Of a stretch of DNA of 64,000 nucleotides, positions 1 to 64,000 are shown piece by piece. Position 1 is the first letter of the stretch. Each line of letters begins with the position of its first letter. The notes under the pieces are model-generated. The model did not search any database, was not told where the DNA came from, and was given only the letters and a program-made list of their open reading frames with translations. The DNA is taken from positions 19,273-83,272 of the forward strand of contig JBAXTZ010000002.1 in the NCBI GenBank assembly GCA_037129925.1, written 5' to 3'. This DNA comes from Bacillota bacterium (GTDB taxonomy: Bacteria > Bacillota > Negativicutes > JBAXTZ01). Both the position numbers and the translations under genes were made by a program.

Positions 1-408
1 GTAATCGGACCAGGCGGAAAGATTATCAAGAAGATTGTTGAAGAAACCGGTGTTAAGATTGATATTGAGGACGATGGTCGGGTGTTCATCGCTGCCGTTG
101 ATCCGGTTATGGGCGAAAAAGCTCGCAAGATAATCGAAGGGTTAGTAGCCGAAGTTGAAGTTGGTAAAATTTATCAAGGAAAAGTCACCCGGTTGATGCA
201 ATTTGGCGCATTTGTGGCAATATTGCCGGGCAAAGAAGGCTTGGTGCATATTTCACAACTGGCTAAAGAGCGGGTACGCGCCGTTGAAGATGTCGTAAAA
301 GTTGGCGACGATATTCTGGTAAAAGTTACCGAAATTGACAAGATGGGTCGCGTTAATCTTTCACACAAAGACGCGCTGCCAAAAGAAGTTCGGAACGAAC
401 AACAATAA
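1..408 (+). CDS. pnp: Polyribonucleotide nucleotidyltransferase, 3' end (partial; KH and S1 domains)
   Basis: Frame open from base 1: [12 protein letters not shown] (KH) then [18 protein letters not shown]...EGLVHISQL (S1). Confidence 0.95.
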
Positions 409-417
409 TCATTCAGG

Positions 418-447
418 AGCCTTATGTTTTACGACATAGGGCTTTTT
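418..447 (+). terminator. Probable intrinsic terminator after pnp
   Basis: agccttatgt-tttacg-acatagggct stem (one G-U) followed by T run. Confidence 0.65.
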
Positions 448-466
448 GAGTTTTGGAGGCAATCGT

Positions 467-973
467 ATGCAGATCTATGCTTATAAAGATAAACAACCAA
501 TAATTGATGACAGCTGTTTTGTCGCTGGTGGAGCGCGAATTGTCGGTGATGTAATTTTGCACAAAAACGTGAGTGTTTGGTTTAACACGGTAATACGCGG
601 CGATTCCGGTCAAGTGATCGTCGGCGCTAATACCAACATTCAGGACAATTGTACTTTGCATACCGACAAAGGTACGCCCTGCGTCCTCGGTGAAAACATT
701 ACTGTCGGTCATAATGCAGTGGTCCATGCCTGTCGCATTGCCGATAATTGTCTGATTGGGATGAACGCGACAATATTGTCCGGTGCGATCATCGGCGCTA
801 ACAGCATCGTTGCTGCCGGTGCAGTTCTCGGTGAACGGAAAGAAGTGCCATCCGGAACTTTGTATGCCGGTGTCCCGGCAAAATTCATCCGTAATTTGAC
901 TGCGGCAGAAATGGCGTCGTTAAAACAGGCTGCGGATAATTACTTAAAATACGCGCAAGGATACAAGAAATAA
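467..973 (+). CDS. Gamma-carbonic anhydrase family / hexapeptide-repeat protein
   Basis: IRGD, NIQDNCTLH, TVGHNAVVHAC motifs; GGAGG RBS before ATG 467. Confidence 0.9.
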   Translation: MQIYAYKDKQPIIDDSCFVAGGARIVGDVILHKNVSVWFNTVIRGDSGQVIVGANTNIQDNCTLHTDKGTPCVLGENITVGHNAVVHACRIADNCLIGMNATILSGAIIGANSIVAAGAVLGERKEVPSGTLYAGVPAKFIRNLTAAEMASLKQAADNYLKYAQGYKK

Positions 974-994
974 AAATAAAGAGGAGAAAATATT

Positions 995-1408
995 ATGGAA
1001 AAATCATTAGTATTAATTAAACCCGACGGTGTTGAGCGCCGATTGGTCGGCGAAGTTATCAAACGGTTTGAGCAAAAGGGATTGCGGGTCGCGGCGTTAA
1101 AAATGTTGCGGGCTGATGCCGCTATGTCAAAAAATCATTATTATGAACATGCCGAGAAATCGTTTTATCCGGAACTGGAAGAATTTATTACCAGCGGACC
1201 GATTGTGGCGATGATTATTGAGGGAGCTAACGCGATTAAGGTAATCCGGTTGATGGTCGGAGCAACTAATTCGGCCGAGGCATTGCCGGGAACTATTCGC
1301 GGTGATTTGTCATTATTTAAACAGCAGAATATTATTCACGCATCTGACAGTCCGGAGAGCGCTGAGCGCGAAATTAACAATTTCTTTAATAGTAGTGAAA
1401 TATTTTAA
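995..1408 (+). CDS. ndk: Nucleoside diphosphate kinase
   Basis: LIKPDGV, PGTIRGD, NIIHASDS motifs. Confidence 0.97.
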   Translation: MEKSLVLIKPDGVERRLVGEVIKRFEQKGLRVAALKMLRADAAMSKNHYYEHAEKSFYPELEEFITSGPIVAMIIEGANAIKVIRLMVGATNSAEALPGTIRGDLSLFKQQNIIHASDSPESAEREINNFFNSSEIF

Positions 1409-1455
1409 TCTTAGCAGGAATTTTGCAAGATACAGCGAATTAATAAGGTGAGATC

Positions 1456-1962
1456 ATGATTAAGTTATACACAAAGACCGGAGATAACGGTACTACTCGT
1501 TTGGTAGACGGAGTTGTCGAGAAAGATGACCTGCGGGTTGAGGCTTATGGAACCATTGATGAAGCCGATAGCGCTTTGGGTGTCGCGAAAATCAATTGTA
1601 AACACGACCGCGCTATCGAAATAATTTTGTTGGTTCAGCATCAACTCAAAACCATTATGGCTGAAACAGCAAGTTTAAAAGGTGGCTGGTTTGTAAATGC
1701 GTCAGTAGCAATCGAGCAGCTGGAAGGGCTGATTGATGAACTTTCCAACCAACTTGTTCCGTTGACCCAGTTGATTATCCCCGGCGGCAAAAACGGTTCG
1801 GCCTATTTGCAGCTGGCCAGGGCGATCACCCGGAGAGCGGAACGAGTGGCTGTAACGTTGACGCGAGTGGCAGCTCTTGACAAAAACGTTGTAGTTTATC
1901 TTAATCGATTATCAGATTTGTGCTTTGTTTTGGCACGGTTTGAGGACGAGGATCATTGTTAA
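1456..1962 (+). CDS. ATP:cob(I)alamin adenosyltransferase, PduO type
   Basis: LYTKTGDNGTT, AYGTIDE, RAITRRAER, YLNRLSD motifs. Confidence 0.92.
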   Translation: MIKLYTKTGDNGTTRLVDGVVEKDDLRVEAYGTIDEADSALGVAKINCKHDRAIEIILLVQHQLKTIMAETASLKGGWFVNASVAIEQLEGLIDELSNQLVPLTQLIIPGGKNGSAYLQLARAITRRAERVAVTLTRVAALDKNVVVYLNRLSDLCFVLARFEDEDHC

Positions 1963-1979
1963 ATTAGGAGGATATTGTT

Positions 1980-4070
1980 TTGAAAGAGTTTAAGAGCGAA
2001 TTTTTGAGAAATGTTGCACTGGTTTCACACGGCGGCGCCGGAAAAACATCAATCGCTGAAGCTATTTTATTCAACTCCGGCGCTAATAGCCGTCAAGGGC
2101 GTGTTGACGACGGTTCGTCTTTAATGGACTATGAAGATGAAGAGAAGAAACGCAAAATGACCATATCGGCATCACTGGCGCCGGTAGAATGGAACAATTG
2201 CAAGGTAAATGTAATTGACACTCCGGGATTTTCCGATTTTGTCGGTGATGTTAGCGGCGCAATGCGTGCTGTCGATGGCGTAGTTGTTACAGTTTGCGCG
2301 GCTAGCGGAGTGGAAGTATCAACTGAAAAAGTTTGGCAGATGGCCGAAGAATTAAATCTGCCACGGATAGTATTCATCAACAAAATGGATCGGGAAAACG
2401 CGGACTTTAATAAGTGTATTGACCAATTGAAAGCGAAATTCGGCGGAGTTTTCGCGCCGGTAGTTTTACCAATCGGCAGTGAATCCGGATTTAAAGGACT
2501 GGTCGACTTGATTGACCAAAATGCCTATTACCCGGCAAATGCGCAAGGAACGCAGATTACAACTGGCGCCCTGCCTGCGGATATGGCTGATGATGTTGAA
2601 CTTGCCCGGGTCATGTTAGTAGAAGCCGCGGCCGAGGGCGACGACGAATTGATGATGAAATATCTCGAAGGCGAAGAGTTTACCGATGACGAGATTAATC
2701 GCGGTCTGCTTGCGGCGGTGCGTGCCGCCAAAGCGACACTGGTTATTTGTGGTTCATCAACCAAGAATATCGGGGTGCGAACCCTTCTCGATGCTATAGT
2801 AAAATATATTCCGTCACCAGTCAGCCGGGTAGTTTCTGGATTTAAGCCCGGTAATGATGAAGTAGCCATCGAACGGGCTGTCACTGATCCGTTTTCAGCG
2901 CTGGTATTCAAAACTACCGCTGATCCGCATACCGGACGAATGAGTTATTTGCGAATATTTAGCGGAACGCTCAAACCGGATATGCAGGTGTATAATGTCG
3001 CCAAAGAGAAAATGGAAAAAATCGGCGCGATAAACACATTGATCGGCAAAAAAGTCGAGCCAATGACCGTGGCTTATGCCGGTGACATTGTAGTCATTCC
3101 CAAATTAAATGATGTTAGTACCGGAAATACCTTGTGTGATAAAGCCGCACTAATTAATTTCCCGGCGATTAAATATCCAAAACCAATGTTTATGCGGGCG
3201 ATTGAACCGCGCAAAAAAGGTGACGAGGACAAAATCGGCGCTGCTTTAACTCGTGTTCGCGATGAAGACCCGACGTTCAGAACCCAAAAAAATATTGAAA
3301 CTAATCAAACAATAGCCTACGGGTTGGGTGAGCAACATTTGGCAATGATCACCAATAAGATGCTTGCCAAATTCGGCGCTGATGTCGTGTTGCATGATCC
3401 GCGGGTGGCATTTCGCGAGACCATTCGTCAGAAAATCCAGGTTGAAGGCAAACACAAAAAACAATCCGGTGGTCGCGGGCAGTTTGGTCACGTCTGGCTG
3501 CGGTTAGAACCGTTGCCGTTAGGCGCCGGAGTGGAGTTTGAAAAAGAAATATTCGGCGGTTCGGTTCCTGTAAATTATATTCCGGCTGTGGAAAAAGGCG
3601 CCCGCAAAAAACTGGCCGAAGGGATTATTGCCGGTTATCCGATGGTGGACGTTAAAGTTGTGCTATACGATGGTTCTTATCACGATGTCGATTCTTCAGA
3701 GTTGGCATTTATATTAGCAACATCTAACGCTTTGAAAAAAGGCGTGCCGTTAGCCCGTCCGGTGTTGCTCGAGCCGGTTAATGATATTGAAATCTATGTG
3801 CCGGAACGTTTTGCCGGGGATGTCATGGGTGATTTGTCCAGCAAACGTGGTCGGCCGATGGGGATGGAAGCAGTCGGTAACGGTATAACTTGTGTGAAAG
3901 CGCAAGCTCCGTTAGCTGAAATGTTCCGCTATTCAATCGATTTGCGGTCTATGACCCAGGGACGCGGCTGGTTCGATATGAATTTCGCGCATTATGAAGA
4001 AGTGCCGCATGCCATTGCAGACGGAATCATTGCCGAGTATCAAAAGCACTTGCATCACGACGAGGAATAG
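1980..4070 (+). CDS. fusA: Elongation factor G paralogue (EF-G2/FusA2-like)
   Basis: Full EF-G domain layout (HGGAGKT, DTPG, NKMD, KQSGGRGQFGHV, GSYHDVDSSE); not in the str operon; divergent switch motifs. Confidence 0.9.
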   Translation: MKEFKSEFLRNVALVSHGGAGKTSIAEAILFNSGANSRQGRVDDGSSLMDYEDEEKKRKMTISASLAPVEWNNCKVNVIDTPGFSDFVGDVSGAMRAVDGVVVTVCAASGVEVSTEKVWQMAEELNLPRIVFINKMDRENADFNKCIDQLKAKFGGVFAPVVLPIGSESGFKGLVDLIDQNAYYPANAQGTQITTGALPADMADDVELARVMLVEAAAEGDDELMMKYLEGEEFTDDEINRGLLAAVRAAKATLVICGSSTKNIGVRTLLDAIVKYIPSPVSRVVSGFKPGNDEVAIERAVTDPFSALVFKTTADPHTGRMSYLRIFSGTLKPDMQVYNVAKEKMEKIGAINTLIGKKVEPMTVAYAGDIVVIPKLNDVSTGNTLCDKAALINFPAIKYPKPMFMRAIEPRKKGDEDKIGAALTRVRDEDPTFRTQKNIETNQTIAYGLGEQHLAMITNKMLAKFGADVVLHDPRVAFRETIRQKIQVEGKHKKQSGGRGQFGHVWLRLEPLPLGAGVEFEKEIFGGSVPVNYIPAVEKGARKKLAEGIIAGYPMVDVKVVLYDGSYHDVDSSELAFILATSNALKKGVPLARPVLLEPVNDIEIYVPERFAGDVMGDLSSKRGRPMGMEAVGNGITCVKAQAPLAEMFRYSIDLRSMTQGRGWFDMNFAHYEEVPHAIADGIIAEYQKHLHHDEE

Positions 4071-4088
4071 TTACTGCAACAAAAAAAT

Positions 4089-4123
4089 ATATCGCGGCAG
4101 GTAACTGCCGCGATATTTATTTT
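4089..4123 (+). terminator. Intrinsic terminator after the EF-G paralogue
   Basis: Perfect 12-bp stem atatcgcggcag-gtaa-ctgccgcgatat plus T-rich tail. Confidence 0.85.
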
Positions 4124-4601
4124 GAGGAATATATTGAAAAAATCAACGAGTATCTATAAAAAAATTCGCCAGTTGCTGAACCTGCCGGTGGATGAGAAAT
4201 TGTTGCTGGTGCTGGCGTTTGGGCTGTGCGGACTATTTCGCTTTACATTATTATTTATTCCGTTTCGGTATCTGTCGCGGTTTATGGCAAAAAAAATCCA
4301 TCAGCCACCGGTATTGTCGTCCGTCACAGTGCAGAATAATTGCCGGAAGGTGGCGCGGATTGTAAATATCGCTGCCAACAAAACCCCTTGGGAAAGCAAA
4401 TGTTTGGTGCGGGCGTTAGCGGCAAAAATATTGCTGAGAATTTTTGGTTATCCCAATGAATTGTATCTTGGCGTGAAAAAGGATGAGAACGGAAATTTAA
4501 TCGCTCATGCTTGGCTAAATAGTTGTACCTACAACATTAGCGGTGGTAGTAGCGAAATTAACACCGGATACGCGATTGTAGGCAAGTATTTTGACGATTG
4601 A
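4122..4601 (+). CDS. Lasso peptide biosynthesis B2-like (transglutaminase-fold) protease
   Basis: TPWESKCLVRALAAKILL...LYLGV...LIAHAW matches the B2 Cys/His pattern. Confidence 0.8.
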   Translation: MRNILKKSTSIYKKIRQLLNLPVDEKLLLVLAFGLCGLFRFTLLFIPFRYLSRFMAKKIHQPPVLSSVTVQNNCRKVARIVNIAANKTPWESKCLVRALAAKILLRIFGYPNELYLGVKKDENGNLIAHAWLNSCTYNISGGSSEINTGYAIVGKYFDD

Positions 4602-5519
4602 TCATTCATGCTCGGAAATAAACTTTTCTGCCATAATTGCGGCAACCGCGCCGTCGGCTGCGGCAGTGACTACTTGCCGCAATATTTTTACCCGACAGTC
4701 GCCAGCGGCAAATACGCCGGGAATATTAGTGGCGGTGCTTTCACCGGCTTCAATATAACCCGATTTATTCAGCGTAATTAATTCTTTGGTGAAGCTGGTA
4801 TTCGGATCCATGCCGACGTACAAGAACACGCCTTCGGTGGCGTGGACGCTAAGTTCACCGGTTTTTACATTTTTCAGAGTTACCGTTTCAACCATCCCGT
4901 TGCCGTTGATCGCTTCGACCAGGCTATCCCATACGAAATTGATTTTGGCGTTCGCGAACGCTTTGTCCTGAATAGTCTTGGCGGCCCGCAGTTCGTCGCG
5001 GCGATGAACTACGGTAATTTTTTCAGCGAATTTGCTCAAATAAATTGCTTCTTCGACAGCGGCATCGCCGCCACCAACCACTACGACATCAGTGGCTCCC
5101 TCATAAAACGCCGCGTCACAGACGGCGCAAAACGAAACGCCCATACCGTATAATTCTTTTTCACCAGTGCAATTAAGGCTGCGCGGAGCAGCGCCGCTGG
5201 CAATGATGATTGTTTTGGCAAAGTAACTCTCGGTATCCGTCTGGACACCGCGCTTAGCGCCGTCGATTATCAGCCCGGTTACCTGAGCGGTGATTTTCTG
5301 CATACCGAACTTGAGCGCTTGTTGCTCAATTCGTTCGGTTAGCGCCGCGCCGCTCGGATTGTCGCTGGCGCCCGGATAGTTTTCAATCTCGGAAGTCGAA
5401 GACAATTGACCTCCGGTTGCGCCAAAGCTAATGACTAGTGTTTTCAATTTTGCCCGTCCGGCATACAGCGCGGCTGTTAATCCGGCAGGACCGGCGCCGA
5501 TAATTATTACGTCGTACAT
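4602..5519 (-). CDS. trxB: Thioredoxin-disulfide reductase
   Basis: GAGPAG, CAVCD redox motif, GGGDAA, FAAGD. Confidence 0.97.
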   Translation of the reverse strand: MYDVIIIGAGPAGLTAALYAGRAKLKTLVISFGATGGQLSSTSEIENYPGASDNPSGAALTERIEQQALKFGMQKITAQVTGLIIDGAKRGVQTDTESYFAKTIIIASGAAPRSLNCTGEKELYGMGVSFCAVCDAAFYEGATDVVVVGGGDAAVEEAIYLSKFAEKITVVHRRDELRAAKTIQDKAFANAKINFVWDSLVEAINGNGMVETVTLKNVKTGELSVHATEGVFLYVGMDPNTSFTKELITLNKSGYIEAGESTATNIPGVFAAGDCRVKILRQVVTAAADGAVAAIMAEKFISEHE

Positions 5520-5627
5520 AATATCCCCCTAATTGTTAGCGAAAATGTATTTTGTTTGGTCACATTATACCATATACTATTTGGATATGAGGATATTGTG
5601 CTATAATCATCAAACAAACTTTAACAG

Positions 5628-8600
5628 GTGATTGGGTTGATTTTAAAACGAATCGAAGCTTATGGCTTTAAGTCATTTGCTGATAAAATTGAACTTGGCT
5701 TTGAAGATAATATTACGGCAATCGTCGGGCCAAACGGCAGCGGTAAAAGCAACGTTGCCGACGCTTTGCGTTGGGTTCTCGGTGAACAGAGTGCCCGCAA
5801 TTTGCGCGGTTCGAAGATGGAAGATGTCATTTTCAACGGCAGCACCAAACGTAAGCCATTGAATATTGCCAATGTCAGTGTAATTTTGGATAATTCGGCG
5901 CGTACTTTTCCGATAGATTTCAACGAGGTTGCGATCACGCGCAGAATGTATCGTAGCGGCGAGAGTGAGTACTACATCAACAAATCGCCCTGCCGGTTAA
6001 AAGACATTTATGAGCTGTTATCTGGTACGGGTATCGGCAAAGATTCGATGTCAATAATCAGTCAAAATCGAGCGGATGACGTATTGAATAGCAAACCAGA
6101 GGACCGGCGGCTGATTTTCGAAGAAGCAGCCGGAATCGGGAAGTACAAGAATCGTAAAAAAGAAGCCCAACGCAAACTAGATGATACTGCCGCAAATATT
6201 ACCCGTATCGATGATATAGCAACCGAACTCGAAACCCAACTTGAACCGTTACAATTAGCTGCAGCCCGAACTGAAAAATTTAATCAATTATTTGTGCAGC
6301 TGCGGGAACTAAAAATTGATGCTTTAGCAATAAAATTACGGAAACTAGATAAATTCGGTTTTGACGGACAACTTCGTGAATTGGAGCATTCTGATGAATT
6401 ACTCGCCAAAGAAGCCGCCTTATTAAGCATTGATGCCGAAAAAGCAAAGACCGCCAATAGTATTATCGAATTGGAAGAAATAATTGTCAAAGCCGAAGCG
6501 AAAATCAATCAACTGAATATCGCCCATGAGACAGATAATGGGAAAGTCGAAGTGGAAAAAAATCGTATTGGTTTGTCGCGGGAGCGAATTCAGGCGATAG
6601 CTATTGAATTAAAACGCGCGGATGGTTTTCACGGTGATGCCGAGACCACACTTGCGGCGCTACAAGATGAACGGCTAATGTTGCAGGTTGATTGTAGTGA
6701 TGCGCTAAAATTGGTTGATGAATTTACTGTGGCTACACAACGAGCAAGTGAGGCAGCCACTCAAAGCGAACAGTCACAAGTGGCAATCCGCGAAACGGCG
6801 TTCGCACGCGTGCAGCATACCGCACAAATTCGCAATAGCATCAATTTAACCAGGATGGATGCTGACAATTTAGCGCGTTCAATCGGGCGGTTAGACGCTG
6901 AATTGAACGAATATCGAACTGAAATGCAACGGCTGACAGCTGAGTTGGAACAACAAAAACAATTTTGCGATCAAATTACAGCAGCTATCAATGTTGACAA
7001 AGTCACCGCAAAAGAAATCAACGATGAGCGATTGCTGGTTAAAATTGCTTATGAGACAGAACAAAAGCAAAAAAATTCGTATCTCGATGAAAACCGCAAG
7101 TTGCAAATTCGCAAAGACCTTTTGAATAATTTGCAGCTAAATTATGAAGGTTTTTCACGAGCGGCGAAAGCGGTATTGACAGCTAAAAACGACTGGCGCA
7201 ATAATATTTTTGGCGCGATTGGCGAATTGGTGATCGCGCTGCCGGAACACGCACTAGCAATCGAGACTGCGCTTGGTCAGGCGGCGCAAAATTTGGTTTG
7301 TGCAGACGATGCTACCGCGCAAAAAGCAATTGACTATTTAAAAAAAATGCAAGTTGGCCGGGCAACTTTCTTGCCTTTGGCTAACTTGCGGTATTCCGAA
7401 ACTAATTTTCCGAAAGATAAACTTTTCGGTATTCTCGGTCGTGCTTCGCAACTAGTAAAATATGCTGATCGCGATAAGCGGGCGGTGGAATTTTTACTCG
7501 GCCGGATATTGGTGGCCGATAATTTTGAAAATGCGATAAAAACTGCCAAAGCGCTTAACTTCAGCGCCCGGATCGTAACGTTGCAAGGCGAATTATTGAC
7601 CCCGGGCGGGGCGATTACCGGTGGGAGTATGCACAAACAGAGCAGCGGTATTATTTCGCGGACGGCGGAAATTACTCAACTTGAGCAACAATTAGCAGAA
7701 GCTGCAACGTATTTAAGCGAATGTGAAACCAGACTGACCGCTGTTGAACAACAGTATTTGGGTTTTGAGGATCGTATTCGGACACAAAATGCTGTACTGC
7801 AAAAAAAACAGTTGCAGCAGGTAGAATTGAGCGTCAGCTTGCAACATCTTGAAGAGGTATTTGAGCGGTTAACGCAAAACGCTTTGCTGGATAATAATGA
7901 GCGCGCTTCACTGGCCTTGGACCGTGACGAGCGGGTAAGCAAAATTGCCACGCTTCAACAAGAATTGAATAGTTCCGAACAAACTGAAAATGATGATCAA
8001 GTAAAGTTGAACGCTAAAATACTAGAATTGCAGTCGTTGCAAAATATTTACAGCTTAGCGCAGGAAAATTTAAATAATGGGAAAATTGAATATAACTCGC
8101 TGGTAGCTAAAATTGTCAATGCTGAAACTCGGATTGAAGACCTTAATCAATCGTTAAAAATCCACAGCGATAATCGCGCGCGCTTATCGGAAGAGAATTT
8201 AAGCAAGAAACGCGCAATTTTCCACGCTGAAACCGAAATCGCGGCGCTCGGCGCGCAAATGTTGGAGTATAAGCAGGATAAACTTCAGCAAAATGCATGG
8301 CTTGCCGAAAATTTTGAGAGTAAGCATTTACTTCTTCAACAGCAAGAATTGCATGATAAAGATATGCGGAGTATCAGAAGACGAATTTCCGACTTGCAGT
8401 TGCGACTCTCGGATGTAAAAGTGCAGAATGAGCGCTGCCGCGCGGAGATTGAGAATGTTTGCGAACGGGCGTTAGCGGATTATCACATTGATTTGCAGGA
8501 GTATATTCCGACGCGTGATGAGTTGACTAAGGCAGATAGCGCGATAATGCACGACCTGGATGAGCAAATTGAGCAACTTGGCACAATCAACCCGAACGCG

Positions 8601-9182
8601 ATTGAAGATTATAAAAAAACTAGTGAGCGCTACGAATTTTTGACGTTGCAGCGCGCCGACTTGTTTGACGCCCAAGGCAAATTGGTCACGATGATTGCGG
8701 CGATGGACGAAGTCATGGCGAAGCAATTCCAGGAAGCGGTCGAGCAAATAGATAAATATTTCGCCGAGATATTTGTGCGGTTGTTTGGCGGTGGCGCGGC
8801 ATCGATAGTGTTTACTCAACCGGATAATATGCTGGAAACGGGAATTGAAGTGGTAGTGCAAATTCCCGGAAAGCGGCGCCAAAACATGACGTTGTTATCG
8901 GGCGGTGAACGGTCGCTGACGGTTATCGCATTGCTATTTGCGATGTTACAACACCAACCGTCGCCGTTTTGCGTACTAGATGAACTAGACGCGGCTCTTG
9001 ACGAAGCAAATGTCGAGCGATTTTCGGAATTCATTCGCGAATACCGCGAGCGAACGCAATTTATTATTATCACCCACCGGAAACGCTCGATGGAAGCAGC
9101 TGATAAACTGCACGGAATAACTATGGAAGAAACCGGCGTTTCGCAACTGGTATCTGTAAAATTTGCCGATGAAGTTCTGTGA
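5628..9182 (+). CDS. smc: Chromosome segregation protein SMC
   Basis: GFKSF, GPNGSGKSN Walker A, coiled coils, hinge GRATFLPL, LSGGE, LDELDAALD. Confidence 0.97.
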   Translation: MIGLILKRIEAYGFKSFADKIELGFEDNITAIVGPNGSGKSNVADALRWVLGEQSARNLRGSKMEDVIFNGSTKRKPLNIANVSVILDNSARTFPIDFNEVAITRRMYRSGESEYYINKSPCRLKDIYELLSGTGIGKDSMSIISQNRADDVLNSKPEDRRLIFEEAAGIGKYKNRKKEAQRKLDDTAANITRIDDIATELETQLEPLQLAAARTEKFNQLFVQLRELKIDALAIKLRKLDKFGFDGQLRELEHSDELLAKEAALLSIDAEKAKTANSIIELEEIIVKAEAKINQLNIAHETDNGKVEVEKNRIGLSRERIQAIAIELKRADGFHGDAETTLAALQDERLMLQVDCSDALKLVDEFTVATQRASEAATQSEQSQVAIRETAFARVQHTAQIRNSINLTRMDADNLARSIGRLDAELNEYRTEMQRLTAELEQQKQFCDQITAAINVDKVTAKEINDERLLVKIAYETEQKQKNSYLDENRKLQIRKDLLNNLQLNYEGFSRAAKAVLTAKNDWRNNIFGAIGELVIALPEHALAIETALGQAAQNLVCADDATAQKAIDYLKKMQVGRATFLPLANLRYSETNFPKDKLFGILGRASQLVKYADRDKRAVEFLLGRILVADNFENAIKTAKALNFSARIVTLQGELLTPGGAITGGSMHKQSSGIISRTAEITQLEQQLAEAATYLSECETRLTAVEQQYLGFEDRIRTQNAVLQKKQLQQVELSVSLQHLEEVFERLTQNALLDNNERASLALDRDERVSKIATLQQELNSSEQTENDDQVKLNAKILELQSLQNIYSLAQENLNNGKIEYNSLVAKIVNAETRIEDLNQSLKIHSDNRARLSEENLSKKRAIFHAETEIAALGAQMLEYKQDKLQQNAWLAENFESKHLLLQQQELHDKDMRSIRRRISDLQLRLSDVKVQNERCRAEIENVCERALADYHIDLQEYIPTRDELTKADSAIMHDLDEQIEQLGTINPNAIEDYKKTSERYEFLTLQRADLFDAQGKLVTMIAAMDEVMAKQFQEAVEQIDKYFAEIFVRLFGGGAASIVFTQPDNMLETGIEVVVQIPGKRRQNMTLLSGGERSLTVIALLFAMLQHQPSPFCVLDELDAALDEANVERFSEFIREYRERTQFIIITHRKRSMEAADKLHGITMEETGVSQLVSVKFADEVL

Positions 9183-9244
9183 TTTGATTTATTGCGCAAA
9201 ATATTATAAAATAACGCTAAGAGCTAAGTATATGAGGAGTCGAG

Positions 9245-9802
9245 ATGAATAAAGCATTAATATTGATCGCTAATGGCACTGAAGAAATTGAAGCGACAAC
9301 ACTCGCCAATGTATTGCGGCGTGCCGAAATTGAAGTTACTTTAGCCGGTGTGGGCGGTAAACTGCTGCGGGGCAGTAGAAATATCACTATTTGCGCTGAT
9401 GTGGAATTTGAAGAAATAGCCGATACCGCGCATGACGAGTTTGATATATTAATCTTGCCAGGCGGATGGGGCGGAACACTAATATTTTGTGAGGATAGTA
9501 ATGTCCAATTTACGCTTAAACGGTTTGACTCTGCGAAAAAAATGATTTGTGCGATATGCGCGGCGCCGTTAGCGTTAGATCGGGCGAACATTTTGCTAAA
9601 CCATCGGTTTACCTGTTTTCCGGGAATTGAACAAAAAATGTCGGCGTTGGGGTATGAAAATCGCAAATTTGTGGTTTCGGATAATATTTTCACATCGCAA
9701 GGCCCGGCAACAGCAATGGACTTTGCGCTAAGAATAGTACGAGCTGTTGTGGGCGAGGAAAAGTTCTTGTCGGTAGCGGCTGAGTTGCTGTACGAAATAT
9801 AA
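9245..9802 (+). CDS. DJ-1/ThiJ/YajL family protein
   Basis: GTEEIE, ILPGG, AICAAP, TSQGPATA motifs. Confidence 0.93.
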   Translation: MNKALILIANGTEEIEATTLANVLRRAEIEVTLAGVGGKLLRGSRNITICADVEFEEIADTAHDEFDILILPGGWGGTLIFCEDSNVQFTLKRFDSAKKMICAICAAPLALDRANILLNHRFTCFPGIEQKMSALGYENRKFVVSDNIFTSQGPATAMDFALRIVRAVVGEEKFLSVAAELLYEI

Positions 9803-9835
9803 CCAATCGAATGCCGCAACTGTCAATATTTTTCT

Positions 9836-9890
9836 AAGATAATTAATCTGCATTAATTATCTTGACGAACAAAATTCTTTACGCTATTAT
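9836..9890 (+). promoter_or_regulatory. Sigma-A-type promoter with overlapping palindromic operator, heading the T1SS/RTX locus
   Basis: TTGACG (9862-9867), 17 bp, TATTAT (9885-9890); perfect inverted repeat aagataattaat-ctgc-attaattatctt (9836-9863). Confidence 0.75.
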
Positions 9891-9906
9891 AGTCACGAAG
9901 TAAAGT

Positions 9907-10251
9907 TTGGACGAAGTGATGAATATGTCCATTTTCAAAACGAAACGTGTTCGCGTAGCATTGCTGGCATTGTTTATGTTTGCGCTGTGCGTCGCAGTTG
10001 CGGCAGTCGATGTAGTCGATATTACCGAAATGCTGGATGATGCGTTAGAGGGTCAGTTTGGTTTTCAGTTTGATATAGCCGGTTTTGTCAGCCTGCTCGT
10101 TTTGAGCTGGGCGGTGTTTCTTTGTTTCGTAAAAGCGAATGCGGATATTCTGGCTTCAATCGGCATTGACTCACGCGTTCGTCCGTTCGTACACGGTGTT
10201 CCCGGCAGCGGTAAGTGCGCATTAGTATCCGTCCAGAAATTCAATAATTAA
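9907..10251 (+). CDS. Small hypothetical membrane protein (two hydrophobic segments); true start may be 9919 or 9925
   Basis: ORF directly after the promoter with two hydrophobic stretches; no family recognised. Confidence 0.55.
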   Translation: MDEVMNMSIFKTKRVRVALLALFMFALCVAVAAVDVVDITEMLDDALEGQFGFQFDIAGFVSLLVLSWAVFLCFVKANADILASIGIDSRVRPFVHGVPGSGKCALVSVQKFNN

Positions 10252-10288
10252 ATATACAAGCTCCGTCATTAGACTGAGCTCATTAGAA

Positions 10289-10320
10289 GCAGCGTGCGGC
10301 ATTGGGCCGGGCGCTGTTTT
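10289..10320 (+). terminator. Possible terminator/attenuator hairpin before hlyB
   Basis: gcagcg-tg-cggc-attgg-gccg-gg-cgctgt followed by a short T run. Confidence 0.4.
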
Positions 10321-10384
10321 GCGTAATGAGTGTGGTCGTTGGCGGAGTTTTTCGTTTAAATCGCAAGAAGAACAGGGGAGAGAA

Positions 10385-12514
10385 ATGAACCAACAACCAC
10401 AACCAATCGACAGCGGTCTCGCTGCATTAATCTTAGTTGCCGGATATCACGGTATCGCCGTCGATGCCGGCAAGATCATCCACGAACAGGCGGCGCTGGG
10501 TGAGCGGTTTGATAACCGCAAATTATTGCTCGCGGCGAAGAAAACCGGCTTCAAGGCTAAAACTACTTCGGCGCGTTATGAAAAACTGCCGCAACTGACT
10601 GCGCCGTATATTGCCGAATATAACGGCGAATATATTGTCATCCTCAAAGCCGAAACGGATACCATTGTCTATTTCCGACCCGGATTAACCCAGCCGCTGA
10701 CCATCCCCCGCGACGAATTCGTCCTGCACTGGAACGGCAGATTGATATTGCTCAAACCAATGCTGAAAAACACCGCCGATAAATTCGGTTTCGGCTGGTT
10801 CATCCGCCAGATTATGGAATACAAACGCCATCTGATCGAAGTTATGCTTGCGATGCTGTTCATACAGCTTATGGGGTTGGTGACACCGATCATCACTCAG
10901 GTGGTAATCGATAAGGTGCTGACCCATAACGGGCTGACTACGCTGAATGCATTGATGTTCGGGTTGCTGATCCTAGTCGTCGGTGAAAGCTTCCTCGGTT
11001 CAGCGAAAACCTATCTGTTCGTACATACCGCGAGCAGAATTGATGCGGTACTCGGCGCCAATTTATTCAAACGGCTGATGTCCTTACCGTTAAGATACTT
11101 TGAAATTCGCCGTGCCGGAGATACGGTAGCCAGAGTAAGAGAAATTGAAAACATCCGCCAGTTTCTGACCGGTACGCCGTTATCCACTTTACTTGATGTT
11201 TGTTTCATTTTTGTCTATGTTGCGGTAATGTTTTTCTATAGCGGCGCCTTAACTTGGATGGTTTTAGGCTCATTGCCGCTGTTTGCAATTCTCTCGGGAC
11301 TGGTGACGCCGTTATACAAATCCCGGCTCGAAGAAAAGTTCAACCGCGGCGCTGATAACCAGTCCTATCTGGTTGAAGCGGTAAACGGCATCCAGACAAT
11401 CAAGTCCTTCGCGCTCGAACCGCAGATTCAAAAACGCTGGGACAGTTGTCTTGCCGCCTATATCAAAGCCGGATTCAAGACCGCCAATCTCGCGGGGATT
11501 GCCGGCAGCATCGGCCAAGCCATCCAGAAAACTGCTGACATCGCGGTACTGTGGTATGGCGCAATGCTGGTAATCGACGGCAAACTGACCGTCGGGCAGT
11601 TAATCGCCTTCCGAATGTTATCCTCGCACGTCAGCGGTCCGGTATTAAGATTAGTGCAACTATGGCAGGAATTCCAGCAGGCCGGAGTCTCCTTGAGCCG
11701 CATCGGCGATATCTTCGAAGTCAAACCGGAAAACAACCTTGTCAGCGCACAAACGGCAATGCCAAGTGTTAAAGGCGCGATAACTTTTGACAAAGTGCGG
11801 TTTCGCTACCGCTTCGACGGCCCGGAAATCATCCGCAGCATGAGCTTTGAAATCCAACCCGGCGAAGTCGTCGGCTTTGTCGGCAGGAGCGGTAGCGGAA
11901 AAAGCACCGTCGCCAAGTTAATCCAGCGATTGTACGCGCCCGAATCGGGGCGGATACTGGTCGACGGCGCCGATATCGCCGCAACCGATACCAGTTGGTT
12001 AAGACGCAACATCGGTGTAGTGCTGCAGGAAAACTTTTTATTCAACGGCTCAGTCAGAGACAACATCGCCATTCATAACCCGGCGGCCAGTATCGAACAG
12101 GTAATGGAAGTTGCCAACCTCGCCGGAGCGCATGAATTTATTCTGGAAATGCCTGAAGCCTACGATACCCAGGTCGGCGAAAAAGGCACGGCACTCTCCG
12201 GTGGGCAACGGCAAAGAATTGCGATAGCCAGAGCGCTGCTTAACAACCCCAAAGTATTGATACTCGATGAAGCCACCTCGGCGCTTGATTACGAATCCGA
12301 ACGGATTATTCAGGAAAACCTGAAAAACATCTGCAAAGGAAGAACTGTGATAATCATCGCCCACCGGTTATCGACCTTGAAAGACGCCACCAAGATCATC
12401 ACCGTTGAAAAAGGCGAAATTGCTGAGTCCGGCACCCCGGAAGAATTGTATAACGCCAAAGGAATCTTCTGGCACCTGGCAAGCCAGCAGCGGGGTAGTT
12501 ATGAGATTGTTTAA
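10385..12514 (+). CDS. hlyB: Type I secretion ABC transporter (HlyB family, C39-like domain)
   Basis: N-terminal DSGLAAL C39-like domain without catalytic Cys; TM domain; GRSGSGKST, LSGGQRQR, ILDEATSALD; GGGGAG RBS before ATG 10385. Confidence 0.93.
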   Translation: MNQQPQPIDSGLAALILVAGYHGIAVDAGKIIHEQAALGERFDNRKLLLAAKKTGFKAKTTSARYEKLPQLTAPYIAEYNGEYIVILKAETDTIVYFRPGLTQPLTIPRDEFVLHWNGRLILLKPMLKNTADKFGFGWFIRQIMEYKRHLIEVMLAMLFIQLMGLVTPIITQVVIDKVLTHNGLTTLNALMFGLLILVVGESFLGSAKTYLFVHTASRIDAVLGANLFKRLMSLPLRYFEIRRAGDTVARVREIENIRQFLTGTPLSTLLDVCFIFVYVAVMFFYSGALTWMVLGSLPLFAILSGLVTPLYKSRLEEKFNRGADNQSYLVEAVNGIQTIKSFALEPQIQKRWDSCLAAYIKAGFKTANLAGIAGSIGQAIQKTADIAVLWYGAMLVIDGKLTVGQLIAFRMLSSHVSGPVLRLVQLWQEFQQAGVSLSRIGDIFEVKPENNLVSAQTAMPSVKGAITFDKVRFRYRFDGPEIIRSMSFEIQPGEVVGFVGRSGSGKSTVAKLIQRLYAPESGRILVDGADIAATDTSWLRRNIGVVLQENFLFNGSVRDNIAIHNPAASIEQVMEVANLAGAHEFILEMPEAYDTQVGEKGTALSGGQRQRIAIARALLNNPKVLILDEATSALDYESERIIQENLKNICKGRTVIIIAHRLSTLKDATKIITVEKGEIAESGTPEELYNAKGIFWHLASQQRGSYEIV

Positions 12515-12515
12515 G

Positions 12516-12613
12516 ACGCTGCGGCTAATATTTAGTACGCTATGCTAGTATTTAGAACGCTGCGCTAGGACGCGCTTCGCTATATTATAGCGAAGCGTTA
12601 TAGCACGTAGTGC
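12516..12613. repeat. Degenerate ~20-bp tandem repeats plus a perfect 12-bp inverted repeat between hlyB and hlyD
   Basis: acgctgcggctaatatttagt / acgctatgctagtatttaga / acgctgcgctagg; cgcttcgctata-t-tatagcgaagcg at 12573-12597. Confidence 0.7.
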
Positions 12614-12660
12614 GCTATTATCTTCTGTATACCACCAGCAATACTTAACGAGGTAAGCAA

Positions 12661-13986
12661 ATGAGTTTTTTTACAAAATATCTAAAAATCAGCAGCAAAG
12701 ACATCGAACACGAGTTTCTCCCCGATGCGCTGGAAATCAAAGAAAGCCCGCCGTCACCGGCGGGACGGATAATCATCTGGGGAATCTGCATAATTCTGAC
12801 AATAACCCTGATTTGGTCCTGCATCGCGAAAATCGACGAAATCGCCGTAGCCCGTGGTAAACTCATTCCCGACGGCAAGATCAAAGTCATCCAGTCCGAA
12901 TATGAAGGCGTGATTGTAGCCATCAACGTCGTCGAAGGTCAAAAAGTCAAAGCCGGACAAACCTTGCTCGAACTCGATCCGCTGACTGCTAAGACCGAAT
13001 ACGAAAAAGTCCATGATTCACTGCAAATCGCCAAAGCCGAGAAGCAACAATTGCAGAATGAACTAAGCGGCAAACCGAACGCCGCGAATGGATTGCCGGA
13101 AGAATTGCGAAGTTTGTATGCTAATCTCAGGCAAGCCCGCGAATTGCAATATCAGACCAAGCGCGAAACCTACGCCCATAATATGGAAGATGCCAAAAAC
13201 GGACAGCAAAGCGCCGAGTGGTCGCTGAAAGATTCGAAGCGCCATTATGAAATAATTCTGGTCGAAGAAGCCGACCTCAGATACCTCGTCAAAGAAGGCG
13301 GATTATCCAGAGAAAACTACAACCGCAAAGAACGGGAACTGTTCAGCGCCGAGAATGATCTGGAAACCAAACGCGAAGCGGTGGAACAGCAACACGAAAA
13401 ATATCTCGGCGCGGCAAAAAGCTATGAACTGGTGGAATATGAACGCCAAGCCGAATTGCTGAATGCCACTGCCGAGAAAGAAAAACAAATTATCGAATTA
13501 ACGTCTCAATTTATCAAAGCCAAAAAAGCGCTGGAAATGACCAAGATGACATCGCCGGTGGATGGCGAAGTACACGGACTGGCAGCAACGACCATCGGCG
13601 GTGTGGTTAAACCGGCGGAAGTGCTGATGACCATTGTGCCGGAGAATACCCCGCTGATTATCGAAGCGACCGCAGATAACAAGGACATCGGCTTTATTGA
13701 CGTAAACTACCCGGTGGAAATAAAGTTCGATACCTATCCGTTCCAGCGTTACGGCGTGGTTAAAGGCAAAGTAACCTTCGTCAGCCCGGATGCTATCGAA
13801 GATGAAAAACTCGGGCCGGTGTACAAAATCAAGGTGGCGCTGGATTTGAAGACGATACCCAGAACGATAGAAATCTACCCCGGTATGGCAGGAACAGTAG
13901 AAATCAAGACCAACGAAAAGCGGGTAATCGACTTCTTCCTCGATCCGCTGATCAAGTATGCGGATGAGAGTTTGGGGTTAAGGTAG
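12661..13986 (+). CDS. hlyD: Type I secretion membrane fusion protein (HlyD family)
   Basis: EFLPDALEI..PPSP, single TM, lipoyl-like halves, coiled coil, PFQRYG, PGM...EIKT. Confidence 0.93.
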   Translation: MSFFTKYLKISSKDIEHEFLPDALEIKESPPSPAGRIIIWGICIILTITLIWSCIAKIDEIAVARGKLIPDGKIKVIQSEYEGVIVAINVVEGQKVKAGQTLLELDPLTAKTEYEKVHDSLQIAKAEKQQLQNELSGKPNAANGLPEELRSLYANLRQARELQYQTKRETYAHNMEDAKNGQQSAEWSLKDSKRHYEIILVEEADLRYLVKEGGLSRENYNRKERELFSAENDLETKREAVEQQHEKYLGAAKSYELVEYERQAELLNATAEKEKQIIELTSQFIKAKKALEMTKMTSPVDGEVHGLAATTIGGVVKPAEVLMTIVPENTPLIIEATADNKDIGFIDVNYPVEIKFDTYPFQRYGVVKGKVTFVSPDAIEDEKLGPVYKIKVALDLKTIPRTIEIYPGMAGTVEIKTNEKRVIDFFLDPLIKYADESLGLR

Positions 13987-14036
13987 GCGCCAGCGGGCCA
14001 AAATGCAAAACGCAAATAAAATATCGGAGAGAGAAA

Positions 14037-15209
14037 ATGAAAACACTAACAACAAGACTATTGATCGTGGCAATTCTACTCTGCAGCATAGTTTGTGCAG
14101 CGGCACAACCACAGTATGATTTTGCGCAAAACAACAACATGTCGGAATATTACGCCACACAGTACGACAACAGCGGAACCGCCTGGTTACGGGGCGTGGA
14201 GTTAAATGGCATGTTTGACAAAAACAGCCAGAATTACGGAGTAACAGTAATACAACCGTTTTTGGACACAAAAAACGGGTTAACGCATGTGCCATTCTGG
14301 CAGGCAAGTTATACGCGCACAGCCGGTGCAAACTTAAATAGCGCGTTAGATACGGTTAATATCGGTATCGGCTACCGTTTCGTTTCTGCAGTGCGCAGCA
14401 ACATGTACGGCGTGAATTTATTTTACGATAATTGCCTGGACTATTTGCCGGTTGCCGGATTAAATCAGGTTTCGCTGCAACGAATCGGCGCCGGACTGGA
14501 ATATTTTGTCGGGCCGGTCGAAGCGCGTATGAACGGATACTTAGGTTTAGGAAATAACACCCAGACCGCAAGCAACGGCGATATTGTCTCAACCAAAGTA
14601 GTCAACGGATTGGATGGCGCTATCAATACCGATTTTTCTTTCTGGAACGCACCCTGGTTGAAAATAGGTGTGAGCGGATTTTCGAATAATGCTTCAACAA
14701 CTGGTATCACAAACGGATGCAGCGCCACCGCCGCGCTGCAATTAATGCCGCAGTTGAAAGTTGCCGTTGCACAGGATTTTATTAATAACAACACTATTGC
14801 TACAGCGACGATAAACCTGCTGGCGCTGCCGCAACCGGCGTTATTGTTTGCAGATGAATATATAAATGCCAACGCCGAAAAAGATGCCGGATACAAAACA
14901 CTGCTGGCGGTGCAGCGAAACAACAACGTGACTGCTGACGTGAACGTAACCAGGCAAGCTGTTGTTTACCAAGGCTCGCTGGACATAACGGTGACTGATT
15001 CGGCAACCGGGTTGCCGCTTGCGGGCGTGATGGTTGTGTTTAACTCAACCTTGCAAAATACCGGCGCGGACGGTAAGGCAAGCTTCAGCAATATAGCTTA
15101 CGGAAATTATGACTATGTGATAGTCAAATCCGGATACCTATCCCAAAGCAGCAGCTGTACAATCGATTCACCGGCGAAGGTGTTGCCGGTAGCGTTGGTG
15201 GTGCAGTGA
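14037..15209 (+). CDS. Inverse autotransporter (intimin/invasin-like) beta-domain protein with one short Ig-like passenger
   Basis: Signal peptide; NIGIGYR..MYGVNLFYD..QRIGAGLEY..RMNGY barrel pattern; VQRNNNV linker; C-terminal VTDSATGLPLAGV..TGADG..GNYDYVIVKSGY domain. Confidence 0.7.
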   Translation: MKTLTTRLLIVAILLCSIVCAAAQPQYDFAQNNNMSEYYATQYDNSGTAWLRGVELNGMFDKNSQNYGVTVIQPFLDTKNGLTHVPFWQASYTRTAGANLNSALDTVNIGIGYRFVSAVRSNMYGVNLFYDNCLDYLPVAGLNQVSLQRIGAGLEYFVGPVEARMNGYLGLGNNTQTASNGDIVSTKVVNGLDGAINTDFSFWNAPWLKIGVSGFSNNASTTGITNGCSATAALQLMPQLKVAVAQDFINNNTIATATINLLALPQPALLFADEYINANAEKDAGYKTLLAVQRNNNVTADVNVTRQAVVYQGSLDITVTDSATGLPLAGVMVVFNSTLQNTGADGKASFSNIAYGNYDYVIVKSGYLSQSSSCTIDSPAKVLPVALVVQ

Positions 15210-15223
15210 GACAAGTAGTAAAC

Positions 15224-15303
15224 GGGTTTAGGCGCAGGTTGTTCTGCTTCTAAACGCGAGAATTGGGAAAAATGAAATGAAGGGTGGTGGTGTTTTTGAG
15301 GGT
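15224..15303 (+). repeat. 80-bp cassette-leading element, copy 1
   Basis: 72/80 identical (manual count) to 18064-18143; contains hairpin GTTTAG-gc-GCAG-loop-CTGC-tt-CTAAAC. Confidence 0.92.
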
Positions 15304-15347
15304 ACAGACTATTAGTATAAGACAAAGTTTTTCGAGGAGGAATTCTG

Positions 15348-16475
15348 ATGACTAAAACAAAGATGTTGCGTTTTACGGCACTGTGGTTACTGATGCTATT
15401 TGTCTTTGCTTTCCAGATACAAGAGAGTAACTGTGAATTAAGCGGTAATGCTTTCGCCAGCTCTATATCTACCGGCGGGTCCAGTCAGGGATTGAATGAT
15501 GATAGTTTGTTTAATTACACGTTTGAAGCAGGTAAGAATAAACTAAAGTCAGGTGATTATGCAGGGGCTATCAATGACTTTACTGCCGCAATAAATTGTG
15601 GTGATGAAAATCAAGATTTGGCTATTGTTTTCTTGAACAGAGGTGCGGCTTATGCGCACTTAGGCAATAATTCAGCTGCTGTTGATGATTATAACAGCAT
15701 GTTGAAATTGCGCCCAAATTCGCCTGAAGCCTACACCAACAGAGGGCTTGCATATCATGAACTTGGCAAAAATGATCTCGCCATCAGCGATTTAAACGAA
15801 GCGGTACGATTAGCTCCGGGTCAATATACAGTGTACACGAACAGAGGTGTTACTTTTGGAGAGATGGGTGAATATGAAAAGGCGATTGATGATTTTAATT
15901 GCGCAATAAAACTCAAAGGTAATTACTATTATAAAGCTTATTGGGGTAGGGCTTTGGCGTACATTGGTAGTGGCAAATATGATTTAGCCTTGTCGGATTT
16001 GAACTTAATTATTGACAATAATTTCAACGATTTCGATGCTAGGTTTCTGCGTGGAGGAGTATATGTAATTAAAGGTGATTATAATCGTGGCATAAGCGCT
16101 CTGTCCGGAGTGGTCAAATATAGCAAAGATAATAAACCGGCGCTGTTTCTTAGGGGAATGACTTATATCGTAGTCGGAAATTACGATAGCGCCGTCGATG
16201 ATTTTGCTGAACTTGTTAGCCAGCATACGATAATTGGCGATGCCCCAATTAATTCCTGTCTAAAACCGATCTTTGATTGGTGTATGCCAAAGGTTTTGAA
16301 TGAACAATTCGAAAAAAACAACTCAAATGCGGAAATTATTTTCATTAGAGGGTTGGTTGAAAACATGCGCGACGAAAAGGAGAAGAGTCTGGCAGATTTG
16401 AATAACGCGGTAAAAATGAAACCTTCACTGGCGAAAAAATTGCCCTGGTGGATAAGACACGAATTGACGAACTGA
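15348..16475 (+). CDS. Exported tetratricopeptide-repeat protein (cassette 1 partner gene)
   Basis: N-terminal basic/hydrophobic signal; repeated AYxNRGxAY...AIxDxxxAIxL TPR units; GAGGAGG RBS. Confidence 0.88.
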   Translation: MTKTKMLRFTALWLLMLFVFAFQIQESNCELSGNAFASSISTGGSSQGLNDDSLFNYTFEAGKNKLKSGDYAGAINDFTAAINCGDENQDLAIVFLNRGAAYAHLGNNSAAVDDYNSMLKLRPNSPEAYTNRGLAYHELGKNDLAISDLNEAVRLAPGQYTVYTNRGVTFGEMGEYEKAIDDFNCAIKLKGNYYYKAYWGRALAYIGSGKYDLALSDLNLIIDNNFNDFDARFLRGGVYVIKGDYNRGISALSGVVKYSKDNKPALFLRGMTYIVVGNYDSAVDDFAELVSQHTIIGDAPINSCLKPIFDWCMPKVLNEQFEKNNSNAEIIFIRGLVENMRDEKEKSLADLNNAVKMKPSLAKKLPWWIRHELTN

Positions 16476-16497
16476 TTTTTTTGGAGGAGTTGAAAAA

Positions 16498-18093
16498 ATG
16501 ACTATTACGAGCGGTGGAAAAATTTACTCAGTAAGACCAATTGATGGAGCTATTGACACAAAAAGAACATTTGACTTTGCTATGGATGGCAATAATTGCA
16601 TACCGTATTATACGGACGAAATGCAGGATATTACACAGTTTCTTAAGGACGCTGGAATTTATAAAGGCGACGTGTTGCCCGAAGCGAAATTTACAATACT
16701 TGAGGGAGAAAATAGTTGGTTCACTGTCGGCAAAGGTGAGTATTATAACGCCGGTGTTGTGATACATGGCGAAACGGACAAGTTCAGTATTGACGCTGGG
16801 ATAGGCGTGAAGGGTGAACTGGTCACGGAATGGTTTGTTGTTCCAAAAGAGCTAAAAATTCAGGGAGTTGGAGGAGAACTCAAGATTTCCTTTCAAACTC
16901 CAATGGATATTTTGGATATCACTAATGCAATTGATTTGTCGAAATTTACACTTGTCGACACAATTTTGAAGATGGGCAATAAATATTGGAATCAAGCGAA
17001 GGAAATTGTTGACAGCTATTTCCCAAATGAAAACCCGCCACAAGTCACCAACCAATTCGAATTCCACGTTGACCCGCTTGCCGGAATCAAAAAAACTGAC
17101 GTAACTGACCCGAATTATTGGAACGGCAGTTTGCTCAATGGCGGCGGATATAACGGCACGGCTAATTTTGAAGTCAATAAAGATATTTTTGACGCAAATG
17201 GCAAGCTGAGCAACTATGTAAATAATCTGATGGCGGGAAATATTACCGGAGGTATTCGTCCAGGCAACGTTAATCCATCCGAAAATTTCTTCGGAATAAA
17301 TTACGAAATATCCGGGAATATAAACTCTTCCAGTCAGCAAGGCAAAAATATTTCGTATGTTGACCCGTTGATATTGGATTTGAACGGCGACGGTGTTCAC
17401 ATGAGCGATTTTGGCTCGAATCCCGTATTCTTCGACGCTGACAACGACGGCAGTCTGGAGCAAACCGGCTGGGTTTCAGCGCAAGATGGCATTGTCGTCA
17501 AAGACTTAAACAATAATGGTATCATCGACAACATCTCCGAGACAATGTCGGAATACTTTGGCGGGACAGCCGGTGTTGACGGTGGCACGAAGCCGTTTAA
17601 GGATGGTTTTGCGGCGTTGGCGTCTTTAGACAGCAACAAGGACGGAAAATTCGACAGCGCTGACGCTGACTGGGGTAAAGTCAAAGTCTGGGTTGACGCC
17701 AACCACGACGGCAAGACCGATGCGGGTGAGCTGAAATCGTTTGAAGAATTGAACATCAAACAGATAAATCTTGCTAATCAGGCGCAGTCCGGGGAAGTCC
17801 GCGACGGTAACGAAGTGCTGGCGCGCGGGACGTATCTGACGACTGACGGTAAGTTACAGGAAGCGTTAGCGGCTAATTTTCTGGCTAATCCGAACGGCCA
17901 TAAGTTCACCCAGAGCGGAACCGGAACGATTGTTGATACGCAGGGAAGCGGAACAATAGCGGCGGTCAAGGCTTATGTTGCCGGAGATGGCGGCGAGACG
18001 GTGGGCGTTGCGGTGAAGAAAGTCAACAACGCCACTGGCGGCGCGGTTATGACTATGGTTTTTGGGTTTAGGCGCAGGTTGGACTGCTTCTAA
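16498..18093 (+). CDS. Truncated RTX-protein cassette: unique 182-aa head plus conserved linker and self-processing module; no RTX tail or secretion signal
   Basis: GGAGG RBS; residues 183-~516 align without gaps to residues 341-~674 of the 2881-aa protein; ORF runs into the 80-bp element and stops there. Confidence 0.85.
   Translation: MTITSGGKIYSVRPIDGAIDTKRTFDFAMDGNNCIPYYTDEMQDITQFLKDAGIYKGDVLPEAKFTILEGENSWFTVGKGEYYNAGVVIHGETDKFSIDAGIGVKGELVTEWFVVPKELKIQGVGGELKISFQTPMDILDITNAIDLSKFTLVDTILKMGNKYWNQAKEIVDSYFPNENPPQVTNQFEFHVDPLAGIKKTDVTDPNYWNGSLLNGGGYNGTANFEVNKDIFDANGKLSNYVNNLMAGNITGGIRPGNVNPSENFFGINYEISGNINSSSQQGKNISYVDPLILDLNGDGVHMSDFGSNPVFFDADNDGSLEQTGWVSAQDGIVVKDLNNNGIIDNISETMSEYFGGTAGVDGGTKPFKDGFAALASLDSNKDGKFDSADADWGKVKVWVDANHDGKTDAGELKSFEELNIKQINLANQAQSGEVRDGNEVLARGTYLTTDGKLQEALAANFLANPNGHKFTQSGTGTIVDTQGSGTIAAVKAYVAGDGGETVGVAVKKVNNATGGAVMTMVFGFRRRLDCF
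17043..18046 (+). repeat. ~1.0-kb direct repeat, copy 1
   Basis: Colinear with 19760-20763 at a constant 2717-bp offset; about 22 amino-acid differences in ~334 codons (manual count). Confidence 0.95.
17362..17907 (+). other. FrpC-type self-processing module (SPM), copy 1; predicted cleavage D289-P290
   Basis: YVDPLILDLNGDG..FD.DNDG...TGWVSAQDG..V.DLNNNGIIDN..GFAAL..LDSN.D..VWVDAN.DG....EL..FEEL.I mirrors the Neisseria FrpC SPM. Confidence 0.85.
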
Positions 18094-18143
18094 ACGCGAG
18101 AATCGAGAATAATGAAATGAAAGGCGGTGGGGTTTTTGAGGGT
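18064..18143 (+). repeat. 80-bp cassette-leading element, copy 2
   Basis: 72/80 identical to 15224-15303; hairpin stem unchanged, loop changed. Confidence 0.92.
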
Positions 18144-18169
18144 GAAGAAAGTGGCAAAGCTATTGAAAA

Positions 18170-18748
18170 ATGGAGGTGAAGTTGAAAGCAATTAATATGG
18201 TCAAACAATGTTTGTCAGTAATTAAAATTAAGTATTTTGTACTTGGAATGTCTCTTTGTTTCATAGCGGGAACGTATTTGGAATTTGATTATAGCAAATA
18301 TGAGATTATCAGAAAATTCGTGGCGATATCAGCACGAATTATCCCCTTTATTTATTGTGTAGGGGAAATATCTAAAGCGCCGCTCAATCAATTGTTTGCA
18401 TCAATTATTAATATCGGTTGTCTATTTATTGCGTTGCTTACGTTTGCAAGAGCTCTGATTAATTTCGATTCAATTTATGAAAAGACATTGTCATATAACT
18501 TCAAGAAGAAAATTATCTACATGATTGGCGCGTTGATTCTCGGAACACTTATCTATACAATTTTGTTCTCTAAATCGGTTTTACTCACTCGTGATTGGAG
18601 GACGGATTATATGATTAATACGACTTTGGGCATGATACTTTATGGCGGCGCACTTTTTTATGGTGGATGGATCATTTTTTTCGACATAGCACAGAACGTG
18701 ATTATTTATACGGTTTACACAATAAGAAGATGGAGGAATAATGGCTGA
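18170..18748 (+). CDS. Hypothetical ~4-TM membrane protein (cassette 2 partner; candidate immunity protein); start may be TTG 18182
   Basis: Four hydrophobic segments, AT-rich; stop overlaps the start of the RTX gene. Confidence 0.75.
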   Translation: MEVKLKAINMVKQCLSVIKIKYFVLGMSLCFIAGTYLEFDYSKYEIIRKFVAISARIIPFIYCVGEISKAPLNQLFASIINIGCLFIALLTFARALINFDSIYEKTLSYNFKKKIIYMIGALILGTLIYTILFSKSVLLTRDWRTDYMINTTLGMILYGGALFYGGWIIFFDIAQNVIIYTVYTIRRWRNNG

Positions 18749-21700
18749 AGAACGTGTATCAAAAATAAAATGGGATGAAAAAATATGGGGTGTTTTTGGC
18801 GCACTTCAAGATGGTTTTGGAGAAGTTCTAAAGAAAAGTATTAATTCAGGTGAGCTAGATGCGCGACTTGCCAAAATCGGGATAACTGCACACTGTAAAG
18901 TGCTGGGTTCCGCGGGAGATTTTATTTCGATTTCTTCTGCGATATATAGTGGTGATCCGGATAAAATTGGCGACGCGATTTTTTCGTTCGTAGGATCTCA
19001 AATTACCAGTCCTGTAGCCGCAGCATGGTTTGCAGCGTATGCATCTAAGAATGGAATCGATCCGATCATTGGCGGCATGGTTGGAGGATATGTAGGCTCA
19101 GAAGCAGGTGCTCAATTCGGATCGCTCACTTGGCAAACTTTATGGAACGGGATTCAATCCGTAGAAGTAACGAGCGAAGGTGGCACAAACATTTTCACCC
19201 GCAAGCAGTTTCAAGAAGTACATATGCCTGGATATAAAGAGAACTATACAATTGATATGTTCAAGAGAGATTTTGGCGCGGTGAACAGCAATAACAATAA
19301 TATATTCATTGAAAACAAGAATCCGTCTGCACCGATTTCGCCAATCGACACCAACCAATATTATGTCAAATACACAGTACCCGCCAACACGCCTTGGAGT
19401 ACTATTGAAGCGCAGTGGGGTGCGGCAAATGTGCAAGGCTCCGAGAGATATGACGGTACAAAATATTATACCGGCAGCGGATATCAGGTCGCAGAGGCCG
19501 GAACCACTATCCTTATACCCTGCTCGCGCGACTATGCTAAACAGCAGGTTAATGCGAGTGGCGGTATAAATATAGCCGCAAGGATTGGAGCAGGCGGAGA
19601 TTTTTCCTGGGTGGCATCGTTGTCGAATAATATTGAAATTACCGGGAAGTTTTACGCAGACAAGACCGGTATTGATCCGAATAATGTCCAGACCGGAACA
19701 GTAATTGACGTTGTAAATAATAAAGATGCAAATATTGGTTGCTATGATCCGAAACTGGGAGTCACCAACCAATTCGAATTTCACGTTGACCCGTTAGCGG
19801 GAATCAAAAAAACTGACGTAACAGACCCGAATTATTGGAACGGCAGTTTGCTCAACGGCGGCGGATATAACGGCACGGCTAATTTTGAAGTCAATAAAGA
19901 TATTTTTGACGCAAATGGCAAGCTGAGTAACTATGTCAATAATCTGATGGCTGGTAATATAACTGGCGGTGTTAGGCCGGGCAACGTTAATACGTCAGAA
20001 AATTTCTTCGGAATAAATTACGAAATAACCGGGAATATAAACTCCTCCAGTCAGCAAGGTAAAAATATTTCATATGTTGACCCGTTGATATTGGATTTAA
20101 ATAATGACGGTGTTCACATGAGCGATTTCGGCTCGAATCCGGTTTTCTTTGATGCCGACAACGACGGTAGTCTGGAACAGACCGGCTGGGTGTCAGCGCA
20201 AGACGGTGTCGTGGTCAAGGATTTGAATAACAACGGAATAATCGATAATATCTCCGAAACAATGTCGGAATATTTCGGCGGCGTTGCAGGAACAGACGGC
20301 GGGACGAAGCCGTTCAAAGACGGATTTGCGGCGTTGAAATCGCTTGATTCTAATGGTGACAATGTTTTTGACAATAAAGATGCCGACTGGGGCAAGGTAA
20401 AAGTTTGGGTTGACGCCAACCATGACGGCAAGACCGATGCCGGGGAACTGAAATCGTTTGAAGAATTGAATATCAAACAAATCAACCTTGCCAATCAGGC
20501 ACAGTCCGGCGAGGTGCGCGACGGCAACGAGGTACTGGCGCGCGGGACGTATCTGACGACCGATGGCAAATTGCAGGAAGCGTTGGCAGCTAATTTTCTC
20601 GCCAATCCGCTCGGACATAAGTTTGAAAAGAGCGGTACCGGAACGATAATCGATACCCAGGGTGGTAACAAGATTGCTGCGGTAAAAGCCTACGTTGCCG
20701 GAGACGGCGGCGAAACGGTTGATGTGGCTGTCAAAGGTGTGAACAACGCCACCGGCGGCGCGGGTAACGACACTTTGATTGGCGACGCGACCAGCAACTG
20801 GCTGGCAGGCGGCGCGGGCAGCGATACGTTTAACGCCGGAGCCGGGGACGATGTGCTGTTGATTGACGCCGAAGACAAGCAGGAAAACATCCACGGCGGC
20901 GCCGGGATGGATACGGTAATTGCTATCGGTGACAAGGGTATTACGCTGAACATGAGCGCTGCCGAAGTGGAAATCTTTCAGGGCAACCGCGGCGATGATG
21001 TAATTGTCGGCGGCGGCAGCAGCTCGGTATTTATCGCCGGTGGCGACGGCAACGATATCCTCATTGGCGGCGCAGCCAATGACGCGATTAACGGCGAGAA
21101 CGACAACGATATGATCGACGGCGGCGCCGGAAACGACATCCTCCGCGGCGGCCGCGGCCGGGATACTATCTACGGCGGCAAAGGCGACGACTATATCGAC
21201 GGCGGTCAGGACGATGATGCGCTGTATGGCGGCGCCGGTAACGACGTATTGCGCGGCGCAGCCGGGGATGACGTTATCGACGGCGGCGACGGAACCGATA
21301 TTCTCGAACTGTCCGGCAACCTTTCTGAGTACCGGATATTGCGCACCGCTACCGGCATCTGGATCAGCGACACCGTCGCCGGACGCGACGGCACCGATTT
21401 TGTAAAAAACGTTGAAAAAGCCAACTTCAAGGACGTAAGTTTGGTAGACATCCCGTCCAATACCAGTGACGGGCTGGAAAATCCGCTGCCGGTTAAAGAT
21501 ATTATCAAGACTGACAAAGACGGCAAAGCTTTCGACCACACTACCGCGCACTACATTTCCCAAGCTCAGCTGTTGCAAAATGATGTGGATTGGCAAAACG
21601 ACAAGCTGACGATTACCGAAGTAACCGACGCCGTCGGCGGAACGGTAAAATTAACCGAAGCCGGGGATATCCTGTTCACCCCTGACGCCAGTTTCAACGG

Positions 21701-24700
21701 CGTTATGAGCTTCAAATACACCGTCAAAGACGCCAAAGGCAATATTGCCGCGCAGGTAATTAGCGGCGCTGGCGACAAAGCGACGATGCGAGCGGCAGTG
21801 TACCTGAAAACACCGGAACTGCCGGTTGATCCGCTGGTTACCGATCAGTGGTACCTGAACGATGCCAATATCCTGCCGGTCTGGAAAGACTATACCGGTA
21901 AAGGAATACGCATCGGCCAGTTTGAACCGGGCGGTTCCTACGCCACGACCAAAGAAATATTTGATTACCGCCACTACGATTTGAAAAACAATGTCGATGC
22001 CGACTGGCTGGCAGGTAATACCGCCGGTAACATCGCCGGAGAAGGCGCAGACGGCAAATTCAGCAACCATGCGACATTGGTAGCCGGAGTAATGGTCGCG
22101 GAAAACAACGGCCAGGGTGGTGTAGGTGTCGCCTATGATGCCAAAATTGGCGGACATTTTATCGATGCCAAAACAATCGGCGTCGATCTTGCCAAAATGA
22201 AAAACTACGATGTCGTCAACAACAGCTGGGGCATTACGCCTAGTTTTGCCGGATCATTTTTGAATGACGGTTCAATCGTCGTACCATATGCCGGAGCGGC
22301 AATTGAAGGCCGGGGCGGACTGGGAACAGTAATTGTCACATCGGGCGGAAACGACTGCGAGCAAGGCGGTAACGCCAACTACAGTAACGCAACTAATATT
22401 CGTACTGCTATAGCCATCGGTGCGGTGAACGCCAACGCCGATCTTAGCACCCTGCAAGTCGGCGACAAACCGTTCTCCAATCCCGGCGCTAACCTGCTGG
22501 TATCGGCGCCCGGTTCGAATATCACTTCGACTTCGCGGATGATAACGACCGACGACGGCTCGACTTTTGGCGCGGATAACGCCGTATCCCAGGGTACCAG
22601 TTTCGCCGCACCGATAATCTCCGGTATCGTCGCGCTGATGCTGCAAGCCAATCCGAAACTCGGCTACCGCGATGTTCAGGAAATTCTAGCGGTGTCAGCA
22701 CGCAAATTTGCAACAAATGATAATAATGAATGGCACGATAACAGCACCGGTAATTGGAATGGCGGCGGTATGCATTATTCTGACAATTACGGTTTCGGTA
22801 TGGTCGATGCCCGCGCGGCAGTGCGGCTGGCGGAAACCTGGACAGCGCAGCAAACCTTCGCCAACGAAGTACACGTGTTTACCGAAGCGAAAAACGTCAA
22901 CGCCGCGATTACCGACGGCAACAGCATAACCAGCTCGGTAACGCTGGCTAACTGCGATATGCGCATCGAACATGTCGAGGTCAGGGTGCACCTTACCCAT
23001 GACCGCCCGGGCGACCTGATCATCAAGTTGGTCAGGCCAGACGGCACCGAATCAATCCTGATGAACCGGCCCGGCGTGAGCGCAGCAAACTCCAACGGCG
23101 ATACCAGGTTCAATAACTCGGATGAACTGAATTTCGTATTCACAACTACCCACGACTGGGGCGAGAGCCCGGCAGGTGAGTGGAGGCTGGTGGTTACTGA
23201 TGCTGCCACCGGTAAAACCGGAATACTGAAAGACTGGGATATAACCGCCTACGGCAAATCGGGCGCTTTGACCAATGATACATACTATTACACCGACGAA
23301 TACGAAAACCTCGCCGGAACACCCGGACACAATGCGACACTGAACGATACCGACGGCGGCAACGACACCATCAACATTGCAGCGTTATCCAAAGGCGCGA
23401 TCGTTAATATCTCGACCGGCGCCGCGACAGTAGCCGGTAAAGCCCTGACCATCCAGAACCCCGGCACAATTGAAAACATCGTCGGTGGCGAAGGCAGCGA
23501 CACGCTGGTCGGCAACGCGGTCAACAACGTCCTCGCCGGTGGCCGCGGCAATGATACCCTGAGTGGCGAAGGTGGGAATGACGCGTTGTTCGGCGGCAAA
23601 GGCAACAATATCCTGATTGGCGGCAGCGAAAACGACAGCTTCATTATCGAACGCAACGACAATTGCTGCGACACCGTTGCTGATTTTGCTATCGGCGCTG
23701 ACAAACTGGTACTGTCCGGTTTTGACAAGGCAATACTTGCGACGATGACGGTTAGCCAGACCGGCGCCGATACCCGGCTGGCATTCAGTAACGGCCAGTC
23801 GATATTGTTGAAGAACATAACCGCAACAAGCTTCGGTACGACGCTTGCCAATAATCTGAATGTTTGCGTTTCGGCGGAGGGTGTTACTGTTAATGACATC
23901 CTCAACAGTGAGGCTTATGCCTTTGGAAGCGAGAAGACTGAACTAATTTCATATGATGGACTAGGTCAGCAACTACGCTTTTGGGGTGGCGGAAATACGG
24001 ACATTGTTTTTGGAACCAAAAAAAACGATGTGTTGATTGGCGGAACCGGCGACGATATTATCCACGGCGGTGACGGCGATGATGTGATTTATCTGCAGGG
24101 CGACAATCTTATGAGCAGATATAAATATACCGACGAACATGGCAAGGAGCGAATTGAGAATGCCGGAGCATACGGCGAAGCAGGAGCCGACCGGTTTGTG
24201 TTGAAAGAAGGCGGCGGCCTGCAAAATGCGATTTGGGATTTCGAAATCGGCAAAAACGGCGAGGTGATTGACGTTGTCGATTTATCGGAAATTCCCAGCG
24301 CGACCGATTTCTCCCAACTGAGCTTTTCAAAACTTACCTGTAACGAAATGATATTTACTGTGGTTTCGATCAAGACCGACCCGCTGCGCCGCAGCGTTGC
24401 TTTGCGAAATATCAGTCAGGAAGCTTTGAATGAACATCATTTCATATACCGTCCAGGCAACACTCCAGGATTGACGAATGTAACTGGCACTGATTTAGAC
24501 GATAATGATACCGACAGCAACGGAGATAGGATAATCGAAAAACGATTAGTCGGTGACGCTGGAGGCAACGTTCTCGACGGCAAAAAAGGCGCGGATATCA
24601 TGGAAGGCCGTACCGGCGACGATACCTATTATGTCGATAACAAGAACGACAAGGTTATCGAGCTTGCCAATGGCGGCTATGATACTGTCAGAACGACCAT

Positions 24701-27386
24701 CAGTCTGACTAAAGAGGAAAACGGTCTAATAATGGCTGACAACGTCGAGCAACTAGAACTGCTGGGCAAAGATAATCTTAATGCCACCGGTAATGAACTG
24801 AATAACCGCATCGTCGGCAACGACGGTAATAACATCATCGACGGCGGCGCGGGTATCGACACCATGCTCGGCGGCAAGGGGAATGATACCTATATCATCG
24901 ACAACGGTTTTGACCGGGTGTTCGAAGCCGACAGCGAAGGCATCGATACAGTACAGGCCTCGATGTCCTATACGCTCGGCGCTAACTTCGAAAACCTGAC
25001 CCTGATTGGAACCGATGCCATCAATGCGACCGGTAACGAACTTAACAATATCCTCACCGGCAACGACGGCGACAACAAACTCGACGGTCAGATTGGCGCC
25101 GACACGATGGCAGGCGGCAAAGGCAACGATATTTATTTCGTCGATAACGCTGGTGACAAAGTTGTTGAGAATGCCGGTGAAGGTACGGATACCATTATTT
25201 CGTCGGTTGATTATGTGCTGGCAAGCGATGTTGAAAATCTGGTGCTTATTGGCGCCGCGAAAACTGCGTATGGTAATGGTTTTGATAACCAAATAATTGG
25301 TAATGAACTGGATAATAGAATTCTCGGAGGGAAAGGAGATGATCAGCTTTCAGGTGGTCTGGGAAAAGATCAGTATTATTTCAGTTATGATGGCAACGAC
25401 ACTATTTATGAGAAGTACGACGCGGTCCAAGGAAACGATGAAGACGCAATAATTTTTTTGGGAAACAAAATAGATAGTATTGTTTTTTATAGGACTATAA
25501 CAGGCGATTTGATAATAACTTACAAGGACAACTATGCATCTGCATCAAATTCGATAACAGTTAAAAATCATTTTTCTAACGCTGGCGCTCAGATTGAAAA
25601 AGTACAGTTTAACGACAGTACTTTTGTCGACAAAAAATTTATCGAGGCCAATTGTGTTTACGTGGAATCTTTTACAGGAACAAGCGGTAACGATAATTTG
25701 ACAGGAACAGCGGGTAAAGATGTGTTGATTGGACAAGACGGCGCGGATATCATGGACGGGAAAGAAGGCGTCGATGTGATGATCGGTGGTAAAGGTGATG
25801 ACGTCTATTATGTCGATAACGTTGGTGATTCTGTCGGTGAAAAAACAGACGAAGGTTACGACAAGGTGTTTTCGTCGGTTAGCTATTCGATTGGAAATGG
25901 GCTTGAAGACCTTGCGCTTACAGGAACGGATGATATTAATGGCACTGGCAATTTTCTTTCCAATATTATTACCGGAAATTCCGGGAAAAACATCATTGAC
26001 GGTGGGGGAGGATATGGCGCTGATTCACTGTTTGGCTTTGCTGGAAGCGATATTTTGATCGGCGGAGACGGCAACGACCATCTTGACGGCGGAACAGGCG
26101 ATGATGAAATGCGCGGAAAAGCCGGAGATGATACTTATGTAGTCGACAGCATAAATGATAAGATTATCGAAGTTGCCAACGAGGGGAATGACTTAGTTGA
26201 GACTTTAATAAGCTATTCATTAGCTGCAAACCTAGAGGGACTAAAGCTAACAGGGTTAGGGAATATCAATGGAACGGGGAATGAACTCGACAATTATATT
26301 AACGGCAATTCAGGCGACAACACAATTGATGGCGGTATGGGTAACGACAATTTATACGGAAAAGAAGGAAACGATACTTTGATCGGCGGAGCCGCGCGCG
26401 ACTGGTTGGACGGAGGCGCTGGTGAGGATAAAATGTATGGCGGTTCCGGCAATGATTATTATCTTGTGGATAATACAGGCGATCTGGTTTTCGAAAATCA
26501 AAACGAAGGAACTGATACCGTCTTCTCGTCGGTTGATTATACACTTGGGAATAATTTGGAAAATCTTCAGATCAGTGGAGACGCAAGAGTCGCTATTGGC
26601 AACGAACTGGACAATATATTGACCGGAAACAATTGCGGCAATATACTGGTTGGCGGAGCCGGAAATGATACTCTGATCGGTGGAGATGGAGCGGACGAGA
26701 TGCGTGGCGGAACCGGGAGCGACACCTATTGGGCGGATCGAAGCGATACCGTAATAGAAAAAGCGGGAGAGGGTTATGACATAGTCGTTGCTTCTGAAAA
26801 TTATACGCTTACAGCCAATGTTGAGGAACTTCAACTGACAGCAAATTTTAACGTTGACGGTACCGGAAACGAGCTTTCGAATATGATTTATGGTAATTAT
26901 CATGACAATGTGATTGACGGACGCGACGGTGACGACAATCTTAGGGGGAACGAAGGGAATGACACACTCATTGGAGGGAAAGGACACGACCTTTTAGTGG
27001 GTGGAGCAGATAACGATACATATATTTTCAACATAGGCGATGGGCAGGATTCAGTTGCAGAATACTCAGGAACTAATGACCTTGCTAAATTTGGCGCTAC
27101 TGATTTACAGTTGATGATTTCTAGAGTTAATGAAAATTTGATAATATCAACAGGGGGAACAACTGACAAAGTTGAGATATGGTATTGGTACCAAGGCGAC
27201 GGCAACAAAATTGAGACAATCGAAGCCGGTAACGGAAAACGGTTATTATCAACGCAAATTGACAGCCTTATGGCGGCTATGGTTCAGCTGCAAGCACAAA
27301 AAGGCATGTCCTGGAATGAGTTGATTAGTTCTGCGCCGAATGAGACGCAGACGGTACTCAATCAGTTCTGGACGGAAAAGAAGTAA
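18741..27386 (+). CDS. Giant T1SS-secreted RTX protein: glycine-zipper head, SPM, RTX repeats, cadherin-like domain, S8 subtilase plus P-domain, RTX tail
   Basis: Many GGxGxDxLx nonapeptides; NHATLVAG, GTSFAAP and EHVEVRVHLTH..PGDL..GEW.L motifs; RTX-type C-terminal secretion region. Confidence 0.93.
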   Translation: MAEERVSKIKWDEKIWGVFGALQDGFGEVLKKSINSGELDARLAKIGITAHCKVLGSAGDFISISSAIYSGDPDKIGDAIFSFVGSQITSPVAAAWFAAYASKNGIDPIIGGMVGGYVGSEAGAQFGSLTWQTLWNGIQSVEVTSEGGTNIFTRKQFQEVHMPGYKENYTIDMFKRDFGAVNSNNNNIFIENKNPSAPISPIDTNQYYVKYTVPANTPWSTIEAQWGAANVQGSERYDGTKYYTGSGYQVAEAGTTILIPCSRDYAKQQVNASGGINIAARIGAGGDFSWVASLSNNIEITGKFYADKTGIDPNNVQTGTVIDVVNNKDANIGCYDPKLGVTNQFEFHVDPLAGIKKTDVTDPNYWNGSLLNGGGYNGTANFEVNKDIFDANGKLSNYVNNLMAGNITGGVRPGNVNTSENFFGINYEITGNINSSSQQGKNISYVDPLILDLNNDGVHMSDFGSNPVFFDADNDGSLEQTGWVSAQDGVVVKDLNNNGIIDNISETMSEYFGGVAGTDGGTKPFKDGFAALKSLDSNGDNVFDNKDADWGKVKVWVDANHDGKTDAGELKSFEELNIKQINLANQAQSGEVRDGNEVLARGTYLTTDGKLQEALAANFLANPLGHKFEKSGTGTIIDTQGGNKIAAVKAYVAGDGGETVDVAVKGVNNATGGAGNDTLIGDATSNWLAGGAGSDTFNAGAGDDVLLIDAEDKQENIHGGAGMDTVIAIGDKGITLNMSAAEVEIFQGNRGDDVIVGGGSSSVFIAGGDGNDILIGGAANDAINGENDNDMIDGGAGNDILRGGRGRDTIYGGKGDDYIDGGQDDDALYGGAGNDVLRGAAGDDVIDGGDGTDILELSGNLSEYRILRTATGIWISDTVAGRDGTDFVKNVEKANFKDVSLVDIPSNTSDGLENPLPVKDIIKTDKDGKAFDHTTAHYISQAQLLQNDVDWQNDKLTITEVTDAVGGTVKLTEAGDILFTPDASFNGVMSFKYTVKDAKGNIAAQVISGAGDKATMRAAVYLKTPELPVDPLVTDQWYLNDANILPVWKDYTGKGIRIGQFEPGGSYATTKEIFDYRHYDLKNNVDADWLAGNTAGNIAGEGADGKFSNHATLVAGVMVAENNGQGGVGVAYDAKIGGHFIDAKTIGVDLAKMKNYDVVNNSWGITPSFAGSFLNDGSIVVPYAGAAIEGRGGLGTVIVTSGGNDCEQGGNANYSNATNIRTAIAIGAVNANADLSTLQVGDKPFSNPGANLLVSAPGSNITSTSRMITTDDGSTFGADNAVSQGTSFAAPIISGIVALMLQANPKLGYRDVQEILAVSARKFATNDNNEWHDNSTGNWNGGGMHYSDNYGFGMVDARAAVRLAETWTAQQTFANEVHVFTEAKNVNAAITDGNSITSSVTLANCDMRIEHVEVRVHLTHDRPGDLIIKLVRPDGTESILMNRPGVSAANSNGDTRFNNSDELNFVFTTTHDWGESPAGEWRLVVTDAATGKTGILKDWDITAYGKSGALTNDTYYYTDEYENLAGTPGHNATLNDTDGGNDTINIAALSKGAIVNISTGAATVAGKALTIQNPGTIENIVGGEGSDTLVGNAVNNVLAGGRGNDTLSGEGGNDALFGGKGNNILIGGSENDSFIIERNDNCCDTVADFAIGADKLVLSGFDKAILATMTVSQTGADTRLAFSNGQSILLKNITATSFGTTLANNLNVCVSAEGVTVNDILNSEAYAFGSEKTELISYDGLGQQLRFWGGGNTDIVFGTKKNDVLIGGTGDDIIHGGDGDDVIYLQGDNLMSRYKYTDEHGKERIENAGAYGEAGADRFVLKEGGGLQNAIWDFEIGKNGEVIDVVDLSEIPSATDFSQLSFSKLTCNEMIFTVVSIKTDPLRRSVALRNISQEALNEHHFIYRPGNTPGLTNVTGTDLDDNDTDSNGDRIIEKRLVGDAGGNVLDGKKGADIMEGRTGDDTYYVDNKNDKVIELANGGYDTVRTTISLTKEENGLIMADNVEQLELLGKDNLNATGNELNNRIVGNDGNNIIDGGAGIDTMLGGKGNDTYIIDNGFDRVFEADSEGIDTVQASMSYTLGANFENLTLIGTDAINATGNELNNILTGNDGDNKLDGQIGADTMAGGKGNDIYFVDNAGDKVVENAGEGTDTIISSVDYVLASDVENLVLIGAAKTAYGNGFDNQIIGNELDNRILGGKGDDQLSGGLGKDQYYFSYDGNDTIYEKYDAVQGNDEDAIIFLGNKIDSIVFYRTITGDLIITYKDNYASASNSITVKNHFSNAGAQIEKVQFNDSTFVDKKFIEANCVYVESFTGTSGNDNLTGTAGKDVLIGQDGADIMDGKEGVDVMIGGKGDDVYYVDNVGDSVGEKTDEGYDKVFSSVSYSIGNGLEDLALTGTDDINGTGNFLSNIITGNSGKNIIDGGGGYGADSLFGFAGSDILIGGDGNDHLDGGTGDDEMRGKAGDDTYVVDSINDKIIEVANEGNDLVETLISYSLAANLEGLKLTGLGNINGTGNELDNYINGNSGDNTIDGGMGNDNLYGKEGNDTLIGGAARDWLDGGAGEDKMYGGSGNDYYLVDNTGDLVFENQNEGTDTVFSSVDYTLGNNLENLQISGDARVAIGNELDNILTGNNCGNILVGGAGNDTLIGGDGADEMRGGTGSDTYWADRSDTVIEKAGEGYDIVVASENYTLTANVEELQLTANFNVDGTGNELSNMIYGNYHDNVIDGRDGDDNLRGNEGNDTLIGGKGHDLLVGGADNDTYIFNIGDGQDSVAEYSGTNDLAKFGATDLQLMISRVNENLIISTGGTTDKVEIWYWYQGDGNKIETIEAGNGKRLLSTQIDSLMAAMVQLQAQKGMSWNELISSAPNETQTVLNQFWTEKK
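19760..20763 (+). repeat. ~1.0-kb direct repeat, copy 2
   Basis: Colinear with 17043-18046. Confidence 0.95.
20079..20624 (+). other. FrpC-type self-processing module (SPM), copy 2; predicted cleavage D447-P448
   Basis: YVDPLILDLNNDG and the same downstream Ca-binding motifs as copy 1. Confidence 0.85.
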
Positions 27387-27420
27387 AGATTCGCGATCAC
27401 AATTGATTAAACACTGATCA

Positions 27421-27459
27421 CTGCAATATTTTTCTGCAATATTTATCTGCAATATTTTT
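27421..27459. repeat. Three tandem 13-bp repeats directly upstream of the rplS -35 box
   Basis: ctgcaatattttt / ctgcaatatttat / ctgcaatattttt. Confidence 0.85.
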
Positions 27460-27460
27460 C

Positions 27461-27489
27461 TTGTCAAAATATTGGCAGTGTAATATAAT
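27461..27489 (+). promoter_or_regulatory. Sigma-A-type promoter of rplS
   Basis: TTGTCA, 17 bp, TATAAT. Confidence 0.75.
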
Positions 27490-27503
27490 ACTATTGCTAT
27501 ATA

Positions 27504-27543
27504 CGGATGGTCCTCTGGATGGGTGCGCCTGCCAAGAACATCT
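27504..27543 (+). ncRNA. Probable L19 ribosomal protein leader
   Basis: gatggtc...gaacatc outer stem between the promoter and the rplS RBS, resembling the Firmicute L19 leader. Confidence 0.55.
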
Positions 27544-27560
27544 ATGATGCAGGAGGCAAA

Positions 27561-27902
27561 ATGAATTTAATCGAATTGTTGGATCAAGAACAATTGCGTA
27601 CCGACTTACCGGCGTTTCGCGCCGGAGATACTTTGAAGGTAATGGTAAAAGTCGTCGAGGGAACGCGTGAGCGTTTGCAAGCGTTTGAAGGCGTGTGCAT
27701 TAAACGGAATGGCGGCGGAATTCGTGAGACATTTACTGTTCGCCGTGTTACCTATGGAATTGGCGTGGAACGTACATTTCCTACACATTCGCCGCGGGTT
27801 GAGCGCATTGAAGTTGTTCGTCGCGGTATTGTCCGACGCGCGCGCTTGTACTATTTGCGTGAATTAACCGGTAAAGCCGCTCGTATTCGCGAAAAAAGAT
27901 AA
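27561..27902 (+). CDS. rplS: 50S ribosomal protein L19
   Basis: [28 protein letters not shown]; AGGAGG RBS before ATG 27561. Confidence 0.98.
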
Positions 27903-27910
27903 TTTGATTT

Positions 27911-27940
27911 GGAGCCGAAAGGCTCCTTTTCTTTTTTTTT
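27911..27940 (+). terminator. Intrinsic terminator after rplS
   Basis: ggagcc-gaaa-ggctcc plus long T tract. Confidence 0.9.
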
Positions 27941-27985
27941 GCGTCAATTTCTGTTATAATGACTAACCGTTATGCGGAGGAAAAT

Positions 27986-28750
27986 ATGATTTCGATCTTT
28001 AAGAATTTTTTCTCGCGCCAGAAAAAATATTCGGCAGCCGAGCTTGATTTAAACGCTCTGCCAAAGCATTTGGCAATTATTATGGACGGAAATGGACGCT
28101 GGGCAAATAAACGCGGTTTGCCACGGTCTTTTGGACATAAACAAGGCAGCGAAAACTTGCGGGATATTGTTCGCGCAGCCGGGAATATTGGCATCAAAAT
28201 GCTGACGGTGTACGCTTTTTCAACTGAAAATTGGAAACGACCGGCAGAAGAAATTGATTATCTGATGCTGTTGCTTACACAATACTTAGACAACGAGTTA
28301 CCTGAACTGGATAAAAACAATGTTCGCTTGCGATTTATCGGCGATACCTCAATATTTTCCGAGACGATCCGCAATAAAATCAGCTATGATGTAAACTTTC
28401 TTGCCAAAAACAGTGGAATGATTTTTAATATTGCGCTCAATTATGGCGGGCGGGACGAGATTGTCCGTGCAACCAAAACAATTGCTGAGCGCGTAGTTGC
28501 CGGAGCGCTTTCAATTGATAAGATTGATGAGCAAGTTTTTGCTGAAGCTACATATACTCCGGCTTTCCCGGATGTCGATTTATTAATTAGAACCAGTAAA
28601 GATATTCGGGTGAGTAATTTTCTGCTTTGGCAAATTGCTTATGCAGAAATGATTTTTGTGGATATTTTTTGGCCGGATTTTGTTCCGCAACGGTTGATGG
28701 AAGTTATTCTCGAGTTTCAAAATCGCAATCGACGCTTTGGAGGTCTATGA
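27986..28750 (+). CDS. uppS: Undecaprenyl diphosphate synthase
   Basis: HLAIIMDGNGRWA, YAFSTENWKRP, LNYGGR, SNFLLWQ. Confidence 0.97.
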   Translation: MISIFKNFFSRQKKYSAAELDLNALPKHLAIIMDGNGRWANKRGLPRSFGHKQGSENLRDIVRAAGNIGIKMLTVYAFSTENWKRPAEEIDYLMLLLTQYLDNELPELDKNNVRLRFIGDTSIFSETIRNKISYDVNFLAKNSGMIFNIALNYGGRDEIVRATKTIAERVVAGALSIDKIDEQVFAEATYTPAFPDVDLLIRTSKDIRVSNFLLWQIAYAEMIFVDIFWPDFVPQRLMEVILEFQNRNRRFGGL

Positions 28751-29577
28751 TGTTGCTTACTAGAACACTAACTGCAATCGTGGGAATTGCCCTGGCGATT
28801 TTCATCATCAATTATGGCGGACTAGTTTTTATTATGGCGCTGACGGTGTTGGCATTAGTTGCCTGGATGGAATTGGCGCGAATGTTTCGAAAAGCCGGAG
28901 TAAAAATTTGCACCTCGCTTGGCTCGGTGCTGATTGTCTTGTCAATGGTATTTGCCCGTTACGCCAATAATACCGAGTACCAGTTCATTTTGTTTTTTGC
29001 CATTGTGTTTTTGTTGGCAAAGGTGGTATTCACGAGCGGCAAATTTTCTATCGGTGACTGTGTTGCCACAGTGTTCGGCTTTTTTTATGTGTCTTTCTTA
29101 TTTTCGCATTTTGTAGAATTGCGATTTATTGATAATGAAACTATCTACAATTACAAATATTTTCAACTAAACCCCGGCACAGCGTACTTGTGGTTGGCAT
29201 TAATCGGCACTTGGGCTAGCGATAGTTTTGCCTATTTTACCGGTCGGCTGTTTGGCAGGACTAAATTAAATGTAACAATTAGTCCGGGCAAAACTTGGGA
29301 AGGTGTAATTGGCGGTGGCATTGGAGCAATAGCGGTCACTACTTTAGCAGTTTGGGGATTGGGATTGCCGCTATATTGTGGCGCGGTTATCGGTGCAATA
29401 GCTGCTGTTGTGGCGCCGTTAGGCGATCTTGCCGAATCAGCAATGAAGCGGTTCTGTAATGTCAAAGATTCAGGAAGTTTTTTTCCTGGTCATGGCGGCG
29501 TGTTGGATCGGTTTGATAGTTTATTGTTTGTAGTGCCGATGGTGTATTATTTTGTCGCGATAATCGTCATGGGATGA
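28747..29577 (+). CDS. cdsA: Phosphatidate cytidylyltransferase
   Basis: SPGKTWEG, GDLAESAMKR..VKDSG..PGHGGVLDRFDS. Confidence 0.96.
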   Translation: MMLLTRTLTAIVGIALAIFIINYGGLVFIMALTVLALVAWMELARMFRKAGVKICTSLGSVLIVLSMVFARYANNTEYQFILFFAIVFLLAKVVFTSGKFSIGDCVATVFGFFYVSFLFSHFVELRFIDNETIYNYKYFQLNPGTAYLWLALIGTWASDSFAYFTGRLFGRTKLNVTISPGKTWEGVIGGGIGAIAVTTLAVWGLGLPLYCGAVIGAIAAVVAPLGDLAESAMKRFCNVKDSGSFFPGHGGVLDRFDSLLFVVPMVYYFVAIIVMG

Positions 29578-29622
29578 ACGAGTAGTCAGGTAGATTTGAG
29601 AGGGAAAAATAGGTAGTATAAG

Positions 29623-30783
29623 ATGAAGAATATCGCTGTTTTAGGCAGTACCGGTTCGATTGGCACTCAAGCGCTGGATATCATTCGAAACAATGTCGAA
29701 TTATTTTCTGTTAAAACGATGTCGGCGCATTCCAATATCGATTTATTTGAAAAGCAAATTATTGAATTTCAGCCGGAATTAGCTGTATTAACCGATGAAG
29801 TCGCAGCGGCTAAATTGCGAGCGCGTTACTCCGGAAAAACAAAAATCCTCGGTGGCTTATCCGGATTGTTAGCGGCTGCAACGCATAATACGGTTGATAC
29901 TGTATTAACCGCGATGGTGGGGTTTGCCGGTCTGCGCCCGACTATTGCAGCCATTGAAGCCAAAAAAAATATCGCTTTGGCAAATAAAGAGACTTTGGTT
30001 GCCGCTGGCAGGATTGTAACCGTTGCTGCGCGGAATAATAATGTTTCAATAGTGCCTGTCGACAGCGAGCATAGCGCGATATTTCAAAGCTTAAACGGCG
30101 AAAATCGTAGTCAAATTAAACGCTTAATAGTGACAGCATCAGGTGGTCCCTTTTTTGGAATGAGCGCCACTGAGTTGCAAGAAGTGACATTAGAGCGGGC
30201 GTTAAAACACCCCAATTGGGTGATGGGGGCCAAAATCACTATTGATTCAGCAACGCTTGCCAATAAAGGACTAGAAGTAATCGAAGCGCGGTGGTTGTTC
30301 GATGTGCCGCTCGATCGGGTTGATGTTGTCGTCCATCGTCAAAGCATTATTCATTCGATGGTAGAATTTGTCGATAACAGTATTATTGCCCAAATGGGGT
30401 TGCCGGATATGCGCTTACCGATTCAATACGCGTTTACCTTTCCGGATCGCAGCAAAGCCCATTATCCGGCTACGGATTTATTAACGTTGAATGGACTGAC
30501 TTTTGAGCGACCGGATATGGATAATTTTCGGTGTTTAAAATTGGCTTATCAAGCCGGAACCGCCGGCGGGGTAGCGCCCTGCGTGTTTAATGCCGCCAAT
30601 GAAATTGCGGTTGCGGCTTTTGTCAATAAGCGTATCCGATTCATTGATATTCCGGCAGTTATTGAACAAACCCTTGCCAATATAGCGATTGCCGACGATG
30701 ACGAATTGGATGTTATTTTTGCGGCTGATGCCCAAGCGCGACAATTTGCAGAAAAATATATTACAGAGAATGATGGTGATTAA
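29623..30783 (+). CDS. dxr: 1-deoxy-D-xylulose-5-phosphate reductoisomerase
   Basis: LGSTGSIG, LANKE, PVDSEH, HPNWVMGAKITIDSAT. Confidence 0.98.
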   Translation: MKNIAVLGSTGSIGTQALDIIRNNVELFSVKTMSAHSNIDLFEKQIIEFQPELAVLTDEVAAAKLRARYSGKTKILGGLSGLLAAATHNTVDTVLTAMVGFAGLRPTIAAIEAKKNIALANKETLVAAGRIVTVAARNNNVSIVPVDSEHSAIFQSLNGENRSQIKRLIVTASGGPFFGMSATELQEVTLERALKHPNWVMGAKITIDSATLANKGLEVIEARWLFDVPLDRVDVVVHRQSIIHSMVEFVDNSIIAQMGLPDMRLPIQYAFTFPDRSKAHYPATDLLTLNGLTFERPDMDNFRCLKLAYQAGTAGGVAPCVFNAANEIAVAAFVNKRIRFIDIPAVIEQTLANIAIADDDELDVIFAADAQARQFAEKYITENDGD

Positions 30784-31815
30784 ATGTTTTCAACCGTTGC
30801 AGTAATACTGGTCTTTGGTATCCTAGTTTTTTTTCATGAACTGGGGCATTTTGTTACAGCGAAACTAACCGGAATGCAGGTTGATGAATTTGCAATTGGC
30901 TTCGGACCGAAGCTGATAAGCTTTACGCGTGGAGAAACCCGCTATTCGTTACGGCTAATTCCACTCGGCGGTTATAATAAAATCGCCGGAATGGACAGTG
31001 ATGATAATGTTTCGGATCGTGGTTTTTGCACAAAACCGGCATGGGCGAAATTTTTGGTCATAATTACCGGCTCGCTAATGAATTTTGTGTTGCCGGTACT
31101 ACTGTTGTTCGTTGCATTTTTTGCCTATGGAATTCCTCAATTTCATGATCAACCAATGATTGGCGCTGTTGATGGACAAAAAGCCGCCTATCATGCCGGA
31201 ATTAATGTTGGCGATAAAATTACCGCAGTCAACGGTAATAATGTTTCAACTTGGACCGCGTTCACTGAAACGCTAAAAACAAATGGTGTCAAGAGCGTGC
31301 ATCTAACTGTCGAGCGAAATGGAAAACCGCTGGTAATTGATGTAGTGCCGCAATTTGATAGCAAAGCTGGTAAGCCAATCATCGGCGTATCGCCGAAAGT
31401 TGACGTAGAGTATCCGGGATTTGTAAAATCAGCGCAGTTGGCAGTAACGACACCAATTGAAGTTGCCGGATTAATTTTGAGCGGATTTTATCAAATGATT
31501 ACCGGGAAAGTTCCGGCTGATTTAGCCGGACCAATCGGAGTAATCGATATGACAAGTCAGGTAGCCAAAAGCGGAATGGCAGCCTTGTTACAGTTCACAG
31601 CCTTTCTGAGTATAAACTTAGGGATAATAAATTTATTGCCGTTACCGGCGCTCGACGGTGGACATATTATTGTCATAATAATCGAAGCAATCCGGCGTAA
31701 ACCGTTGCCCGGAGCGGTACTGAAAAAAATTCAAATAATTGGTTTTGCATTGTTGATGACGTTATTTTTGTTTGCAACGATTCAAGATGTTGCGCGATTA
31801 AACATATTTAATTAG
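30784..31815 (+). CDS. rseP: RIP metalloprotease RseP
   Basis: HELGH, PDZ domain, NLLPLPALDGG. Confidence 0.96.
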   Translation: MFSTVAVILVFGILVFFHELGHFVTAKLTGMQVDEFAIGFGPKLISFTRGETRYSLRLIPLGGYNKIAGMDSDDNVSDRGFCTKPAWAKFLVIITGSLMNFVLPVLLLFVAFFAYGIPQFHDQPMIGAVDGQKAAYHAGINVGDKITAVNGNNVSTWTAFTETLKTNGVKSVHLTVERNGKPLVIDVVPQFDSKAGKPIIGVSPKVDVEYPGFVKSAQLAVTTPIEVAGLILSGFYQMITGKVPADLAGPIGVIDMTSQVAKSGMAALLQFTAFLSINLGIINLLPLPALDGGHIIVIIIEAIRRKPLPGAVLKKIQIIGFALLMTLFLFATIQDVARLNIFN

Positions 31816-31823
31816 GCGTTGAC

Positions 31824-31851
31824 GTAAGAAGTAAGAGGTAAGAAGTAAGAT
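31824..31851 (+). repeat. 4 x 7-bp tandem repeat (GTAAGAN) spanning the ispG RBS
   Basis: gtaagaa gtaagag gtaagaa gtaagat. Confidence 0.8.
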
Positions 31852-32938
31852 GGTTGAATCTGGACCGGATACGACAAGCAGACGCTTGACCCGGCAAATA
31901 AAATTGGGAAATGTGTTAATCGGCGGCGGAGCACCTCTGTCGGTGCAGTCGATGTGCAATACCAAAACGCACGATGTTGCTGCAACTGTTGAACAGATTA
32001 AACGGATGGAAGCTTGTGGCTGCGATATTGCCAGAGTTGCTGTTCCGGATATGTTAGCAGCCGAAGCTATTACCGCGATTCGTAAGCAAATTCATATTCC
32101 GCTAGTTGCCGATATCCATTTTGATTATCGATTGGCGCTCAGAGCGGCAGAAAATGGCATTGATGGTCTGCGAATTAATCCGGGAAATATAGGCGGCATG
32201 GAAAATGTTCAAGCAGTAGTGGCTAGCGCCAAGAAGCATGGCATTCCAATCCGAATCGGCGTTAACGCCGGTTCGTTGGAAAAGGAACTTTTGCAAAAAT
32301 ACGGCCGCCCAACGGCTGAGGCGCTGTGCGAGAGCGCGCTTGGGCATATTAGATTGCTCGAACAATGTGATTTTTACGCTATCAAGATTTCATTAAAAGC
32401 GCACGACGTGCCATTAACCATCGCGGCTTATCGCAATATGGCCCAAATGTGCGACTACCCGCTGCATGTCGGAATTACTGAGGCCGGAACGTTGAAGTCC
32501 GGGGTGATAAAATCGGCAGTTGGTATTGGCGCATTACTTGCCGAAGGTATTGGCGATACAATTCGTGTGTCATTAACCGGCGACCCGGTACAAGAAGTGA
32601 AAACCGGAAATGAAATATTGAAATCGCTGGGTATGAAGGTATATGGTCCGGAATTAATATCTTGTCCGACCTGTGGACGGACGAATATTGATTTGATTGG
32701 ATTGGCAGAACGGATAGAACGGCGGTTAGAAGGCATTACTATCCCGATAAAAGTCGCAGTTATGGGCTGTGTGGTAAACGGACCGGGCGAGGCGCGTGAA
32801 GCTGACGTCGGTGTTGCCGGTGGTCTTGAATATGGTATTGTTTTTCGCCGGGGTGAAGTGATCAAAAAAGTGCCGGAAGCCGAATTGGAAGACGAATTAT
32901 TTAAAGAAATCGAGAGGATTTGTAATGAGAGCAAGTAA
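31850..32938 (+). CDS. ispG: (E)-4-hydroxy-3-methylbut-2-enyl-diphosphate synthase
   Basis: [34 protein letters not shown]. Confidence 0.98.
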
Positions 32939-34622
32939 ATTATACGCGCCTACTTTGCGTGAAGTTCCGGCGGAGGCCGATATTGTCAGTCACCAATTAT
33001 TAATGCGTGCCGGTTATATTCGCAAAGCGGCCGGCGGAATATATAGTTATTTGCCATTGGCGCTTCGGGTGTTGCGGAAGATTGAAGCCATTGTGCGTGA
33101 AGAAATGAACGCCGAGGACGCACAAGAAGTTTTAATGCCGATAACCCAACCAGCCGAAATCTGGCAGGAATCGGGGCGCTGGGATGTATATGGCGACGAG
33201 ATGTGGCGTCTGAGTGATCGGCACGGCCGGATGTTTTGTCTTGGACCTACGCATGAAGAGATGATTACTACTTTGGTGAAAATGGACGTACGCTCTTATC
33301 GGCAATTGCCGCTTAATTTGTTTCAGATCCAAAACAAATATCGTGATGAAATTCGTCCGCGCTTCGGGGTAATTCGTGGTCGTGAATTTATTATGAAAGA
33401 TGCCTATTCATTTGATAAAGATGTTGCCGGATTGGCAATAAATTACCAGAAGATGTTCGACGCGTACACGAAAATATTCAGCCGCTGCGGATTGAACTTT
33501 CGCCCGGTCGAGGCTGACTCCGGGGCAATCGGCGGTAGCGGTTCACACGAGTTTATGGCGTTGTGTGAAACTGGTGAAGGCGGTGTCGTTTTCTGCAAAC
33601 AGTGTTCTTACGCTGCTAATGATGAAAAAGCTGAGTTGGCGGTTATCGTTATGCCTGTTGAAACTGAATTGGCATTGCAGATAGTGGATACGCCAAACGT
33701 AAAAACAATCGCTGAAGTGGCAGAATTCTTAAACGTCGAAAATTGCCGCTTAATAAAGTCCGTTGCCTATCATACCGAAACAGGTCCGGTACTGGTATTG
33801 ATTCGTGGTGATCATCAGGTAAACGATATTAAACTCAAAAACAGTTTGGGATGTTTGAATCTGGACATGGCTACGGAGCGGGCAATAGTCGAAGATATGC
33901 ATAGTATTAGCGGATTTATCGGACCAATCGGTTTAAAAGCTGTGAAAATAGTCGCAGATAGTAGCGTAATGAATATGTATAACGCGGTTACTGGCGCGAA
34001 TGCAACCGATAAACACTATGTTAACGTTAATCCTAAAAGAGATTTTAAGGCAGATATTGTCACGGATATCCGTTTGATTAAAGCTAACGACCCCTGTCCG
34101 CGTTGCGGAGAACCGGTGGAATATGCCCGCGGCATAGAAGTAGGTCAAGTATTCAAGCTCGGGACAAAGTATTCGCAAGTTCTCGATGCAACTTACTTAG
34201 ACGAAGCTGGGAAAGCCAAGCCGATGGTTATGGGGTGCTATGGAATTGGCGTTTCACGGACGATGGCCGCAGTTATTGAACAATGTCATGATAGTAACGG
34301 AATAATTTGGCCGGTCAGTATCGCGCCTTATCAGACTGTAGTTGTGCCAATAAGTGCTAAAGATGCCGAACAAATGACGATTGCCGAGCGTATATACAAG
34401 ACACTTAGCGATAACGGTATTGAGACTGTGCTAGATGATCGCAATGAGCGCCCAGGTGTAAAGTTCAAGGACGCAGACTTGATTGGTTATCCGCTGAAAA
34501 TAACTGTTGGCGGCAAGGCAATCAATGAAGGTCTTTTGGAAGTTAAAGAACGTAAGAACGGTGAAGTGCATTTTATTGCGGTCGAGAACTTTATTGACGA
34601 TATCCGAAAGTTGCTGGGGTAG
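32925..34622 (+). CDS. proS: Proline--tRNA ligase
   Basis: [15 protein letters not shown], editing insert, MGCYGIG. Confidence 0.98.
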
Positions 34623-34670
34623 ATTTATTGATAAAAGCAGCGCGTGCTAAGCAGCGAAATTACGTAAAGA

Positions 34671-36062
34671 GTGAATATGAGTAATTATTTGAAATTTCTT
34701 GCAAAATTAAGTATCCCCGAGGCAATTAAAAAAACTTTTCAAGAAGGCGCACTGCAAACAGTTTCGTTTGATGAAAAAACAGGATCCTTGTATTTGAACG
34801 TTCTAATCCAAGAATCAATAGATACTGAACAGCTTTCGACAATTTCGTTAGCGTTAGCTAAATTGCTTGGTGTTAACCAAGTAGTATTCGAAATCGGGCA
34901 GTCAGAAAAAATCAATTATAATGTTTTCGCAAGTCAGCCACATGAGATGCTAAACGAAGCCGGAGTTGAGTTTCCGGCTATTGTTTGGCGTTCTCTTGTT
35001 ACTGCTGCAATTAATGTTCAAAATAACCAAATTATGATTGTTGTCGATAACGATACTGTTGAAAAATTACTGTATGATAATCAAACTATTGAGTTGATAA
35101 AACAATTCGTAGTTGAGCATACCGATCATGTTTCTCCAGATAGTGTTGAAATAAATATTGTTGTACAAGAATTACCCGAAGACAATAATATGATAGAAGA
35201 AGATTTGCGGGCTTCTGAAGCTGAAGCCGGTTCTATTTCGTTTGATGACAAGGTTAGCGGCAAAAGTTCGCCAAAAAGTTCCGTCCAATTATTCGGCAAG
35301 CCCAGCAAGGTCGTCGCAAAACGGATTTTGGAATTAATTCGTGACGAATCGTCTAATGTCGCGATTGAGGGCAAAATTTTCAAAGTGGAATCGAGAAAAA
35401 CTGCCAACAAGGCGACAATTATACTTTTTTCGGTCGTAGACGATAGCGAAGCGTTGAATTGTAAGATATTTATTAGAGCCAACAAAGATGATGACGGGCT
35501 AGTTGATCGAATTAAAACAGGACTACTGGTAAGAATTGTTGGTGATATCAAACGTGATCAATACGACAGCCGCGGCGGCTTGGTTATGGAGCCAAAATCA
35601 ATTACCGTTTTACCGCCAAAGCCATTACGAATTGACGACTGCGAGCATAAGCGGGTGGAATTTCATTGTCATAGTAAAATGAGTTCTTTGGATGCTACAG
35701 TTTCGGCTACGGACATTGTCAGTACCGCAGCACGCTGGGGGCATAAAGCCGTTGCAATTACCGATCACGGAGTGGCGCAATCTTTTCCGGATGCAGCTCG
35801 AGCGGCTGCTAAGTATAATAAGTCAGCGCTAGATGCAGGAGTTGAACATCGTATTAAAGTAATCTACGGGATCGAGGGTTATCTTGTTCACGATGAGTCA
35901 ATTGATGATGCTAAGGCGCATCTTTATCACATTATTATTCTGGCAAAGAATACAGTCGGTCTAAAAAATCTGTATAAGTTGATTTCCGATTCACACTTAT
36001 TGCGTTACAAAAAGCGACCGCGGATGTTAATTCGGACATTGAAAAGTATCGCGATGGGTTGA
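34671..36062 (+). CDS. polC: DNA polymerase III PolC, N-terminal part (NTD, OB, start of PHP); frameshifted near 36024-36031
   Basis: RVEFHCHSKMS, AITDHG, GLKNLYKLIS, RPR; homology continues in the -1 frame. Confidence 0.88.
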   Translation: MNMSNYLKFLAKLSIPEAIKKTFQEGALQTVSFDEKTGSLYLNVLIQESIDTEQLSTISLALAKLLGVNQVVFEIGQSEKINYNVFASQPHEMLNEAGVEFPAIVWRSLVTAAINVQNNQIMIVVDNDTVEKLLYDNQTIELIKQFVVEHTDHVSPDSVEINIVVQELPEDNNMIEEDLRASEAEAGSISFDDKVSGKSSPKSSVQLFGKPSKVVAKRILELIRDESSNVAIEGKIFKVESRKTANKATIILFSVVDDSEALNCKIFIRANKDDDGLVDRIKTGLLVRIVGDIKRDQYDSRGGLVMEPKSITVLPPKPLRIDDCEHKRVEFHCHSKMSSLDATVSATDIVSTAARWGHKAVAITDHGVAQSFPDAARAAAKYNKSALDAGVEHRIKVIYGIEGYLVHDESIDDAKAHLYHIIILAKNTVGLKNLYKLISDSHLLRYKKRPRMLIRTLKSIAMG

Positions 36063-38398
36063 TAGTCGGGAGCGCCTGTGAAGCCGGAGAAGTATTTACC
36101 GCAATCGCGACCGGTGAAAGCGCTGCTGAAATCGAACGGATAGCTGAGTTTTATGATTATTTGGAAATTCAGCCAACGGCTAACAATTCCTTTATGATTC
36201 GTAAAGGTCAAGCGCGCAATTATGAACACTTGCAGTCCTTTAACACTCAGATAGTTAAGCTTGGCGAGTTGCTAAACAAACCTGTATTGGCAACAACTGA
36301 CGCGCATTTTCTCAATCCTGAAGATGAAATATACCGCAGCATAATTCTTGCCGTTAAAGGTATGGAAGATGGTAGTCAGCCATTACCACTATTCTTTCGA
36401 ACTACTAAAGAAATGTTAGCAGAATTTTCCTATCTTGGTGAAGCCAAAGCTTTTGAAGTGGTCGTTACTAACACTAATTTGATTGCTGATTCTATTGAAA
36501 CACTTCAGCCAATACCAAACAAATTGTTTCCGCCAAAAATTCTTGGCGCTGAAGAAGAAATTAAGCAGATGGCTCTCGATAATGCAAAATTGCAATATGG
36601 CGAGCAATTGCCGGAAATTGTCCGTGAGCGATTGGATTTTGAACTTAGTTCAATAATTGGTCACGGCTACGCGGTTTTATATCTCATTGCCCACAAACTG
36701 GTAAGAAAATCCAACGAGGACGGCTATTTAGTCGGGTCACGGGGTTCAGTTGGCTCATCTTTTGTGGCTACGATGACCGAGATTACCGAGGTTAATCCGT
36801 TGCCGCCGCATTGGCTGTGTCCAAAATGTAAAACTAGTGAATTTGTTATTGACGGTAGTGTGGCAAACGGTTTTGATTTACCGAATAAAAATTGCCTTTG
36901 CGGAGCTGTTTTTCAAAAAAATGGACACAACATTCCTTTTGCCGTGTTCATGGGCTTTGAAGGCGATAAAACACCGGATATTGATTTGAACTTCTCGGGC
37001 GAATATCAAGCGAAGATTCATAAATTCACCGAGGAATTATTGGGAAAAGAAAATGTATTTCGGGCTGGAACAATTTCGACAGTGGCCGAAAAGAACGCTT
37101 ATGGTTTTGTAAAAAAGTACTTTGAAAAGAAGGGGTTTAGCGCCAGCGAAGCCTATATCGCCTCATTTTCCGAAGGCTGCGTCGGTGTTAAACGCACGTC
37201 CGGACAACACCCGGGCGGTTTGATGGTCGTACCCTATGATATGGAAATATTTGACGTTACTCCGGTGCAATATCCGGCCGAAGCCAAGGACACCGGCATA
37301 ATCACAACTCACTTTGACTATCATTCTATTCATGATGCTTTAGTAAAGCTAGACAACCTTGGTCACGACGTGCCGACGATCATCAAAGACCTAAGTGAAA
37401 TGTCGAGTATCGATCCCAATAGCGTGGCCTTTGACGATGTCCTCACGCTCAGTTTGTTTAGCTCGACTGAGGCGGTCGGCCTAACCCCGGAGCAGTTGTT
37501 GGGTTCAACTGTGGCGACATTCGGAATTCCGGAATTTGGCACAAAATTCGTTCGGGAGATGCTCCGCGATACCAATCCCAAAAAATTTAGTGAGTTAGTG
37601 CGTATTTCCGGATTCTCTCATGGTACCGACGTTTGGCTGGGAAACGCTAAGGACTTAATAGTTAGTAAAACCGCCAAAGTCGGCGAAGTCATTTCCGCAC
37701 GAGACGATATAATGATTTATCTTATTGATAAAGGTTTAGAGCGAAAACACGCTTTTACCATAATGGAAAACGTCCGCAAAGGCAAAGGACTTAGTGCTCT
37801 GGACGCGGAAACAATGAAAGCGGCAAAAGTCCCGAACTGGTATATTGAGTCTTGTCGCAAAATAAAGTATCTGTTTCCGAAAGCCCACGCAGCAGCGTAT
37901 GTTATGATGGCTTTTCGTATCGCCTATTTTAAGGTTCACGAACCGTTGCCGTTTTATGCCGCGTCATTTTCGGTAAAAGCTGAAGATTTTGATGCCGAAA
38001 TGATCTGTAATGGCTTGGAGCGGTTAAAACGCGAATACGAGCTACTGGAACGAAAAGGAAAAGAAATCAGTGGCAAGGAAGAAGTTTTGATGCCGATAAT
38101 GGAGCTGGCAATAGAAATGTATTTACGGGGCTTTGAGTTTATGCAAGTTGACTTGCAACGTTCGCATTGTAAAAAATTTAGAATTGTTGACGGCAAAATC
38201 TTGCCGCCGCTCTGCTCGTTGAGCGGATTAGGCGGTAATGCAGCATTGAATATTGAGCGGGAACGTGATGTCCGACCGTTTACGTCCATAGAAGATATGC
38301 AAACCAGAGCGCGAATTAATAAGACGGTTACTGAAGTTATGCGTACTCACGGTTGTCTTGTCGGCATGGATGAAACTGATCAAATGACATTATTCTAA
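36059..38398 (+). CDS. polC: DNA polymerase III PolC, C-terminal part (rest of PHP, polymerase core)
   Basis: GSACEAGE, GYLVGSRGSVGSS, PDIDLNFSG, KIKYLFPKAHAAAY. Confidence 0.92.
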   Translation: MIVGSACEAGEVFTAIATGESAAEIERIAEFYDYLEIQPTANNSFMIRKGQARNYEHLQSFNTQIVKLGELLNKPVLATTDAHFLNPEDEIYRSIILAVKGMEDGSQPLPLFFRTTKEMLAEFSYLGEAKAFEVVVTNTNLIADSIETLQPIPNKLFPPKILGAEEEIKQMALDNAKLQYGEQLPEIVRERLDFELSSIIGHGYAVLYLIAHKLVRKSNEDGYLVGSRGSVGSSFVATMTEITEVNPLPPHWLCPKCKTSEFVIDGSVANGFDLPNKNCLCGAVFQKNGHNIPFAVFMGFEGDKTPDIDLNFSGEYQAKIHKFTEELLGKENVFRAGTISTVAEKNAYGFVKKYFEKKGFSASEAYIASFSEGCVGVKRTSGQHPGGLMVVPYDMEIFDVTPVQYPAEAKDTGIITTHFDYHSIHDALVKLDNLGHDVPTIIKDLSEMSSIDPNSVAFDDVLTLSLFSSTEAVGLTPEQLLGSTVATFGIPEFGTKFVREMLRDTNPKKFSELVRISGFSHGTDVWLGNAKDLIVSKTAKVGEVISARDDIMIYLIDKGLERKHAFTIMENVRKGKGLSALDAETMKAAKVPNWYIESCRKIKYLFPKAHAAAYVMMAFRIAYFKVHEPLPFYAASFSVKAEDFDAEMICNGLERLKREYELLERKGKEISGKEEVLMPIMELAIEMYLRGFEFMQVDLQRSHCKKFRIVDGKILPPLCSLSGLGGNAALNIERERDVRPFTSIEDMQTRARINKTVTEVMRTHGCLVGMDETDQMTLF

Positions 38399-38415
38399 AT
38401 ATTTTCTTGTTTTGC

Positions 38416-38494
38416 TTGCTTGCAAGACCGTTACAATGTATAATTATGCCATTATTATATACGCTTGCTAAAGAGTGGGGATGCCCCACTCTTT
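38416..38494 (+). promoter_or_regulatory. Promoter and leader hairpin of the rimP-nusA-infB operon
   Basis: TTGCTT, 17 bp, TATAAT (38416-38444); aaagagtgggg-atg-ccccactcttt hairpin (38470-38494), typical upstream of Firmicute rimP. Confidence 0.7.
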
Positions 38495-38517
38495 AATCTT
38501 ATGACCAAGGAGTGTCG

Positions 38518-38976
38518 GTGGATAGACAAAGTATTGAAAAAAAAGTAGCAGAATTAGTTAGTGAAATTATTTATGGCACCGATTTTGAATTGGTTGATAT
38601 TGAGTATGTAAAAGAGCGTGACTGGTATCTAAGAGTGCTGTTAGACAAGCCGGGCGGAATTATGATGGATGACTGCAGTTTTGTCAGTTCCAAGCTCAAT
38701 CCGTTGCTGGACACTGTTTTAGATATACCGCAGCAGTATTTTTTGGAAGTTTCTTCGCCCGGGCTAGAGCGCCCGTTAAAAACGCTTCGCGATTTTGAGC
38801 GAAACTTTGGAAAAAAGGTGAAAATAAAGTTTTTTGCTCCAATAGAAGGACAAAAGACTTTGGTTGGAGTTTTAAACTCAGCTACGGATGCTGGACTAGA
38901 ATTGCTTATTGATGAAAATCCCATGCATATAGCTATGGATAAGATTGCTTCAATTAAGCTACATATTGAATTTTGA
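38518..38976 (+). CDS. rimP: Ribosome maturation factor RimP
   Basis: ELVDIEY, LEVSSPGLERPL; position before nusA. Confidence 0.95.
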   Translation: MDRQSIEKKVAELVSEIIYGTDFELVDIEYVKERDWYLRVLLDKPGGIMMDDCSFVSSKLNPLLDTVLDIPQQYFLEVSSPGLERPLKTLRDFERNFGKKVKIKFFAPIEGQKTLVGVLNSATDAGLELLIDENPMHIAMDKIASIKLHIEF

Positions 38977-38983
38977 GGTTAAG

Positions 38984-40015
38984 ATGCAGGAAAAACTGAT
39001 TGATATAGTTAAGCAAGTAGCAAAAGAAAAAAATATTAGCGCCGAAGTAATAATTGAAGCGCTTGAAGCATCGTTAATTATGGCCTATAAGCGCAATTTT
39101 GGCTCAGCAAATAATATTCGGATAGTCAATAGCGATGGCGACTGGCGGATATTTGCGACTAAGGTTGTCGTGGACGCTGTTGTTGACGCGAAATTTGAAA
39201 TTGATTTGGCAAGCGCCCAAAAAATCAACGTGAAATTTGCGTTAGGCGATGAAATCGATCTGGAAGTAACTCCGAAAGATTTTGGACGCATCGCAGCACA
39301 AACTGCCAAACAAGTCATTATTCAGCGATTGCGTGATGCTGAACGGAATGTAATCTATGATGAATACACCAATCGGGAAAACGATATTTTGTCCGGGAAG
39401 ATTAGCAGGGTTGATCAAAAAAACGTCCATATTGATTTGGGGCGTACCGAGGCAGTTTTAGCACCAAGTGAGCAAATACCCGGCGAACGCTATGTTTTGG
39501 GCGAGCGAATTAAGGCTTATGTACTCGAAGTTCGTAAAGTATCTAAAGGACCGCAAATTATGGTTTCGCGTACCCATCCAGGACTGCTTAAGCGACTGTT
39601 GGAATTAGAGGTTCCGGAAATAAAAGAAGGGGTTGTTGAGATTAAAGCAATTTCGCGCGAGCCCGGCTCACGCTCAAAAGTTGCAGTATTTTCGAGAAAT
39701 CCCGAAGTCGATTCGGTCGGAGCCTGTATTGGACACAAAGGCTCTCGCGTGCAGATGATAGTCAATGAACTACATGGCGAAAAAATGGATGTCATCCGCT
39801 GGTCGGAAGATGTCGCTGAATATATTGCCGGAGCGCTTAGTCCGGCCAAAGTAATTTCTGTAACGGTTAATGCTGTCGAAAAAACTTCGCGAGTCGTTGT
39901 TCCAGATTTCCAACTAAGTTTAGCAATCGGCAAAGAAGGTCAGAATGCCAGGCTTGCCGCAAAACTTACCGGCTGGAAAATTGACATCAAAAGCGAGTCG
40001 CAGGTCTCTGAGTAG
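38984..40015 (+). CDS. nusA: Transcription termination factor NusA
   Basis: FGRIAAQTAKQV, S1, KH domains, AIGKEGQNARLAAKLTGW. Confidence 0.98.
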   Translation: MQEKLIDIVKQVAKEKNISAEVIIEALEASLIMAYKRNFGSANNIRIVNSDGDWRIFATKVVVDAVVDAKFEIDLASAQKINVKFALGDEIDLEVTPKDFGRIAAQTAKQVIIQRLRDAERNVIYDEYTNRENDILSGKISRVDQKNVHIDLGRTEAVLAPSEQIPGERYVLGERIKAYVLEVRKVSKGPQIMVSRTHPGLLKRLLELEVPEIKEGVVEIKAISREPGSRSKVAVFSRNPEVDSVGACIGHKGSRVQMIVNELHGEKMDVIRWSEDVAEYIAGALSPAKVISVTVNAVEKTSRVVVPDFQLSLAIGKEGQNARLAAKLTGWKIDIKSESQVSE

Positions 40016-40023
40016 GGGGATAG

Positions 40024-40281
40024 ATGAAACACATTCCCGAGAGAATATGCGTCGGGTGCGGCGCCAAATTTCCCAAACGAGACCTGATAAGAATAGTTTT
40101 AACGCCCGATGGTGAAGTTGCCATTGATGATAATGGCAAGGCGCCGGGACGGGGGGCATATGTTTGTGATAATGAACAATGCATAAAGACGGCTATTAGT
40201 AAAAAAAAGTTAGAGCGTTCGTTAAAGAGCTCTGTTACTGTTGAAATAAAGGAGCAGCTTGTTAATCACGAAAGAAAATAA
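40024..40281 (+). CDS. ylxR: YlxR (DUF448) family protein
   Basis: PERICVGC, GRGAYVC; operon position. Confidence 0.93.
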   Translation: MKHIPERICVGCGAKFPKRDLIRIVLTPDGEVAIDDNGKAPGRGAYVCDNEQCIKTAISKKKLERSLKSSVTVEIKEQLVNHERK

Positions 40282-40591
40282 AATCCTTGCGCTGTTGGGA
40301 TTTGCCCAAAAGGCCGGAAAAATTCACAGCGGCGATACAGCAGTTTTGGCAGCGCTTGAATCAAGAAAAACGAAGCTGGTATTAATGGCGCATGACGCTG
40401 CTGACAGTACCAGAGATAAACTTATCAAACAATGCGCGAGTGATCGCGTCAAACTTATTGAAATATCCAACAAAGACGGTTTGGGAAGCGCTATAGGAAA
40501 AGCCCAGCGTGCCGCCGTCGCAATAACCGATCGAAATTTCGCGCAAGCGATATTAAAACGGTACGAGGATGACTCGGAGGTGTGTCAGTAA
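40259..40591 (+). CDS. ylxQ: L7Ae-family RNA-binding protein
   Basis: LLGFAQKAGK..SG, LGSAIGK; position before infB. Confidence 0.9.
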   Translation: MLITKENKILALLGFAQKAGKIHSGDTAVLAALESRKTKLVLMAHDAADSTRDKLIKQCASDRVKLIEISNKDGLGSAIGKAQRAAVAITDRNFAQAILKRYEDDSEVCQ

Positions 40592-43537
40592 ATGCGCATA
40601 TATGACTATGCCAAGAAAATGGAAATCGAGAATAAATTGATTTTAGAGGCTTTGGAAAACAATGGTGTTATCGGAAAAAAATCATCGAATAGCTTAAGTG
40701 CTGATGAAATTAAGTTGTTAGACGGTGTTTTTTCTGGATCAGTCTCAAAAACTGAATCAAAAGCTACAGAGACTGTGGCAATTGAGACGCGGACTGCCCA
40801 GCAGCCGGGCGCGCCTGTTCGGCGTGTTACGATTGGTTTAGATACAAAACACCGTTATGATTCCCGAAAAATTTTGGAAATCAATGCTCGGTTAAGCAAT
40901 GCTCATGAACGGCAAGCTGTAGCCACAGCACAACCGCCGACGATGACTCGAGAACAGCGTGAATGGCAGGAAAAACAAAAAATGGAGCAACAAAAATCGG
41001 TGACCGATACAGTAAGCCCGACAAAACCTGTCGAAGTCGTAAGCGAAGCTCCAGTGGTTAAGCCGACGATAGTTGTTAAGAATTCCGGTGAAAATACCGC
41101 GTCCCGAGATCAATTACCGCCTCAGGATCATCAGCTACCAAGTGAAGCACGACAACCTGAGCTTGTAAAACCTCCGGAGCAACCGACGCGTCCATTATAT
41201 AATCACAATCCGCGACCTTATGATCCGAACGGTACTATTCCGTCAAAGCCAGGTTGTCAACCTGGACGGATGGACAGCCGTCCTTATCAAAGTAATCCGA
41301 TTGTTAGTAATCAACGTCCTCCATACCAAAACAATACTTCGACAGGTACAAGTGGTGGGTATCAAGGTGGACAGCGACCGCCGTATCAAAGCAACAATGC
41401 ATCCGGTACTGGCGGATATCAAGGCGGACAGCGGCCGCCGTATCAAAGTAACAATACATCCGGCACTGGCGGTTATCAAGGCGGTCAGCGTCCGCCGTAT
41501 CAAAGCGGTCCGCGACCGGCGTTTGGACAAAATCGTCCGCCGTTTGATAAAGATAAAGACGGTGATGCAAAACCCCAGTACAATAGCACTCGTCGTCCGA
41601 CAAAACCGGCTGCAACGCCTGAAATAGCCGCGCTCAATAAAGCGCCGCGCAAGAGCAATAATGTCATCGATAAGAATAAGAAATTCGGTGATAAACGCGA
41701 TAAACGCGCAGAAAATGCTACTAAACTTGATAAACACTATCGCGGTCGCAATCAGCGCACCAACTATGTTCAGACGACACAAAAAATTGATACTCGCCCC
41801 AAAAATATCAAAATTCTTGGTAACATTGCTGTAAACGAATTTGCTTCCAAAATGGGCGTAACCTCCAGCCAAGTAATTATGAAATTGATGAAACATGGTA
41901 TTATGGCGACCCTTAATCAAGAGATTGATTTGGAAACAGCAATGGTAGTTGGCGAAGATTTCGGTGTGACTGTTGAAGAGTTGCCACCGGAGGCTGATCC
42001 GACTGAAATCATCGAAATAGTCGATTCTGCCGCTGACTTGATGGTGCGTCCGCCGGTTGTAACCGTAATGGGTCATGTTGATCATGGTAAAACTTCATTA
42101 CTTGACGCTATTCGTTCTACAAGAGTGGTAGCCGGCGAAGCCGGTGGGATAACCCAACACATCGGAGCCTATCAGGTTACTTGTCATGGAAAGAAAATTG
42201 CATTTTTGGATACCCCGGGACATGAAGCATTCACTGCAATGCGTGCCAGGGGCGCTCAGGCTACCGATATAGCGATTTTGGTTGTAGCGGCCGACGATGG
42301 TGTTATGCCACAGACTATTGAGGCGATAAATCATGCCAAAGCCGCCGGAGTACCGGTAATCGTTGCAATAAACAAGATGGACAAGGAAGGCGCAAATCCT
42401 GAACGAGTAAAGCAACAGTTGACCGAATATGGTCTACAATCCGAGGATTGGGGTGGCGAGACAATCATGGTTCCGGTTTCAGCGCAAAAGCGTACCGGTA
42501 TCAATGAGTTGTTAGAGATGATTCTTTTAGTCGCTGAAATGAACGATTATCAAGCAAATCCAAATCGTCCGGCGCAAGGTATAGTCATTGAGGCGCAGTT
42601 AGATAAAGGGCGTGGTCCGGTAGCAACAATAATGGTTCAAAAAGGAACCCTGCATATTGGTGACACGGTAATTGCCGGTTCTGCTTATGGTAATGTCCGC
42701 GCGATGTTCAACGATCGCGGTGAGCGTATTAAAAAGGCCGGTCCTTCAGTACCAGTAGAAATACTTGGTTTGAACAATGTTCCAGATGCCGGCGACACTG
42801 TTTTGTGCGTAGATGAAAAAATCGCCCGTGCTGTTGCTGACAAGCGGTCGGCTAAGCGGAGAATGGACGAACAACGGTCAACTGCTAAAGTTTCGCTCGA
42901 AGATTTGTTTAAGCAAATTCAAGATGGAAACTTAAAAGATCTGAATATCGTAGTTAAGGCCGACGTTCAGGGTTCAGTTGAAGCGCTTAAACAGTCGCTG
43001 GAAAAAATAACCAGCGAAGAAGTACGAGTTAATATCGTACACGCTGCTGTTGGCGCAATCACTGAGTCAGATGTGAATTTGGCCGCAGCTGCCAACGCTT
43101 ATATCATTGGCTTCAGCGTTCGACCGGATAATAACGCTCGTAAAGCTGCGGAAGAAAAGAATGTAGACATTCGCATGTATCGCGTAATATATGATGCAAT
43201 AAATGACGTTGAGACTGCCATAAAAGGAATGCTGGCGCCGAGATTCAAAGAAGTTATCCAGGGTAAAGTTGAAATTCGCAAGGTGTATGATACATCCAAG
43301 GGAATATTTGCCGGCTGTTACGTCCTTGAAGGCAAGGTTACTAATCAATCCAGTGTTCGATTGGTTCGTGAAAATATTGTATTGCATGAAGGCAAGGTAG
43401 ATTCTTTGCGACGCTTTAAGGATGATGTCAAAGAGGTCGCCACTGGATATGAGTGCGGCATTGTTTTAGCAAAATTCCGCGAAATTCATGAAGGTGATGT
43501 ACTGGAAGTCTTCATCATGGAAGAAATCGCACGCTAA
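40592..43537 (+). CDS. infB: Translation initiation factor IF-2
   Basis: [27 protein letters not shown]. Confidence 0.98.
41312..41506 (+). repeat. Coding tandem repeat (57-60 bp, [19 protein letters not shown]) in the IF-2 N-terminal region
   Basis: About 3.5 copies visible in both DNA and protein. Confidence 0.9.
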
Positions 43538-43547
43538 TCTAATAATC

Positions 43548-43575
43548 AGCCTCCTGCATTCAGGAGGCTTTTTTG
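43548..43575 (+). terminator. Intrinsic terminator-like hairpin after infB
   Basis: agcctcctg-catt-caggaggct plus T run. Confidence 0.8.
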
Positions 43576-43587
43576 TAAGGAGTTATT

Positions 43588-43935
43588 GTGAGTCAGTTAA
43601 GAGTAGAGAAAGTGCAAGAATTTATCAAGCAGGAAATTAGTAGTATACTTATCGACGGACTAAAAGACCCGCGTGTCGGTTTTGTAACTGTCACCCGCGT
43701 AGAGTGTTCACGCGATTTGCGATTGGGAAAAGTATTTTTTTCGGTACTGGGTGATAAAACTAAGCGAGCCAGTACCATGGAGGCATTGAATCACGCTAAG
43801 GGGTATATTCGTAGTACAGTTGGCAAAGCGTTGAATATTCGCTTTACGCCGGAATTGGCATTTCATTTGGATGAATCGCTGGATGCTGGCGAAAATATTC
43901 AACGGCTGTTGAATGAAGCTAATAATAAGGTATAA
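43588..43935 (+). CDS. rbfA: Ribosome-binding factor A
   Basis: LKDPRVGFVTVTRV, RFTPELAF..D. Confidence 0.96.
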   Translation: MSQLRVEKVQEFIKQEISSILIDGLKDPRVGFVTVTRVECSRDLRLGKVFFSVLGDKTKRASTMEALNHAKGYIRSTVGKALNIRFTPELAFHLDESLDAGENIQRLLNEANNKV

Positions 43936-43940
43936 CGAAT

Positions 43941-44933
43941 ATGAATGAACGACTAGTTAATAACGCAAGACGTGCTGGTTGTGCAATAAATGAGGCGACA
44001 AGCTTCGTTTTGACAACACATTTAAACCATGATGCTGATGGTATCGGGTCGATGCTAGCGCTTTATCATGTATTAATTGGTCTGAACAAAAAAGTTCGGA
44101 TGGTCTTAAATGAACCGTTTTCAGAAAATCTAACTTTTTTGGAAGGCTATGAAGCTATAGAAAATTGTGCAGGACAGAGTATTAGTTGTGATTTGCTAAT
44201 AGTTCTGGATATTGATTGCGCCGACTTAAACAGACGCGGGACAAAAGGCTCCAGAATCGATTATCGTCAGTTGTTTTGCATTGATCATCATGCTTCAAAT
44301 CGTTGCGCGTCAATATTGTGTTTAGTCGATACTACTGTAGCGGCAACTGGTGAGTTATTGTATGATTTGCTAGGATTAGCAAGCATTAATATTAACAAAA
44401 TTGTCGCTGATTGTTTGTTTGTGGCAATTTCGACTGATTGCGGAAGTTTTCGCTATTCCAACACAACTTCTAAAACCATGCGAATCGCAGCGGCACTGAT
44501 CGATAAAGGCGTGCGACCGGAAATATCTAACGAAGCAATAGAATCTAAATCATTTGCGAATACAATTGCTTTATCCAAAATACTCAGTTCTTTGGAAATA
44601 TTTGAAGAGCATATTGTAGTTTTGACTATCAATAATGAGTTATTAGTATCATTGGATGATGATTCCGACAACTATGTTGATTATGCCCGTAAGGTTACGG
44701 GTTGTAATGCGGCGGTGCTGTTCAAAGAAGTAAAACCACGACTGATAAAACTTAGCTTGCGACTAAAATATTCTAACGCGGCAAAATTTTCCGAACGTTA
44801 TGGTGGTGGCGGTCATGCCCGAGCGGCAGGATTTAGCATTACCGGTGATCTTTATGAAATTAAAGCGAAAATTATTGAAGAATTAAAGGACTATCTTCGC
44901 CAAACAGATAGGCAGCTGAAAAAAAAATGCTAA
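43941..44933 (+). CDS. nrnA: DHH/DHHA1 phosphoesterase (NrnA-like)
   Basis: H..DADGIGS, IDHH, TDCGSF, GGGGHARAAG. Confidence 0.9.
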   Translation: MNERLVNNARRAGCAINEATSFVLTTHLNHDADGIGSMLALYHVLIGLNKKVRMVLNEPFSENLTFLEGYEAIENCAGQSISCDLLIVLDIDCADLNRRGTKGSRIDYRQLFCIDHHASNRCASILCLVDTTVAATGELLYDLLGLASININKIVADCLFVAISTDCGSFRYSNTTSKTMRIAAALIDKGVRPEISNEAIESKSFANTIALSKILSSLEIFEEHIVVLTINNELLVSLDDDSDNYVDYARKVTGCNAAVLFKEVKPRLIKLSLRLKYSNAAKFSERYGGGGHARAAGFSITGDLYEIKAKIIEELKDYLRQTDRQLKKKC

Positions 44934-45805
44934 ATGGCGTGATAAATATCCTCAAGCCGCCGGGAATGACTTCACACGACATCGTTTCCGTGGTGCGTCG
45001 CGCAACTGCGACAAAGCGCGTCGGTCATTCTGGAACACTAGATCCGGCGGCAGCCGGTGTGCTGCCGGTTTTTGTCGGTAGTGCAGCGCGGTTTATCGAG
45101 TATTTTCCGACTGATAAACAGTATTTGACCGAAATTATTTTTGGCTGCGCCACTGATACCTGCGACGATACGGGGATGGTAATCGATAGTTGCCAAACCC
45201 TTCCAGAAATCGATCCAGTTAAGCTCCAACTTGCTCTACAGGATTTTACTGGTAAAATCAGCCAGCAGCCACCAATCTATTCGGCAATTAAAGTTGATGG
45301 CAAAAAACTATACGAATATGCCCGAGACGGTCAAGATGTTATAATTAAACAGCGCGCTGTTTCCATCGACAGCATATTGTTACTCGGAGTCGAAGGCAAT
45401 ATTGCCAGAATCTGTGTGAATTGTTCAAGCGGTACTTATATTCGTTCACTATGCCGGGATGTAGGCCGGGCTATGAATCTACCTTCGATGATGGGTTTTT
45501 TGTTGCGAAGCGCGGTGGGGGAATTCCCATTGACAAATACTGTGACTATCGAACAAGTTGTTGATAATGTCCAAAAACATATCACCCCTGTTGAACGATT
45601 ATTGGAGTGTTTTCTGCCCAAGGTATCCTTATCTAGCGCTAACGCGTTACTGTTCCAAGATGGAATACGCAAAACAGTTTCCGAATCCGATACCGAAGTG
45701 TGTATTGTAGTCGGTGAGCCGGACGTTTTTTGCGGAATTGCCAGTGTAGAGCGCGGAATGCTTATACCAAAAAAAGTTGTGCGCAATATCCTGGCGGCAA
45801 AATGA
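44927..45805 (+). CDS. truB: tRNA pseudouridine(55) synthase
   Basis: GMTSHD, GHSGTLDP, PPIYSAIK, GTYIRSL. Confidence 0.97.
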   Translation: MLNGVINILKPPGMTSHDIVSVVRRATATKRVGHSGTLDPAAAGVLPVFVGSAARFIEYFPTDKQYLTEIIFGCATDTCDDTGMVIDSCQTLPEIDPVKLQLALQDFTGKISQQPPIYSAIKVDGKKLYEYARDGQDVIIKQRAVSIDSILLLGVEGNIARICVNCSSGTYIRSLCRDVGRAMNLPSMMGFLLRSAVGEFPLTNTVTIEQVVDNVQKHITPVERLLECFLPKVSLSSANALLFQDGIRKTVSESDTEVCIVVGEPDVFCGIASVERGMLIPKKVVRNILAAK

Positions 45806-45826
45806 TTACAGCTTGAGGTTGATAAA

Positions 45827-46753
45827 ATGAAAATATTTTCGCAATTGGAGCAATTTCCAACCGACCGACCGATATATTTAACTATTGGTAGTTATGATGG
45901 AATTCATGTTGGTCATCAACACATAATTTCGGCAATGGTGCTTACAGCACAGGAAAATAACGGCTGCGCAGTGGTTCTGACTTTTTCCAATCATCCGTTA
46001 ACAGTTATTAATCCGCGGCGCGGACCAAAATTGATTTTGACAAGTGATGAAAAGAAACAGCGGTTGTCAAAACTTGGCGTGGATGCGATTATTGACTTGC
46101 CGTTTACTAAGGAACTCGCGGAAATTTCCGGTTCTGAGTTTTCAGAATTGATTAAGAAGTATTTGCGACCGCGTGAGATTTTTGTCGGACCGGATTGCAC
46201 CTTTGGCAAGAACGGTGAGGGCAGCCCAGAACTGCTTCGAAAAGCCGGATTGAACGTGTCAATTTTCCCAGCAGTACAGTTTGATGGCCACGCGGTCAGT
46301 AGTACGGCAATCCGTAACATGATTGCCCAAGGGAAAATGAACCGGGTCGCGCAAATGCTTGGACGGGCGTATACTTTGTCGGGAATTGTTGTCGATGGCT
46401 TGAAACGCGGTCGCGGTTTGGGATATCCGACAATTAACGTTGACTTTCCAGTGAGCAAAGTTGAACCGGCATTTGGTGTCTACGTGGCACGGGTTAATAT
46501 TGCCGGTACATTATATGCTGGTGTTGCGAATTATGGCATGAGTCCTACGATAGATGTCAATAAGTTGCGGTTGGAAGTGTTCATCTTTGATTTTGATCAA
46601 ATGATCTATGGTGAATATGTTGAAGTGCAACTGCTGAAGATGATTCGCACCGAGGCAGTATTTGATTCTATTGCTGACCTTAAAGCCCAGATGCGGGAAG
46701 ATGTTGAACAAGCTAAACGTTACTTGCAAAATATTCAACGTCAACAACAATAA
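45827..46753 (+). CDS. ribF: Bifunctional riboflavin kinase/FAD synthetase
   Basis: [27 protein letters not shown]. Confidence 0.96.
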
Positions 46754-46800
46754 TTTCCGTCGGGGTAAATAAATGTTATGAAGTGATTCTGGAGGAAAAA

Positions 46801-49575
46801 ATGGATTATAGTAAAACACTGAATTTGCCGCAAACGGAGTTCCCGATGCGCGGTAATCTTCCGGAACGTGAACCGGAAATTCTTAGCGAGTGGTATGCCC
46901 GGAAAACCTATGAGCAAATTCAAGCGAAAAATCGGGACTGCGAGTCGTTCATTTTACATGACGGACCGCCTTATGCTAATGGTAAAATTCATATGGGTAC
47001 AGCGCTTAATAAGACGTTAAAAGATATTGTTGTGAAATACAAGTCTTTGCGCGGTTTTAGTGCGCCATATGTTCCGGGTTGGGACACTCACGGTATGCCG
47101 ATTGAACACGCTGCAATAAAGATTTTAGGACTAAATCGTCATGAGCTGAACCCTCTGGATCTGCGGGCTCAGTGTCGGGAATACGCGTTGGGTTGTGTCG
47201 ATGATCAGCGGGCGGATTTCAAACGCTTGGGAGTGCTTGGAGATTGGGACAATCCTTATATTACACTGTTGCCGGGCTATGAACGCAGTCAAATAGAAGT
47301 GTTCGGCGAAATGGCATATAAAGGTTATATATATAAAGGACTAAAGACGGTTTATTGGTGTGCTACGTGTGAGACTGCGCTTGCGGAAGCCGAAATTGAA
47401 TATGCTGAACGAAAATCTCATGCCCTCTATGTCAAGTTTCTTTTGAATGATGACTTGGGCAGGCTTCCGTCAGTAATAGACAAACAGTCCATATATGCTG
47501 TTATTTGGACGACTACGCCATGGACACTTCCGGCTAATGCCGGTATTGCAGTCAATGCTGATTTTGACTACAATTTGGTACGAGTGGGTGAAGAAATATA
47601 CTTAATTGCTACCGGGCTGTTAGCAACTGTGGCAATAGATGCTAAACTTGGTGAATATGAAGTTGTCGGCACTGTTAAAGGTTCAGAACTGGAGGGTATG
47701 AAATTTCATCATCCGTTTCTGGAGCGGATTGTGCCGGTTATTTGTGGCGAACATGTTACACTAGAAGCTGGTACTGGTTGCGTCCACACCGCGCCTGGTC
47801 ATGGCCAGGAGGATTTTGAAGTTGGTAAGAAATACAATCTCCCGGTAATCAATCCGGTCGATCATGCCGGTTGTTTTACCAAAGACGGCGGTGAATACGC
47901 CGGTTTGAAAACTGATGATGCCAATGTGCCGATTATCAAAACATTAGCAGCGGCCAACAGATTGTTGGCAAAAGGTTCAATCCGGCACTCGTGTGCGCAC
48001 TGTTGGCGCTGCAAATCACCGATCATTTATCGGGCTACTGAACAATGGTTTGCATCGGTTGAAGGTTTCCGCCAAATGGCATTAGCTGAAATTGCCAAGG
48101 TTAACTGGATACCGGCTTGGGGAAAAGACCGGATGACGAATATGGTTACCGACCGCCAGGATTGGTGTATTTCGCGGCAGCGAATTTGGGGTGTACCCAT
48201 CCCGATATTTTACTGCAATGATTGCGGTGAACACATTGTTACTCCCGCTACTATTGCTGTTGTTGCCGAGTTGTTTGGCAAAGAAACCGGCGATGCCTGG
48301 TGGAAGTATTCTGCCGCAGAAATATTACCGGCGGATTTCAGTTGTCCGCATTGTCTGGCTGCTAACGGTTTTCGTAAAGAAACCGATATTATGGATGTTT
48401 GGTTTGATAGTGGTTCATCCCACGTTGCAGTATTGGAGCAACGCCCTGAACTAACTCGACCGGCAGATTTGTATCTTGAAGGTAGTGACCAACATCGCGG
48501 CTGGTTCCAGTCGTCATTGTTGACCGGAGTGGCAGCTCGTGGCAATGCCCCGTACAAAACTGTGTTAACACACGGGATGGTAGTCGATGGCGAAGGCAAA
48601 AAAATGTCAAAATCTATCGGCAACACAGTTTCGCCGCAGGACGTTATCGCCAAATTCGGAGCGGATATTTTGCGATTGTGGGTATCATCTGCCGATTACA
48701 CTAACGACATCCGGCTCTCTGACAAAATATTAAAACAGTTAACGGAGTCCTATCGCAAAATCCGCAATACTTTCCGCTACTTATTAAGCAATCTTTATGA
48801 CTTCGATCCATTGATAGACACAGTCAGTTACGACCAGCTTACGGAATTGGATCGTTGGGCGTTAAGTGAACTGGAGCAAGTAAAAAATGAAGTTGTTTCA
48901 GCTTATGACGCGTATGAGTTTCATAATCTATATCATACGATCCACAATTTTTGCGCTGTAGAAATGAGTGGCATCTATCTAGATATAATTAAGGATCGAT
49001 TGTATACGGAAAAGCCGGGTTGTCGCAAACGTCGGGCTGCACAAACTGTTATGAACGAAGTGCTAAATACGTTAGTCGTGATTTTCGCGCCAGTATTAAG
49101 CTTTACCGCTGAAGAAGTATGGCGTTTTCTGCCGGAGTTGACTGGTCGGCCGGAAAGTGTTCTGTTGACCAATTGGCCAGCGGCAAAACCGGAACAACTT
49201 GATTTGGAGTTGATGCAAAAGTGGCGCAAGCTACTGGAAATCCGCAGTGCTGTGACGAAAACCTTAGAAGAAGCGCGTCGGGAAAAAGTAATTGGTCATT
49301 CACTTGATGCGGCAGTTGATTTGTATGCAGATAACGAAGAATATAGCATTCTTGAACCATTGACAGAATTTTTGCACGAATTTGTCATTACTTCTAAAGT
49401 TAGGCTTCATCAGGGAATTCCAAGTGATGCGAAATTGCCTGAAGGTATTCAAGTTGTAGTACATGTCGAAGCGGCAGCTGGCACCAAATGTGAACGGTGC
49501 TGGATTTATTCGGAAACTGTAGGATTATCAAGTGAACATCCAACATTGTGCAGTCGTTGTGCAAATGTTGTATAA
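46801..49575 (+). CDS. ileS: Isoleucine--tRNA ligase
   Basis: [19 protein letters not shown]-terminal CERCW...C..C zinc finger; GGAGG RBS. Confidence 0.98.
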
Positions 49576-49632
49576 TGTATTCGCGCTGTAAAAATAAATT
49601 CAATCAAAATAATCCTTGGCACAGGTGATAAA

Positions 49633-49962
49633 ATGCCAGATATCCATGATGATGAGCAACATAGCAAGGACAAAAAAGAACTGTTAGCAATAGCTACGCA
49701 ACTAGAAACATTGCTAGACCGTTTTGAAGAATTGAAAATACCGGAGTACGTAGCTTATCTGAATACCAGTCGCAAGTTATTTTGGATAAATTTCGTATCC
49801 GGAGTTTTTCGCGGGATTGGCTATGCTTTTGGCGCCGTTGTTGTTTTCGCGTTGTTTTTGTATGTGCTACAGCAATTAGCCATATCTAACGTGCCATTCA
49901 TCGGAAAATACATTGCGCAAATTGTTTCAATTGTCGAAAACAACGGCTCGTTTAAGCACTGA
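49633..49962 (+). CDS. DUF5665-like small membrane protein
   Basis: EYV.YL...KLFWINFVSGVFRGIG..G..V..VPFIG.YIA pattern; ileS-lspA context. Confidence 0.7.
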   Translation: MPDIHDDEQHSKDKKELLAIATQLETLLDRFEELKIPEYVAYLNTSRKLFWINFVSGVFRGIGYAFGAVVVFALFLYVLQQLAISNVPFIGKYIAQIVSIVENNGSFKH

Positions 49963-49971
49963 AGGTGAATT

Positions 49972-50256
49972 ATGAAGTTTATTTCACGAGGAATAGGCAA
50001 ATTTTTCCGATATTATTTTACTGATTATAATCCGATTTCCGGATTTTGGTCAGAGGCGATATATAGCTGGTGGGAACAACTATTTTGGAATGTGCTTATG
50101 GGAACGCTATTAGGTTTGTTTTACGGATTTATGATTACTTCATTATTCGGTTTGTTAATATGGTTATTGTCAAATTTTGAAACAGTGCCATGGATTAGTC
50201 AATTTATTGATCATTGGATGGAATTACTGCAAGCTCGCAAGCGCTATAACTTTTAG
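49972..50256 (+). CDS. Small membrane protein, divergent paralogue of the upstream gene
   Basis: LFWNVLMG..LG...VPWISQFI aligns by eye to 49633-49962. Confidence 0.6.
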   Translation: MKFISRGIGKFFRYYFTDYNPISGFWSEAIYSWWEQLFWNVLMGTLLGLFYGFMITSLFGLLIWLLSNFETVPWISQFIDHWMELLQARKRYNF

Positions 50257-50270
50257 TTTGGAGAGAATGT

Positions 50271-50561
50271 ATGAAAGGTAGCGTAGCGCGAAGAATTTCG
50301 CACATCAAACACCGTCTGCGCGAGCAGGGACTGATTGATTGTAACAAGATTGTCAAGAATGCTTATCGGATCGGCTACAACAAAGTAAGCGCGTTTATCG
50401 CATATAACTTGGGTTGGTTTGTCGGCGCCGTATGCGTTTTTGCAATATTTTTGTATATCATTGGGTTGTTTGTAAAATACAAGATTCCTTTCTTGCCCGA
50501 TTTTGTAGTCGGTATTCTCGACGTTGTTGATATGCGCCGTAACGGTAGTTGGTCTTGGTAA
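50271..50561 (+). CDS. Small membrane protein, divergent paralogue of 49633-49962
   Basis: GWFVGAVCVFAIFLYII..IPF vs GYAFGAVVVFALFLYVL..VPF. Confidence 0.65.
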   Translation: MKGSVARRISHIKHRLREQGLIDCNKIVKNAYRIGYNKVSAFIAYNLGWFVGAVCVFAIFLYIIGLFVKYKIPFLPDFVVGILDVVDMRRNGSWSW

Positions 50562-50576
50562 GGGGAACGAACAAAA

Positions 50577-51053
50577 ATGAATAGTAGATTTCAATGTGTA
50601 AGTTGGTCGATTGTAATAATTGCAATTGACCAACTTACAAAATATTTAGTTGTCAGTTACATGTATTTGGGGCAGTCGATACCGGTAGTTGGAAAATTAT
50701 TTCATATAACATTTTTGTATAATACCGGAGCGGCATTTTCAATATTGCGAAATCAGATATGGTTGTTGGCGTCACTCGCAATAATCGCTTCAATTTCTTT
50801 GCTATATTTTTTTCCTCGTCTAGCTACGCACGGAAAGCATATGCAGTTAGGAGCGATATTTTTGTTGGGTGGTACTGTGGGAAACCTGATTGACAGACTC
50901 CTTCAGGGAAGCGTTATCGATTTCATCGATTTTCGAATATGGCCGGTCTTCAATGTTGCCGACAGCGCTATTTGTATAGGAGCGGCTTTAGTGGCTTTAT
51001 CGCTATTTCGAGCCAGCGATAGAAATTGTGAGGCTCACGATGAAAAAGTATAA
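50577..51053 (+). CDS. lspA: Lipoprotein signal peptidase II
   Basis: DQLTK, NTGAAFS, GNLIDR, VIDFI, FNVAD. Confidence 0.97.
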   Translation: MNSRFQCVSWSIVIIAIDQLTKYLVVSYMYLGQSIPVVGKLFHITFLYNTGAAFSILRNQIWLLASLAIIASISLLYFFPRLATHGKHMQLGAIFLLGGTVGNLIDRLLQGSVIDFIDFRIWPVFNVADSAICIGAALVALSLFRASDRNCEAHDEKV

Positions 51054-51960
51054 TTTAGTAGTTACTGATCTGGATAACAATAAACGCATTGATATTTTCC
51101 TAGCAGAACAATTGACCGATTTATCCCGTACCAGAGTGCAAAATCTTTGCAAAAGCGGCGAAATAACTATTAATGGCGTTTCGCAAAAAAGCAACCAACG
51201 CATTACTACTGGTGATCAGGTAACGGTAACTGTTCCGGATGCAGTTTCAATTGAAATAGTGGCCGAATCGATACCGCTGAATGTAGTTTACGAAGATGAG
51301 CATTTGGCAGTAATTAATAAAGCACCCGGAATGGTAGTCCATCCGGCGGTGGGAAATTATTCCGGAACGCTAGTAAATGCGATCATGGCACATATGGATG
51401 ACTTGTCGGGCATCGGCGGTGAGATCCGTCCGGGAATAGTACATCGTTTGGATAAAGACACATCAGGTTTGATTGTTATCGCCAAAAATGATAACGCTCA
51501 TAAAATACTGTCCGCTGCAATTGCTGAGCATAAGGTGTCGCGCAAGTATCTGGCTGTAGTTAAAGGAGCAATTGCCGAAAACCAGGCGATCATTCGCACC
51601 AAAATTGGTCGTCATTCCAATGATCGCAAAAAAATGGCGGTGGTCGAAAAAAACGGTAAAGATGCCGAAACGGAGTTTTTCGTTCGCGAACGATTCAAGG
51701 ATCTGACCTTGGTTGAATGTCATTTACGCACTGGTCGTACCCATCAAATTCGCGTACATATGGCGTATATTGGTCATCCAATCTTGGGTGACGGGGTCTA
51801 TGGCAATCCAAAAAATCGTTTTGACTTCAATAGACAGGCGTTACATGCCTTTGAACTATCATTTGTTCATCCAGTCAGTGGTGAACAAATGACATTTTCT
51901 GCGCCGTTGTGGCCAGATATGCAAGAATTGTTGGAGAAAATTGTTCAGTATTCAGACTGA
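51040..51960 (+). CDS. rluD: RluA/RluD-family pseudouridine synthase
   Basis: S4 domain, VHRLDKDTSG, TGRTHQIRVH. Confidence 0.9.
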   Translation: MKKYNLVVTDLDNNKRIDIFLAEQLTDLSRTRVQNLCKSGEITINGVSQKSNQRITTGDQVTVTVPDAVSIEIVAESIPLNVVYEDEHLAVINKAPGMVVHPAVGNYSGTLVNAIMAHMDDLSGIGGEIRPGIVHRLDKDTSGLIVIAKNDNAHKILSAAIAEHKVSRKYLAVVKGAIAENQAIIRTKIGRHSNDRKKMAVVEKNGKDAETEFFVRERFKDLTLVECHLRTGRTHQIRVHMAYIGHPILGDGVYGNPKNRFDFNRQALHAFELSFVHPVSGEQMTFSAPLWPDMQELLEKIVQYSD

Positions 51961-52028
51961 AGTTATCGAAAAGTTAGCGCAATATATGCTATAATAAGCG
52001 CGTTCGGATTACGACGAGGAGGAAATGT

Positions 52029-52691
52029 ATGAAAAAAGTACTATTTACGATGATTATGTCGCTATTGGTGTCGAGTGTGGCGCTGGCCGCGCCGTTGACT
52101 AGTTACAGTTTCCCGCATTTTGAAGTGGACGTAAAAGTCAAGGGTCTTGGTCAGGTGACGCCATCATCGGCGATCCAAAATAATTTCAGTGGCATGAACT
52201 ATAACTTTGCTTATGATTTGGGAGCAACATTGGGTCTCGGAGCCGGATTTGCCGTTAACGCCCAGTTGACTACGGATAAAATCGGTGCCAGTGTAGCACC
52301 AGCAAATCAATATAACAGCTTAGAAGCAAATTTGATGTTTAATGTATTCAAAGCTCCATTGTTACCAAACATCAATGTTTTTGCCGGTGTAGTCGAGAAT
52401 TTTAACGGTGCGCTTACCGTTCAAAATGCCCAAACAGTGATAGCCGGCAATAATTTTGGCTGGCAGGCCGGCGCTAATGTTTCGTATAACCTTATTTTGG
52501 CAACTGTCTACGCGTCTGGCGCTTACGGTAATACCCGTCTAACCTATGAAGCTGGTTTGTCGGTTCCAATTGCTTTTGTTTTCTCAATTGATGCCGGTTA
52601 TAAAGTTACCCAATACGGTGGAACTATCGAAAATTCAGCAAATTCGCTGACTTTTGCCGGTCCGTTCGTCGGCGCGTCCTTCGGTTTCTAA
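52029..52691 (+). CDS. Probable outer-membrane beta-barrel protein
   Basis: Cleavable signal peptide (ALA), alternating beta-strand pattern, C-terminal GASFGF. Confidence 0.7.
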   Translation: MKKVLFTMIMSLLVSSVALAAPLTSYSFPHFEVDVKVKGLGQVTPSSAIQNNFSGMNYNFAYDLGATLGLGAGFAVNAQLTTDKIGASVAPANQYNSLEANLMFNVFKAPLLPNINVFAGVVENFNGALTVQNAQTVIAGNNFGWQAGANVSYNLILATVYASGAYGNTRLTYEAGLSVPIAFVFSIDAGYKVTQYGGTIENSANSLTFAGPFVGASFGF

Positions 52692-52700
52692 ACTGAATTA

Positions 52701-52754
52701 GTTACATACAGAAAAAGACTTTCGTTTTCACGAAAGTCTTTTTCTGTATGTAAC
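52701..52754. terminator. Bidirectional terminator; perfect 25-bp inverted repeat
   Basis: gttacatacagaaaaagactttcgt-tttc-acgaaagtctttttctgtatgtaac between convergent genes. Confidence 0.88.
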
Positions 52755-52766
52755 CTCTGTACTAAA

Positions 52767-53696
52767 TTATGCTTTTCCTGCGCAGCCAAGTACATTAACT
52801 ATCTTGCGCTGAACCATTTGCTTGATGGCTTCGCGAGCTGGTGCTAAGTACTGACGTGGGTCAAAATGATCCGGGTGCTCAGCAAAGTATTCGCGGATGG
52901 TTGCTGTCATTGCCAGTCGCAAATCAGAATCGATATTGATTTTGCATACGCCCATAGTGGCAGCGTGACGCAACATTTCTTCAGGAACGCCTTGTGCGCC
53001 AGGCATGTTTCCGCCGTATTTGTTGATTTTGGCAACTAATTCGGGAATAACGCTGGATGCACCATGTAAAACTAGCGGAAAACCAGGCAATAAATCGGAA
53101 ATTATTTGTAATCGGGCAAAATCAAGGTTTGGATCGCCTTTAAATTTGAATGCGCCGTGGCTGGTACCGATAGCAATGGCTAAGCTGTCAACGCCAGTGC
53201 GATAGACGAATTCAGCGGCTTGTTCAGGATTAGTGTAGGATGCATCAGCAGCACTGACGTTTACTGAGTCTTCTACGCCAGCCAACCGTCCGAGTTCTGC
53301 TTCAACAACTACACCGTGAGCGTGAGCATATTCAACAACTTTCTTGGTAGTTGCGATATTTTCTTCGAACGAGTGATGTGAAGCATCGATCATTACTGAA
53401 GTGAAACCGCCGTCAACACAGCTTTTGCAGAGTTCAAAACTATCACCATGATCAAGATGTAAAGCAATCGGTAAACCGCTGTCGGCAACTGCCGCTTCAA
53501 CTAATTTTATTAGATAGATATGGCGGGCATACTTCCTGGCGCCAGCGCTAACTTGAAGAATGAGCGGAGCTTGGACTTCTTTACCCGCATCAACGATACC
53601 TTGAATGATTTCCATGTTGTTCACGTTAAAAGCGCCGATGGCATATTTGCCCTCGTATGCTTTTTGGAACATCTCTTTAGTTCCTACTAATGGCAT
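52767..53696 (-). CDS. fba: Class II fructose-1,6-bisphosphate aldolase
   Basis: AFNVNN, LHLDHG, EAELG, GTSHG, VLHGAS. Confidence 0.97.
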   Translation of the reverse strand: MPLVGTKEMFQKAYEGKYAIGAFNVNNMEIIQGIVDAGKEVQAPLILQVSAGARKYARHIYLIKLVEAAVADSGLPIALHLDHGDSFELCKSCVDGGFTSVMIDASHHSFEENIATTKKVVEYAHAHGVVVEAELGRLAGVEDSVNVSAADASYTNPEQAAEFVYRTGVDSLAIAIGTSHGAFKFKGDPNLDFARLQIISDLLPGFPLVLHGASSVIPELVAKINKYGGNMPGAQGVPEEMLRHAATMGVCKINIDSDLRLAMTATIREYFAEHPDHFDPRQYLAPAREAIKQMVQRKIVNVLGCAGKA

Positions 53697-53792
53697 TTAC
53701 AAATCCTCCTAGAATTATTTCTCTTCAATTATAGCACAATAATCGCAGCTGTTCAAAAAAAGAATAGAAAATAATAACTGTGTTTACAAATG

Positions 53793-53821
53793 TTGACATA
53801 TCGGCTCAACAATATTACAAT
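53793..53821 (+). promoter_or_regulatory. Sigma-A-type promoter of the thrS leader
   Basis: TTGACA, 17 bp, TACAAT. Confidence 0.8.
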
Positions 53822-53827
53822 AATACA

Positions 53828-54092
53828 AAGCCATGATAAAGATAAGATGCTTTATTAGGTCTGCGCCAGAGAGTTGTCGCAACAGCTGTGAGCGATAATC
53901 GCATGATTTTAAGCGTTACCACTTTTGAGCTGCGCAAAAGAAAATAGTACTTTGCGCCGGGATTTCCCGTTACAGAAAACTAAGAAATTATTTTAAACTT
54001 TAATTTAATGAAAGTATTAAAATAATTGAATAGGGTGGAACCGCGTGAGCCATTGCCTCTCGCCCCTGGTGGGCTGGAGGTTTTTTTATTTT
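53828..54092 (+). ncRNA. T-box riboswitch (Thr)
   Basis: AGAGAG and GCTGTGA stem I motifs; ACC specifier at 53918-53920; AGGGTGGAACCGCG T-box at ~54032-54045; terminator with T run. Confidence 0.9.
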
Positions 54093-54104
54093 TATGGAGG
54101 GAAG

Positions 54105-56042
54105 ATGAAAGTAACATTAAAAGACGGCAAAGAACTGGACTGTGACAATGGATTATCACTTTTACAAATTGCCAAACAAATCAGCCAGGGATTGGCAAAA
54201 AAAGCGTTAGTTGCCAAAGTTAACGGGCAATTAACAGACTTATCGTATTTATTGCAAGCCGATGCGAAAATTGAATATTTTTCTTTTGAAGATGTTGAAG
54301 GAAAAAACGCATTACGCCATACCGCGGCACATATTTTAGCGCAAGCTGTTAAACGACTATATCCGGCAGTGAAGTTAGCAATTGGTCCGGCCATTGAGAA
54401 CGGATTTTATTATGATTTCGATATTGAAAATCCGTTTACTCCGGAAGAACTTGTTAAAATTGAAAAAGAAATGCAAAAAATTATTGATAGTAATTTACCG
54501 CTTGAGCGCATTGAGGTGTCCCGCGAAGAAGCTTTACGGTTAATGAACAAAGGCGGCGAGATTTATAAAGCAGAACTGATAAGCGAGCTTCCGGAAGATG
54601 CCATTATTACCTTGTATCGGCAAGGTGACTTCGTTGATTTGTGCGCCGGCCCACATCTCGTGACAACTAATCCGGTCAAAGCCTTCCGGTTGTTGCAAAC
54701 TGCCGGAGCATATTGGCGGGGTAGTGAGAAAAATAAAATGTTGCAACGAATTTACGGTACAGCGTTCACAAAAAAAGACGAATTAGAAGAGTATGTCCAG
54801 CGGCTCGAGGAAGCCAAGGCTCGTGACCACAATAAACTTGGGCGTGAATTGGAGCTGTTTACAACTGTCCCGTGTATCGGTCAGGGTTTGCCGTTGCTAA
54901 TGCCCAAAGGCGCCAAAATAGTACAAATTCTTCAGCGCTTTGTCGAAGACGAGGAAGAACGTCGTGGTTATCAACTTACCAAAACTCCACTAATGGCCAA
55001 AAGCGACTTGTATAAATTGTCCGGTCACTGGCAACATTATAAAGATGGCATGTTCGTAATGGGAAACGAGGAAACTGACGAGGAAGTGCTGGCGCTTCGT
55101 CCGATGACCTGTCCGTTTCAGTTTATGATTTATAAAGCGAAGACTCGCAGTTACAAAGATTTGCCAATTCGCTATGCTGAAACGTCTACCTTGTTTAGAA
55201 ATGAATCAAGTGGTGAAATGCATGGTCTGATACGAGTGCGGCAATTCACGATTTCTGAAGGACATTTGGCGTGTACGCCTGATCAGCTTGAACAAGAATT
55301 TAAAGGTGTTATTGACTTAGTTAACTATTTCATGAATACCTTGGGGCTTAAAGAAGATTTGTCGTATCGCTTCTCAAAATGGGATCCGAATAATACAGAA
55401 AAATACATCGGCACGAAAGAACAATGGGAAGCCGCCCAAGAAAAAATGTCAGTAATATTAACGGACTTAGGTCTGGATTTTGTTGAAGCTGAAGGCGAAG
55501 CAGCGTTCTATGGTCCAAAACTGGACATACAAGCGAGAAATGTCCATGGCAAAGAAGATACGCTGATAACCGTCCAAATAGACTTTGCTTTGGCAGAACG
55601 CTTCGATATGTTCTATTCCGATAGCGATGGCGAAAAAAAACATCCCTATGTTATTCACCGCACCTCCATCGGCTGTTATGAACGCACTTTAGCGTTGTTG
55701 ATTGAAAAATATGCCGGCGCTTTTCCAGTTTGGTTAGCACCGGTTCAAGTAAAAGTTATGCCAATAACTGACCGCGCGTTGGAATATTCACAGACAGTGG
55801 TCGAGCGGTTGAAAAGCAACGGTGTTCGCGTCGAATTAGATGCCCGTAACGAGAAAATCGGCTACAAAATTCGTCAGGCACAACAGGAAAAACTACCTTA
55901 TATGCTGGTTATCGGCGATAAAGAAGTTGAGACTGGTGAAGTTGCCGTTCGTCAGCGCGGTCAGAATGATATTGGTACGATGTCGCTAGCAGTATTTATC
56001 GAACGGGTGCTGAAAGATAACATAGATCGGGTTATTTGGTAA
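54105..56042 (+). CDS. thrS: Threonine--tRNA ligase
   Basis: TGS domain, HTAAH, DLCAGPH, RPMTCP, AFYGPKLD; GGAGG RBS. Confidence 0.98.
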   Translation: MKVTLKDGKELDCDNGLSLLQIAKQISQGLAKKALVAKVNGQLTDLSYLLQADAKIEYFSFEDVEGKNALRHTAAHILAQAVKRLYPAVKLAIGPAIENGFYYDFDIENPFTPEELVKIEKEMQKIIDSNLPLERIEVSREEALRLMNKGGEIYKAELISELPEDAIITLYRQGDFVDLCAGPHLVTTNPVKAFRLLQTAGAYWRGSEKNKMLQRIYGTAFTKKDELEEYVQRLEEAKARDHNKLGRELELFTTVPCIGQGLPLLMPKGAKIVQILQRFVEDEEERRGYQLTKTPLMAKSDLYKLSGHWQHYKDGMFVMGNEETDEEVLALRPMTCPFQFMIYKAKTRSYKDLPIRYAETSTLFRNESSGEMHGLIRVRQFTISEGHLACTPDQLEQEFKGVIDLVNYFMNTLGLKEDLSYRFSKWDPNNTEKYIGTKEQWEAAQEKMSVILTDLGLDFVEAEGEAAFYGPKLDIQARNVHGKEDTLITVQIDFALAERFDMFYSDSDGEKKHPYVIHRTSIGCYERTLALLIEKYAGAFPVWLAPVQVKVMPITDRALEYSQTVVERLKSNGVRVELDARNEKIGYKIRQAQQEKLPYMLVIGDKEVETGEVAVRQRGQNDIGTMSLAVFIERVLKDNIDRVIW

Positions 56043-56704
56043 TGAAAAACTTAAAAGCAATTGATGAAGCCGATCGACCACGAGAAAAATTAATCGCCCG
56101 TGGCGCGGAATCTTTGTCAGATGTTGAACTAATTGCCGCGATTATTGGTACTGGCACTAAAGGTAATGATGTCATGCACGCTGCAAAACAAGTGGTGGAT
56201 GTATTTGATAATAACGACGGCAGAATATTTCCTGCTGAGCAGTTAAAGCTTATTTCAGGAATTGCTGCAGTTAAAACTACTGTACTTGCTGCTGCTTGGG
56301 AATTTATGCGGCGACGGGTAGGATGTGACGGAAAGCGGATAATAAAACCAGTTGATGTGATGAGCATTGTTCAGCATTATGCTGATCGTCGTCAAGAGCA
56401 TTTATTATGTTTGTCGCTCAACGGCGCGAACGAGGTCATTCAATGCCGGGTCGTGACTATCGGCTTGTCCGATCGAAGCCTTGTCCACCCGCGCGAAATA
56501 TTTGCCGACCCGCTGACCGATCGGGCAGCAGCGATAATTATTGCTCACAATCATCCCTCGGGTCAATTATTTCCTAGCGACGAAGACCGGCGCATAACGA
56601 TTCGATTGATACAGGCAGGGGAATTGCTGGGCATCCCGGTGCTGGATCACGTTATTTTTACCGCGAAAGGTCACTATAGTTTTAAGGAACATGGCGAAAT
56701 ATAA
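56042..56704 (+). CDS. radC: RadC/UPF0758 JAB-domain protein
   Basis: RPREKL..G...LSD.EL, VHPREIF, AHNHPSG..PS.ED, LDHVI. Confidence 0.94.
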   Translation: MKNLKAIDEADRPREKLIARGAESLSDVELIAAIIGTGTKGNDVMHAAKQVVDVFDNNDGRIFPAEQLKLISGIAAVKTTVLAAAWEFMRRRVGCDGKRIIKPVDVMSIVQHYADRRQEHLLCLSLNGANEVIQCRVVTIGLSDRSLVHPREIFADPLTDRAAAIIIAHNHPSGQLFPSDEDRRITIRLIQAGELLGIPVLDHVIFTAKGHYSFKEHGEI

Positions 56705-56810
56705 AAAGAAGCAACAAAAATTAATCGCAATTAGAGTTTTCTAAATACTATTTTTCAAACTTTTCGCAAATATGTGCTATAATACCACTATAATAATTTA
56801 CGGAGGATTT

Positions 56811-57641
56811 ATGGAGCAACAAGTTTTGAATGTACTGACGGCAAAGGCAAAACAGATTCGTAAAGACACCATTGAATGTATTGGATTTCTCGGCGTTGGT
56901 CACATTGGCGGCGCGATGTCAGTAGTTGATTTACTGACAGTGTTGTACGAACGTCATATGCGTTATGATGCAACTAACCCTAAAATGGTTGACCGTGACA
57001 AACTTGTGTTATCCAAAGGTCATGCCGGTCCGGCGCTGTATTGCACTTTGGCAAGCAGAGGTTTTTTTCCAAAGGAATGGCTGCATACACTCAATAAAGG
57101 CGGAACTAATCTTCCCAGCCATTGCGATATGAACAAGACACCGGGAATTGATATGACGACCGGTTCGCTTGGACAAGGGATTTCTTCGGCTATAGGCTTG
57201 GCACTGGCTAACCGCTTGAATGGTATTGACCGAAAAGTCTATTTGATTATTGGCGACGGTGAATCTGACGAGGGGCAAAATTGGGAAGGGGCAATGGCGG
57301 CGGCACATTTCAAGTTGAATAATCTTATTGCCTTCACTGATGTCAATAAAATGCAAATCGACGGATATACCAAAGATATTATGGGAGTAGAAAATATCGA
57401 AAAAAAATGGCAGGCATTTGGTTGGACAACAACTCGAATCGACGGGCATGATTATGCTCAGATAGATGCAGCAATTACTCAGGCAAAAACAGCAACCGAT
57501 GCGCCAGTGATGATAATTCTTGATACCATTAAAGGCAAAGGCTGTTCTTTTGCCGAGGGTCGGTTAGATTGTCATAATATGACATTCGATTATAATAAAG
57601 CGCTTGAGGCGATAGCCCTGCTTGACGCGGAGGTAAACTAA
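56811..57641 (+). CDS. Transketolase, N-terminal (TPP-binding) subunit
   Basis: GHIGG, LSKGHA, TGSLGQG, GDGE..EG. Confidence 0.95.
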   Translation: MEQQVLNVLTAKAKQIRKDTIECIGFLGVGHIGGAMSVVDLLTVLYERHMRYDATNPKMVDRDKLVLSKGHAGPALYCTLASRGFFPKEWLHTLNKGGTNLPSHCDMNKTPGIDMTTGSLGQGISSAIGLALANRLNGIDRKVYLIIGDGESDEGQNWEGAMAAAHFKLNNLIAFTDVNKMQIDGYTKDIMGVENIEKKWQAFGWTTTRIDGHDYAQIDAAITQAKTATDAPVMIILDTIKGKGCSFAEGRLDCHNMTFDYNKALEAIALLDAEVN

Positions 57642-57642
57642 C

Positions 57643-58581
57643 ATGGCAGTAAAAGAAATGCGGGCAATCTACGCTGACACTCTAGTAGAGTTAGCTGATG
57701 CTAATGAAAATATTGTGCTATTAGAAGCCGATTTGATGGCAGCTTCAGGAACTAAACCGTTTATGCAAAAATATCCTGAGCGCACTTTTGATGTCGGTGT
57801 TGCTGAAGCAAACATGGTCGGCATTGCAGCAGGTTTAAGCGCTGGCGGAAAAATACCTTTTGCCAATACTTTTGGTTGTTTTGCAACACGGCGGGCGTTT
57901 GATCAGTTCTTTATTTCCTGTTGCTATGCTCAACAAAATGTAAAACTCTGTGGAACGGATCCCGGTGTATCAGCGGCATTCAACGGTGGAACTCATATGC
58001 CGTTTGAGGACATTGGATTAGTTCGTACCGTTCCAAACGTCATTATTTTTGAGCCGTGCGATCCAATATCCCTTAGGGCGTTAGTCAATGCCGCAGCCAC
58101 CCATTACGGCAATACCTACATGCGATTACATCGCAAGATGTTGCCACTGATATATTCCGAAGGCGAACAGTTTGAGTTTGGCAAGGGCAAGATTCTTCGT
58201 GAAGGGGCAGATGTATGCTTAATCGCTTCTGGTGGTGTTTGTGTTGGTGAAGCGCTAAAAGCCTGTGATATTTTAACAGCAAAAGGTATCTCGGTAACTG
58301 TAATAGATATGCACACCATTAAACCGCTAGACAACGAATTGGTGTTACAATACGCCAAGAGCGCTAAAGCATTGTTGACGATTGAAAACCATCAAATAAT
58401 GAACGGATTAGGTTCGGCAGTGTGCGAAGTTATTGCTGAAAATGGTGTCTGTTTGCCGATGAAGCGCATTGGAATAAATGACCTATTCGGCGAAGTCGGA
58501 ACGCAAAGCTACTTGCAAGAACGGTATGGATTGACGGCTGTTAATATCGTCAATCAGGCAGAAAAATTGCTTACAAAATAG
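57643..58581 (+). CDS. Transketolase, C-terminal subunit
   Basis: GVAEANMVG.AAG, GGTHM, IKPLD, GLGSAV. Confidence 0.95.
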   Translation: MAVKEMRAIYADTLVELADANENIVLLEADLMAASGTKPFMQKYPERTFDVGVAEANMVGIAAGLSAGGKIPFANTFGCFATRRAFDQFFISCCYAQQNVKLCGTDPGVSAAFNGGTHMPFEDIGLVRTVPNVIIFEPCDPISLRALVNAAATHYGNTYMRLHRKMLPLIYSEGEQFEFGKGKILREGADVCLIASGGVCVGEALKACDILTAKGISVTVIDMHTIKPLDNELVLQYAKSAKALLTIENHQIMNGLGSAVCEVIAENGVCLPMKRIGINDLFGEVGTQSYLQERYGLTAVNIVNQAEKLLTK

Positions 58582-58588
58582 TAAAACA

Positions 58589-58620
58589 AAAACAGCTCAA
58601 ATTTTGAGCTGTTTTTATTT
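58589..58620 (+). terminator. Intrinsic terminator
   Basis: aaaacagctcaa-att-ttgagctgtttt. Confidence 0.8.
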
Positions 58621-58669
58621 TACTTATTAATATGCAGTGCTATAATGAATACAGTAATTGTACTGGAGA

Positions 58670-59614
58670 ATGTTGATGTTGAAAAAGATTGTTGCAGTCA
58701 CTGTAGCAGTATGTATCCTGTTATTGGGATATTTATGGTATCTGTATAAGATAAATAACGAACAAATAAAAAAATCGGATAATTTCCATATTGCCGTTAT
58801 TTTACAATCAAAATCTGCCGCTTTCTGGCAGAAAGTAGCTAGTGGCGCCAAATCGGTCAAATATCAACAGCTGCAAGTGACTGTCGACGGACCGGAACTA
58901 GAAACCGATTTTACCAAGCAGGCCGGAATGGTCGATGCTGCGATCGAAAAAAAAGTTGATGCAATAGTTATCGCTCCACATAATGCCAGCGCCGTAGTAA
59001 CAGCGCTGAGGCGTGCTCGCGCTGCAAAGATACCGGTAATTATGATTGATAGCTATCTCAATATTGGCGAGATCATTCCATTTGTTGGTAGTGATAACGA
59101 CCAAATCGGTGAAATTGCTGCTAACGCGATATTACAGTCCGGCAAAGTTTCCCGCGCAATAATAATCCGTGGTGTTTGGGGCGATGAATCACAAGATCAG
59201 CGCTCAGCTGCGGCAACGAGAGTGCTAAAAGATGCCGGAGTGGAGATTGTCGCTTATGAAAATGCGGATAGCAATCGAGAAAAGGCAAAAGAGCTAACTG
59301 CGCGGTTGCTCGAGCGTAATGGTGACGTTCAAGCAATATTTGCGACAAACGATTATATGGCGCTCGGTGCCGCAGATGCCGAACGCGAAGCGCGTTATGC
59401 AAATAAAATATTTATTGTCGGCGTTGATGCAATACCCGAAGCGTTAGCAGCGCTAAAAATCGGTATAATTGATGCTACGGTTTCACAGAACGCATATGAA
59501 ATGGGATTAACCGGTGTGGAAATGGCAATAAATATATTCAAAAAGCAACCGATTCCTGAACGCACGATTATTCCAAGCAAATTGATTAATAAAACAAATG
59601 CAAATAGTGATTAA
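58670..59614 (+). CDS. Sugar ABC-type substrate-binding protein (RbsB-like)
   Basis: N-terminal TM; FWQKV..GA, KIPVIMID, FATND.MALGA, VGVD, ATVSQ. Confidence 0.85.
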   Translation: MLMLKKIVAVTVAVCILLLGYLWYLYKINNEQIKKSDNFHIAVILQSKSAAFWQKVASGAKSVKYQQLQVTVDGPELETDFTKQAGMVDAAIEKKVDAIVIAPHNASAVVTALRRARAAKIPVIMIDSYLNIGEIIPFVGSDNDQIGEIAANAILQSGKVSRAIIIRGVWGDESQDQRSAAATRVLKDAGVEIVAYENADSNREKAKELTARLLERNGDVQAIFATNDYMALGAADAEREARYANKIFIVGVDAIPEALAALKIGIIDATVSQNAYEMGLTGVEMAINIFKKQPIPERTIIPSKLINKTNANSD

Positions 59615-59640
59615 AAAAACGCCCTAACGGGCGTTTTTTT
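59613..59640. terminator. Bidirectional terminator
   Basis: aaaaaaacgccc-taac-gggcgttttttt between convergent genes. Confidence 0.88.
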
Positions 59641-59645
59641 AATCA

Positions 59646-60221
59646 CTATTTTGTTTCGTCGTTATTAACTGAGATTTTTTCGGTAGTGCCATCGATCTTA
59701 ACAATATCCACTTCAACTAGCTTGAATACTTTTGCGAGAACTGCAATAACTGCAAGCTCTGGCATCAGTACAGCCGCGGCTACTGCAGCGCCAGCGCCCC
59801 AAGAAGCAACAGGAATTTCTACCAGTAATTTTCCCTCATGTTTGATGCATACTTTAGAAACTTTTCCTTCGCTGATCAATTGTTTGGCTTTGTCTATTGC
59901 ACAATTAGCGTGTTTATTTGCTTCATCTTTAACAGACACAACGCGTTGATCCAGTTGTAACTCTGAGTATTTTTCCTTTAAAAACTGCATTGCTGCTTCA
60001 ACATGAGGAGCAGCTTTACCTTGACCATCTTTAAAAGCATCTTTTAATTTACCGATCAAATCATTTACGGTATCTTTAGTGGTGGGCTTTTCTTCTTCCC
60101 ATGAAATCAATACTTCGAGGATGTCGCCATTATGCTTCTCTAGCAAATCTTTGGCTTCTTTGTAGCTTAAACCGGTGCGCTCGCGGATGAGATCGAGTTT
60201 TTCCAGAGATATATCGCTCAT
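59646..60221 (-). CDS. DUF4342-like protein with UBA-like N-terminus
   Basis: LEKLDLIRERTGLSYKEAKDLLE; K.LI.EG.V.K..IK...LVEIPV followed by a hydrophobic stretch. Confidence 0.7.
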   Translation of the reverse strand: MSDISLEKLDLIRERTGLSYKEAKDLLEKHNGDILEVLISWEEEKPTTKDTVNDLIGKLKDAFKDGQGKAAPHVEAAMQFLKEKYSELQLDQRVVSVKDEANKHANCAIDKAKQLISEGKVSKVCIKHEGKLLVEIPVASWGAGAAVAAAVLMPELAVIAVLAKVFKLVEVDIVKIDGTTEKISVNNDETK

Positions 60222-60307
60222 TGGTATCGCCTCCTAAAATAATATACAGTTATTATATATGGAAATCGATAATAATTCAATAACAATTACCTGAAATCAA
60301 GTTGTTG

Positions 60308-61051
60308 CTATTGTCCTTCGGTGATTATCGAATTAATAAAGTTCAAGGCTTTAAACTTGTGGTTAATGTGATGAGTAATATAGGAATATAAGATTCGTTC
60401 GGCAACATCAAGACTGCTTTTGTTAACGCTAAAATTATGCTCTTCGCTCAATTCCAGCGCTTGTAATTTTGCAAGTAATGTGACGGCATCCATAGCTAAG
60501 CGGGGCAATTGTGTCGGGCTACAACTATCGCATAGTGCGCCGCCGCGTTCAAAATCAAAATGCAACCGGTCAGTGATGGTGGCGCCGCATTTTAAGCAAC
60601 TGTTCAAATACGGCTTATAACCGGCGTGACCGATAATATGGAGCGCAGACACCAGCGCCGCGATGCGGGTATTACGCTTAGATAGCAGTGAAAAACAATC
60701 GGATAATAGTATAAATAATTTATTGTCATTGTCATGCTCGTGATATAAAGCATCGATTAATTCGGCGATAAGCGCTGAATATTGTAAACGGTCAAAATCC
60801 TCGCGCAATTCTCTTCGAGACGTGGCGCAATCAACCTGATTAATAGTCGGCAAACTTCGTGAATAATTCAACTCAACATCAACTGTATTAAACAGTTGCA
60901 GACCGCCACTGTGTCGATTTGACTGAGACCTGGCGTTGTAATTCATTGCCCGCAATTTTCCGCAATCGGCTGTCAGAAAAGTTACTATTCGATCTTTTAC
61001 ACTCCAATCGGTTATTTTGATTATGATGGCGCGATGTTGTTTGCTAGACAT
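60308..61051 (-). CDS. recO: DNA repair protein RecO
   Basis: OB-fold start, GY.P.L..C..CG...GGALC..C; downstream of era. Confidence 0.9.
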   Translation of the reverse strand: MSSKQHRAIIIKITDWSVKDRIVTFLTADCGKLRAMNYNARSQSNRHSGGLQLFNTVDVELNYSRSLPTINQVDCATSRRELREDFDRLQYSALIAELIDALYHEHDNDNKLFILLSDCFSLLSKRNTRIAALVSALHIIGHAGYKPYLNSCLKCGATITDRLHFDFERGGALCDSCSPTQLPRLAMDAVTLLAKLQALELSEEHNFSVNKSSLDVAERILYSYITHHINHKFKALNFINSIITEGQ

Positions 61052-61052
61052 A

Positions 61053-62348
61053 TTATAACTCCGCTTTCACTAACTCCGAACTTTCTATCGGCGAAACTCT
61101 AACCAACATTATTCGATAATCTTCGGTCTTTAATATTTCGAATCGAAAACCATGTAAGTTGATTAGGTCGCCTTCTTGAGGCTTGCGTTCGAGAACGCCG
61201 AACAGATAGCCACCGAGCGTGTCTTCATCGTGCTGTTCAAAATTTACATCCAAAATATCCGATACATCTTCTAATAGAACCATACCGGCGAACAAATATC
61301 CACCACCAGGGATTATCGTAACCGGGTCAAGGGTGATTTCATCATGTTCATCATGGATTTCCCCAACTATTTCCTCAAGAATATCCTCCAGTGTCACAAG
61401 GCCGGCTGTGCCGCCGTATTCGTCTATGAGGATAGCCAAGTGAATGCGATGTTTACGCATTTTTTGCATGAGAGCACTGACTTCGATATGTTGTGTGACC
61501 ATCAGGACTTCACGCCTGATGGCATGAAAATTAACTTCGTTGACAACTGAAAAAAGGTTAGTGGCTTCTAATAAATCGCGAATGTGAATCATGCCGATAA
61601 TGTTGTCTTTGTCATTATCACAAAGGGGATAGCGGGTGTGGCCGGATGAACGAATTATTTCCAGATTTGCTTCAATGGAATCTTCGGTATGTAAACAAAT
61701 CATGTTTTTACGTGGTACCATGATTTCAATTGCCGTACGATCGGCAAAGTCAAAAACATTATCGATTATTTGGCTTTCGACATCATCGAGAATTCCATCG
61801 CGTTGCGAGGCAGAAATCAGCATCCGCAATTCTTCTTCAGAATGGCTTTCGTCGGTTTCATTGATATCTTTTATACCAAACAATCCGAGGATAATCCGTG
61901 ATGAATAGTTGAAAATAATGGTAATAAAATAAGTGGCTTTTTTGAAATAATACAACGGGTAAACTATTATTGTTAGGATTGGCTCGACTTTTTTTAAGGC
62001 TAGTGACCGTGGCACTAGTTCTCCGACAACGACATGGAGAAAGGTAATTGCGCTAAAAGCAATTGCAAAGCTGATAGCGCTTAGCAGAAATTTTGAATGT
62101 AAGAAATATTTAAAAATATAATCGTCCAATAATGAGGCGATTGCCGGCTCGCCTAACCAGCCGATTGCAAGTGAGGTCAGCGTAATTCCTAATTGCGTGG
62201 CGCTTAGATATGAATCAAGCGCATCCACCATGCCAAGTGCTATTTTGGCGGGCTTATTGCCGTCGTTAGCCAATTCTTCTAACCGGGTGCGGCGAACACG
62301 AATAAGCGAAAACTCCGCCATGACAAAAAAACCATTAGCGAATATCAA
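61053..62348 (-). CDS. Hemolysin-family (CNNM/DUF21-CBS-CorC) membrane protein; true start may be 62393
   Basis: ANGFFVMAEFS, QLGIT, GELVP, CBS pair, DEYGGTAGLVTLEDILEEIVGEI. Confidence 0.93.
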   Translation of the reverse strand: MIFANGFFVMAEFSLIRVRRTRLEELANDGNKPAKIALGMVDALDSYLSATQLGITLTSLAIGWLGEPAIASLLDDYIFKYFLHSKFLLSAISFAIAFSAITFLHVVVGELVPRSLALKKVEPILTIIVYPLYYFKKATYFITIIFNYSSRIILGLFGIKDINETDESHSEEELRMLISASQRDGILDDVESQIIDNVFDFADRTAIEIMVPRKNMICLHTEDSIEANLEIIRSSGHTRYPLCDNDKDNIIGMIHIRDLLEATNLFSVVNEVNFHAIRREVLMVTQHIEVSALMQKMRKHRIHLAILIDEYGGTAGLVTLEDILEEIVGEIHDEHDEITLDPVTIIPGGGYLFAGMVLLEDVSDILDVNFEQHDEDTLGGYLFGVLERKPQEGDLINLHGFRFEILKTEDYRIMLVRVSPIESSELVKAEL

Positions 62349-62398
62349 AATAAATGTTATAAATATCTTTAAAAGTACCGTCTGGGTTTCTATGACTG

Positions 62399-63004
62399 TT
62401 ACCCCGCTTTACTTATATTATTATTTGGCATTATCGCGCCGGCCGATAAGAAAAACTGAATGGCGCTTTCAGTAGTGACGTCTAGCGTTATAACAGTTTC
62501 ACGTTTAACAAATAAATTTGTTCCGGTCGTCATGTTAATGCTAAACGGAATGAATACACAAATATAATTTTCTGGCAGCGAACGGCTCAACTCGACACTC
62601 AAATCCGGCATAATAAAACCGAGCGCATAGGAACCGTCTTTGGGGTAAGGTATGAGGACTGCGTCCTTGAAAAACTGCTTGCTGTCGAATAGCGCGCTTT
62701 GAATTTGTTTGACAACCTTAAAAATAGATTTTACCAATGGTATTGATGACAGCAACTGCTCAGCGTGGCTAATCCAGTTTTTAAGAAAAAAATATGAAGA
62801 CAACCATCCACAGATTATGATTAGAACGATTCCGGAAATTATGCCAATTCCTGGGATGTGAATTGGAATAAAATCGCCGATTATTTGATCCAAAAATTGT
62901 AAAATTTTTGTAACGATCATTAATGTCAGCGCAACAGGGGCAATGATTATTAGTCCGTTTAAAAAATACCGATACAGCGGCTTGAGCAACGCTTTAATTT
63001 TCAT
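62399..63004 (-). CDS. DUF502 family membrane protein
   Basis: FLNGL...P..LT, IPLVKSI...KQ, VLIPYP..G.Y.LGF, VFIP...TTG. Confidence 0.85.
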   Translation of the reverse strand: MKIKALLKPLYRYFLNGLIIIAPVALTLMIVTKILQFLDQIIGDFIPIHIPGIGIISGIVLIIICGWLSSYFFLKNWISHAEQLLSSIPLVKSIFKVVKQIQSALFDSKQFFKDAVLIPYPKDGSYALGFIMPDLSVELSRSLPENYICVFIPFSINMTTGTNLFVKRETVITLDVTTESAIQFFLSAGAIMPNNNISKAG

Positions 63005-63017
63005 AGTAATCTCCGCG

Positions 63018-63899
63018 CTAAAATCCTAATGTTTTTAACGATCCATCAACATCGCGCCAGTCGCGTTTGACTTTGACCCATAGATCAAGGTAAATTTTAC
63101 AACCCAGCAATGCTTCGGCTTCAGTTCGCGCTTGTTGACCGACTAATTTCAGCATTGATCCACTAGCGCCGACGATGATTCCCTTTTGCGATTCGCGCTC
63201 AACATAAATCGTCGCCCGGCAGTACATCATGCCGTTATCGCGATATTTTATTTCGTCGATATCGACCGCGACCGAATGAGGTATTTCATCGGTGGTATTG
63301 TTGAGGATTTTTTCGCGGATAATTTCTGCAACAATCAATCGCTCCGGCTGGTCAGTGACCATATCGTCCGGAAAATATTTGGGACCGATTGGAAGCAGTC
63401 CAATTAACAGCGATTCCAATTTATCGAGATTGATACCTTTTAGCGCTGAAATTGGCAAAATATGAGTAAAATCGAAATTCAGTTTAGCTGGGAGGGCGAA
63501 GATCGCCGCTTCATCAGCACGGTCAATTTTGTTTATCAACAAGATTGCCGGCGCCTTGGAGCGTTTCAGCAATTCAATTATATATTGTTCACCCGGACCT
63601 GGTTTTTCTGCGGCATCGACAATGTAGCATATCGCGTCAACTTCCGATAGCGAACCTAACACGGCGTGCATCATCTTTTCGCCTAATTTGGTCTTGGGTT
63701 TGTGAACGCCAGGCGTATCCAAAAAAACAATCTGTGCATCATCAGTAGTATGAATTCCCATAACTCTAGTCCGTGTTGTTTGCGGCTTGTCTGAAACAAT
63801 TGAAACTTTTTGTTTTACGATGTAGTTAATTAAAGTTGATTTACCGGCATTAGGTCGTCCAATTACTGCTACGAATCCGGATTTAAAATTTGCTGACAT
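63018..63899 (-). CDS. era: GTPase Era
   Basis: GRPNAGKSTL, KPQTTR, DTPG, NKID, KH domain. Confidence 0.98.
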   Translation of the reverse strand: MSANFKSGFVAVIGRPNAGKSTLINYIVKQKVSIVSDKPQTTRTRVMGIHTTDDAQIVFLDTPGVHKPKTKLGEKMMHAVLGSLSEVDAICYIVDAAEKPGPGEQYIIELLKRSKAPAILLINKIDRADEAAIFALPAKLNFDFTHILPISALKGINLDKLESLLIGLLPIGPKYFPDDMVTDQPERLIVAEIIREKILNNTTDEIPHSVAVDIDEIKYRDNGMMYCRATIYVERESQKGIIVGASGSMLKLVGQQARTEAEALLGCKIYLDLWVKVKRDWRDVDGSLKTLGF

Positions 63900-64000
63900 A
63901 TAACCCCTTTATGATAAAATTCCCTACGATTATATCACAAATCTCAAAAAAAAGAGGAATTCAAAATATTATGCCGAATATATACATAACAATAGTATGA

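What the first reader, a model, noticed from the sequence alone, without database searches (positions are those of the whole stretch)
15224..27386. Candidate polymorphic T1SS/RTX system with swappable N-terminal heads and upstream partner genes
Seen: two tandem units of identical layout, A-X-N-B. A is an 80-bp element (15224, 18064). X is an unrelated partner gene (exported TPR protein vs 4-TM protein). N is an unrelated N-terminal domain (182 vs 340 aa). B is a ~1-kb conserved block (17043-18046 vs 19760-20763). Only unit 2 continues into the RTX body and C-terminal secretion region. The N|B junction is sharp (VTNQFEFH) and in frame in both. Known: T1SS signals are C-terminal; CDI/Rhs/Maf systems vary the C-terminus and carry downstream immunity genes and orphan modules; Neisseria frpD-frpC pairs an upstream partner with the FrpC N-terminus. 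Inference: this is a mirror-image polymorphic effector locus. B x B recombination deletes 2717 bp and fuses head 1 to the full RTX protein, keeping its TPR partner. A x A recombination deletes 2840 bp and removes cassette 1. I do not know of such a system described in diderm Firmicutes.
Basis: partly seen in the sequence, partly recalled or inferred. Interest (0 to 1): 0.92.

Follow-up and report, generated by a model that had tools for sequence, protein, structure and literature searches.

The report
Swappable heads on self-clipping RTX protein
A freshwater bacterium carries a secretion locus in which interchangeable front-end modules, each with its own partner gene, sit on a giant calcium-binding carrier protein that probably cuts the front end off after export; this looks like an under-described way of building variable bacterial weapons.

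Summary
There are two tandem units, A-X-N-B. B1 and B2 are 83% identical in DNA and 93% in protein, spaced 2717 bp. A1 and A2 are 88-90% identical, spaced 2840 bp. The X genes and N heads are unrelated, and only unit 2 runs on into a 2881-aa RTX protein.

The head is therefore probably clipped off after type I secretion.

- Nine further cassettes in the same genus and 33 in Pseudomonas show many unrelated heads.
- The upstream X gene follows the head, not the carrier.
- Truncated orphan cassettes recur upstream of the full gene.
- Nearly identical carriers bear unrelated heads.

B1 and B2 diverged long ago under purifying selection (dN/dS 0.05), so unit 1 is a displaced cassette, not a fresh duplication. 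Independent metagenome contigs bridge the junction, so it is not an assembly artefact.

Toxicity, immunity and actual switching are not shown.

Prior art exists: the unrelated FrpA and FrpC N-termini, FrpD, and a 2019 hypothesis that FrpC/FrpD is an effector-immunity pair. I rate this a new variant of a known kind.

The parts
9919..10251 (+). Small two-hydrophobic-segment protein gene at the left edge of the island
   Evidence: tblastn 88-90% to the small ORFs that open the related loci L032, L035 and L037. A promoter-like site lies at 9862-9890. No Pfam family.
10385..12514 (+). T1SS ABC exporter with an N-terminal C39-like domain
   Evidence: Pfam ABC_membrane, ABC_tran and Peptidase_C39, E 1e-14. 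88-91% nt identity to the exporter genes of L032 and L034. By eye, Ser stands where the C39 catalytic Cys is recalled to lie.
12661..13986 (+). HlyD-type membrane fusion protein
   Evidence: ORF and sequence. 89-91% nt identity to L032/L034. The name rests on position and sequence recall; Pfam was not run on it.
14037..15209 (+). 390-aa exported beta-barrel-like protein (IAT_beta plus CarboxypepD_reg-like)
   Evidence: Pfam IAT_beta 2.5e-13. Among the genus loci examined it is present only in this one.
15224..15308 (+). Element A1: hairpin-bearing intergenic element at the start of cassette 1
15348..16475 (+). X1: exported TPR protein, partner gene of head 1 (candidate immunity)
   Evidence: Pfam TPR families. 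One N-terminal hydrophobic segment.
16498..18093 (+). Orphan effector 5' cassette, 531 aa: head 1 (16498-17043), linker (17044-17361), Asp289-Pro290 (17362-17367), SPM match (17365-17859), end of B (18046). No RTX repeats and no secretion signal.
18064..18148 (+). Element A2, 17 nt after the end of B1. The orphan ORF stops inside it.
18170..18748 (+). X2: 192-aa protein with 4-5 TM segments, overlapping the effector start by 8 nt (candidate immunity)
   Evidence: 25% identical (E 1.7e-4) to the X gene of L036, whose head matches head 2.
18741..19760 (+). Head 2 (aa 1-340): N-terminal ~135 aa with a triple GxxxG glycine zipper, then a segment that looks LysM-like by eye
   Evidence: The ESM leads LysM and Gly-zipper score 0.83, which is weak. 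0 hits among 1.84 billion representatives.
19761..20763 (+). Block B2: linker (aa 341-446), Asp447-Pro448 (20079-20084), SPM match (20082-20576), spacer up to the first RTX repeat
20764..27386 (+). Carrier body: RTX repeat blocks, Cadherin_5 (21528-21755), Peptidase_S8 (21960-22730), P-domain (22965-23246), further RTX blocks and a C-terminal tail shared with the 1068-aa paralogue of L035
   Evidence: Pfam, NCBIfam, tail comparison.

Best explanation
The locus is a type I secretion island. Its substrate is built from an exchangeable N-terminal cassette on a conserved carrier.

Shown:
- The 2881-aa protein consists of head 2, a conserved 106-aa linker, a FrpC-type self-processing module (SPM) and a long RTX body.
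- It is preceded by a small membrane-protein gene, X2.
- Upstream lies a second, displaced cassette (X1, head 1, linker, complete SPM) that lacks the RTX body and the C-terminal secretion signal.
- In relatives, heads are exchanged between carriers, X travels with the head, and truncated orphan cassettes accumulate upstream.

Inferred:
- After export, calcium folds the SPM. It cleaves Asp447-Pro448 and frees a 447-aa head-plus-linker fragment with a reactive C-terminal aspartyl anhydride, as measured for FrpC.
- The heads are antibacterial toxins. Head 2 is probably membrane-active, given its glycine zipper.
- The X proteins are cognate immunity proteins.
- The orphan is a silent reserve. Recombination between B1 and B2 can fuse it in frame to the carrier, deleting 2717 bp that include X2 and head 2.
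- The tandem arose when a diverged cassette arrived with one illegitimate left-hand join (end of B1, 17 nt, then A2) and a homologous right-hand crossover.
For: SPM:
- The B block matches the FrpC SPM chains 6sjw and 6sjx at E 9.9e-31 and 2.9e-30. The match starts at the Asp-Pro site.
- In the printed alignment both structural Trp positions and three EF-hand-like loops match well. The loop next to the cut site matches in part (DLDGDGIE in FrpC, DLNGDGVH here).
- All 11 genus cassettes keep DP[LI]xLDL. Every copy that extends that far keeps both Trp; L033a (truncated) and L037b (cut by the contig end) stop before the second.

Secretion: 18 RTX stretches and an adjacent exporter with a C39-like domain.

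Modularity in the same genus:
- 11 cassettes, including the window's two, at 7 loci.
- 10 of 11 X proteins have 4-7 hydrophobic segments.
- Head and X co-vary in L034/L037a (X 78%, head 75.5%), L036/W2 (X 25%, E 1.7e-4; head 29%, E 1.9e-14) and L033b with L034/L037a.
- Four orphans (W1, L032a, L033a, L037a) are truncated at different points.

Modularity in Pseudomonas:
- 60 of 401 species genomes have a match.
- Of 45 loci examined, 32 (33 cassettes) have an Asp-Pro motif 241-383 aa from the start.
- X follows the head: H1 with x0 in 6 of 6, sub2 with x2 in 6 of 6, sub3 with x1 in 13 of 14, H3 with x3 in 2 of 2.
- x1 and x2 are unrelated even by profile comparison.
- On the SPM tree the 8 head groups need 15 changes (minimum 7, shuffled mean 17.6). 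Well-supported sister carriers bear unrelated heads: L007/L010 and L081/L082.
- L099 repeats the window's layout, with 523 nt at 97.9% shared by orphan and full gene.
- X genes occur without their head family (L007 x3, L075 x0, L078 x2, L087 x0 three times). This fits immunity better than a chaperone or an anchor.

Displacement rather than fresh duplication:
- dS 1.09, dN 0.057, dN/dS 0.053.
- The variable parts have lower G+C (0.34-0.44) than B and the RTX body (0.48-0.50).

Not an artefact.

Literature:
- Passages of PMC6759196 show an experimentally growth-inhibiting effector, Smlt3024, homologous to the N-termini of 221 larger proteins, all but six with RTX motifs or related calcium-binding domains. 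Some of these carry S8, P-domain and cadherin-like domains.
- Its immunity protein has a FrpD-like fold.
Against: - No head or X protein of the window matches a known toxin or immunity family.
- Head 2 has no relative in 1.84 billion representatives. Head 1 has one. Their function is therefore inferred from context alone.
- X1 is a TPR protein, unlike the other 10 X proteins of the genus.
- Two head pairs with partial similarity (L033a/L035 and L032a/L036) have no detectable X similarity. In Pseudomonas, L074 and L082 share a head group but not the nearest X, and L095 deviates.
- The published reading of FrpC and ApxIVA is adhesion to host cells (passages of PMC7078468 and PMC5472700).
- How a clipped head would enter a target cell is unknown.
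- No recombinant (deleted) form was seen.
- Related genomes are not independent samples.
- The orphan keeps a complete SPM and an intact frame, which could mean a function of its own.
Confidence: 0.62

Rival explanations
1. This is a clip-and-link adhesin system in the classical FrpC/FrpD sense. The heads are variable binding modules that become covalently linked to surfaces or other cells. X proteins are anchors or receptors for the clipped head on the producer, not immunity proteins.
For: - The SPM homology and upstream partner gene match frpD-frpC (passages).
- The ApxIVA SPM deletion attenuated virulence (abstract of PMC7078468).
- The carrier has a cadherin-like domain.
Against: - 10 of 11 X proteins in the genus are predicted polytopic membrane proteins, not surface lipoproteins.
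- X genes persist without their head family. That is hard to explain for an anchor.
- The organism comes from lake-water metagenomes.
- Several heads carry glycine zippers or hydrophobic hairpins.
Confidence: 0.13
2. SPM-RTX is a general secretion-and-release carrier for assorted cargo such as enzymes, binding modules and bacteriocins. X genes are cargo-specific helpers (chaperones, maturation or export factors). The orphan is simply decay left by cassette replacement, with no reserve function.
For: - Heads are very diverse and lack toxin signatures.
- Passages of PMC12538545 state that any protein can sit N-terminal to the SPM.
- Several orphans are clearly degraded, for example the L008 fragments and L033a.
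Against: - X families range from lipoproteins to 7-TM proteins, with strict head specificity and tandem arrays of up to ten copies.
- That pattern is typical of immunity genes, not helpers.
- The window's orphan is intact, with a complete SPM.
Confidence: 0.15
3. This is an incidental tandem duplication or an assembly artefact with no system-level meaning.
For: The genome is a 146-contig metagenome assembly, and repeats break it at related loci.
Against: - Contigs from three runs of three studies bridge the junction with 0 differences.
- dS of 1.09 between the copies rules out a recent duplication or a collapsed repeat.
- The same layout recurs in other loci, genera and phyla.
Confidence: 0.03

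Closest known systems
Neisseria meningitidis FrpC/FrpA with FrpD (clip-and-link RTX proteins); ApxIVA
   Same: - T1SS RTX protein with an internal SPM that cleaves an Asp-Pro bond.
- A partner gene immediately upstream whose product binds the N-terminal fragment.
- FrpA and FrpC share the carrier but have unrelated N-termini, ascribed to foreign DNA at the 5' end (passage of PMC3034196).
   Different: - X proteins here show no sequence similarity to FrpD. Profile searches of two Pseudomonas X families, a single-sequence search with one x0 member and Pfam scans found nothing.
- In this genus X proteins are mostly polytopic membrane proteins.
- Upstream orphan cassettes, arrays of X genes and strict head-X co-variation are not described in the passages I read.
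- The organism is a freshwater bacterium, not a host-associated pathogen.
Smlt3024/Smlt3025 of Stenotrophomonas maltophilia (T4SS effector and immunity)
   Same: - The effector domain is homologous to N-termini of large RTX proteins, some with S8, P-domain and cadherin-like domains.
- The immunity gene lies upstream.
[quoted passage not shown]
   Different: - It is delivered by a T4SS through a C-terminal XVIPCD, with no SPM.
CDI (CdiA-CT/CdiI), Rhs and MafB polymorphic toxin loci with orphan modules
   Same: - Conserved delivery part, sharply demarcated variable toxin part, adjacent co-varying immunity gene.
- Displaced orphan cassettes that can recombine with the main gene.
- A short conserved motif at the junction: here F-x-[LF] in 11 of 11 aligned sequences.
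   Different: - The polarity is reversed: the variable part is N-terminal, and the immunity gene and orphans lie upstream.
- Export is by T1SS.
- Release is by a calcium-triggered self-cleaving module rather than by target-cell processing.
- That the orphan-recombination precedent is from Rhs/CDI is recalled, not read here.
MARTX toxins and RTX bacteriocins (rhizobiocins)
   Same: Large T1SS RTX proteins that carry effector modules. RTX bacteriocins exist, with their mechanism uncharacterised (passages of PMC3034196).
   Different: MARTX effectors are internal and are released by a cysteine protease domain inside host cells. No such domain was found here. No comparison with rhizobiocin sequences was made.

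Membership tests
SPM-bearing (clip-and-link) RTX proteins, FrpC/ApxIVA type | Domain homologous to FrpC residues 415-591, preceded by an Asp-Pro bond | tested here: met
   E 9.9e-31 to 6sjw, with the match starting at the Pro of Asp-Pro, in both copies. Both Trp and three calcium loops are aligned; the loop next to the cut site is aligned in part.
SPM-bearing (clip-and-link) RTX proteins, FrpC/ApxIVA type | C-terminal RTX nonapeptide repeats and T1SS export | tested here: met
   HemolysinCabind 9e-95 with 18 stretches. An ABC exporter with a C39-like domain and a fusion protein are adjacent. Export itself is not testable here.
SPM-bearing (clip-and-link) RTX proteins, FrpC/ApxIVA type | Calcium-dependent autocleavage and Asp-Lys cross-linking | not testable with these tools
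   Needs purified protein.
SPM-bearing (clip-and-link) RTX proteins, FrpC/ApxIVA type | Upstream FrpD-like lipoprotein that binds the N-terminal fragment | tested here: inconclusive
   An upstream gene is present in every cassette. No sequence similarity to FrpD was found for the X proteins tested. Fold and binding were not obtained.
Polymorphic toxin systems (CDI/Rhs/Maf sense) | Conserved delivery region with unrelated variable domains exchanged by recombination | tested here: met
   6 head clusters (8 groups after sub-clustering) on related carriers. 15 label changes on the SPM tree. Near-identical carriers bear unrelated heads. 11 cassettes in the genus.
Polymorphic toxin systems (CDI/Rhs/Maf sense) | Adjacent gene that co-varies with the variable domain | tested here: met
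   In Pseudomonas head groups with two or more members, 27 of 30 cassettes share the group's commonest X. There are three co-varying pairs in the genus. The rows are related, so these are not independent.
Polymorphic toxin systems (CDI/Rhs/Maf sense) | Orphan or silent cassettes next to the main gene | tested here: met
   W1, L032a, L033a, L037a; L099 and two in L008; L040.
Polymorphic toxin systems (CDI/Rhs/Maf sense) | Variable domain is a toxin and the neighbour confers immunity | not testable with these tools
   No known toxin or immunity family was detected.
Polymorphic toxin systems (CDI/Rhs/Maf sense) | Toxin at the C-terminus with immunity gene and orphans downstream | tested here: not met
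   The variable part is N-terminal, and X and the orphans lie upstream. It therefore works like these systems but is not a member as defined in PMC3482391 (passages).
MARTX | Internal effector domains released by a cysteine protease domain | tested here: not met
   No such domain in Pfam or NCBIfam scans.

The most novel reading that the evidence does not exclude
SPM-bearing RTX proteins as a whole are a widespread, cross-phylum class of mirror-image polymorphic toxin systems, and FrpC/FrpD would be one of them. The RTX body is only the export handle. Calcium-triggered Asp-Pro self-cleavage releases an N-terminal antibacterial head armed with a reactive anhydride, which could tether it covalently to the target surface. 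Immunity genes and silent head cassettes accumulate upstream. If so, the three-decade puzzle of what the Frp proteins do would have an answer in interbacterial competition.
Probability: 0.4. Interest if true: 0.85.

Novelty: new variant of a known kind. Interest (0 to 1): 0.7.

Why it matters
- It joins two literatures that have stayed apart in the papers I could search. No paper holds both 'self-processing module' and 'polymorphic toxin'. Only one review holds both 'clip-and-link' and 'bacteriocin'.
- It gives the clip-and-link module a plausible natural job: releasing exchangeable heads from a type I secretion carrier.
- It makes the 2019 effector/immunity hypothesis for FrpC/FrpD testable with many natural head-X pairs.
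- It shows that a secretion route with a C-terminal signal forces polymorphic-toxin architecture to invert: heads, partner genes and orphans all lie upstream.
- It offers a catalogue of uncharacterised head families with cognate partners, and natural junction rules for SPM fusions, which are already used as a protein-ligation tool.

Tried and rejected
Structure and complex prediction:
- Two jobs were accepted at (X family x1; head family H1). Neither had finished, so there are no folds, no fold searches and no test for a FrpD-like fold.
- The complex prediction of X1 with head 1 never ran. There was no usable answer.

Searches that found nothing:
- No RNA holder was listed for the locus.
- No deletion joints were found in contigs of four runs. 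Contigs cannot show rare forms.
- Rfam: nothing in the window at 9-29 kb or in six related loci.
- Head 1 in JGI metagenomes: none.
- Head 1 among longer proteins: none.
- Head 2: no relative.
- ESM leads were weak, at 0.83 and 0.88.
- PDB by sequence for an x0 protein, an H1 head and the x1 and x2 profiles: nothing meaningful.
- Pfam on H1 heads at E<=10: nothing consistent. My by-eye impression of a His/Cys hydrolase in H1 (invariant His39 and Cys119) is untested.
- The last homologue search looked for Smlt3024-like standalone relatives. It gave only 11 short proteins, most matching mainly the linker. They may be orphans or assembly fragments.

Ideas dropped:
- An integron-like cassette mechanism. 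There is no recombinase in the flanks, and A is not a general element.

Leads too weak to use:
- One X protein (L032a) has a sub-threshold Rce1-like/CPBP hit, E 0.014.

- PF26745, listed as precomputed on the orphan protein, is not in the local library.
- Supplements of PMC6759196, which list the 221 RTX homologues, could not be seen. They may already include Pseudomonas proteins of the kind surveyed here.

Rows dropped:
- 13 of 45 Pseudomonas loci had no Asp-Pro motif in an ORF of the fetched span (L093, L101-L106, L108-L113).
- L099_H0 was left out of the tree as too short.

Full report
**Observation**

The two tandem units are real.
- Element A (15224-15308 and 18064-18148) is 85 nt at 88% identity, spaced 2840 bp.
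- Block B (17043-18049 and 19760-20766) is 83.2% identical over 1009 nt, spaced 2717 bp. 312 of 334 residues are identical.
- Between A and B lie unrelated genes. X1 is a 375-aa TPR protein with an N-terminal hydrophobic segment. X2 is a 192-aa protein with 4-5 hydrophobic segments.
- The heads are also unrelated, at 182 and 340 aa. blastp finds no similarity between them at E<=1e-3.
- Similarity starts in frame at VTNQFEFH in both.
- ORF 16498-18093 leaves the homology at NNATGGA, runs through 17 nt into A2 and stops there. ORF 18741-27386 continues into RTX repeats.

**What block B is**

[quoted passage not shown] The match begins exactly at the proline of the Asp-Pro bond that FrpC cleaves.

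In that alignment the two tryptophans that passages of PMC7078468 name as the folding core (W451, W519) are conserved. Three of its EF-hand-like calcium loops match well. The loop next to the cut site matches in part (DLDGDGIE in FrpC, DLNGDGVH here).

B therefore consists of:
- a 106-aa linker;
- the scissile bond (Asp289-Pro290 in the orphan, Asp447-Pro448 in the full protein);
- the SPM;
- a spacer that ends at the first RTX repeat.

**The locus**

A promoter-like site at 9862-9890 precedes, in order:
- a small hydrophobic protein gene (9919-10251);
- an ABC exporter with a C39-like domain;
- a membrane fusion protein;
- a 390-aa beta-barrel-like protein (IAT_beta);
- cassette 1, cassette 2 and the carrier.

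The carrier holds 18 RTX stretches, a cadherin-like domain, a subtilisin-like S8 peptidase and a P-domain.

The island sits between smc and rplS-uppS-cdsA-dxr. No recombinase lies nearby.

The genome has LpxC and three SLH-domain proteins, and no Spo0A was found. It is a diderm with a non-proteobacterial type of envelope. I did not establish the phylum.

**Same genus**

The window's genome and its one congener hold five further loci of this kind. With the window's two cassettes there are 11 cassettes at 7 loci.
- All 11 keep the DP[LI]xLDL site. Every copy that extends that far keeps both tryptophans; L033a (truncated) and L037b (cut by the contig end) stop before the second.
- 10 of 11 X proteins have 4-7 hydrophobic segments. 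X1 is the exception.
- Heads are 126-192 aa in the other loci. Tandem GxxxG zippers occur in 4 of 11 heads, head 2 among them. Predicted hydrophobic helices occur in 5 of 11: L032a, L033a, L033b, and L035, which also has a zipper.
- Head and X co-vary in three pairs: L034/L037a (X 78%, head 75.5%), L036/W2 (X 25%, E 1.7e-4; head 29%, E 1.9e-14 over the first 170 aa) and L033b with L034/L037a.
- Two partial head similarities, L033a/L035 and L032a/L036, have no detectable X similarity.
- Three further orphans (L032a, L033a, L037a) lie upstream of a second cassette. They are cut at different points of the SPM.
- Those loci have their own conserved element of about 200-330 nt before each X gene. 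It recurs between the orphan and the next cassette. It is analogous to A but is not the same sequence. A itself occurs only twice in the genome and not in the congener.
- Exporter genes about 90% identical in DNA are followed by entirely different cassettes.

**Pseudomonas**

The closest full-length relatives of B (50-53% over all 334 residues) are in Pseudomonas. A match is present in 60 of 401 species genomes.

I examined 45 loci. Of these, 32 (33 cassettes) have an ORF with the Asp-Pro motif 241-383 residues from its start. The other 13 were set aside.

The layout is TolC-like gene, exporter, fusion protein, one to ten small ORFs, then the effector.
- The nearest small ORF ends within 20 nt of the effector start in 20 of 33 cassettes. 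It has at least one hydrophobic segment in 27 of 33.
- Heads fall into 6 clusters, or 8 groups after sub-clustering. All share a conserved pre-cleavage linker.
- The nearest X family tracks the head group: H1 with x0 (a DUF5625 protein; 10 of its 17 copies pass a crude lipobox pattern) in 6 of 6, sub2 with x2 in 6 of 6, sub3 with x1 in 13 of 14, H3 with x3 in 2 of 2.
- L074 and L082 share a head group but not the nearest X.
- x1 and x2 are unrelated by profile comparison.
- On a tree of the 230 residues after the cut site, the head labels need 15 changes. The minimum is 7, the shuffled mean is 17.6, and a value as low occurs in 5 of 200 shuffles.
- Well-supported sister carriers bear unrelated heads (L007/L010 and L081/L082), and a sub2 head is nested among H1 carriers. 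X goes with the head in each case.
- L099 has the window's layout exactly: x1, a 452-aa orphan, x2, then the full gene. Orphan and full gene share 523 nt at 97.9%. L008 holds two degraded orphan heads between X paralogues.
- X genes occur without their head family: L007 x3, L075 x0, L078 x2, L087 x0 three times in an array of ten small ORFs.
- These rows are related species, so the counts overstate independence.

**Other relatives**

In the window's class, 12 of 401 genomes (the window's own included) have a match. I examined two of the best-matching ones.
- L040 has an orphan head homologous to Pseudomonas family H1 (27-29%, E 1e-7 to 1e-9). It is followed by an RDD-family membrane protein gene and a full effector.
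- L041 has an RTX fragment, a 7-TM gene and a full effector.

All 11 JGI metagenome loci found with B show the same order of genes.

**Origin of the tandem**

B1 and B2 differ mostly at synonymous sites: dS 1.09, dN 0.057, ratio 0.053. The copies therefore separated long ago and evolved under constraint. This points to juxtaposition of diverged alleles rather than duplication in place.

The variable parts have lower G+C (0.34-0.44) than B and the carrier (0.48-0.50).

The left join (end of B1, 17 nt, A2) looks illegitimate.

Identical runs of 71, 32 and 30 nt in B would allow homologous recombination. The longest run in A is 20 nt.

Contigs from three runs of three studies bridge the junction without a difference. 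No deleted form was seen, but contigs cannot show rare forms.

**Function**

Shown: the architecture, the SPM homology, modular exchange, co-variation of head and X, and the orphans.

Inferred: calcium-triggered clipping, antibacterial action of the heads, immunity by X, and reactivation of the orphan through B x B recombination.

The toxin reading rests on:
- the polymorphic-toxin-like genetics;
- membrane-protein or lipoprotein partners;
- X genes kept without their heads;
- glycine zippers in some heads;
- one experimental anchor from the literature, described below.

Against it:
- no head or X of the window belongs to a known family;
- heads 1 and 2 are nearly unique;
- X1 is atypical;
- the published view of FrpC and ApxIVA is adhesion.

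**Prior art** (passages read with the find mode, not whole papers)

[quoted passage not shown] It says the FrpA and FrpC N-termini are unrelated because of foreign DNA at the 5' end, and that FrpD is encoded upstream and binds FrpC.
- PMC5472700 ascribes the N-terminal variability to possible immune pressure.
- PMC6759196 shows that Smlt3024, a T4SS effector that slows E. coli growth from the periplasm, resembles the N-termini of 221 larger proteins, all but six of which carry RTX motifs or related calcium-binding domains. Its immunity protein has a FrpD-like fold. The paper hypothesises that FrpC is an antibacterial T1SS effector and FrpD its immunity protein.
- PMC12419801 notes toxin domains fused N-terminally to RTX repeats.
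- PMC3482391 defines polymorphic toxins by C-terminal toxin domains and does not mention FrpC in the first 300,000 characters held.
- I found no paper that joins the SPM to polymorphic toxins, none that mentions DUF5625, and none that describes upstream orphan cassettes or head-X co-variation. Subscription journals and supplements were not searched.

**Verdict**

The finding is best described as a mirror-image polymorphic effector system built on a self-clipping RTX carrier. It is a new variant of a known kind rather than a new category. Function is still inferred.

Noticed in passing
window 9919-10251: A conserved small protein (about 110 aa, two hydrophobic stretches, no Pfam family) opens three other islands of this kind in the genus (L032, L035, L037), at 88-90% identity. 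This includes loci that have lost their exporter genes.
   Followed up: partly
window 14037-15209: A 390-aa protein with an inverse-autotransporter-like beta-domain and a CarboxypepD_reg-like domain sits between the fusion protein gene and cassette 1. Among the genus loci it is found only in this one. No TolC-like gene is in the island.
   Followed up: no
window 21528-23246: The carrier body contains a cadherin-like domain, a subtilisin-type S8 peptidase and a proprotein-convertase P-domain. PMC6759196 lists the same extras for RTX proteins with Smlt3024-like N-termini. The catalytic residues were not checked.
   Followed up: no
L037 (G000:C35) 7962-8180: A 72-aa remnant identical in sequence to the C-terminus of the window's fusion protein lies before a cassette array. 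This paralogous island has lost its exporter and presumably depends on the window's.
   Followed up: partly
L087 (Pseudomonas genome G637) 2380-7992: An array of ten small ORFs, mostly alternating between two X families (x0 and x2) with two 96-aa ORFs among them (one in the head-fragment cluster x4), lies upstream of one effector. It resembles the orphan immunity arrays of other competition systems.
   Followed up: partly
window 17680: In run X3, a contig that matches 17680-18236 perfectly continues upstream into about 200 nt of different sequence. That sequence still reads like an SPM, which hints at a variant or mosaic B1 in that population.
   Followed up: no
P0008, P0012 (proteins): Two short Pseudomonas-like proteins lose similarity at or just after the NNATGG motif, where the window's orphan leaves block B: P0008 directly after it, P0012 about nine residues later, inside the first RTX repeat. 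The start of the first RTX repeat may be a preferred break point. They could also be assembly fragments.
   Followed up: no
L011 (Dongia MAG) 8735-10000 and L013 (Leptothoe) 7529-10000: SPM-bearing proteins in an alphaproteobacterial MAG and a cyanobacterium have quite different N-terminal parts. One has a Hint/Vint-like stretch. The other has SdrD_B and weak thioester-domain (TED, below cut-off) hits, so the SPM also serves non-toxin-like cargo.
   Followed up: no

Follow-up and report, generated by a model that had tools for sequence, protein, structure and literature searches.

The N-terminal head of a 2881-aa RTX protein from a Negativicutes bacterium, together with the small membrane protein encoded immediately upstream of it, probably makes up a type I-secreted polymorphic effector in which a membrane-active head is clipped from its carrier and is paired with an inner-membrane immunity protein, as judged from sequence comparison and structure prediction. 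Both genes lie in a 64,000-nt stretch of DNA from Bacillota bacterium (Negativicutes; JBAXTZ01), assembly GCA_037129925.1, contig JBAXTZ010000002.1, 19,273-83,272 of the forward strand, which was analysed whole and is referred to here as the window. The features under discussion are given in Table 1.

Table 1. Features of the RTX locus, in window positions.
Feature	Position	Strand	Details
Type I secretion ABC transporter, HlyB type, with N-terminal C39-like domain	10319..12514	+	Pfam ABC_membrane, ABC_tran, Peptidase_C39
HlyD-family type I secretion adaptor	12661..13986	+	Pfam HlyD_3
85-nt cassette leader repeat, copy 1	15224..15308	+	Before TPR gene; direct repeat D7
TPR protein	15348..16475	+	N-terminal hydrophobic signal-like stretch; Pfam TPR families
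Truncated orphan cassette	16498..18093	+	531 aa; different head, linker, self-processing module
85-nt cassette leader repeat, copy 2	18064..18148	+	Before membrane-protein gene; 88 % identical to copy 1
Membrane protein, candidate immunity protein/partner	18170..18748	+	192 aa (ORF listing); 4-5 hydrophobic helices; start possibly TTG 18182
RTX protein	18741..27386	+	2881 aa (ORF listing)
Helical glycine-zipper head domain	18741..19265	+	aa 1-175; zipper G111-G127 at 19071-19121
Rest of predicted released fragment	19266..20078	+	aa 176-446; LysM-like region and conserved pre-module linker
Asp447-Pro448, predicted scissile bond	20079..20084	+	Alignment to 6SJW chain
FrpC-type self-processing module	20082..20585	+	aa 448-~615; 6sjw_A E 5.4e-30; 6sjx_A E 1.5e-29
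Carrier part of RTX protein	20763..27386	+	RTX repeat blocks, cadherin-like domain, subtilase S8 with P-domain

The transporter encoded upstream of the pair scored 902 bits against the type_I_sec_HlyB model TIGR01846 (cut-off 725) and the adaptor 330 bits against TIGR01843 (cut-off 209). The N-terminus of the transporter reads D-S-G at the position which we take to be that of the catalytic Cys in active C39 peptidases. The carrier part of the RTX protein has 18 HemolysinCabind matches, Cadherin_5 (930-1005), Peptidase_S8 (1074-1330), P_proprotein (1409-1502) and HCBP_related, and in a by-eye comparison the C-terminal end of the protein resembles that of an 837-aa paralogue (P0003). A promoter and terminator scan showed no excess over background (18 promoter-like sites where 15.0 would be expected).

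Residues 448-612 of the RTX protein match the self-processing module of FrpC; the first residue (Pro) of chain 6sjw_A lies opposite Pro448 with Asp447 just before it, and Asp447-Pro448 is therefore the predicted site of Ca2+-triggered cleavage. All seven ORFs that carry a head in this genome and in its congener have the junction in the form DP[LI]xLDL. With module homology, an Asp-Pro pair at the N-terminal edge of the module, RTX repeats and a dedicated type I system with HlyB-type ABC and HlyD genes upstream, the protein has these sequence features of the clip-and-link RTX class. The N-terminal head is predicted from this arrangement to be the cargo of the module, and calcium-dependent cleavage would release the fragment that contains it. 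The module with its Asp447-Pro448 pair would provide the means of release, and it connects the locus with the question of what FrpC and FrpD do.

A preliminary description of the locus had presented the first ~135 residues as a Gly/Ala/Ser-rich, hydrophobic head with a five-Gly zipper. The zipper, G111-G115-G119-G123-G127, is present among head glycines at 111, 112, 115, 116, 119, 123 and 127, and is the sole period-4 run of five Gly within the 2881 residues. Taken alone such a run is only mildly unusual: shuffling residues 1-175 produced one 73 times in 20000, and shuffling the complete sequence 214 times in 2000. We count the zipper as real because it is conserved: an alignment of six homologous heads from three bacterial classes has seven invariant columns, namely G56, D72, G111, G115, G119, G123 and G127. 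The composition of residues 1-135 was also as described (G 14.1, A 11.9 and S 10.4 %, compared with 13.9, 8.1 and 5.7 % for the whole RTX protein). The word hydrophobic was an overstatement, since Kyte-Doolittle means over 19 residues peak at 1.24 in the head and no segment of that length reaches 1.6. The AlphaFold model of the head is all-helical, at low confidence (mean pLDDT 47.8).

Pfam and NCBIfam scans of the window head returned nothing at any threshold scanned. Gly-zipper_Omp (PF13488) had no match to it and matched one of the six heads at E 0.082, below the curated cut-off; Rick_17kDa_Anti (PF05433) also had no match to it, and gave E 3.6 with the head from genome G002. A profile search of the PDB with the head found only a Gly-rich segment of a phage tape-measure protein (E 0.0011), and similarity to colicin pore domains was not detected. 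A phmmer search with residues 1-342 against 1.84 billion representatives gave no match at E <= 0.001, the protein itself also being absent; the family may be rare or not represented in the library, and the result is evidence neither way. The LysM-like region that follows the head aligns with LysM domains of Pandoraea and gammaproteobacterial homologues, which score above the Pfam cut-off whereas the window copy has no Pfam match.

The membrane-protein gene overlaps the RTX start codon, as had been noted, and it does so by 8 nt (AAT AAT GGC TGA, with its stop codon, over ATG GCT GAA from 18741), with GGAGG just 5' of the RTX ATG. It is AT-rich, again as described (GC 34.0 % versus 44.6 % for the window), and the alternative start in Table 1 is that of another assembly's gene call (P0001). 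Five segments of the protein have a 19-residue Kyte-Doolittle mean of at least 1.6 (centred at about residues 24, 55-59, 79-93, 122-131 and 162-170) and two Negativicutes homologues have four hydrophobic segments, so that '4-TM' had been fair shorthand for four to five. In diderm envelopes, multi-helix hydrophobic proteins sit in the inner membrane. The predicted structure is all-helical with low confidence (pLDDT 45.0).

Matches of the membrane protein in Pfam and NCBIfam scans were all non-significant, and a profile search of the PDB found nothing. The Colicin_im profile (PF03857) was absent at these genes in five genomes, with no match in G000 or G002, and its sole matches in the five genomes lay elsewhere and below cut-off. 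A language-model search had placed the protein near a cluster that was 62 % Colicin_im (rank 16, score 0.91, 187/256 features); this look-alike failed the profile test and is kept as a lead only. A word-indexed search with the membrane protein alone gave one match among 152 candidates, which was its own copy from another assembly, and a seven-member profile gave five among 4906 candidates, all annotated 'hypothetical protein'.

Heads homologous to that of the window protein were found in G002 (30 % identity, E 1e-13), on the 837-aa protein encoded at a second locus of the window genome (profile E 3.2e-6), in Pandoraea eparura (1.9e-13), in P. anapnoica (1e-11) and in a gammaproteobacterial MAG (2e-13), giving six head/partner pairs in all from Negativicutes, Pandoraea and the MAG. 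The paralogue in the window genome was missed by single-sequence searches and found by a two-sequence profile. In every one of the six, a same-strand ORF of 186-212 aa with 3-5 hydrophobic segments lies directly upstream, and these ORFs show low but recognisable similarity to one another (25 % over 136 aa, E 6e-6; MAG profile E 0.019). A word-indexed search of longer proteins with a three-head profile gave two matches among 8000 candidates. When the head profile was run across the class, 43 of 401 genomes matched; outside G000 and G002 the matches were weak, covered profile positions ~95-175 and fell mostly in ORFs of 330-470 aa. The one ORF inspected, from G359, resembles an esterase and contains a Gly-rich motif, and the remaining weak matches were treated as false positives.

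Co-folding of the two proteins, which the preliminary description had put forward as a check, gave 0.61 for head plus membrane protein, and the pair passed its controls, of which the best of three scored 0.00; the controls were unrelated natural proteins whose membrane nature is not established, so that packing between hydrophobic helices may be favoured. The mark used for such scores is reached by 116 of 157 solved complexes and by two of 215 mismatched pairs, and is a rough guide only as our own alignments were used. Three runs share at least 60 % of their contacts, with a pLDDT of at least 77 for the membrane protein and 58-60 for the head. The predicted interface brings head residues 75-106 and 113-129, the zipper helix among them, against membrane-protein residues 91-175.

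The self-processing module was found in 13 of the 401 genomes of the class, in 23 genes, and a scan of a genome collection with the module alignment yielded at least 593 relatives. For 20 of the 23 genes the ORF upstream is on the same strand, at a distance of -8 to 229 nt, and has two or more hydrophobic segments, while the same rule applied to the window genome as a baseline selects 409 of 2832 genes (14.4 %). The heads are diverse, several being strongly hydrophobic and one a class-3 lipase, and only 11 of 253 head pairs are homologous; as in polymorphic toxins, a conserved scaffold carries many unrelated variable domains. The partners also belong to diverse families (RDD, Rce1-like/CPBP, DUF805, mostly none). 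Where two partners are homologous (BLASTP E <= 1e-3) their heads are homologous as well, in six of six pairs in the class and in six of six in a further, independent set (56 loci, mostly from proteobacteria), although the surveyed loci include kin and are not independent of one another, and binomial and hypergeometric figures from them overstate significance. In the independent set 81 of 1540 head pairs are homologous. The converse relation is loose: 75 of these 81 pairs, and five of the 11 in the class, lack a detectably homologous partner. Among short heads of the independent set, those with two or more hydrophobic segments have a multi-TM upstream ORF in eight of eight cases, and other short heads in one of seven; lipoprotein-like partners adjoin other heads in Pseudomonas and Variovorax loci. 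That the two window genes form a cognate pair is therefore supported by synteny in all six homologous loci, by co-variation of the families and by the co-fold. The fuller claim of the preliminary description, an antibacterial pore former with its immunity protein, was supported in part, in respect of this pairing; neither protein fell into a known toxin or immunity family in the Pfam, NCBIfam and Colicin_im searches.

A second cassette precedes the pair, bracketed by an 85-nt repeat that has only two copies in the genome. Its TPR gene follows leader copy 1 in the way that the membrane-protein gene follows copy 2, and the TPR protein is a candidate partner of the orphan head. The orphan ORF has a non-hydrophobic head (aa 1-~180) and a module at Asp289-Pro290, and lacks RTX repeats and a secretion signal. 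Positions 17043-18046 are 83.4 % identical in nucleotide sequence to 19760-20763, and over 335 codons the orphan and the RTX protein share 93 % amino acid identity (dN 0.060, dS 1.08). The shared part includes residues 343-447 of the RTX protein and stops at the start of the RTX repeats, the tail of the orphan ORF being encoded by leader copy 2. An apparent joint from 18139 to 15300 in three metagenome runs is accounted for by the two copies of the 85-nt repeat together with the left end of the reference stretch, and is not a rearrangement. Truncated ORFs of head plus module stand before the full gene in the window and at three other loci (G000:C35, 350 aa; G002:C11, 304 aa; G002:C38, 248 aa), every one of them with a partner upstream of it, and these orphan cassettes retain a piece of the scaffold, as polymorphic toxin cassettes do. 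Polymorphic heads with their own upstream membrane proteins and truncated orphans are the pattern that would be expected of a toxin/immunity system.

From this combination of features we infer the following sequence of events. The HlyB/HlyD-type system encoded upstream would export the 2881-aa RTX protein, whose FrpC-type module would fold in extracellular calcium and cut Asp447-Pro448. The freed 447-aa N-terminal fragment would comprise the glycine-zipper domain (~aa 10-140), the LysM-like modules and the linker, and the glycine-zipper domain would act on the membrane of neighbouring bacteria. The 192-aa inner-membrane protein, translated just before the RTX protein from the overlapping frame, would bind the zipper-bearing helices in the membrane and so protect the producer and its kin.

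Several known systems resemble parts of this scheme. Pore-forming colicins likewise pair a helical membrane-inserting toxin with a four-helix inner-membrane immunity protein of ~170-190 aa (Pfam Colicin_im), and the window pair is set apart from them by the Colicin_im and pore-domain results given above. In Cdz systems, small peptides resembling bacteriocins carry a leader at the N-terminus and are exported by peptidase-type ABC transporters. In place of a small peptide with a double-glycine leader and an active C39 ABC transporter, the window has a head within a 2881-aa RTX protein of C-terminal-signal architecture, an HlyB-type transporter with D-S-G, and release by predicted self-cleavage. 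CdzC/CdzD-CdzI of Caulobacter crescentus are described as type I-secreted glycine-zipper killers of neighbours with an immunity gene (PMC5380434). CDI ionophore toxins, likened by description, are membrane-active bundles of helices that contain a glycine zipper, and they are countered by CdiI immunity proteins, which are small integral membrane proteins predicted to bind toxin helices; toxin and immunity protein alike have diverged extremely, to 20-39 % identity, into cognate pairs, and the toxin cassettes are modular (PMC11630599). They differ in that the toxin is the C-terminus of type V-secreted CdiA after the VENN motif, the immunity gene lies downstream and CdiI is a two-helix hairpin (PMC11630599). 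Smlt3024/Smlt3025 of Stenotrophomonas maltophilia, again likened by description, is an experimentally antibacterial effector homologous to RTX heads with a cognate immunity protein; unlike the window proteins, the effector stands alone and is delivered by type IV secretion, and its immunity protein is an FrpD-like beta-rich lipoprotein (PMC6759196).

A similar architecture is that of FrpC/FrpD of N. meningitidis and of ApxIVA, which are also type I-secreted RTX proteins with a variable N-terminal domain followed by a module that starts at Asp-Pro; as in the window, the gene for the small partner immediately precedes that of the RTX protein within one operon (PMC5472700). The pair could accordingly be one of surface retention or adhesion, with the clipped fragment held by its partner and its C-terminal Asp linked to another surface, serving attachment and not killing. 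This is the known model for the module, in which the FrpC N-terminal fragment is retained by FrpD and a role in adhesion is proposed (PMC5472700, PMC5233953, PMC7078468); gene order is the same (partner, head, module), binding of head and partner is predicted here as it is known there, and LysM-like and cadherin-like parts could serve attachment. We nevertheless regard such a role as unlikely. FrpD is a beta-rich outer-membrane lipoprotein that acts at the surface, whereas the window partner has four to five hydrophobic helices, an all-helical model and no lipobox and would be expected in the inner membrane, and the FrpC and window heads are unrelated in sequence, the sole FrpC match being the module. 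The window further differs in its polymorphic cassettes with orphans and in its host, a Negativicutes MAG; attachment leaves unexplained both the orphans and the unrelated head types, a lipase among them, each with a co-varying partner. Even for FrpC/FrpD an adhesive role is unproven, and the two have been proposed to act as toxin and immunity protein (PMC6759196).

The carrier, with its subtilase and cadherin-like domain, may for that reason give the protein another main job, with the head as a tether. The head would then be a stopper on a giant protease or adhesin until Ca2+ cleavage freed the 2434-aa C-terminal part, and the membrane protein would hold or chaperone it. Large RTX adhesins of the LapA type are retained by N-terminal modules, the carrier does have enzyme and adhesion domains, and the two genes are translationally coupled with a predicted interface. 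The same head and partner also occur on the 837-aa protein, which has no enzyme domain, so the head is not bound to this particular carrier; a generic holder should moreover be conserved, but the partners are highly diverse and head-specific, and a lipase head, LysM and carrier-less truncated orphans do not fit a stopper. We consider this improbable, and still less probable that the head is aimed at eukaryotic or fungal cells while the membrane protein serves only to keep the producer's membrane unharmed until the head is exported. LysM domains can bind glycans of the chitin type as well, which would suit such a target, and grazers are plentiful in fresh water, from which this Negativicutes MAG derives. 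RTX proteins include cytolysins (PMC3034196), and protection from the cell's own cytoplasmic pool is conceivable for a type I substrate, which bypasses the periplasm. Against this, polymorphic cassettes, orphans and head-specific partners follow a kin-discriminating antibacterial pattern (PMC3482391, PMC11630599), and nothing in this analysis points to a eukaryotic target. A clipped antibacterial head with a membrane immunity protein accordingly remains our preferred reading.

The idea of module-released antibacterial heads is already that of Bayer-Santos et al. (2019), who described a type IV-delivered antibacterial effector homologous to RTX N-terminal domains, with an immunity protein of the FrpD fold, and proposed RTX heads, FrpC/FrpD included, as type I-secreted antibacterial effectors (PMC6759196). 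In open-access main texts, this was the only proposal found of module-released antibacterial heads with upstream immunity genes; the RTX and N-terminal-toxin passages of a 2012 survey of polymorphic toxins describe no such system, and a 2025 paper places Min-Wnt toxin domains N-terminal to RTX repeats. We tentatively suggest, as a proposal that could well prove wrong, that the whole class of RTX proteins with FrpC-type modules constitutes a polymorphic toxin system of type I secretion, with Ca2+-dependent release at Asp-Pro, interchangeable heads, their own immunity genes and displaced cassettes kept as orphans. Self-cleavage would then possibly also be a covalent targeting step, membrane-active heads would be matched by membrane-protein immunity and others by a lipoprotein or periplasmic protein, and FrpC/FrpD and ApxIVA would be members misread as serving adhesion or virulence. 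FrpC mutants have no virulence defect.

For the purpose of the FrpC/ApxIVA clip-and-link module, only an adhesion model (PMC5472700) and one antibacterial hypothesis (PMC6759196) have been put forward since its discovery. The window locus and its relatives supply the pattern that the latter predicts: swappable heads, co-varying head-specific partners, orphans, and membrane-type partners matched to hydrophobic heads. They also offer a small pair that is open to testing, in the 175-aa head and its 192-aa membrane partner. If the reading is true, a polymorphic toxin system to set beside CDI, Rhs and T6SS effectors would be added to type I secretion, one that differs from those in having an N-terminal toxin, an upstream immunity gene and a calcium switch for release; the pair would represent a new family of glycine-zipper membrane toxins and a new family of membrane immunity proteins.

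The 192-aa ORF (membrane protein) runs into the gene for the 2881-aa RTX protein, its end overlapping the ATG by 8 nt, and a GGAGG precedes this ATG. The preliminary description had drawn attention to an AT-rich gene overlapping the RTX start codon, and the GC content of 34% against 44.6% for the window agrees with this. The same gene had been called '4-TM'; its product is a multi-helix membrane protein, but with four to five helices rather than exactly four, hydropathy giving five hydrophobic segments. The five glycines ascribed to the RTX protein are present at residues 111, 115, 119, 123 and 127, in a head (amino acids 1–175) that turned out to be only moderately hydrophobic, its highest 19-residue mean reaching just 1.24. 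Taken alone the zipper is not very improbable, as shuffling the head reproduces it in 73 of 20000 trials and shuffling the whole protein in 214 of 2000; we accept it as real because its glycines are conserved across homologous heads. Metagenome runs sampled from lakes and fresh water in several studies contain DNA of this locus at an identity of at least 99%, and no RNA run is listed with it.

Features of the RTX locus, of the predicted N-terminal fragment and of the leader in the congeneric genome (window positions unless amino acids or a locus are named)
Feature	Coordinates	Strand	Remarks
HlyB-type ABC transporter	10319–12514	+	
HlyD adaptor	12661–13986	+	
Inverse-autotransporter-like outer-membrane protein, 390 aa	14037–15209	+	signal-like N-terminus, partial inverse-autotransporter beta-domain, CarboxypepD_reg-like domain; between hlyD and the cassettes
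85-nt direct repeat, copy 1	15224–15308		precedes TPR gene
TPR protein	15348–16475	+	
531-aa ORF	16498–18093	+	
85-nt direct repeat, copy 2	18064–18148		precedes membrane-protein gene
192-aa ORF (membrane protein)	18170–18748	+	
2881-aa RTX protein	18741–27386	+	
rplS, housekeeping genes	after the RTX gene	+	end of the listed order
Fragment part 1: helical glycine-zipper domain	approximately aa 10–140		AlphaFold: five helices, mean pLDDT 47.8
Fragment part 2: LysM-like stretch			aligns with true LysM domains of three homologues
Fragment part 3: linker			common to the 531-aa ORF
Leader of approximately 45 nt, congeneric genome	L025 2680–2722, 4758–4800; L058 2746–2790, 4564–4608		precedes four different membrane-partner genes at a distance of 75–180 nt

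Within the RTX protein, amino acids 448–612 correspond to the self-processing module solved for Neisseria FrpC (6SJW, E 5.4e-30), with Pro448 aligned opposite the first residue of the 6SJW chain, the proline of the Asp-Pro bond. The cited accounts of FrpC describe a module that folds in calcium and cuts its Asp-Pro bond, freeing an N-terminal fragment whose new C-terminal aspartate is able to link to a lysine (PMC7078468; PMC5472700). Taken together, the match at Pro448 and the behaviour of FrpC predict that a 447-aa N-terminal fragment would be clipped outside the cell with the head at its tip; the preliminary description, made from the sequence alone, could not see the module. The LysM-like stretch of this fragment has no Pfam match of its own. 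The head alignment (positions 86–135) has a single PDB match, to a Gly-rich stretch in a phage tape-measure protein (9ki1_g, E 0.0011), probably a compositional likeness of membrane-inserting glycine-rich helices.

Ordinary sequence searches left the membrane protein without relatives. The head has a relative in a congeneric genome (G002; 30% identity, E 1e-13) and another at a second locus of the window's own genome (G000), the full form of which is the 837-aa paralogue P0003. This second glycine-zipper gene is broken over two contig ends (G000:C35 end and G000:C16), a break that P0003, from another assembly, bridges. A module search of the genome collection gave at least 593 module-bearing loci, 78 of which were taken in, and among those listed further head relatives occur in Pandoraea eparura (E 1.9e-13), P. 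anapnoica (1e-11) and a gammaproteobacterial MAG (2e-13). All six heads found are directly adjoined by an upstream ORF on the same strand, of 186–212 aa and with three to five hydrophobic segments; likeness among these ORFs is weak but detectable (25% over 136 aa, E 6e-6; MAG profile E 0.019). The six-head alignment has just seven invariant columns, among which are the five zipper glycines. P. anapnoica (L083, 2183–3282) carries two tandem paralogous partner genes, of 167 and 192 aa, before its glycine-zipper head, and P. commovens has two comparably sized proteins (147 and 193 aa) in the protein database. The glycine-zipper RTX gene of the MAG (L096, 3355–9716) lies in two overlapping frames (3355–4833 and 4791–9716), reflecting either a frameshift or an assembly error.

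The preliminary description had proposed co-folding the two proteins, and the head with its membrane protein scored 0.61 against 0.00 for the top of three controls. Of 157 solved complexes 116 reach the mark used, as do 2 of 215 mismatched pairs; these counts hold only roughly, our own alignments having been used. The runs share at least 60% of contacts, with a partner pLDDT of at least 77, and place head residues 75–106 and 113–129, the zipper helix included, against residues 91–175 of the membrane protein, which supports a predicted binding of the two.

Within the class Negativicutes the module was found in 23 genes from 13 of 401 genomes. Asp-Pro starts the module in all but one of these; the gene with Ser-Pro (L060, G090:C46, around 7777) may encode a variant that does not cleave. 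Ahead of the bond the heads span 95–447 aa and are mostly mutually unrelated (11 of 253 pairs alike, several of them in the linker only); they include a class-3 lipase as well as heads of strong hydrophobicity or with many small-residue zippers. This lipase head (Lipase_3/Mbeg1-like, GHSLGG; L059, G127:C2, 4915–7463) is placed before the module, and its gene is preceded by one whose 540-aa multi-TM product combines DUF805 and DUF2271 parts. For 20 of the 23 genes the ORF directly upstream lies on the same strand (gap −8 to 229 nt) and has two or more hydrophobic segments, compared with 409 of 2832 genes (14.4%) by the same rule in the window's genome; the corresponding binomial tail, 1.8e-14, exaggerates the significance, since relatives do not count as independent cases. 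Three genes depart from the pattern: the 531-aa ORF of the window, which follows the TPR gene; a gene preceded by a 117-aa ORF with one hydrophobic segment; and the gene with the weakest module match, whose neighbour has no hydrophobic segment.

Partner length varies from 84 to 540 aa; the families represented are RDD, Rce1-like/CPBP and DUF805, and the other partners have none. Kjos and colleagues reportedly tied CPBP/Abi proteins to bacteriocin self-immunity in 2010. A CPBP gene is also described in a bacteriocin locus (PMC8692603). Wherever partners were alike among the 23 genes the heads were alike too (6/6 pairs), and six of six was again the result in a separate set of 56 mostly proteobacterial loci, in which 81 of 1540 head pairs are alike (hypergeometric 1.8e-8). 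The converse fails, 75 of those 81 head-alike pairs having no detectably similar partner. Among the short heads (≤ 300 aa) of this mostly proteobacterial set, those having two or more hydrophobic segments had a multi-TM ORF upstream in 8/8 cases, against 1/7 for the remaining short heads (7/5005, approximately 0.0014 by hand arithmetic). Like FrpD, the ORFs upstream of long heads in several Pseudomonas and Variovorax loci are lipoprotein-like.

From approximately residue 182 the 531-aa ORF is 93% identical in protein to amino acids 343–676 of the RTX protein, while the DNA is only 83% identical (dN 0.060, dS 1.08, 335 codons), which marks it as an old copy, kept under selection, that came in from a diverged gene and not as a fresh duplication. 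Both its head, which is non-hydrophobic, and its Asp-Pro (289/290) are its own, and the ORF ends where RTX repeats should begin. The two copies of the 85-nt direct repeat (88% identical, with no other copies in the genome) bracket the TPR gene and this orphan, the final codons and stop of which are supplied by copy 2. The repeat looks like a cassette leader or border, and the order is thus leader, TPR, truncated head A with module; leader, membrane protein, head B with module and RTX repeats.

Truncated head-and-module ORFs with their own upstream membrane gene also occur before the full gene (G000:C35 and G002:C11) and on the other side of the longer gene (G002:C38), and the gammaproteobacterial MAG has a comparable orphan arrangement; its upstream 611-aa ORF, with an Asp-Pro motif of its own, looks like another orphan. 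Four cassettes of the congeneric genome have a common leader of their own, unlike that of the window. By analogy with CDI and Rhs orphans, such ORFs may arise by displacement and recombine back. In the congeneric genome (L003, G002:C40, 196–351) a membrane-partner gene is preceded by a 51-aa ORF whose sequence is almost the same as the N-terminal start of the window's ABC transporter and which looks like a transporter-gene remnant.

The module and its RTX context are already known. Bayer-Santos et al. (2019) describe a T4SS antibacterial effector that resembles the N-terminal domains of RTX proteins and has an immunity protein with the FrpD fold, and put forward the hypothesis that FrpC and FrpD form a type I effector/immunity pair (PMC6759196). 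CDI (PMC11630599) and Cdz (PMC5380434) provide known cases of glycine-zipper membrane toxins paired with membrane immunity proteins. Our literature search found no description of the cassette organisation (an upstream, head-specific, co-varying partner with orphans), of membrane-protein partners of such heads, or of this glycine-zipper head family, and neither head nor partner could be assigned to the Pfam glycine-zipper families, Colicin_im or the Cdz-type bacteriocins. Given the FrpC/FrpD model, the main rival reading is a retention or adhesion pair, which we consider unlikely: a helical partner with several TM segments is expected in the inner membrane rather than at the cell surface, and both the polymorphism and the lipase head would be left unexplained. 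It is more improbable still that the head is a secretion tether with the membrane protein as its holder, and we give least credence to a eukaryote-directed head whose partner would serve self-protection only.

From the architecture, pairing, co-variation and predicted interface we infer how cleavage, toxicity, target and protection may fit together, and on balance favour a secreted, clipped, membrane-active head with a neutralising inner-membrane partner. On this reading, the type I system would export the RTX protein, calcium would fold the repeats and module, and the Asp447-Pro448 bond would break; the LysM-like part would help the fragment to find a cell wall, and the glycine-zipper helices would enter and disturb a membrane. 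Translated first, from the overlapping frame, the upstream membrane protein would bind the zipper helices in the inner membrane and so neutralise them in the producer and its kin. The narrower claim that the head forms a pore is more tentative, falling slightly short of an even chance. Amino acids 930–1502 of the RTX protein (window 21500–23300), in its carrier part, hold a cadherin-like domain and a subtilase S8 that has a proprotein-convertase P-domain; if clipping occurs, the remaining C-terminal product would in turn be a secreted protease of very large size.

Follow-up and report, generated by a model that had tools for sequence, protein, structure and literature searches.

A self-processing module of the FrpC type at the border between variable heads and a constant RTX carrier in a freshwater Negativicutes bacterium

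In a giant protein of 2881 aa, a FrpC-type self-processing module (SPM) was found exactly where a hypervariable N-terminal head, which has an upstream gene of its own, meets a constant RTX carrier. The protein is encoded at 18741-27386 of the window, that is, the whole stretch of 64,000 nucleotides that was analysed; all positions refer to it and all features described below lie on the + strand. A truncated spare cassette with a second copy of the module is stacked upstream, and such spare cassettes were also seen in several unrelated bacteria. The arrangement looks, as far as it can be read from the sequence, like an exchangeable toxin-and-immunity cassette system, with the toxin and immunity roles as putative ones. 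With moderate confidence we consider the giant protein a polymorphic, probably antibacterial (bacteriocin-like) effector that would be exported by a type I secretion system (T1SS) and released by the SPM, the membrane protein encoded just upstream being its immunity factor. The SPM as such is a well-known and very common domain; since the family is very large (10,375 cluster representatives at E<=1e-10), membership alone is ordinary, and it is the context of the module that is of interest.

The self-processing module and its Asp-Pro bond

The first-pass annotation had pointed out the motifs of a FrpC-type SPM with the bonds D447-P448 in the giant protein and D289-P290 in an orphan ORF upstream, and translation located all of them, confirming the module in both proteins. 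In the giant protein the SPM occupies 20079..20624, with the predicted scissile bond at 20079-20084 (the codon for D447 being 20079-20081), and the translation starts with DPLILDLNNDG, followed by TGWVSAQDG, DLNNNGIIDN, GFAALKSLDSNGDN and VWVDANHDG. The SPM of the orphan cassette (17362..17907; D289-P290 at 17362-17367) is 94% identical to it.

When the module was searched against all PDB sequences with phmmer, the FrpC structures 6sjw (E = 2.5e-30) and 6sjx (E = 6.8e-30) were retrieved and the next match had an E value of 0.089, and an SPM profile matched chain positions 1-175 of the 179 in 6SJW (E = 1.7e-56). An AlphaFold2 model of the module (pLDDT 88.7, pTM 0.86) retrieved only 6sjw and 6sjx in Foldseek (E = 6.6e-16, TM 0.69/0.78; next match at E about 0.8) and matched the SPM fold, in which two beta-sheets are perpendicular and the N- and C-terminal strands adjacent. 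The first-pass annotation had named the lack of any significant match to the FrpC SPM, by profile or by structure, as a refutation, and matches of both kinds were found.

The Ca2+ sites of FrpC have been defined as D419-G424 with D456, D462-E474, D499-D511 and D521-E532 (PMC7078468), and all four of these EF-hand-like sites are conserved in the alignment with the giant's module. In the phmmer alignment D419/D421/D423/G424 and D456 correspond to D452, N454, D456, G457 and D488, and the three EF-hand loops correspond to DLNNNGIIDNISE, DSNGDNVFDNKDA and DANHDGKTDAGE, respectively. The equivalent of FrpC G491 is kept as well, and the T-shaped Trp pair W451/W519 is found as W483 and W556; this pair was present in 90/90 aligned relatives with Asp-Pro, a set that had been pre-selected for Asp-Pro. 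These sequence and model comparisons place the domain firmly within the FrpC/ApxIVA SPM family.

Ca2+-dependent cleavage of D447-P448 would be expected from the homology with FrpC. The carboxylates of the transient fifth Ca2+ site are not conserved, FrpC D478 being replaced by G514 and D579 by A616 or A617 (HMMER alignment), and the position of D478 is Gly in 56/57 members of the subfamily. FrpC itself no longer cleaves with D579A and cleaves less with D478A, while it tolerates D579N (PMC7078468). In the giant's module, E613 and N618 are candidates for the residues that would stand in for D478 and D579 near the Asp447 carbonyl. Given these replacements by Gly and Ala, cleavage is probable rather than certain, and since the pair is not kept, the activity of the subfamily has to be argued from the conservation of Asp-Pro and not from the FrpC residues. 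Asp-Pro at the module start is invariant across the SPM alignment. In a census of the best 149 of 18,666 relatives, the domain started with Asp-Pro in 94/111 N-proximal first domains as compared to 3/152 deeper SPM-like domains. Among the 79 relatives with at least 49% identity, 73 had Asp-Pro, one had Tyr-Pro and the domain start was uncovered in five, giving 73/74 for the close relatives with a covered start, all of which belong to the Gly/Ala subfamily.

The replacement of D478 and D579, and the fact that SPM-like domains without Asp-Pro are common (149/152 of the deeper domains), would fit a module that does not cleave at all: a Ca2+-binding spacer of SPM fold whose only role in the RTX protein is in structure or folding, presumably like that of the Asp-less copies deep in other giant proteins. 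We regard this as unlikely, given that D579 is variable also among the more FrpC-like members and that the retention of Asp-Pro in the Gly/Ala subfamily, with its concentration in N-proximal domains, would be difficult to account for if the bond had no function. A subfamily that has Asp-Pro and lacks the D478/D579 pair could also inform on the cleavage mechanism. The module had been put forward as a possible new self-cleaving tag as well, a proposal of little novelty, since both SPM tags and NeissLock are available and screens of further homologues have been made (PMC7078468, PMC12538545). With faster SPMs in current use, the module would be of limited value as a biotechnology tag.

Variable heads, a constant block and a truncated cassette

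The orphan ORF (16498-18093, 531 aa) aligned to the giant protein without gaps from residue 183 to 516 (giant residues 341-674), with 312/334 identical residues (93%). The parts in front of this block, head 2 (orphan residues 1-182; 16498..17043) and head 1 (giant residues 1-340; 18741..19760), are unrelated to each other, which gives a variable tip on a constant scaffold in N-terminal orientation, and the earlier view of a variable head before each module thus holds. So does the claim of a constant 106-aa linker between head and SPM: residues 183-288 of the orphan (17044..17361) and 341-446 of the giant (19761..20078) are 97% identical, and many relatives have a weakly similar region in front of their SPM.

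At the DNA level the 334-residue block is only 83% identical, and the orphan copy has dS = 1.09, dN = 0.057 and dN/dS = 0.053, which indicates that it evolved as a working protein. The orphan ORF is intact, its ATG is preceded by a GGAGGAG motif (ribosome-binding site), and a contig from another sequencing run spans 17680-18236. The ORF stops at 18093, right at the start of the first RTX repeat, and has neither an RTX block nor a C-terminal secretion signal, so it cannot be exported in its present form. Within the reading that we favour, the orphan would best be taken as the 5' end of a former version of the giant gene that was later displaced.

Each head has a distinct gene upstream. Head 1 is preceded by an ORF for a polytopic, hydrophobic membrane protein of 192 aa (18170..18748), which overlaps the start of the giant gene and is the candidate immunity or partner protein of this head. 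Head 2 is preceded by a gene for a TPR protein (15348..16475) with multiple TPR Pfam families and a signal-peptide-like N-terminal segment, which is the first gene of the orphan cassette and, by its position, a candidate partner of head 2. An 85-nt direct repeat stands ahead of each unit of partner gene and head, with copy 1 (15224..15308) directly before the TPR gene and copy 2 (18064..18148) before the multi-TM gene; the copies are 88% identical and are the only two in the genome.

The first-pass annotation had suggested that the conserved block would also serve as recombination homology, which stands in part. The block as a whole has 83% DNA identity and dS about 1.1. An identity of 93-98%, such as gene conversion might leave, is reached only in some 120 nt close to the start of the block (17070-17189), and the longest run of identical DNA between the orphan and the giant block is 71 nt. 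The 85-nt repeat is a second possible crossover site. Head exchange would be expected to leave its joints at 17043-17210/19760-19927 or in the 85-nt repeats. The same data bear on whether the orphan ORF is a reserve for ongoing head switching or a mere relic of one past replacement of the 5' end. We give the relic a little less than an even chance. The divergence from the live gene, with no identical run longer than 71 nt, is what a relic would show; recombinants that join orphan and giant were not seen in contigs of four other lake or freshwater metagenome runs, in which short pieces matched and the uncovered parts were uninformative, and the listed pieces of the locus from these runs had no differing letters. 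Head 2 had no relatives among proteins of 931-2655 aa or, its own genome aside, in 400 genomes of the class. Against a relic stand the intact ORF with its ribosome-binding site, the high-identity stretch, the flanking repeats and the recurrence of such arrays in other taxa. A scan for promoters and terminators in 9800-19000 was uninformative (18 promoter-like sites vs 15 expected), and there was no Rfam match in 9000-28000 or in L003.

The recurrence was seen at several distances. Elsewhere in this genome and in its sister species there is another SPM-RTX family, arranged in the same way, and the layout of unrelated heads on a constant scaffold was found in the genomes G001 (the sister species) and G011. 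More than one Asp-Pro ORF occurred within the fetched stretch in 7/75 loci of named genomes; in the six such arrays that were compared, the SPMs of the cassettes were 87-100% identical, and the tandem heads were near-duplicates in two of the six (90% in L049 and 87% for pair 1-2 of L034). Pasteurellaceae relatives (Actinobacillus seminis and [Haemophilus] felis), whose SPMs are 60-61% identical to that of the giant, have tandem cassettes too.

Heads and upstream genes were in part found together on different scaffolds. Residues 3-170 of head 1 are 31% identical to a head in the sister species G001 that is fused to the other SPM family, and on that other SPM/RTX scaffold a homologue of the upstream membrane ORF is retained (BLASTP E = 7e-6). 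When 14 cassettes (91 pairs) were compared, homology was found for both head and upstream gene in four pairs, for the head only in five and for the upstream gene only in three (Fisher p = 0.0014, the cassettes being kin and not independent); one long head match (j-l, 124 aa) had no matching upstream gene.

Head 1 consists of a Gly-rich helical N-domain (residues ~20-136) and an uncharacterised remainder. Head 1, head 2, the linker and the 192-aa ORF had no match to any Pfam or NCBIfam family. In the protein homologue search head 1 had no relatives among proteins of 596-2000 aa and retrieved only itself among those of 1584-5042 aa, and neither the head profile nor head 2 matched any PDB sequence below E = 0.5. 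Atlas look-ups for the heads gave sub-threshold leads only (LysM/Gly-zipper_Omp, 0.83; 'putative RNAase', 0.88), and no recognisable toxin domain was found in either head by any of these searches. The upstream ORFs did not match immunity families, the best hit being Rce1-like for one G001 ORF (E = 0.015). Head 1 has no 19-residue window with a Kyte-Doolittle mean of at least 1.5, and such a window was present in only 18/91 sampled heads of the family. In an AlphaFold2 model of residues 1-640 the SPM was good and the head unusable (pLDDT 30-60). A LysM domain read by eye in head 1 (residues ~208-262) was dropped as it had no HMM support. Residues 20-136 of head 1 resemble the heads of three relatives (P0042, P0050 and P0129) that carry LysM. 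Among 48 scanned heads of relatives, LysM was found in eight and Phage_lysozyme in one, which together with Bayer-Santos et al. is a hint of antibacterial activity.

Carrier, export and proposed release

Downstream of the SPM, the carrier part of the giant (20625..27386) comprises RTX repeats, Cadherin_5/Big_9 (21528-21761), Peptidase_S8 (21960-22730; Pfam E = 2e-27), P_proprotein (22965-23246; E = 1e-19), further RTX repeats, HCBP_related and the C-terminal end. HemolysinCabind was found by Pfam in 18 stretches of the protein (E = 9e-95), and its C-terminal end resembles, by eye, that of the second RTX family (C16). PF26745 is among the precomputed domains listed for the protein. Genes for an HlyB-type T1SS ABC exporter (10319..12514; NCBIfam TIGR01846, 902 bits at a cutoff of 726; ABC_membrane, ABC_tran and Peptidase_C39) and for an HlyD-family membrane fusion protein of a T1SS (12661..13986; Pfam HlyD_3, HlyD_D23 and Biotin_lipoyl_2) are located 4.7-8.4 kb upstream of the giant gene on the same strand. 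The N-terminal C39-like domain of the exporter reads DSGLAAL at the site where true C39 peptidases carry Cys. Export of the giant by this adjacent HlyB/HlyD system is the best reading and forms part of the explanation favoured above.

According to that explanation, the giant protein would leave the Ca2+-poor cytosol unfolded, and outside the cell the SPM would fold around four Ca2+ ions and thereby strain the D447-P448 bond. Asp447 would then attack its own carbonyl and the chain would break, in line with the release of head and linker after secretion that the FrpC homology predicts. The N-terminal fragment would have 447 residues (head 1 and the 106-aa linker) and end in a reactive Asp anhydride, which could be hydrolysed or become linked to a nearby amine, and the C-terminal fragment would have 2434 residues in the order SPM-RTX-cadherin-subtilase-RTX. 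The head and the gene just upstream would make up one exchangeable cassette, with a payload that is probably antibacterial and the upstream membrane protein as its immunity factor, i.e. a mirror image of the polymorphic toxin systems.

The same cleavage chemistry could instead serve adhesion as in the published FrpC/FrpD model (PMC5472700, PMC7078468), in which the clipped fragment is held on the producer by its partner and the Asp anhydride glues it to a host, particle or cell without any poisoning. The glycan-binding LysM domains in 8/48 heads of relatives and the cadherin-like domain in the carrier would suit such a role. The upstream partner, however, is a polytopic alpha-helical membrane protein and not an outer-membrane lipoprotein like FrpD, and is therefore an unlikely holder of an extracellular fragment, and adhesion leaves the unrelated heads with their private upstream genes and the spare cassettes unexplained. 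We consider adhesion improbable.

Comparison with known systems and meaning

The closest known counterparts are FrpC and FrpA of Neisseria meningitidis (6SJW/6SJX), whose module also starts with Asp-Pro, is about 39% identical to that of the giant protein over all 177 residues and agrees with it in fold, in its four Ca2+ sites and in the Trp pair. FrpC, too, has an RTX carrier and is exported by a T1SS; its N-terminal region is variable and about 350-450 residues long, and the gene of its partner lies directly upstream. Unlike FrpC, the protein described here has Gly/Ala in place of D478/D579, a multi-TM partner instead of the lipoprotein FrpD, a subtilase and P-domain in the carrier and a truncated spare cassette upstream, and the bacterium was recovered from freshwater metagenomes, unlike the FrpC host, which is an animal commensal. 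ApxIVA of Actinobacillus pleuropneumoniae is also an SPM-bearing RTX protein, a likeness drawn from its description, the sequence comparison having been made with the Pasteurellaceae relatives; it cleaves in vitro and deletion of its SPM attenuates virulence (PMC7078468).

With the CDI, Rhs and MafB systems (Zhang et al. 2012) the locus has in common a constant scaffold with a variable tip, a small neighbouring gene that may co-vary with the tip, truncated silent cassettes that share a conserved junction, and a module predicted to act in autoproteolytic release. In contrast to these systems, the layout is mirrored, with an N-terminal tip, the partner gene and the orphans upstream and a predicted release by a Ca2+-triggered SPM, and no toxin domain was recognised in the heads. 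The tip would be N-terminal here because the T1SS signal is C-terminal. The part of the text of PMC3482391 that was available contains 'FrpC', 'Asp-Pro' and 'T1SS' zero times each and does not mention release by an SPM.

Two further type I-secreted systems show partial likeness by description. The first shares T1SS export, Gly-rich membrane-active antibacterial proteins and an immunity gene with the reading favoured here. This is the Caulobacter CdzC/CdzD system, reportedly a type I-secreted glycine-zipper bacteriocin. The Cdz proteins are small and are not known to have an RTX carrier or an SPM. The second is that of the MARTX toxins, which use an inositol-hexakisphosphate-activated cysteine protease domain that acts inside host cells. 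Such a domain was absent from the giant, in which Pfam found only RTX, S8, P-domain, cadherin/Big_9 and HCBP_related, and the trigger here would be extracellular Ca2+. MARTX proteins are described in PMC3034196 as giant T1SS RTX proteins with internal effector domains that are released by autoprocessing, and giant size, T1SS export and a predicted autoprocessing release are shared.

In the open-access PMC and bioRxiv literature, no paper was found in which SPM-RTX loci are described as a polymorphic system that includes orphan 5' cassettes. As a tentative generalization, SPM-RTX proteins including FrpC and ApxIVA might be widespread T1SS polymorphic effectors that mirror CDI/Rhs, with an N-terminal payload, the immunity gene and displaced 5' cassettes upstream and a Ca2+-triggered extracellular release; the Asp anhydride might then tether the payload covalently to amines of the target envelope. 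The layout gives a testable answer to the question of what clip-and-link is for, namely freeing a T1SS-delivered effector from its secretion carrier, and extends the 2019 suggestion that FrpC and FrpD are an effector-immunity pair. If this is true, type I secretion would join, with reversed polarity, the polymorphic toxin repertoire.

Homology of the module to FrpC and its active-site residues

The translation of 20079-20624 opens precisely at D447-P448 of the giant RTX protein (18741-27386, + strand, 2881 aa) and reads DPLILDLNNDG..., followed by TGWVSAQDG, DLNNNGIIDN, GFAALKSLDSNGDN and VWVDANHDG. The orphan ORF upstream on the same strand (16498-18093, 531 aa) carries the same motif block, with D289-P290 at 17362-17367. 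Residues 341-674 of the giant and 183-516 of the orphan align without a gap (312/334 identical), and the heads preceding them, giant residues 1-340 and orphan residues 1-182, are unrelated in sequence. The coordinates, the motifs and the constant 106-aa linker reported in the first-pass annotation were all correct on translation and alignment.

[quoted passage not shown] A phmmer search with residues 401-670 against all PDB sequences returned the FrpC module (6sjw, E 2.5e-30; 6sjx, E 6.8e-30), with an alignment beginning at the Pro after the scissile bond, and beyond these two entries the best match had only E 0.089. A profile from 26 relatives covered chain positions 1-175 of 179 of 6sjw (E 1.7e-56). 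The AlphaFold2 model of the SPM obtained from the same 26 relatives had a pLDDT of 88.7 and a pTM of 0.86, and in a Foldseek search of the PDB with this model only 6sjw and 6sjx fell below E 0.001 (E 6.6e-16, TM 0.69/0.78; next E 0.79). The proposed FrpC-type SPM is thus borne out by both profile and structure, the core of the earlier interpretation is supported and the finding is real.

Residue roles were transferred by alignment from Kuban et al. 2020 (PMC7078468). The incomplete EF-hand of FrpC (D419/D421/D423/G424 and D456) corresponds to D452/N454/D456/G457 and D488 in the giant, all three EF-hand loops are intact, and W451, W519 and G491 correspond to W483, W556 and G528. The FrpC residue D478 is G514 in the giant (Gly in 56/57 subfamily members) and D579 is A616 or A617. 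According to the same text, processing of FrpC is abolished by D579A, tolerated with D579N and reduced by D478A. Given that both aspartates are replaced by Gly/Ala, we infer cleavage in this subfamily by analogy and do not regard it as assured; at D447-P448 clip chemistry would follow from the same analogy. The missing aspartates also speak for another reading, in which the SPM-fold domain is a non-cleaving spacer.

Conservation of Asp-Pro across the family

Out of 1.84 billion, the SPM query matched 18,666 cluster representatives with E<=1e-3; the number drops to 10,375 for E<=1e-10 and to 386 for E<=1e-30. By sequence the domain is a further member of a very large known family. In the best 149 of the 18,666 proteins every domain was re-located and kept if aligned from query position <=3, and the first domain was called N-proximal if it started before residue 1000. 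Asp-Pro was present in 94/111 N-proximal first domains of these 149 proteins and in 3/152 of their further or deeper SPM-like domains, which had AP, PP, SP, TP and others instead. At an identity of 49% or more to the giant SPM there were 79 proteins (73 with D-P, one with Y-P, five with the start not covered), all from the Gly/Ala subfamily. This pattern indicates that Asp-Pro is kept specifically where the module comes after an N-terminal head, which favours a functional scissile bond even without the FrpC aspartates and makes the non-cleaving spacer improbable for the giant.

In several giant RTX proteins (P0011, P0012, P0052, P0054 and others) two to four SPM-like domains stand in tandem well beyond the N-terminal part, and such deep domains, with Asp-Pro in so few cases, apparently form a non-cleaving paralogue of the SPM fold. 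In four genomes from other families of the class (G055, G033, G012 and G045; loci L013, L015, L017 and L018), proteins of ~370 aa carry AIDPLVIEF... and then a distantly SPM-like stretch (E ~1e-7 to the window block), and have no RTX repeats. A second V-D-P-L motif, FEFHVDPLAG, at 19768-19776 (giant residues 348-352, orphan residues 190-194) lies in the first residues of the constant linker and is probably coincidental, with no SPM behind it.

In named genomes 577 stretches encode SPM relatives, the closest (60-65% identity) being from Syntrophorhabdus, Variovorax, Pseudomonas, Pandoraea, Actinobacillus seminis and [Haemophilus] felis. Of the 75 loci retained, seven contained at least two D-P ORFs within ~4 kb of flank, and in seven the search pattern used detected none. 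In the six arrays compared, the SPMs of the cassettes were 87-100% identical; the tandem heads were 24-41% identical over at most 245 residues only (L046, L047, L081 and one L034 pair), 53% identical over 113 residues (L056) or near-duplicates (L049 and another L034 pair).

Organisation and origin of the cassettes

The locus has an export context, all on the + strand: an HlyB-type T1SS ABC exporter at 10319-12514 (TIGR01846, 902 bits), whose C39-like domain has Ser at what we take to be the position of the catalytic Cys, and an HlyD protein at 12661-13986 (domain match). The HlyD gene and the cassettes are separated by a gene for a 390-aa outer-membrane-like signal-peptide protein (14037-15209; inverse-autotransporter beta-domain and CarboxypepD_reg), at a place where one might look for a TolC-like gene. 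A TPR protein with a signal-peptide-like start (15348-16475, from domain match and sequence) precedes the orphan, and a 192-aa polytopic membrane ORF (18170-18748) overlaps the start of the giant gene.

After the SPM the giant has RTX repeats, Cadherin_5/Big_9, Peptidase_S8, a P-domain, more RTX repeats (18 stretches altogether) and HCBP_related. This carrier is common to many close relatives: from 83 complete D-P proteins the 48 shortest were scanned for domains, and 9 of these had S8 with P-domain. Public names of the close relatives looked up are 'S8 family serine peptidase', 'RTX toxin', 'bifunctional hemolysin/adenylate cyclase' and 'hypothetical', and none mentions the SPM. The G+C content is 0.53-0.54 at 20001-24000, the RTX/subtilase part of the gene, and 0.41-0.45 on both sides, a difference that may reflect Gly/Asp-rich repeat codons or foreign origin. 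Elsewhere in the window a DNA polymerase III alpha-type gene is present as two ORFs with a 4-nt overlap (34671-36062, OB fold and PHP; 36059-38398, alpha NTPase, finger and HHH); a frameshift, gene splitting or misassembly may be the cause.

An 85-nt direct repeat (15224-15308 and 18064-18148, + strand, 88% identity), with no further copy in the genome, stands before each unit of partner gene and head. The second copy starts 15 nt past the end of the orphan-giant homology, which ends at the start of the giant's first RTX repeat. DNA identity of the shared block is only 83% and 113/334 codons differ synonymously (dS 1.09, dN 0.057, dN/dS 0.053), so that the orphan cannot be a recent duplicate. 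Judging from these ratios, the constant part of the orphan has evolved for long under protein-level constraint. Such constraint is expected for the displaced 5' end of a once complete gene: a new unit of repeat, membrane ORF, head 1, linker and SPM would have arrived and displaced the 5' end of an older gene, now the orphan. Recombination homology, the additional role suggested for the conserved block, is tenable at most for the first part of the linker (93-98% identity in the 60-nt bins from 17070 and 17130) and for the 85-nt repeat. Parts of the SPM have an identity of only 53-75%, and no more than nine identical runs in the shared block are 20 nt or longer, the longest being 71 nt.

The orphan start is preceded by a good ribosome-binding site, and given that the orphan has neither RTX block nor C-terminal signal its product cannot be exported in this form. 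That the arrangement is no assembly artefact follows from a contig of a different metagenome run which spans 17680-18236; no recombinant orphan-giant joints were seen in contigs of four other runs. In one run, X2, a contig matches the orphan from 17680 on with a different SPM-like sequence upstream, and may be a third variant or a chimera of that assembly.

Heads, partner genes and function

Neither head 1 nor head 2 was identified directly by family, homologue or PDB sequence searches, and for the head the AlphaFold2 model was unreliable. Residues 20-136 of head 1 are Gly-rich and predicted helical, and resemble the N-domains of three relatives whose heads carry LysM (P0042, P0050 and P0129; domain E between 1e-4 and 0.2 by phmmer among 93 sequences). 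LysM was found in 8 and a phage lysozyme domain in one of the 48 scanned heads. A strongly hydrophobic 19-residue stretch was found in 18/91 heads and not in head 1, and a pore-forming head 1 is therefore a guess. The 106-aa linker is weakly similar to the pre-SPM region of many relatives and seems to be a conserved pre-SPM domain.

Besides the window locus, the draft genome of 146 contigs contains a second SPM-RTX family, with 43% identity to the window SPM (L003-L006; C35:74194-78260, C28:1-2288 and C16:1226-3049). It consists of one truncated head-SPM ORF, two more heads cut off by contig ends within the SPM and a single constant RTX 3' part, with a multi-TM ORF before each head. Three contigs end within the shared SPM, so that the head belonging to the single 3' part cannot be read from the assembly. 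A dispersed ~200-nt repeat lies between two cassettes of this family (C35:76490-76700) and on at least 15 other contigs (69-99% identity); an Rfam search of L003 gave no match.

The sister species G001 shows, in this order, T1SS ABC, HlyD, TM ORF with truncated head-SPM, and TM ORF with head-SPM-RTX, with several more such units. A screen of 400 other genomes of the class found a relative of head 1 in this species only (31% identity over residues 3-170). That relative is joined to the other SPM/RTX scaffold, but a homologue of the 192-aa ORF (BLASTP E 7e-6) still precedes it, which indicates that head and upstream gene move as a pair whatever the carrier. In the genome G011 an orphan head with its own TM ORF is followed by an RDD-family TM ORF overlapping an SPM-RTX gene (3628 aa), whose SPM-containing block is 55% identical to that of the window. 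Among 14 cassettes from the three genomes (91 pairs), head and upstream-gene homology coincided in 4 pairs, with head only in 5 (mostly short pre-SPM segments) and upstream only in 3 (Fisher p 0.0014, which overstates independence, the cassettes being kin and 2/4 concordant pairs orthologous loci).

In FrpC-like proteins the N-terminal ~350 residues are variable and tightly bound by FrpD, according to part of one report (PMC5472700). An alternative reading of the heads is an adhesion system of the FrpC/FrpD type. This appears unlikely, because each of the unrelated heads comes with an upstream gene of its own, head 1 has a polytopic membrane protein as its partner whereas FrpD is a surface lipoprotein, and spare cassettes accumulate upstream. 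For the same reasons we favour a polymorphic effector with an upstream immunity gene, the head being a candidate toxin, the membrane protein its putative immunity protein and the role probably antibacterial. Excerpts of Bayer-Santos et al. 2019 describe a T4SS antibacterial effector homologous to the N-termini of 221 RTX proteins, and toxin domains N-terminal to RTX repeats are noted in part of Burroughs et al. 2025 (PMC12419801). The accessible text of the 2012 polymorphic-toxin survey has no mention of FrpC, Asp-Pro or the abbreviation T1SS, and no description of upstream orphan head-SPM cassettes was found in the open-access literature. The locus would be a mirror-image variant of the polymorphic toxin organisation, and this layout points to a function for the SPM.
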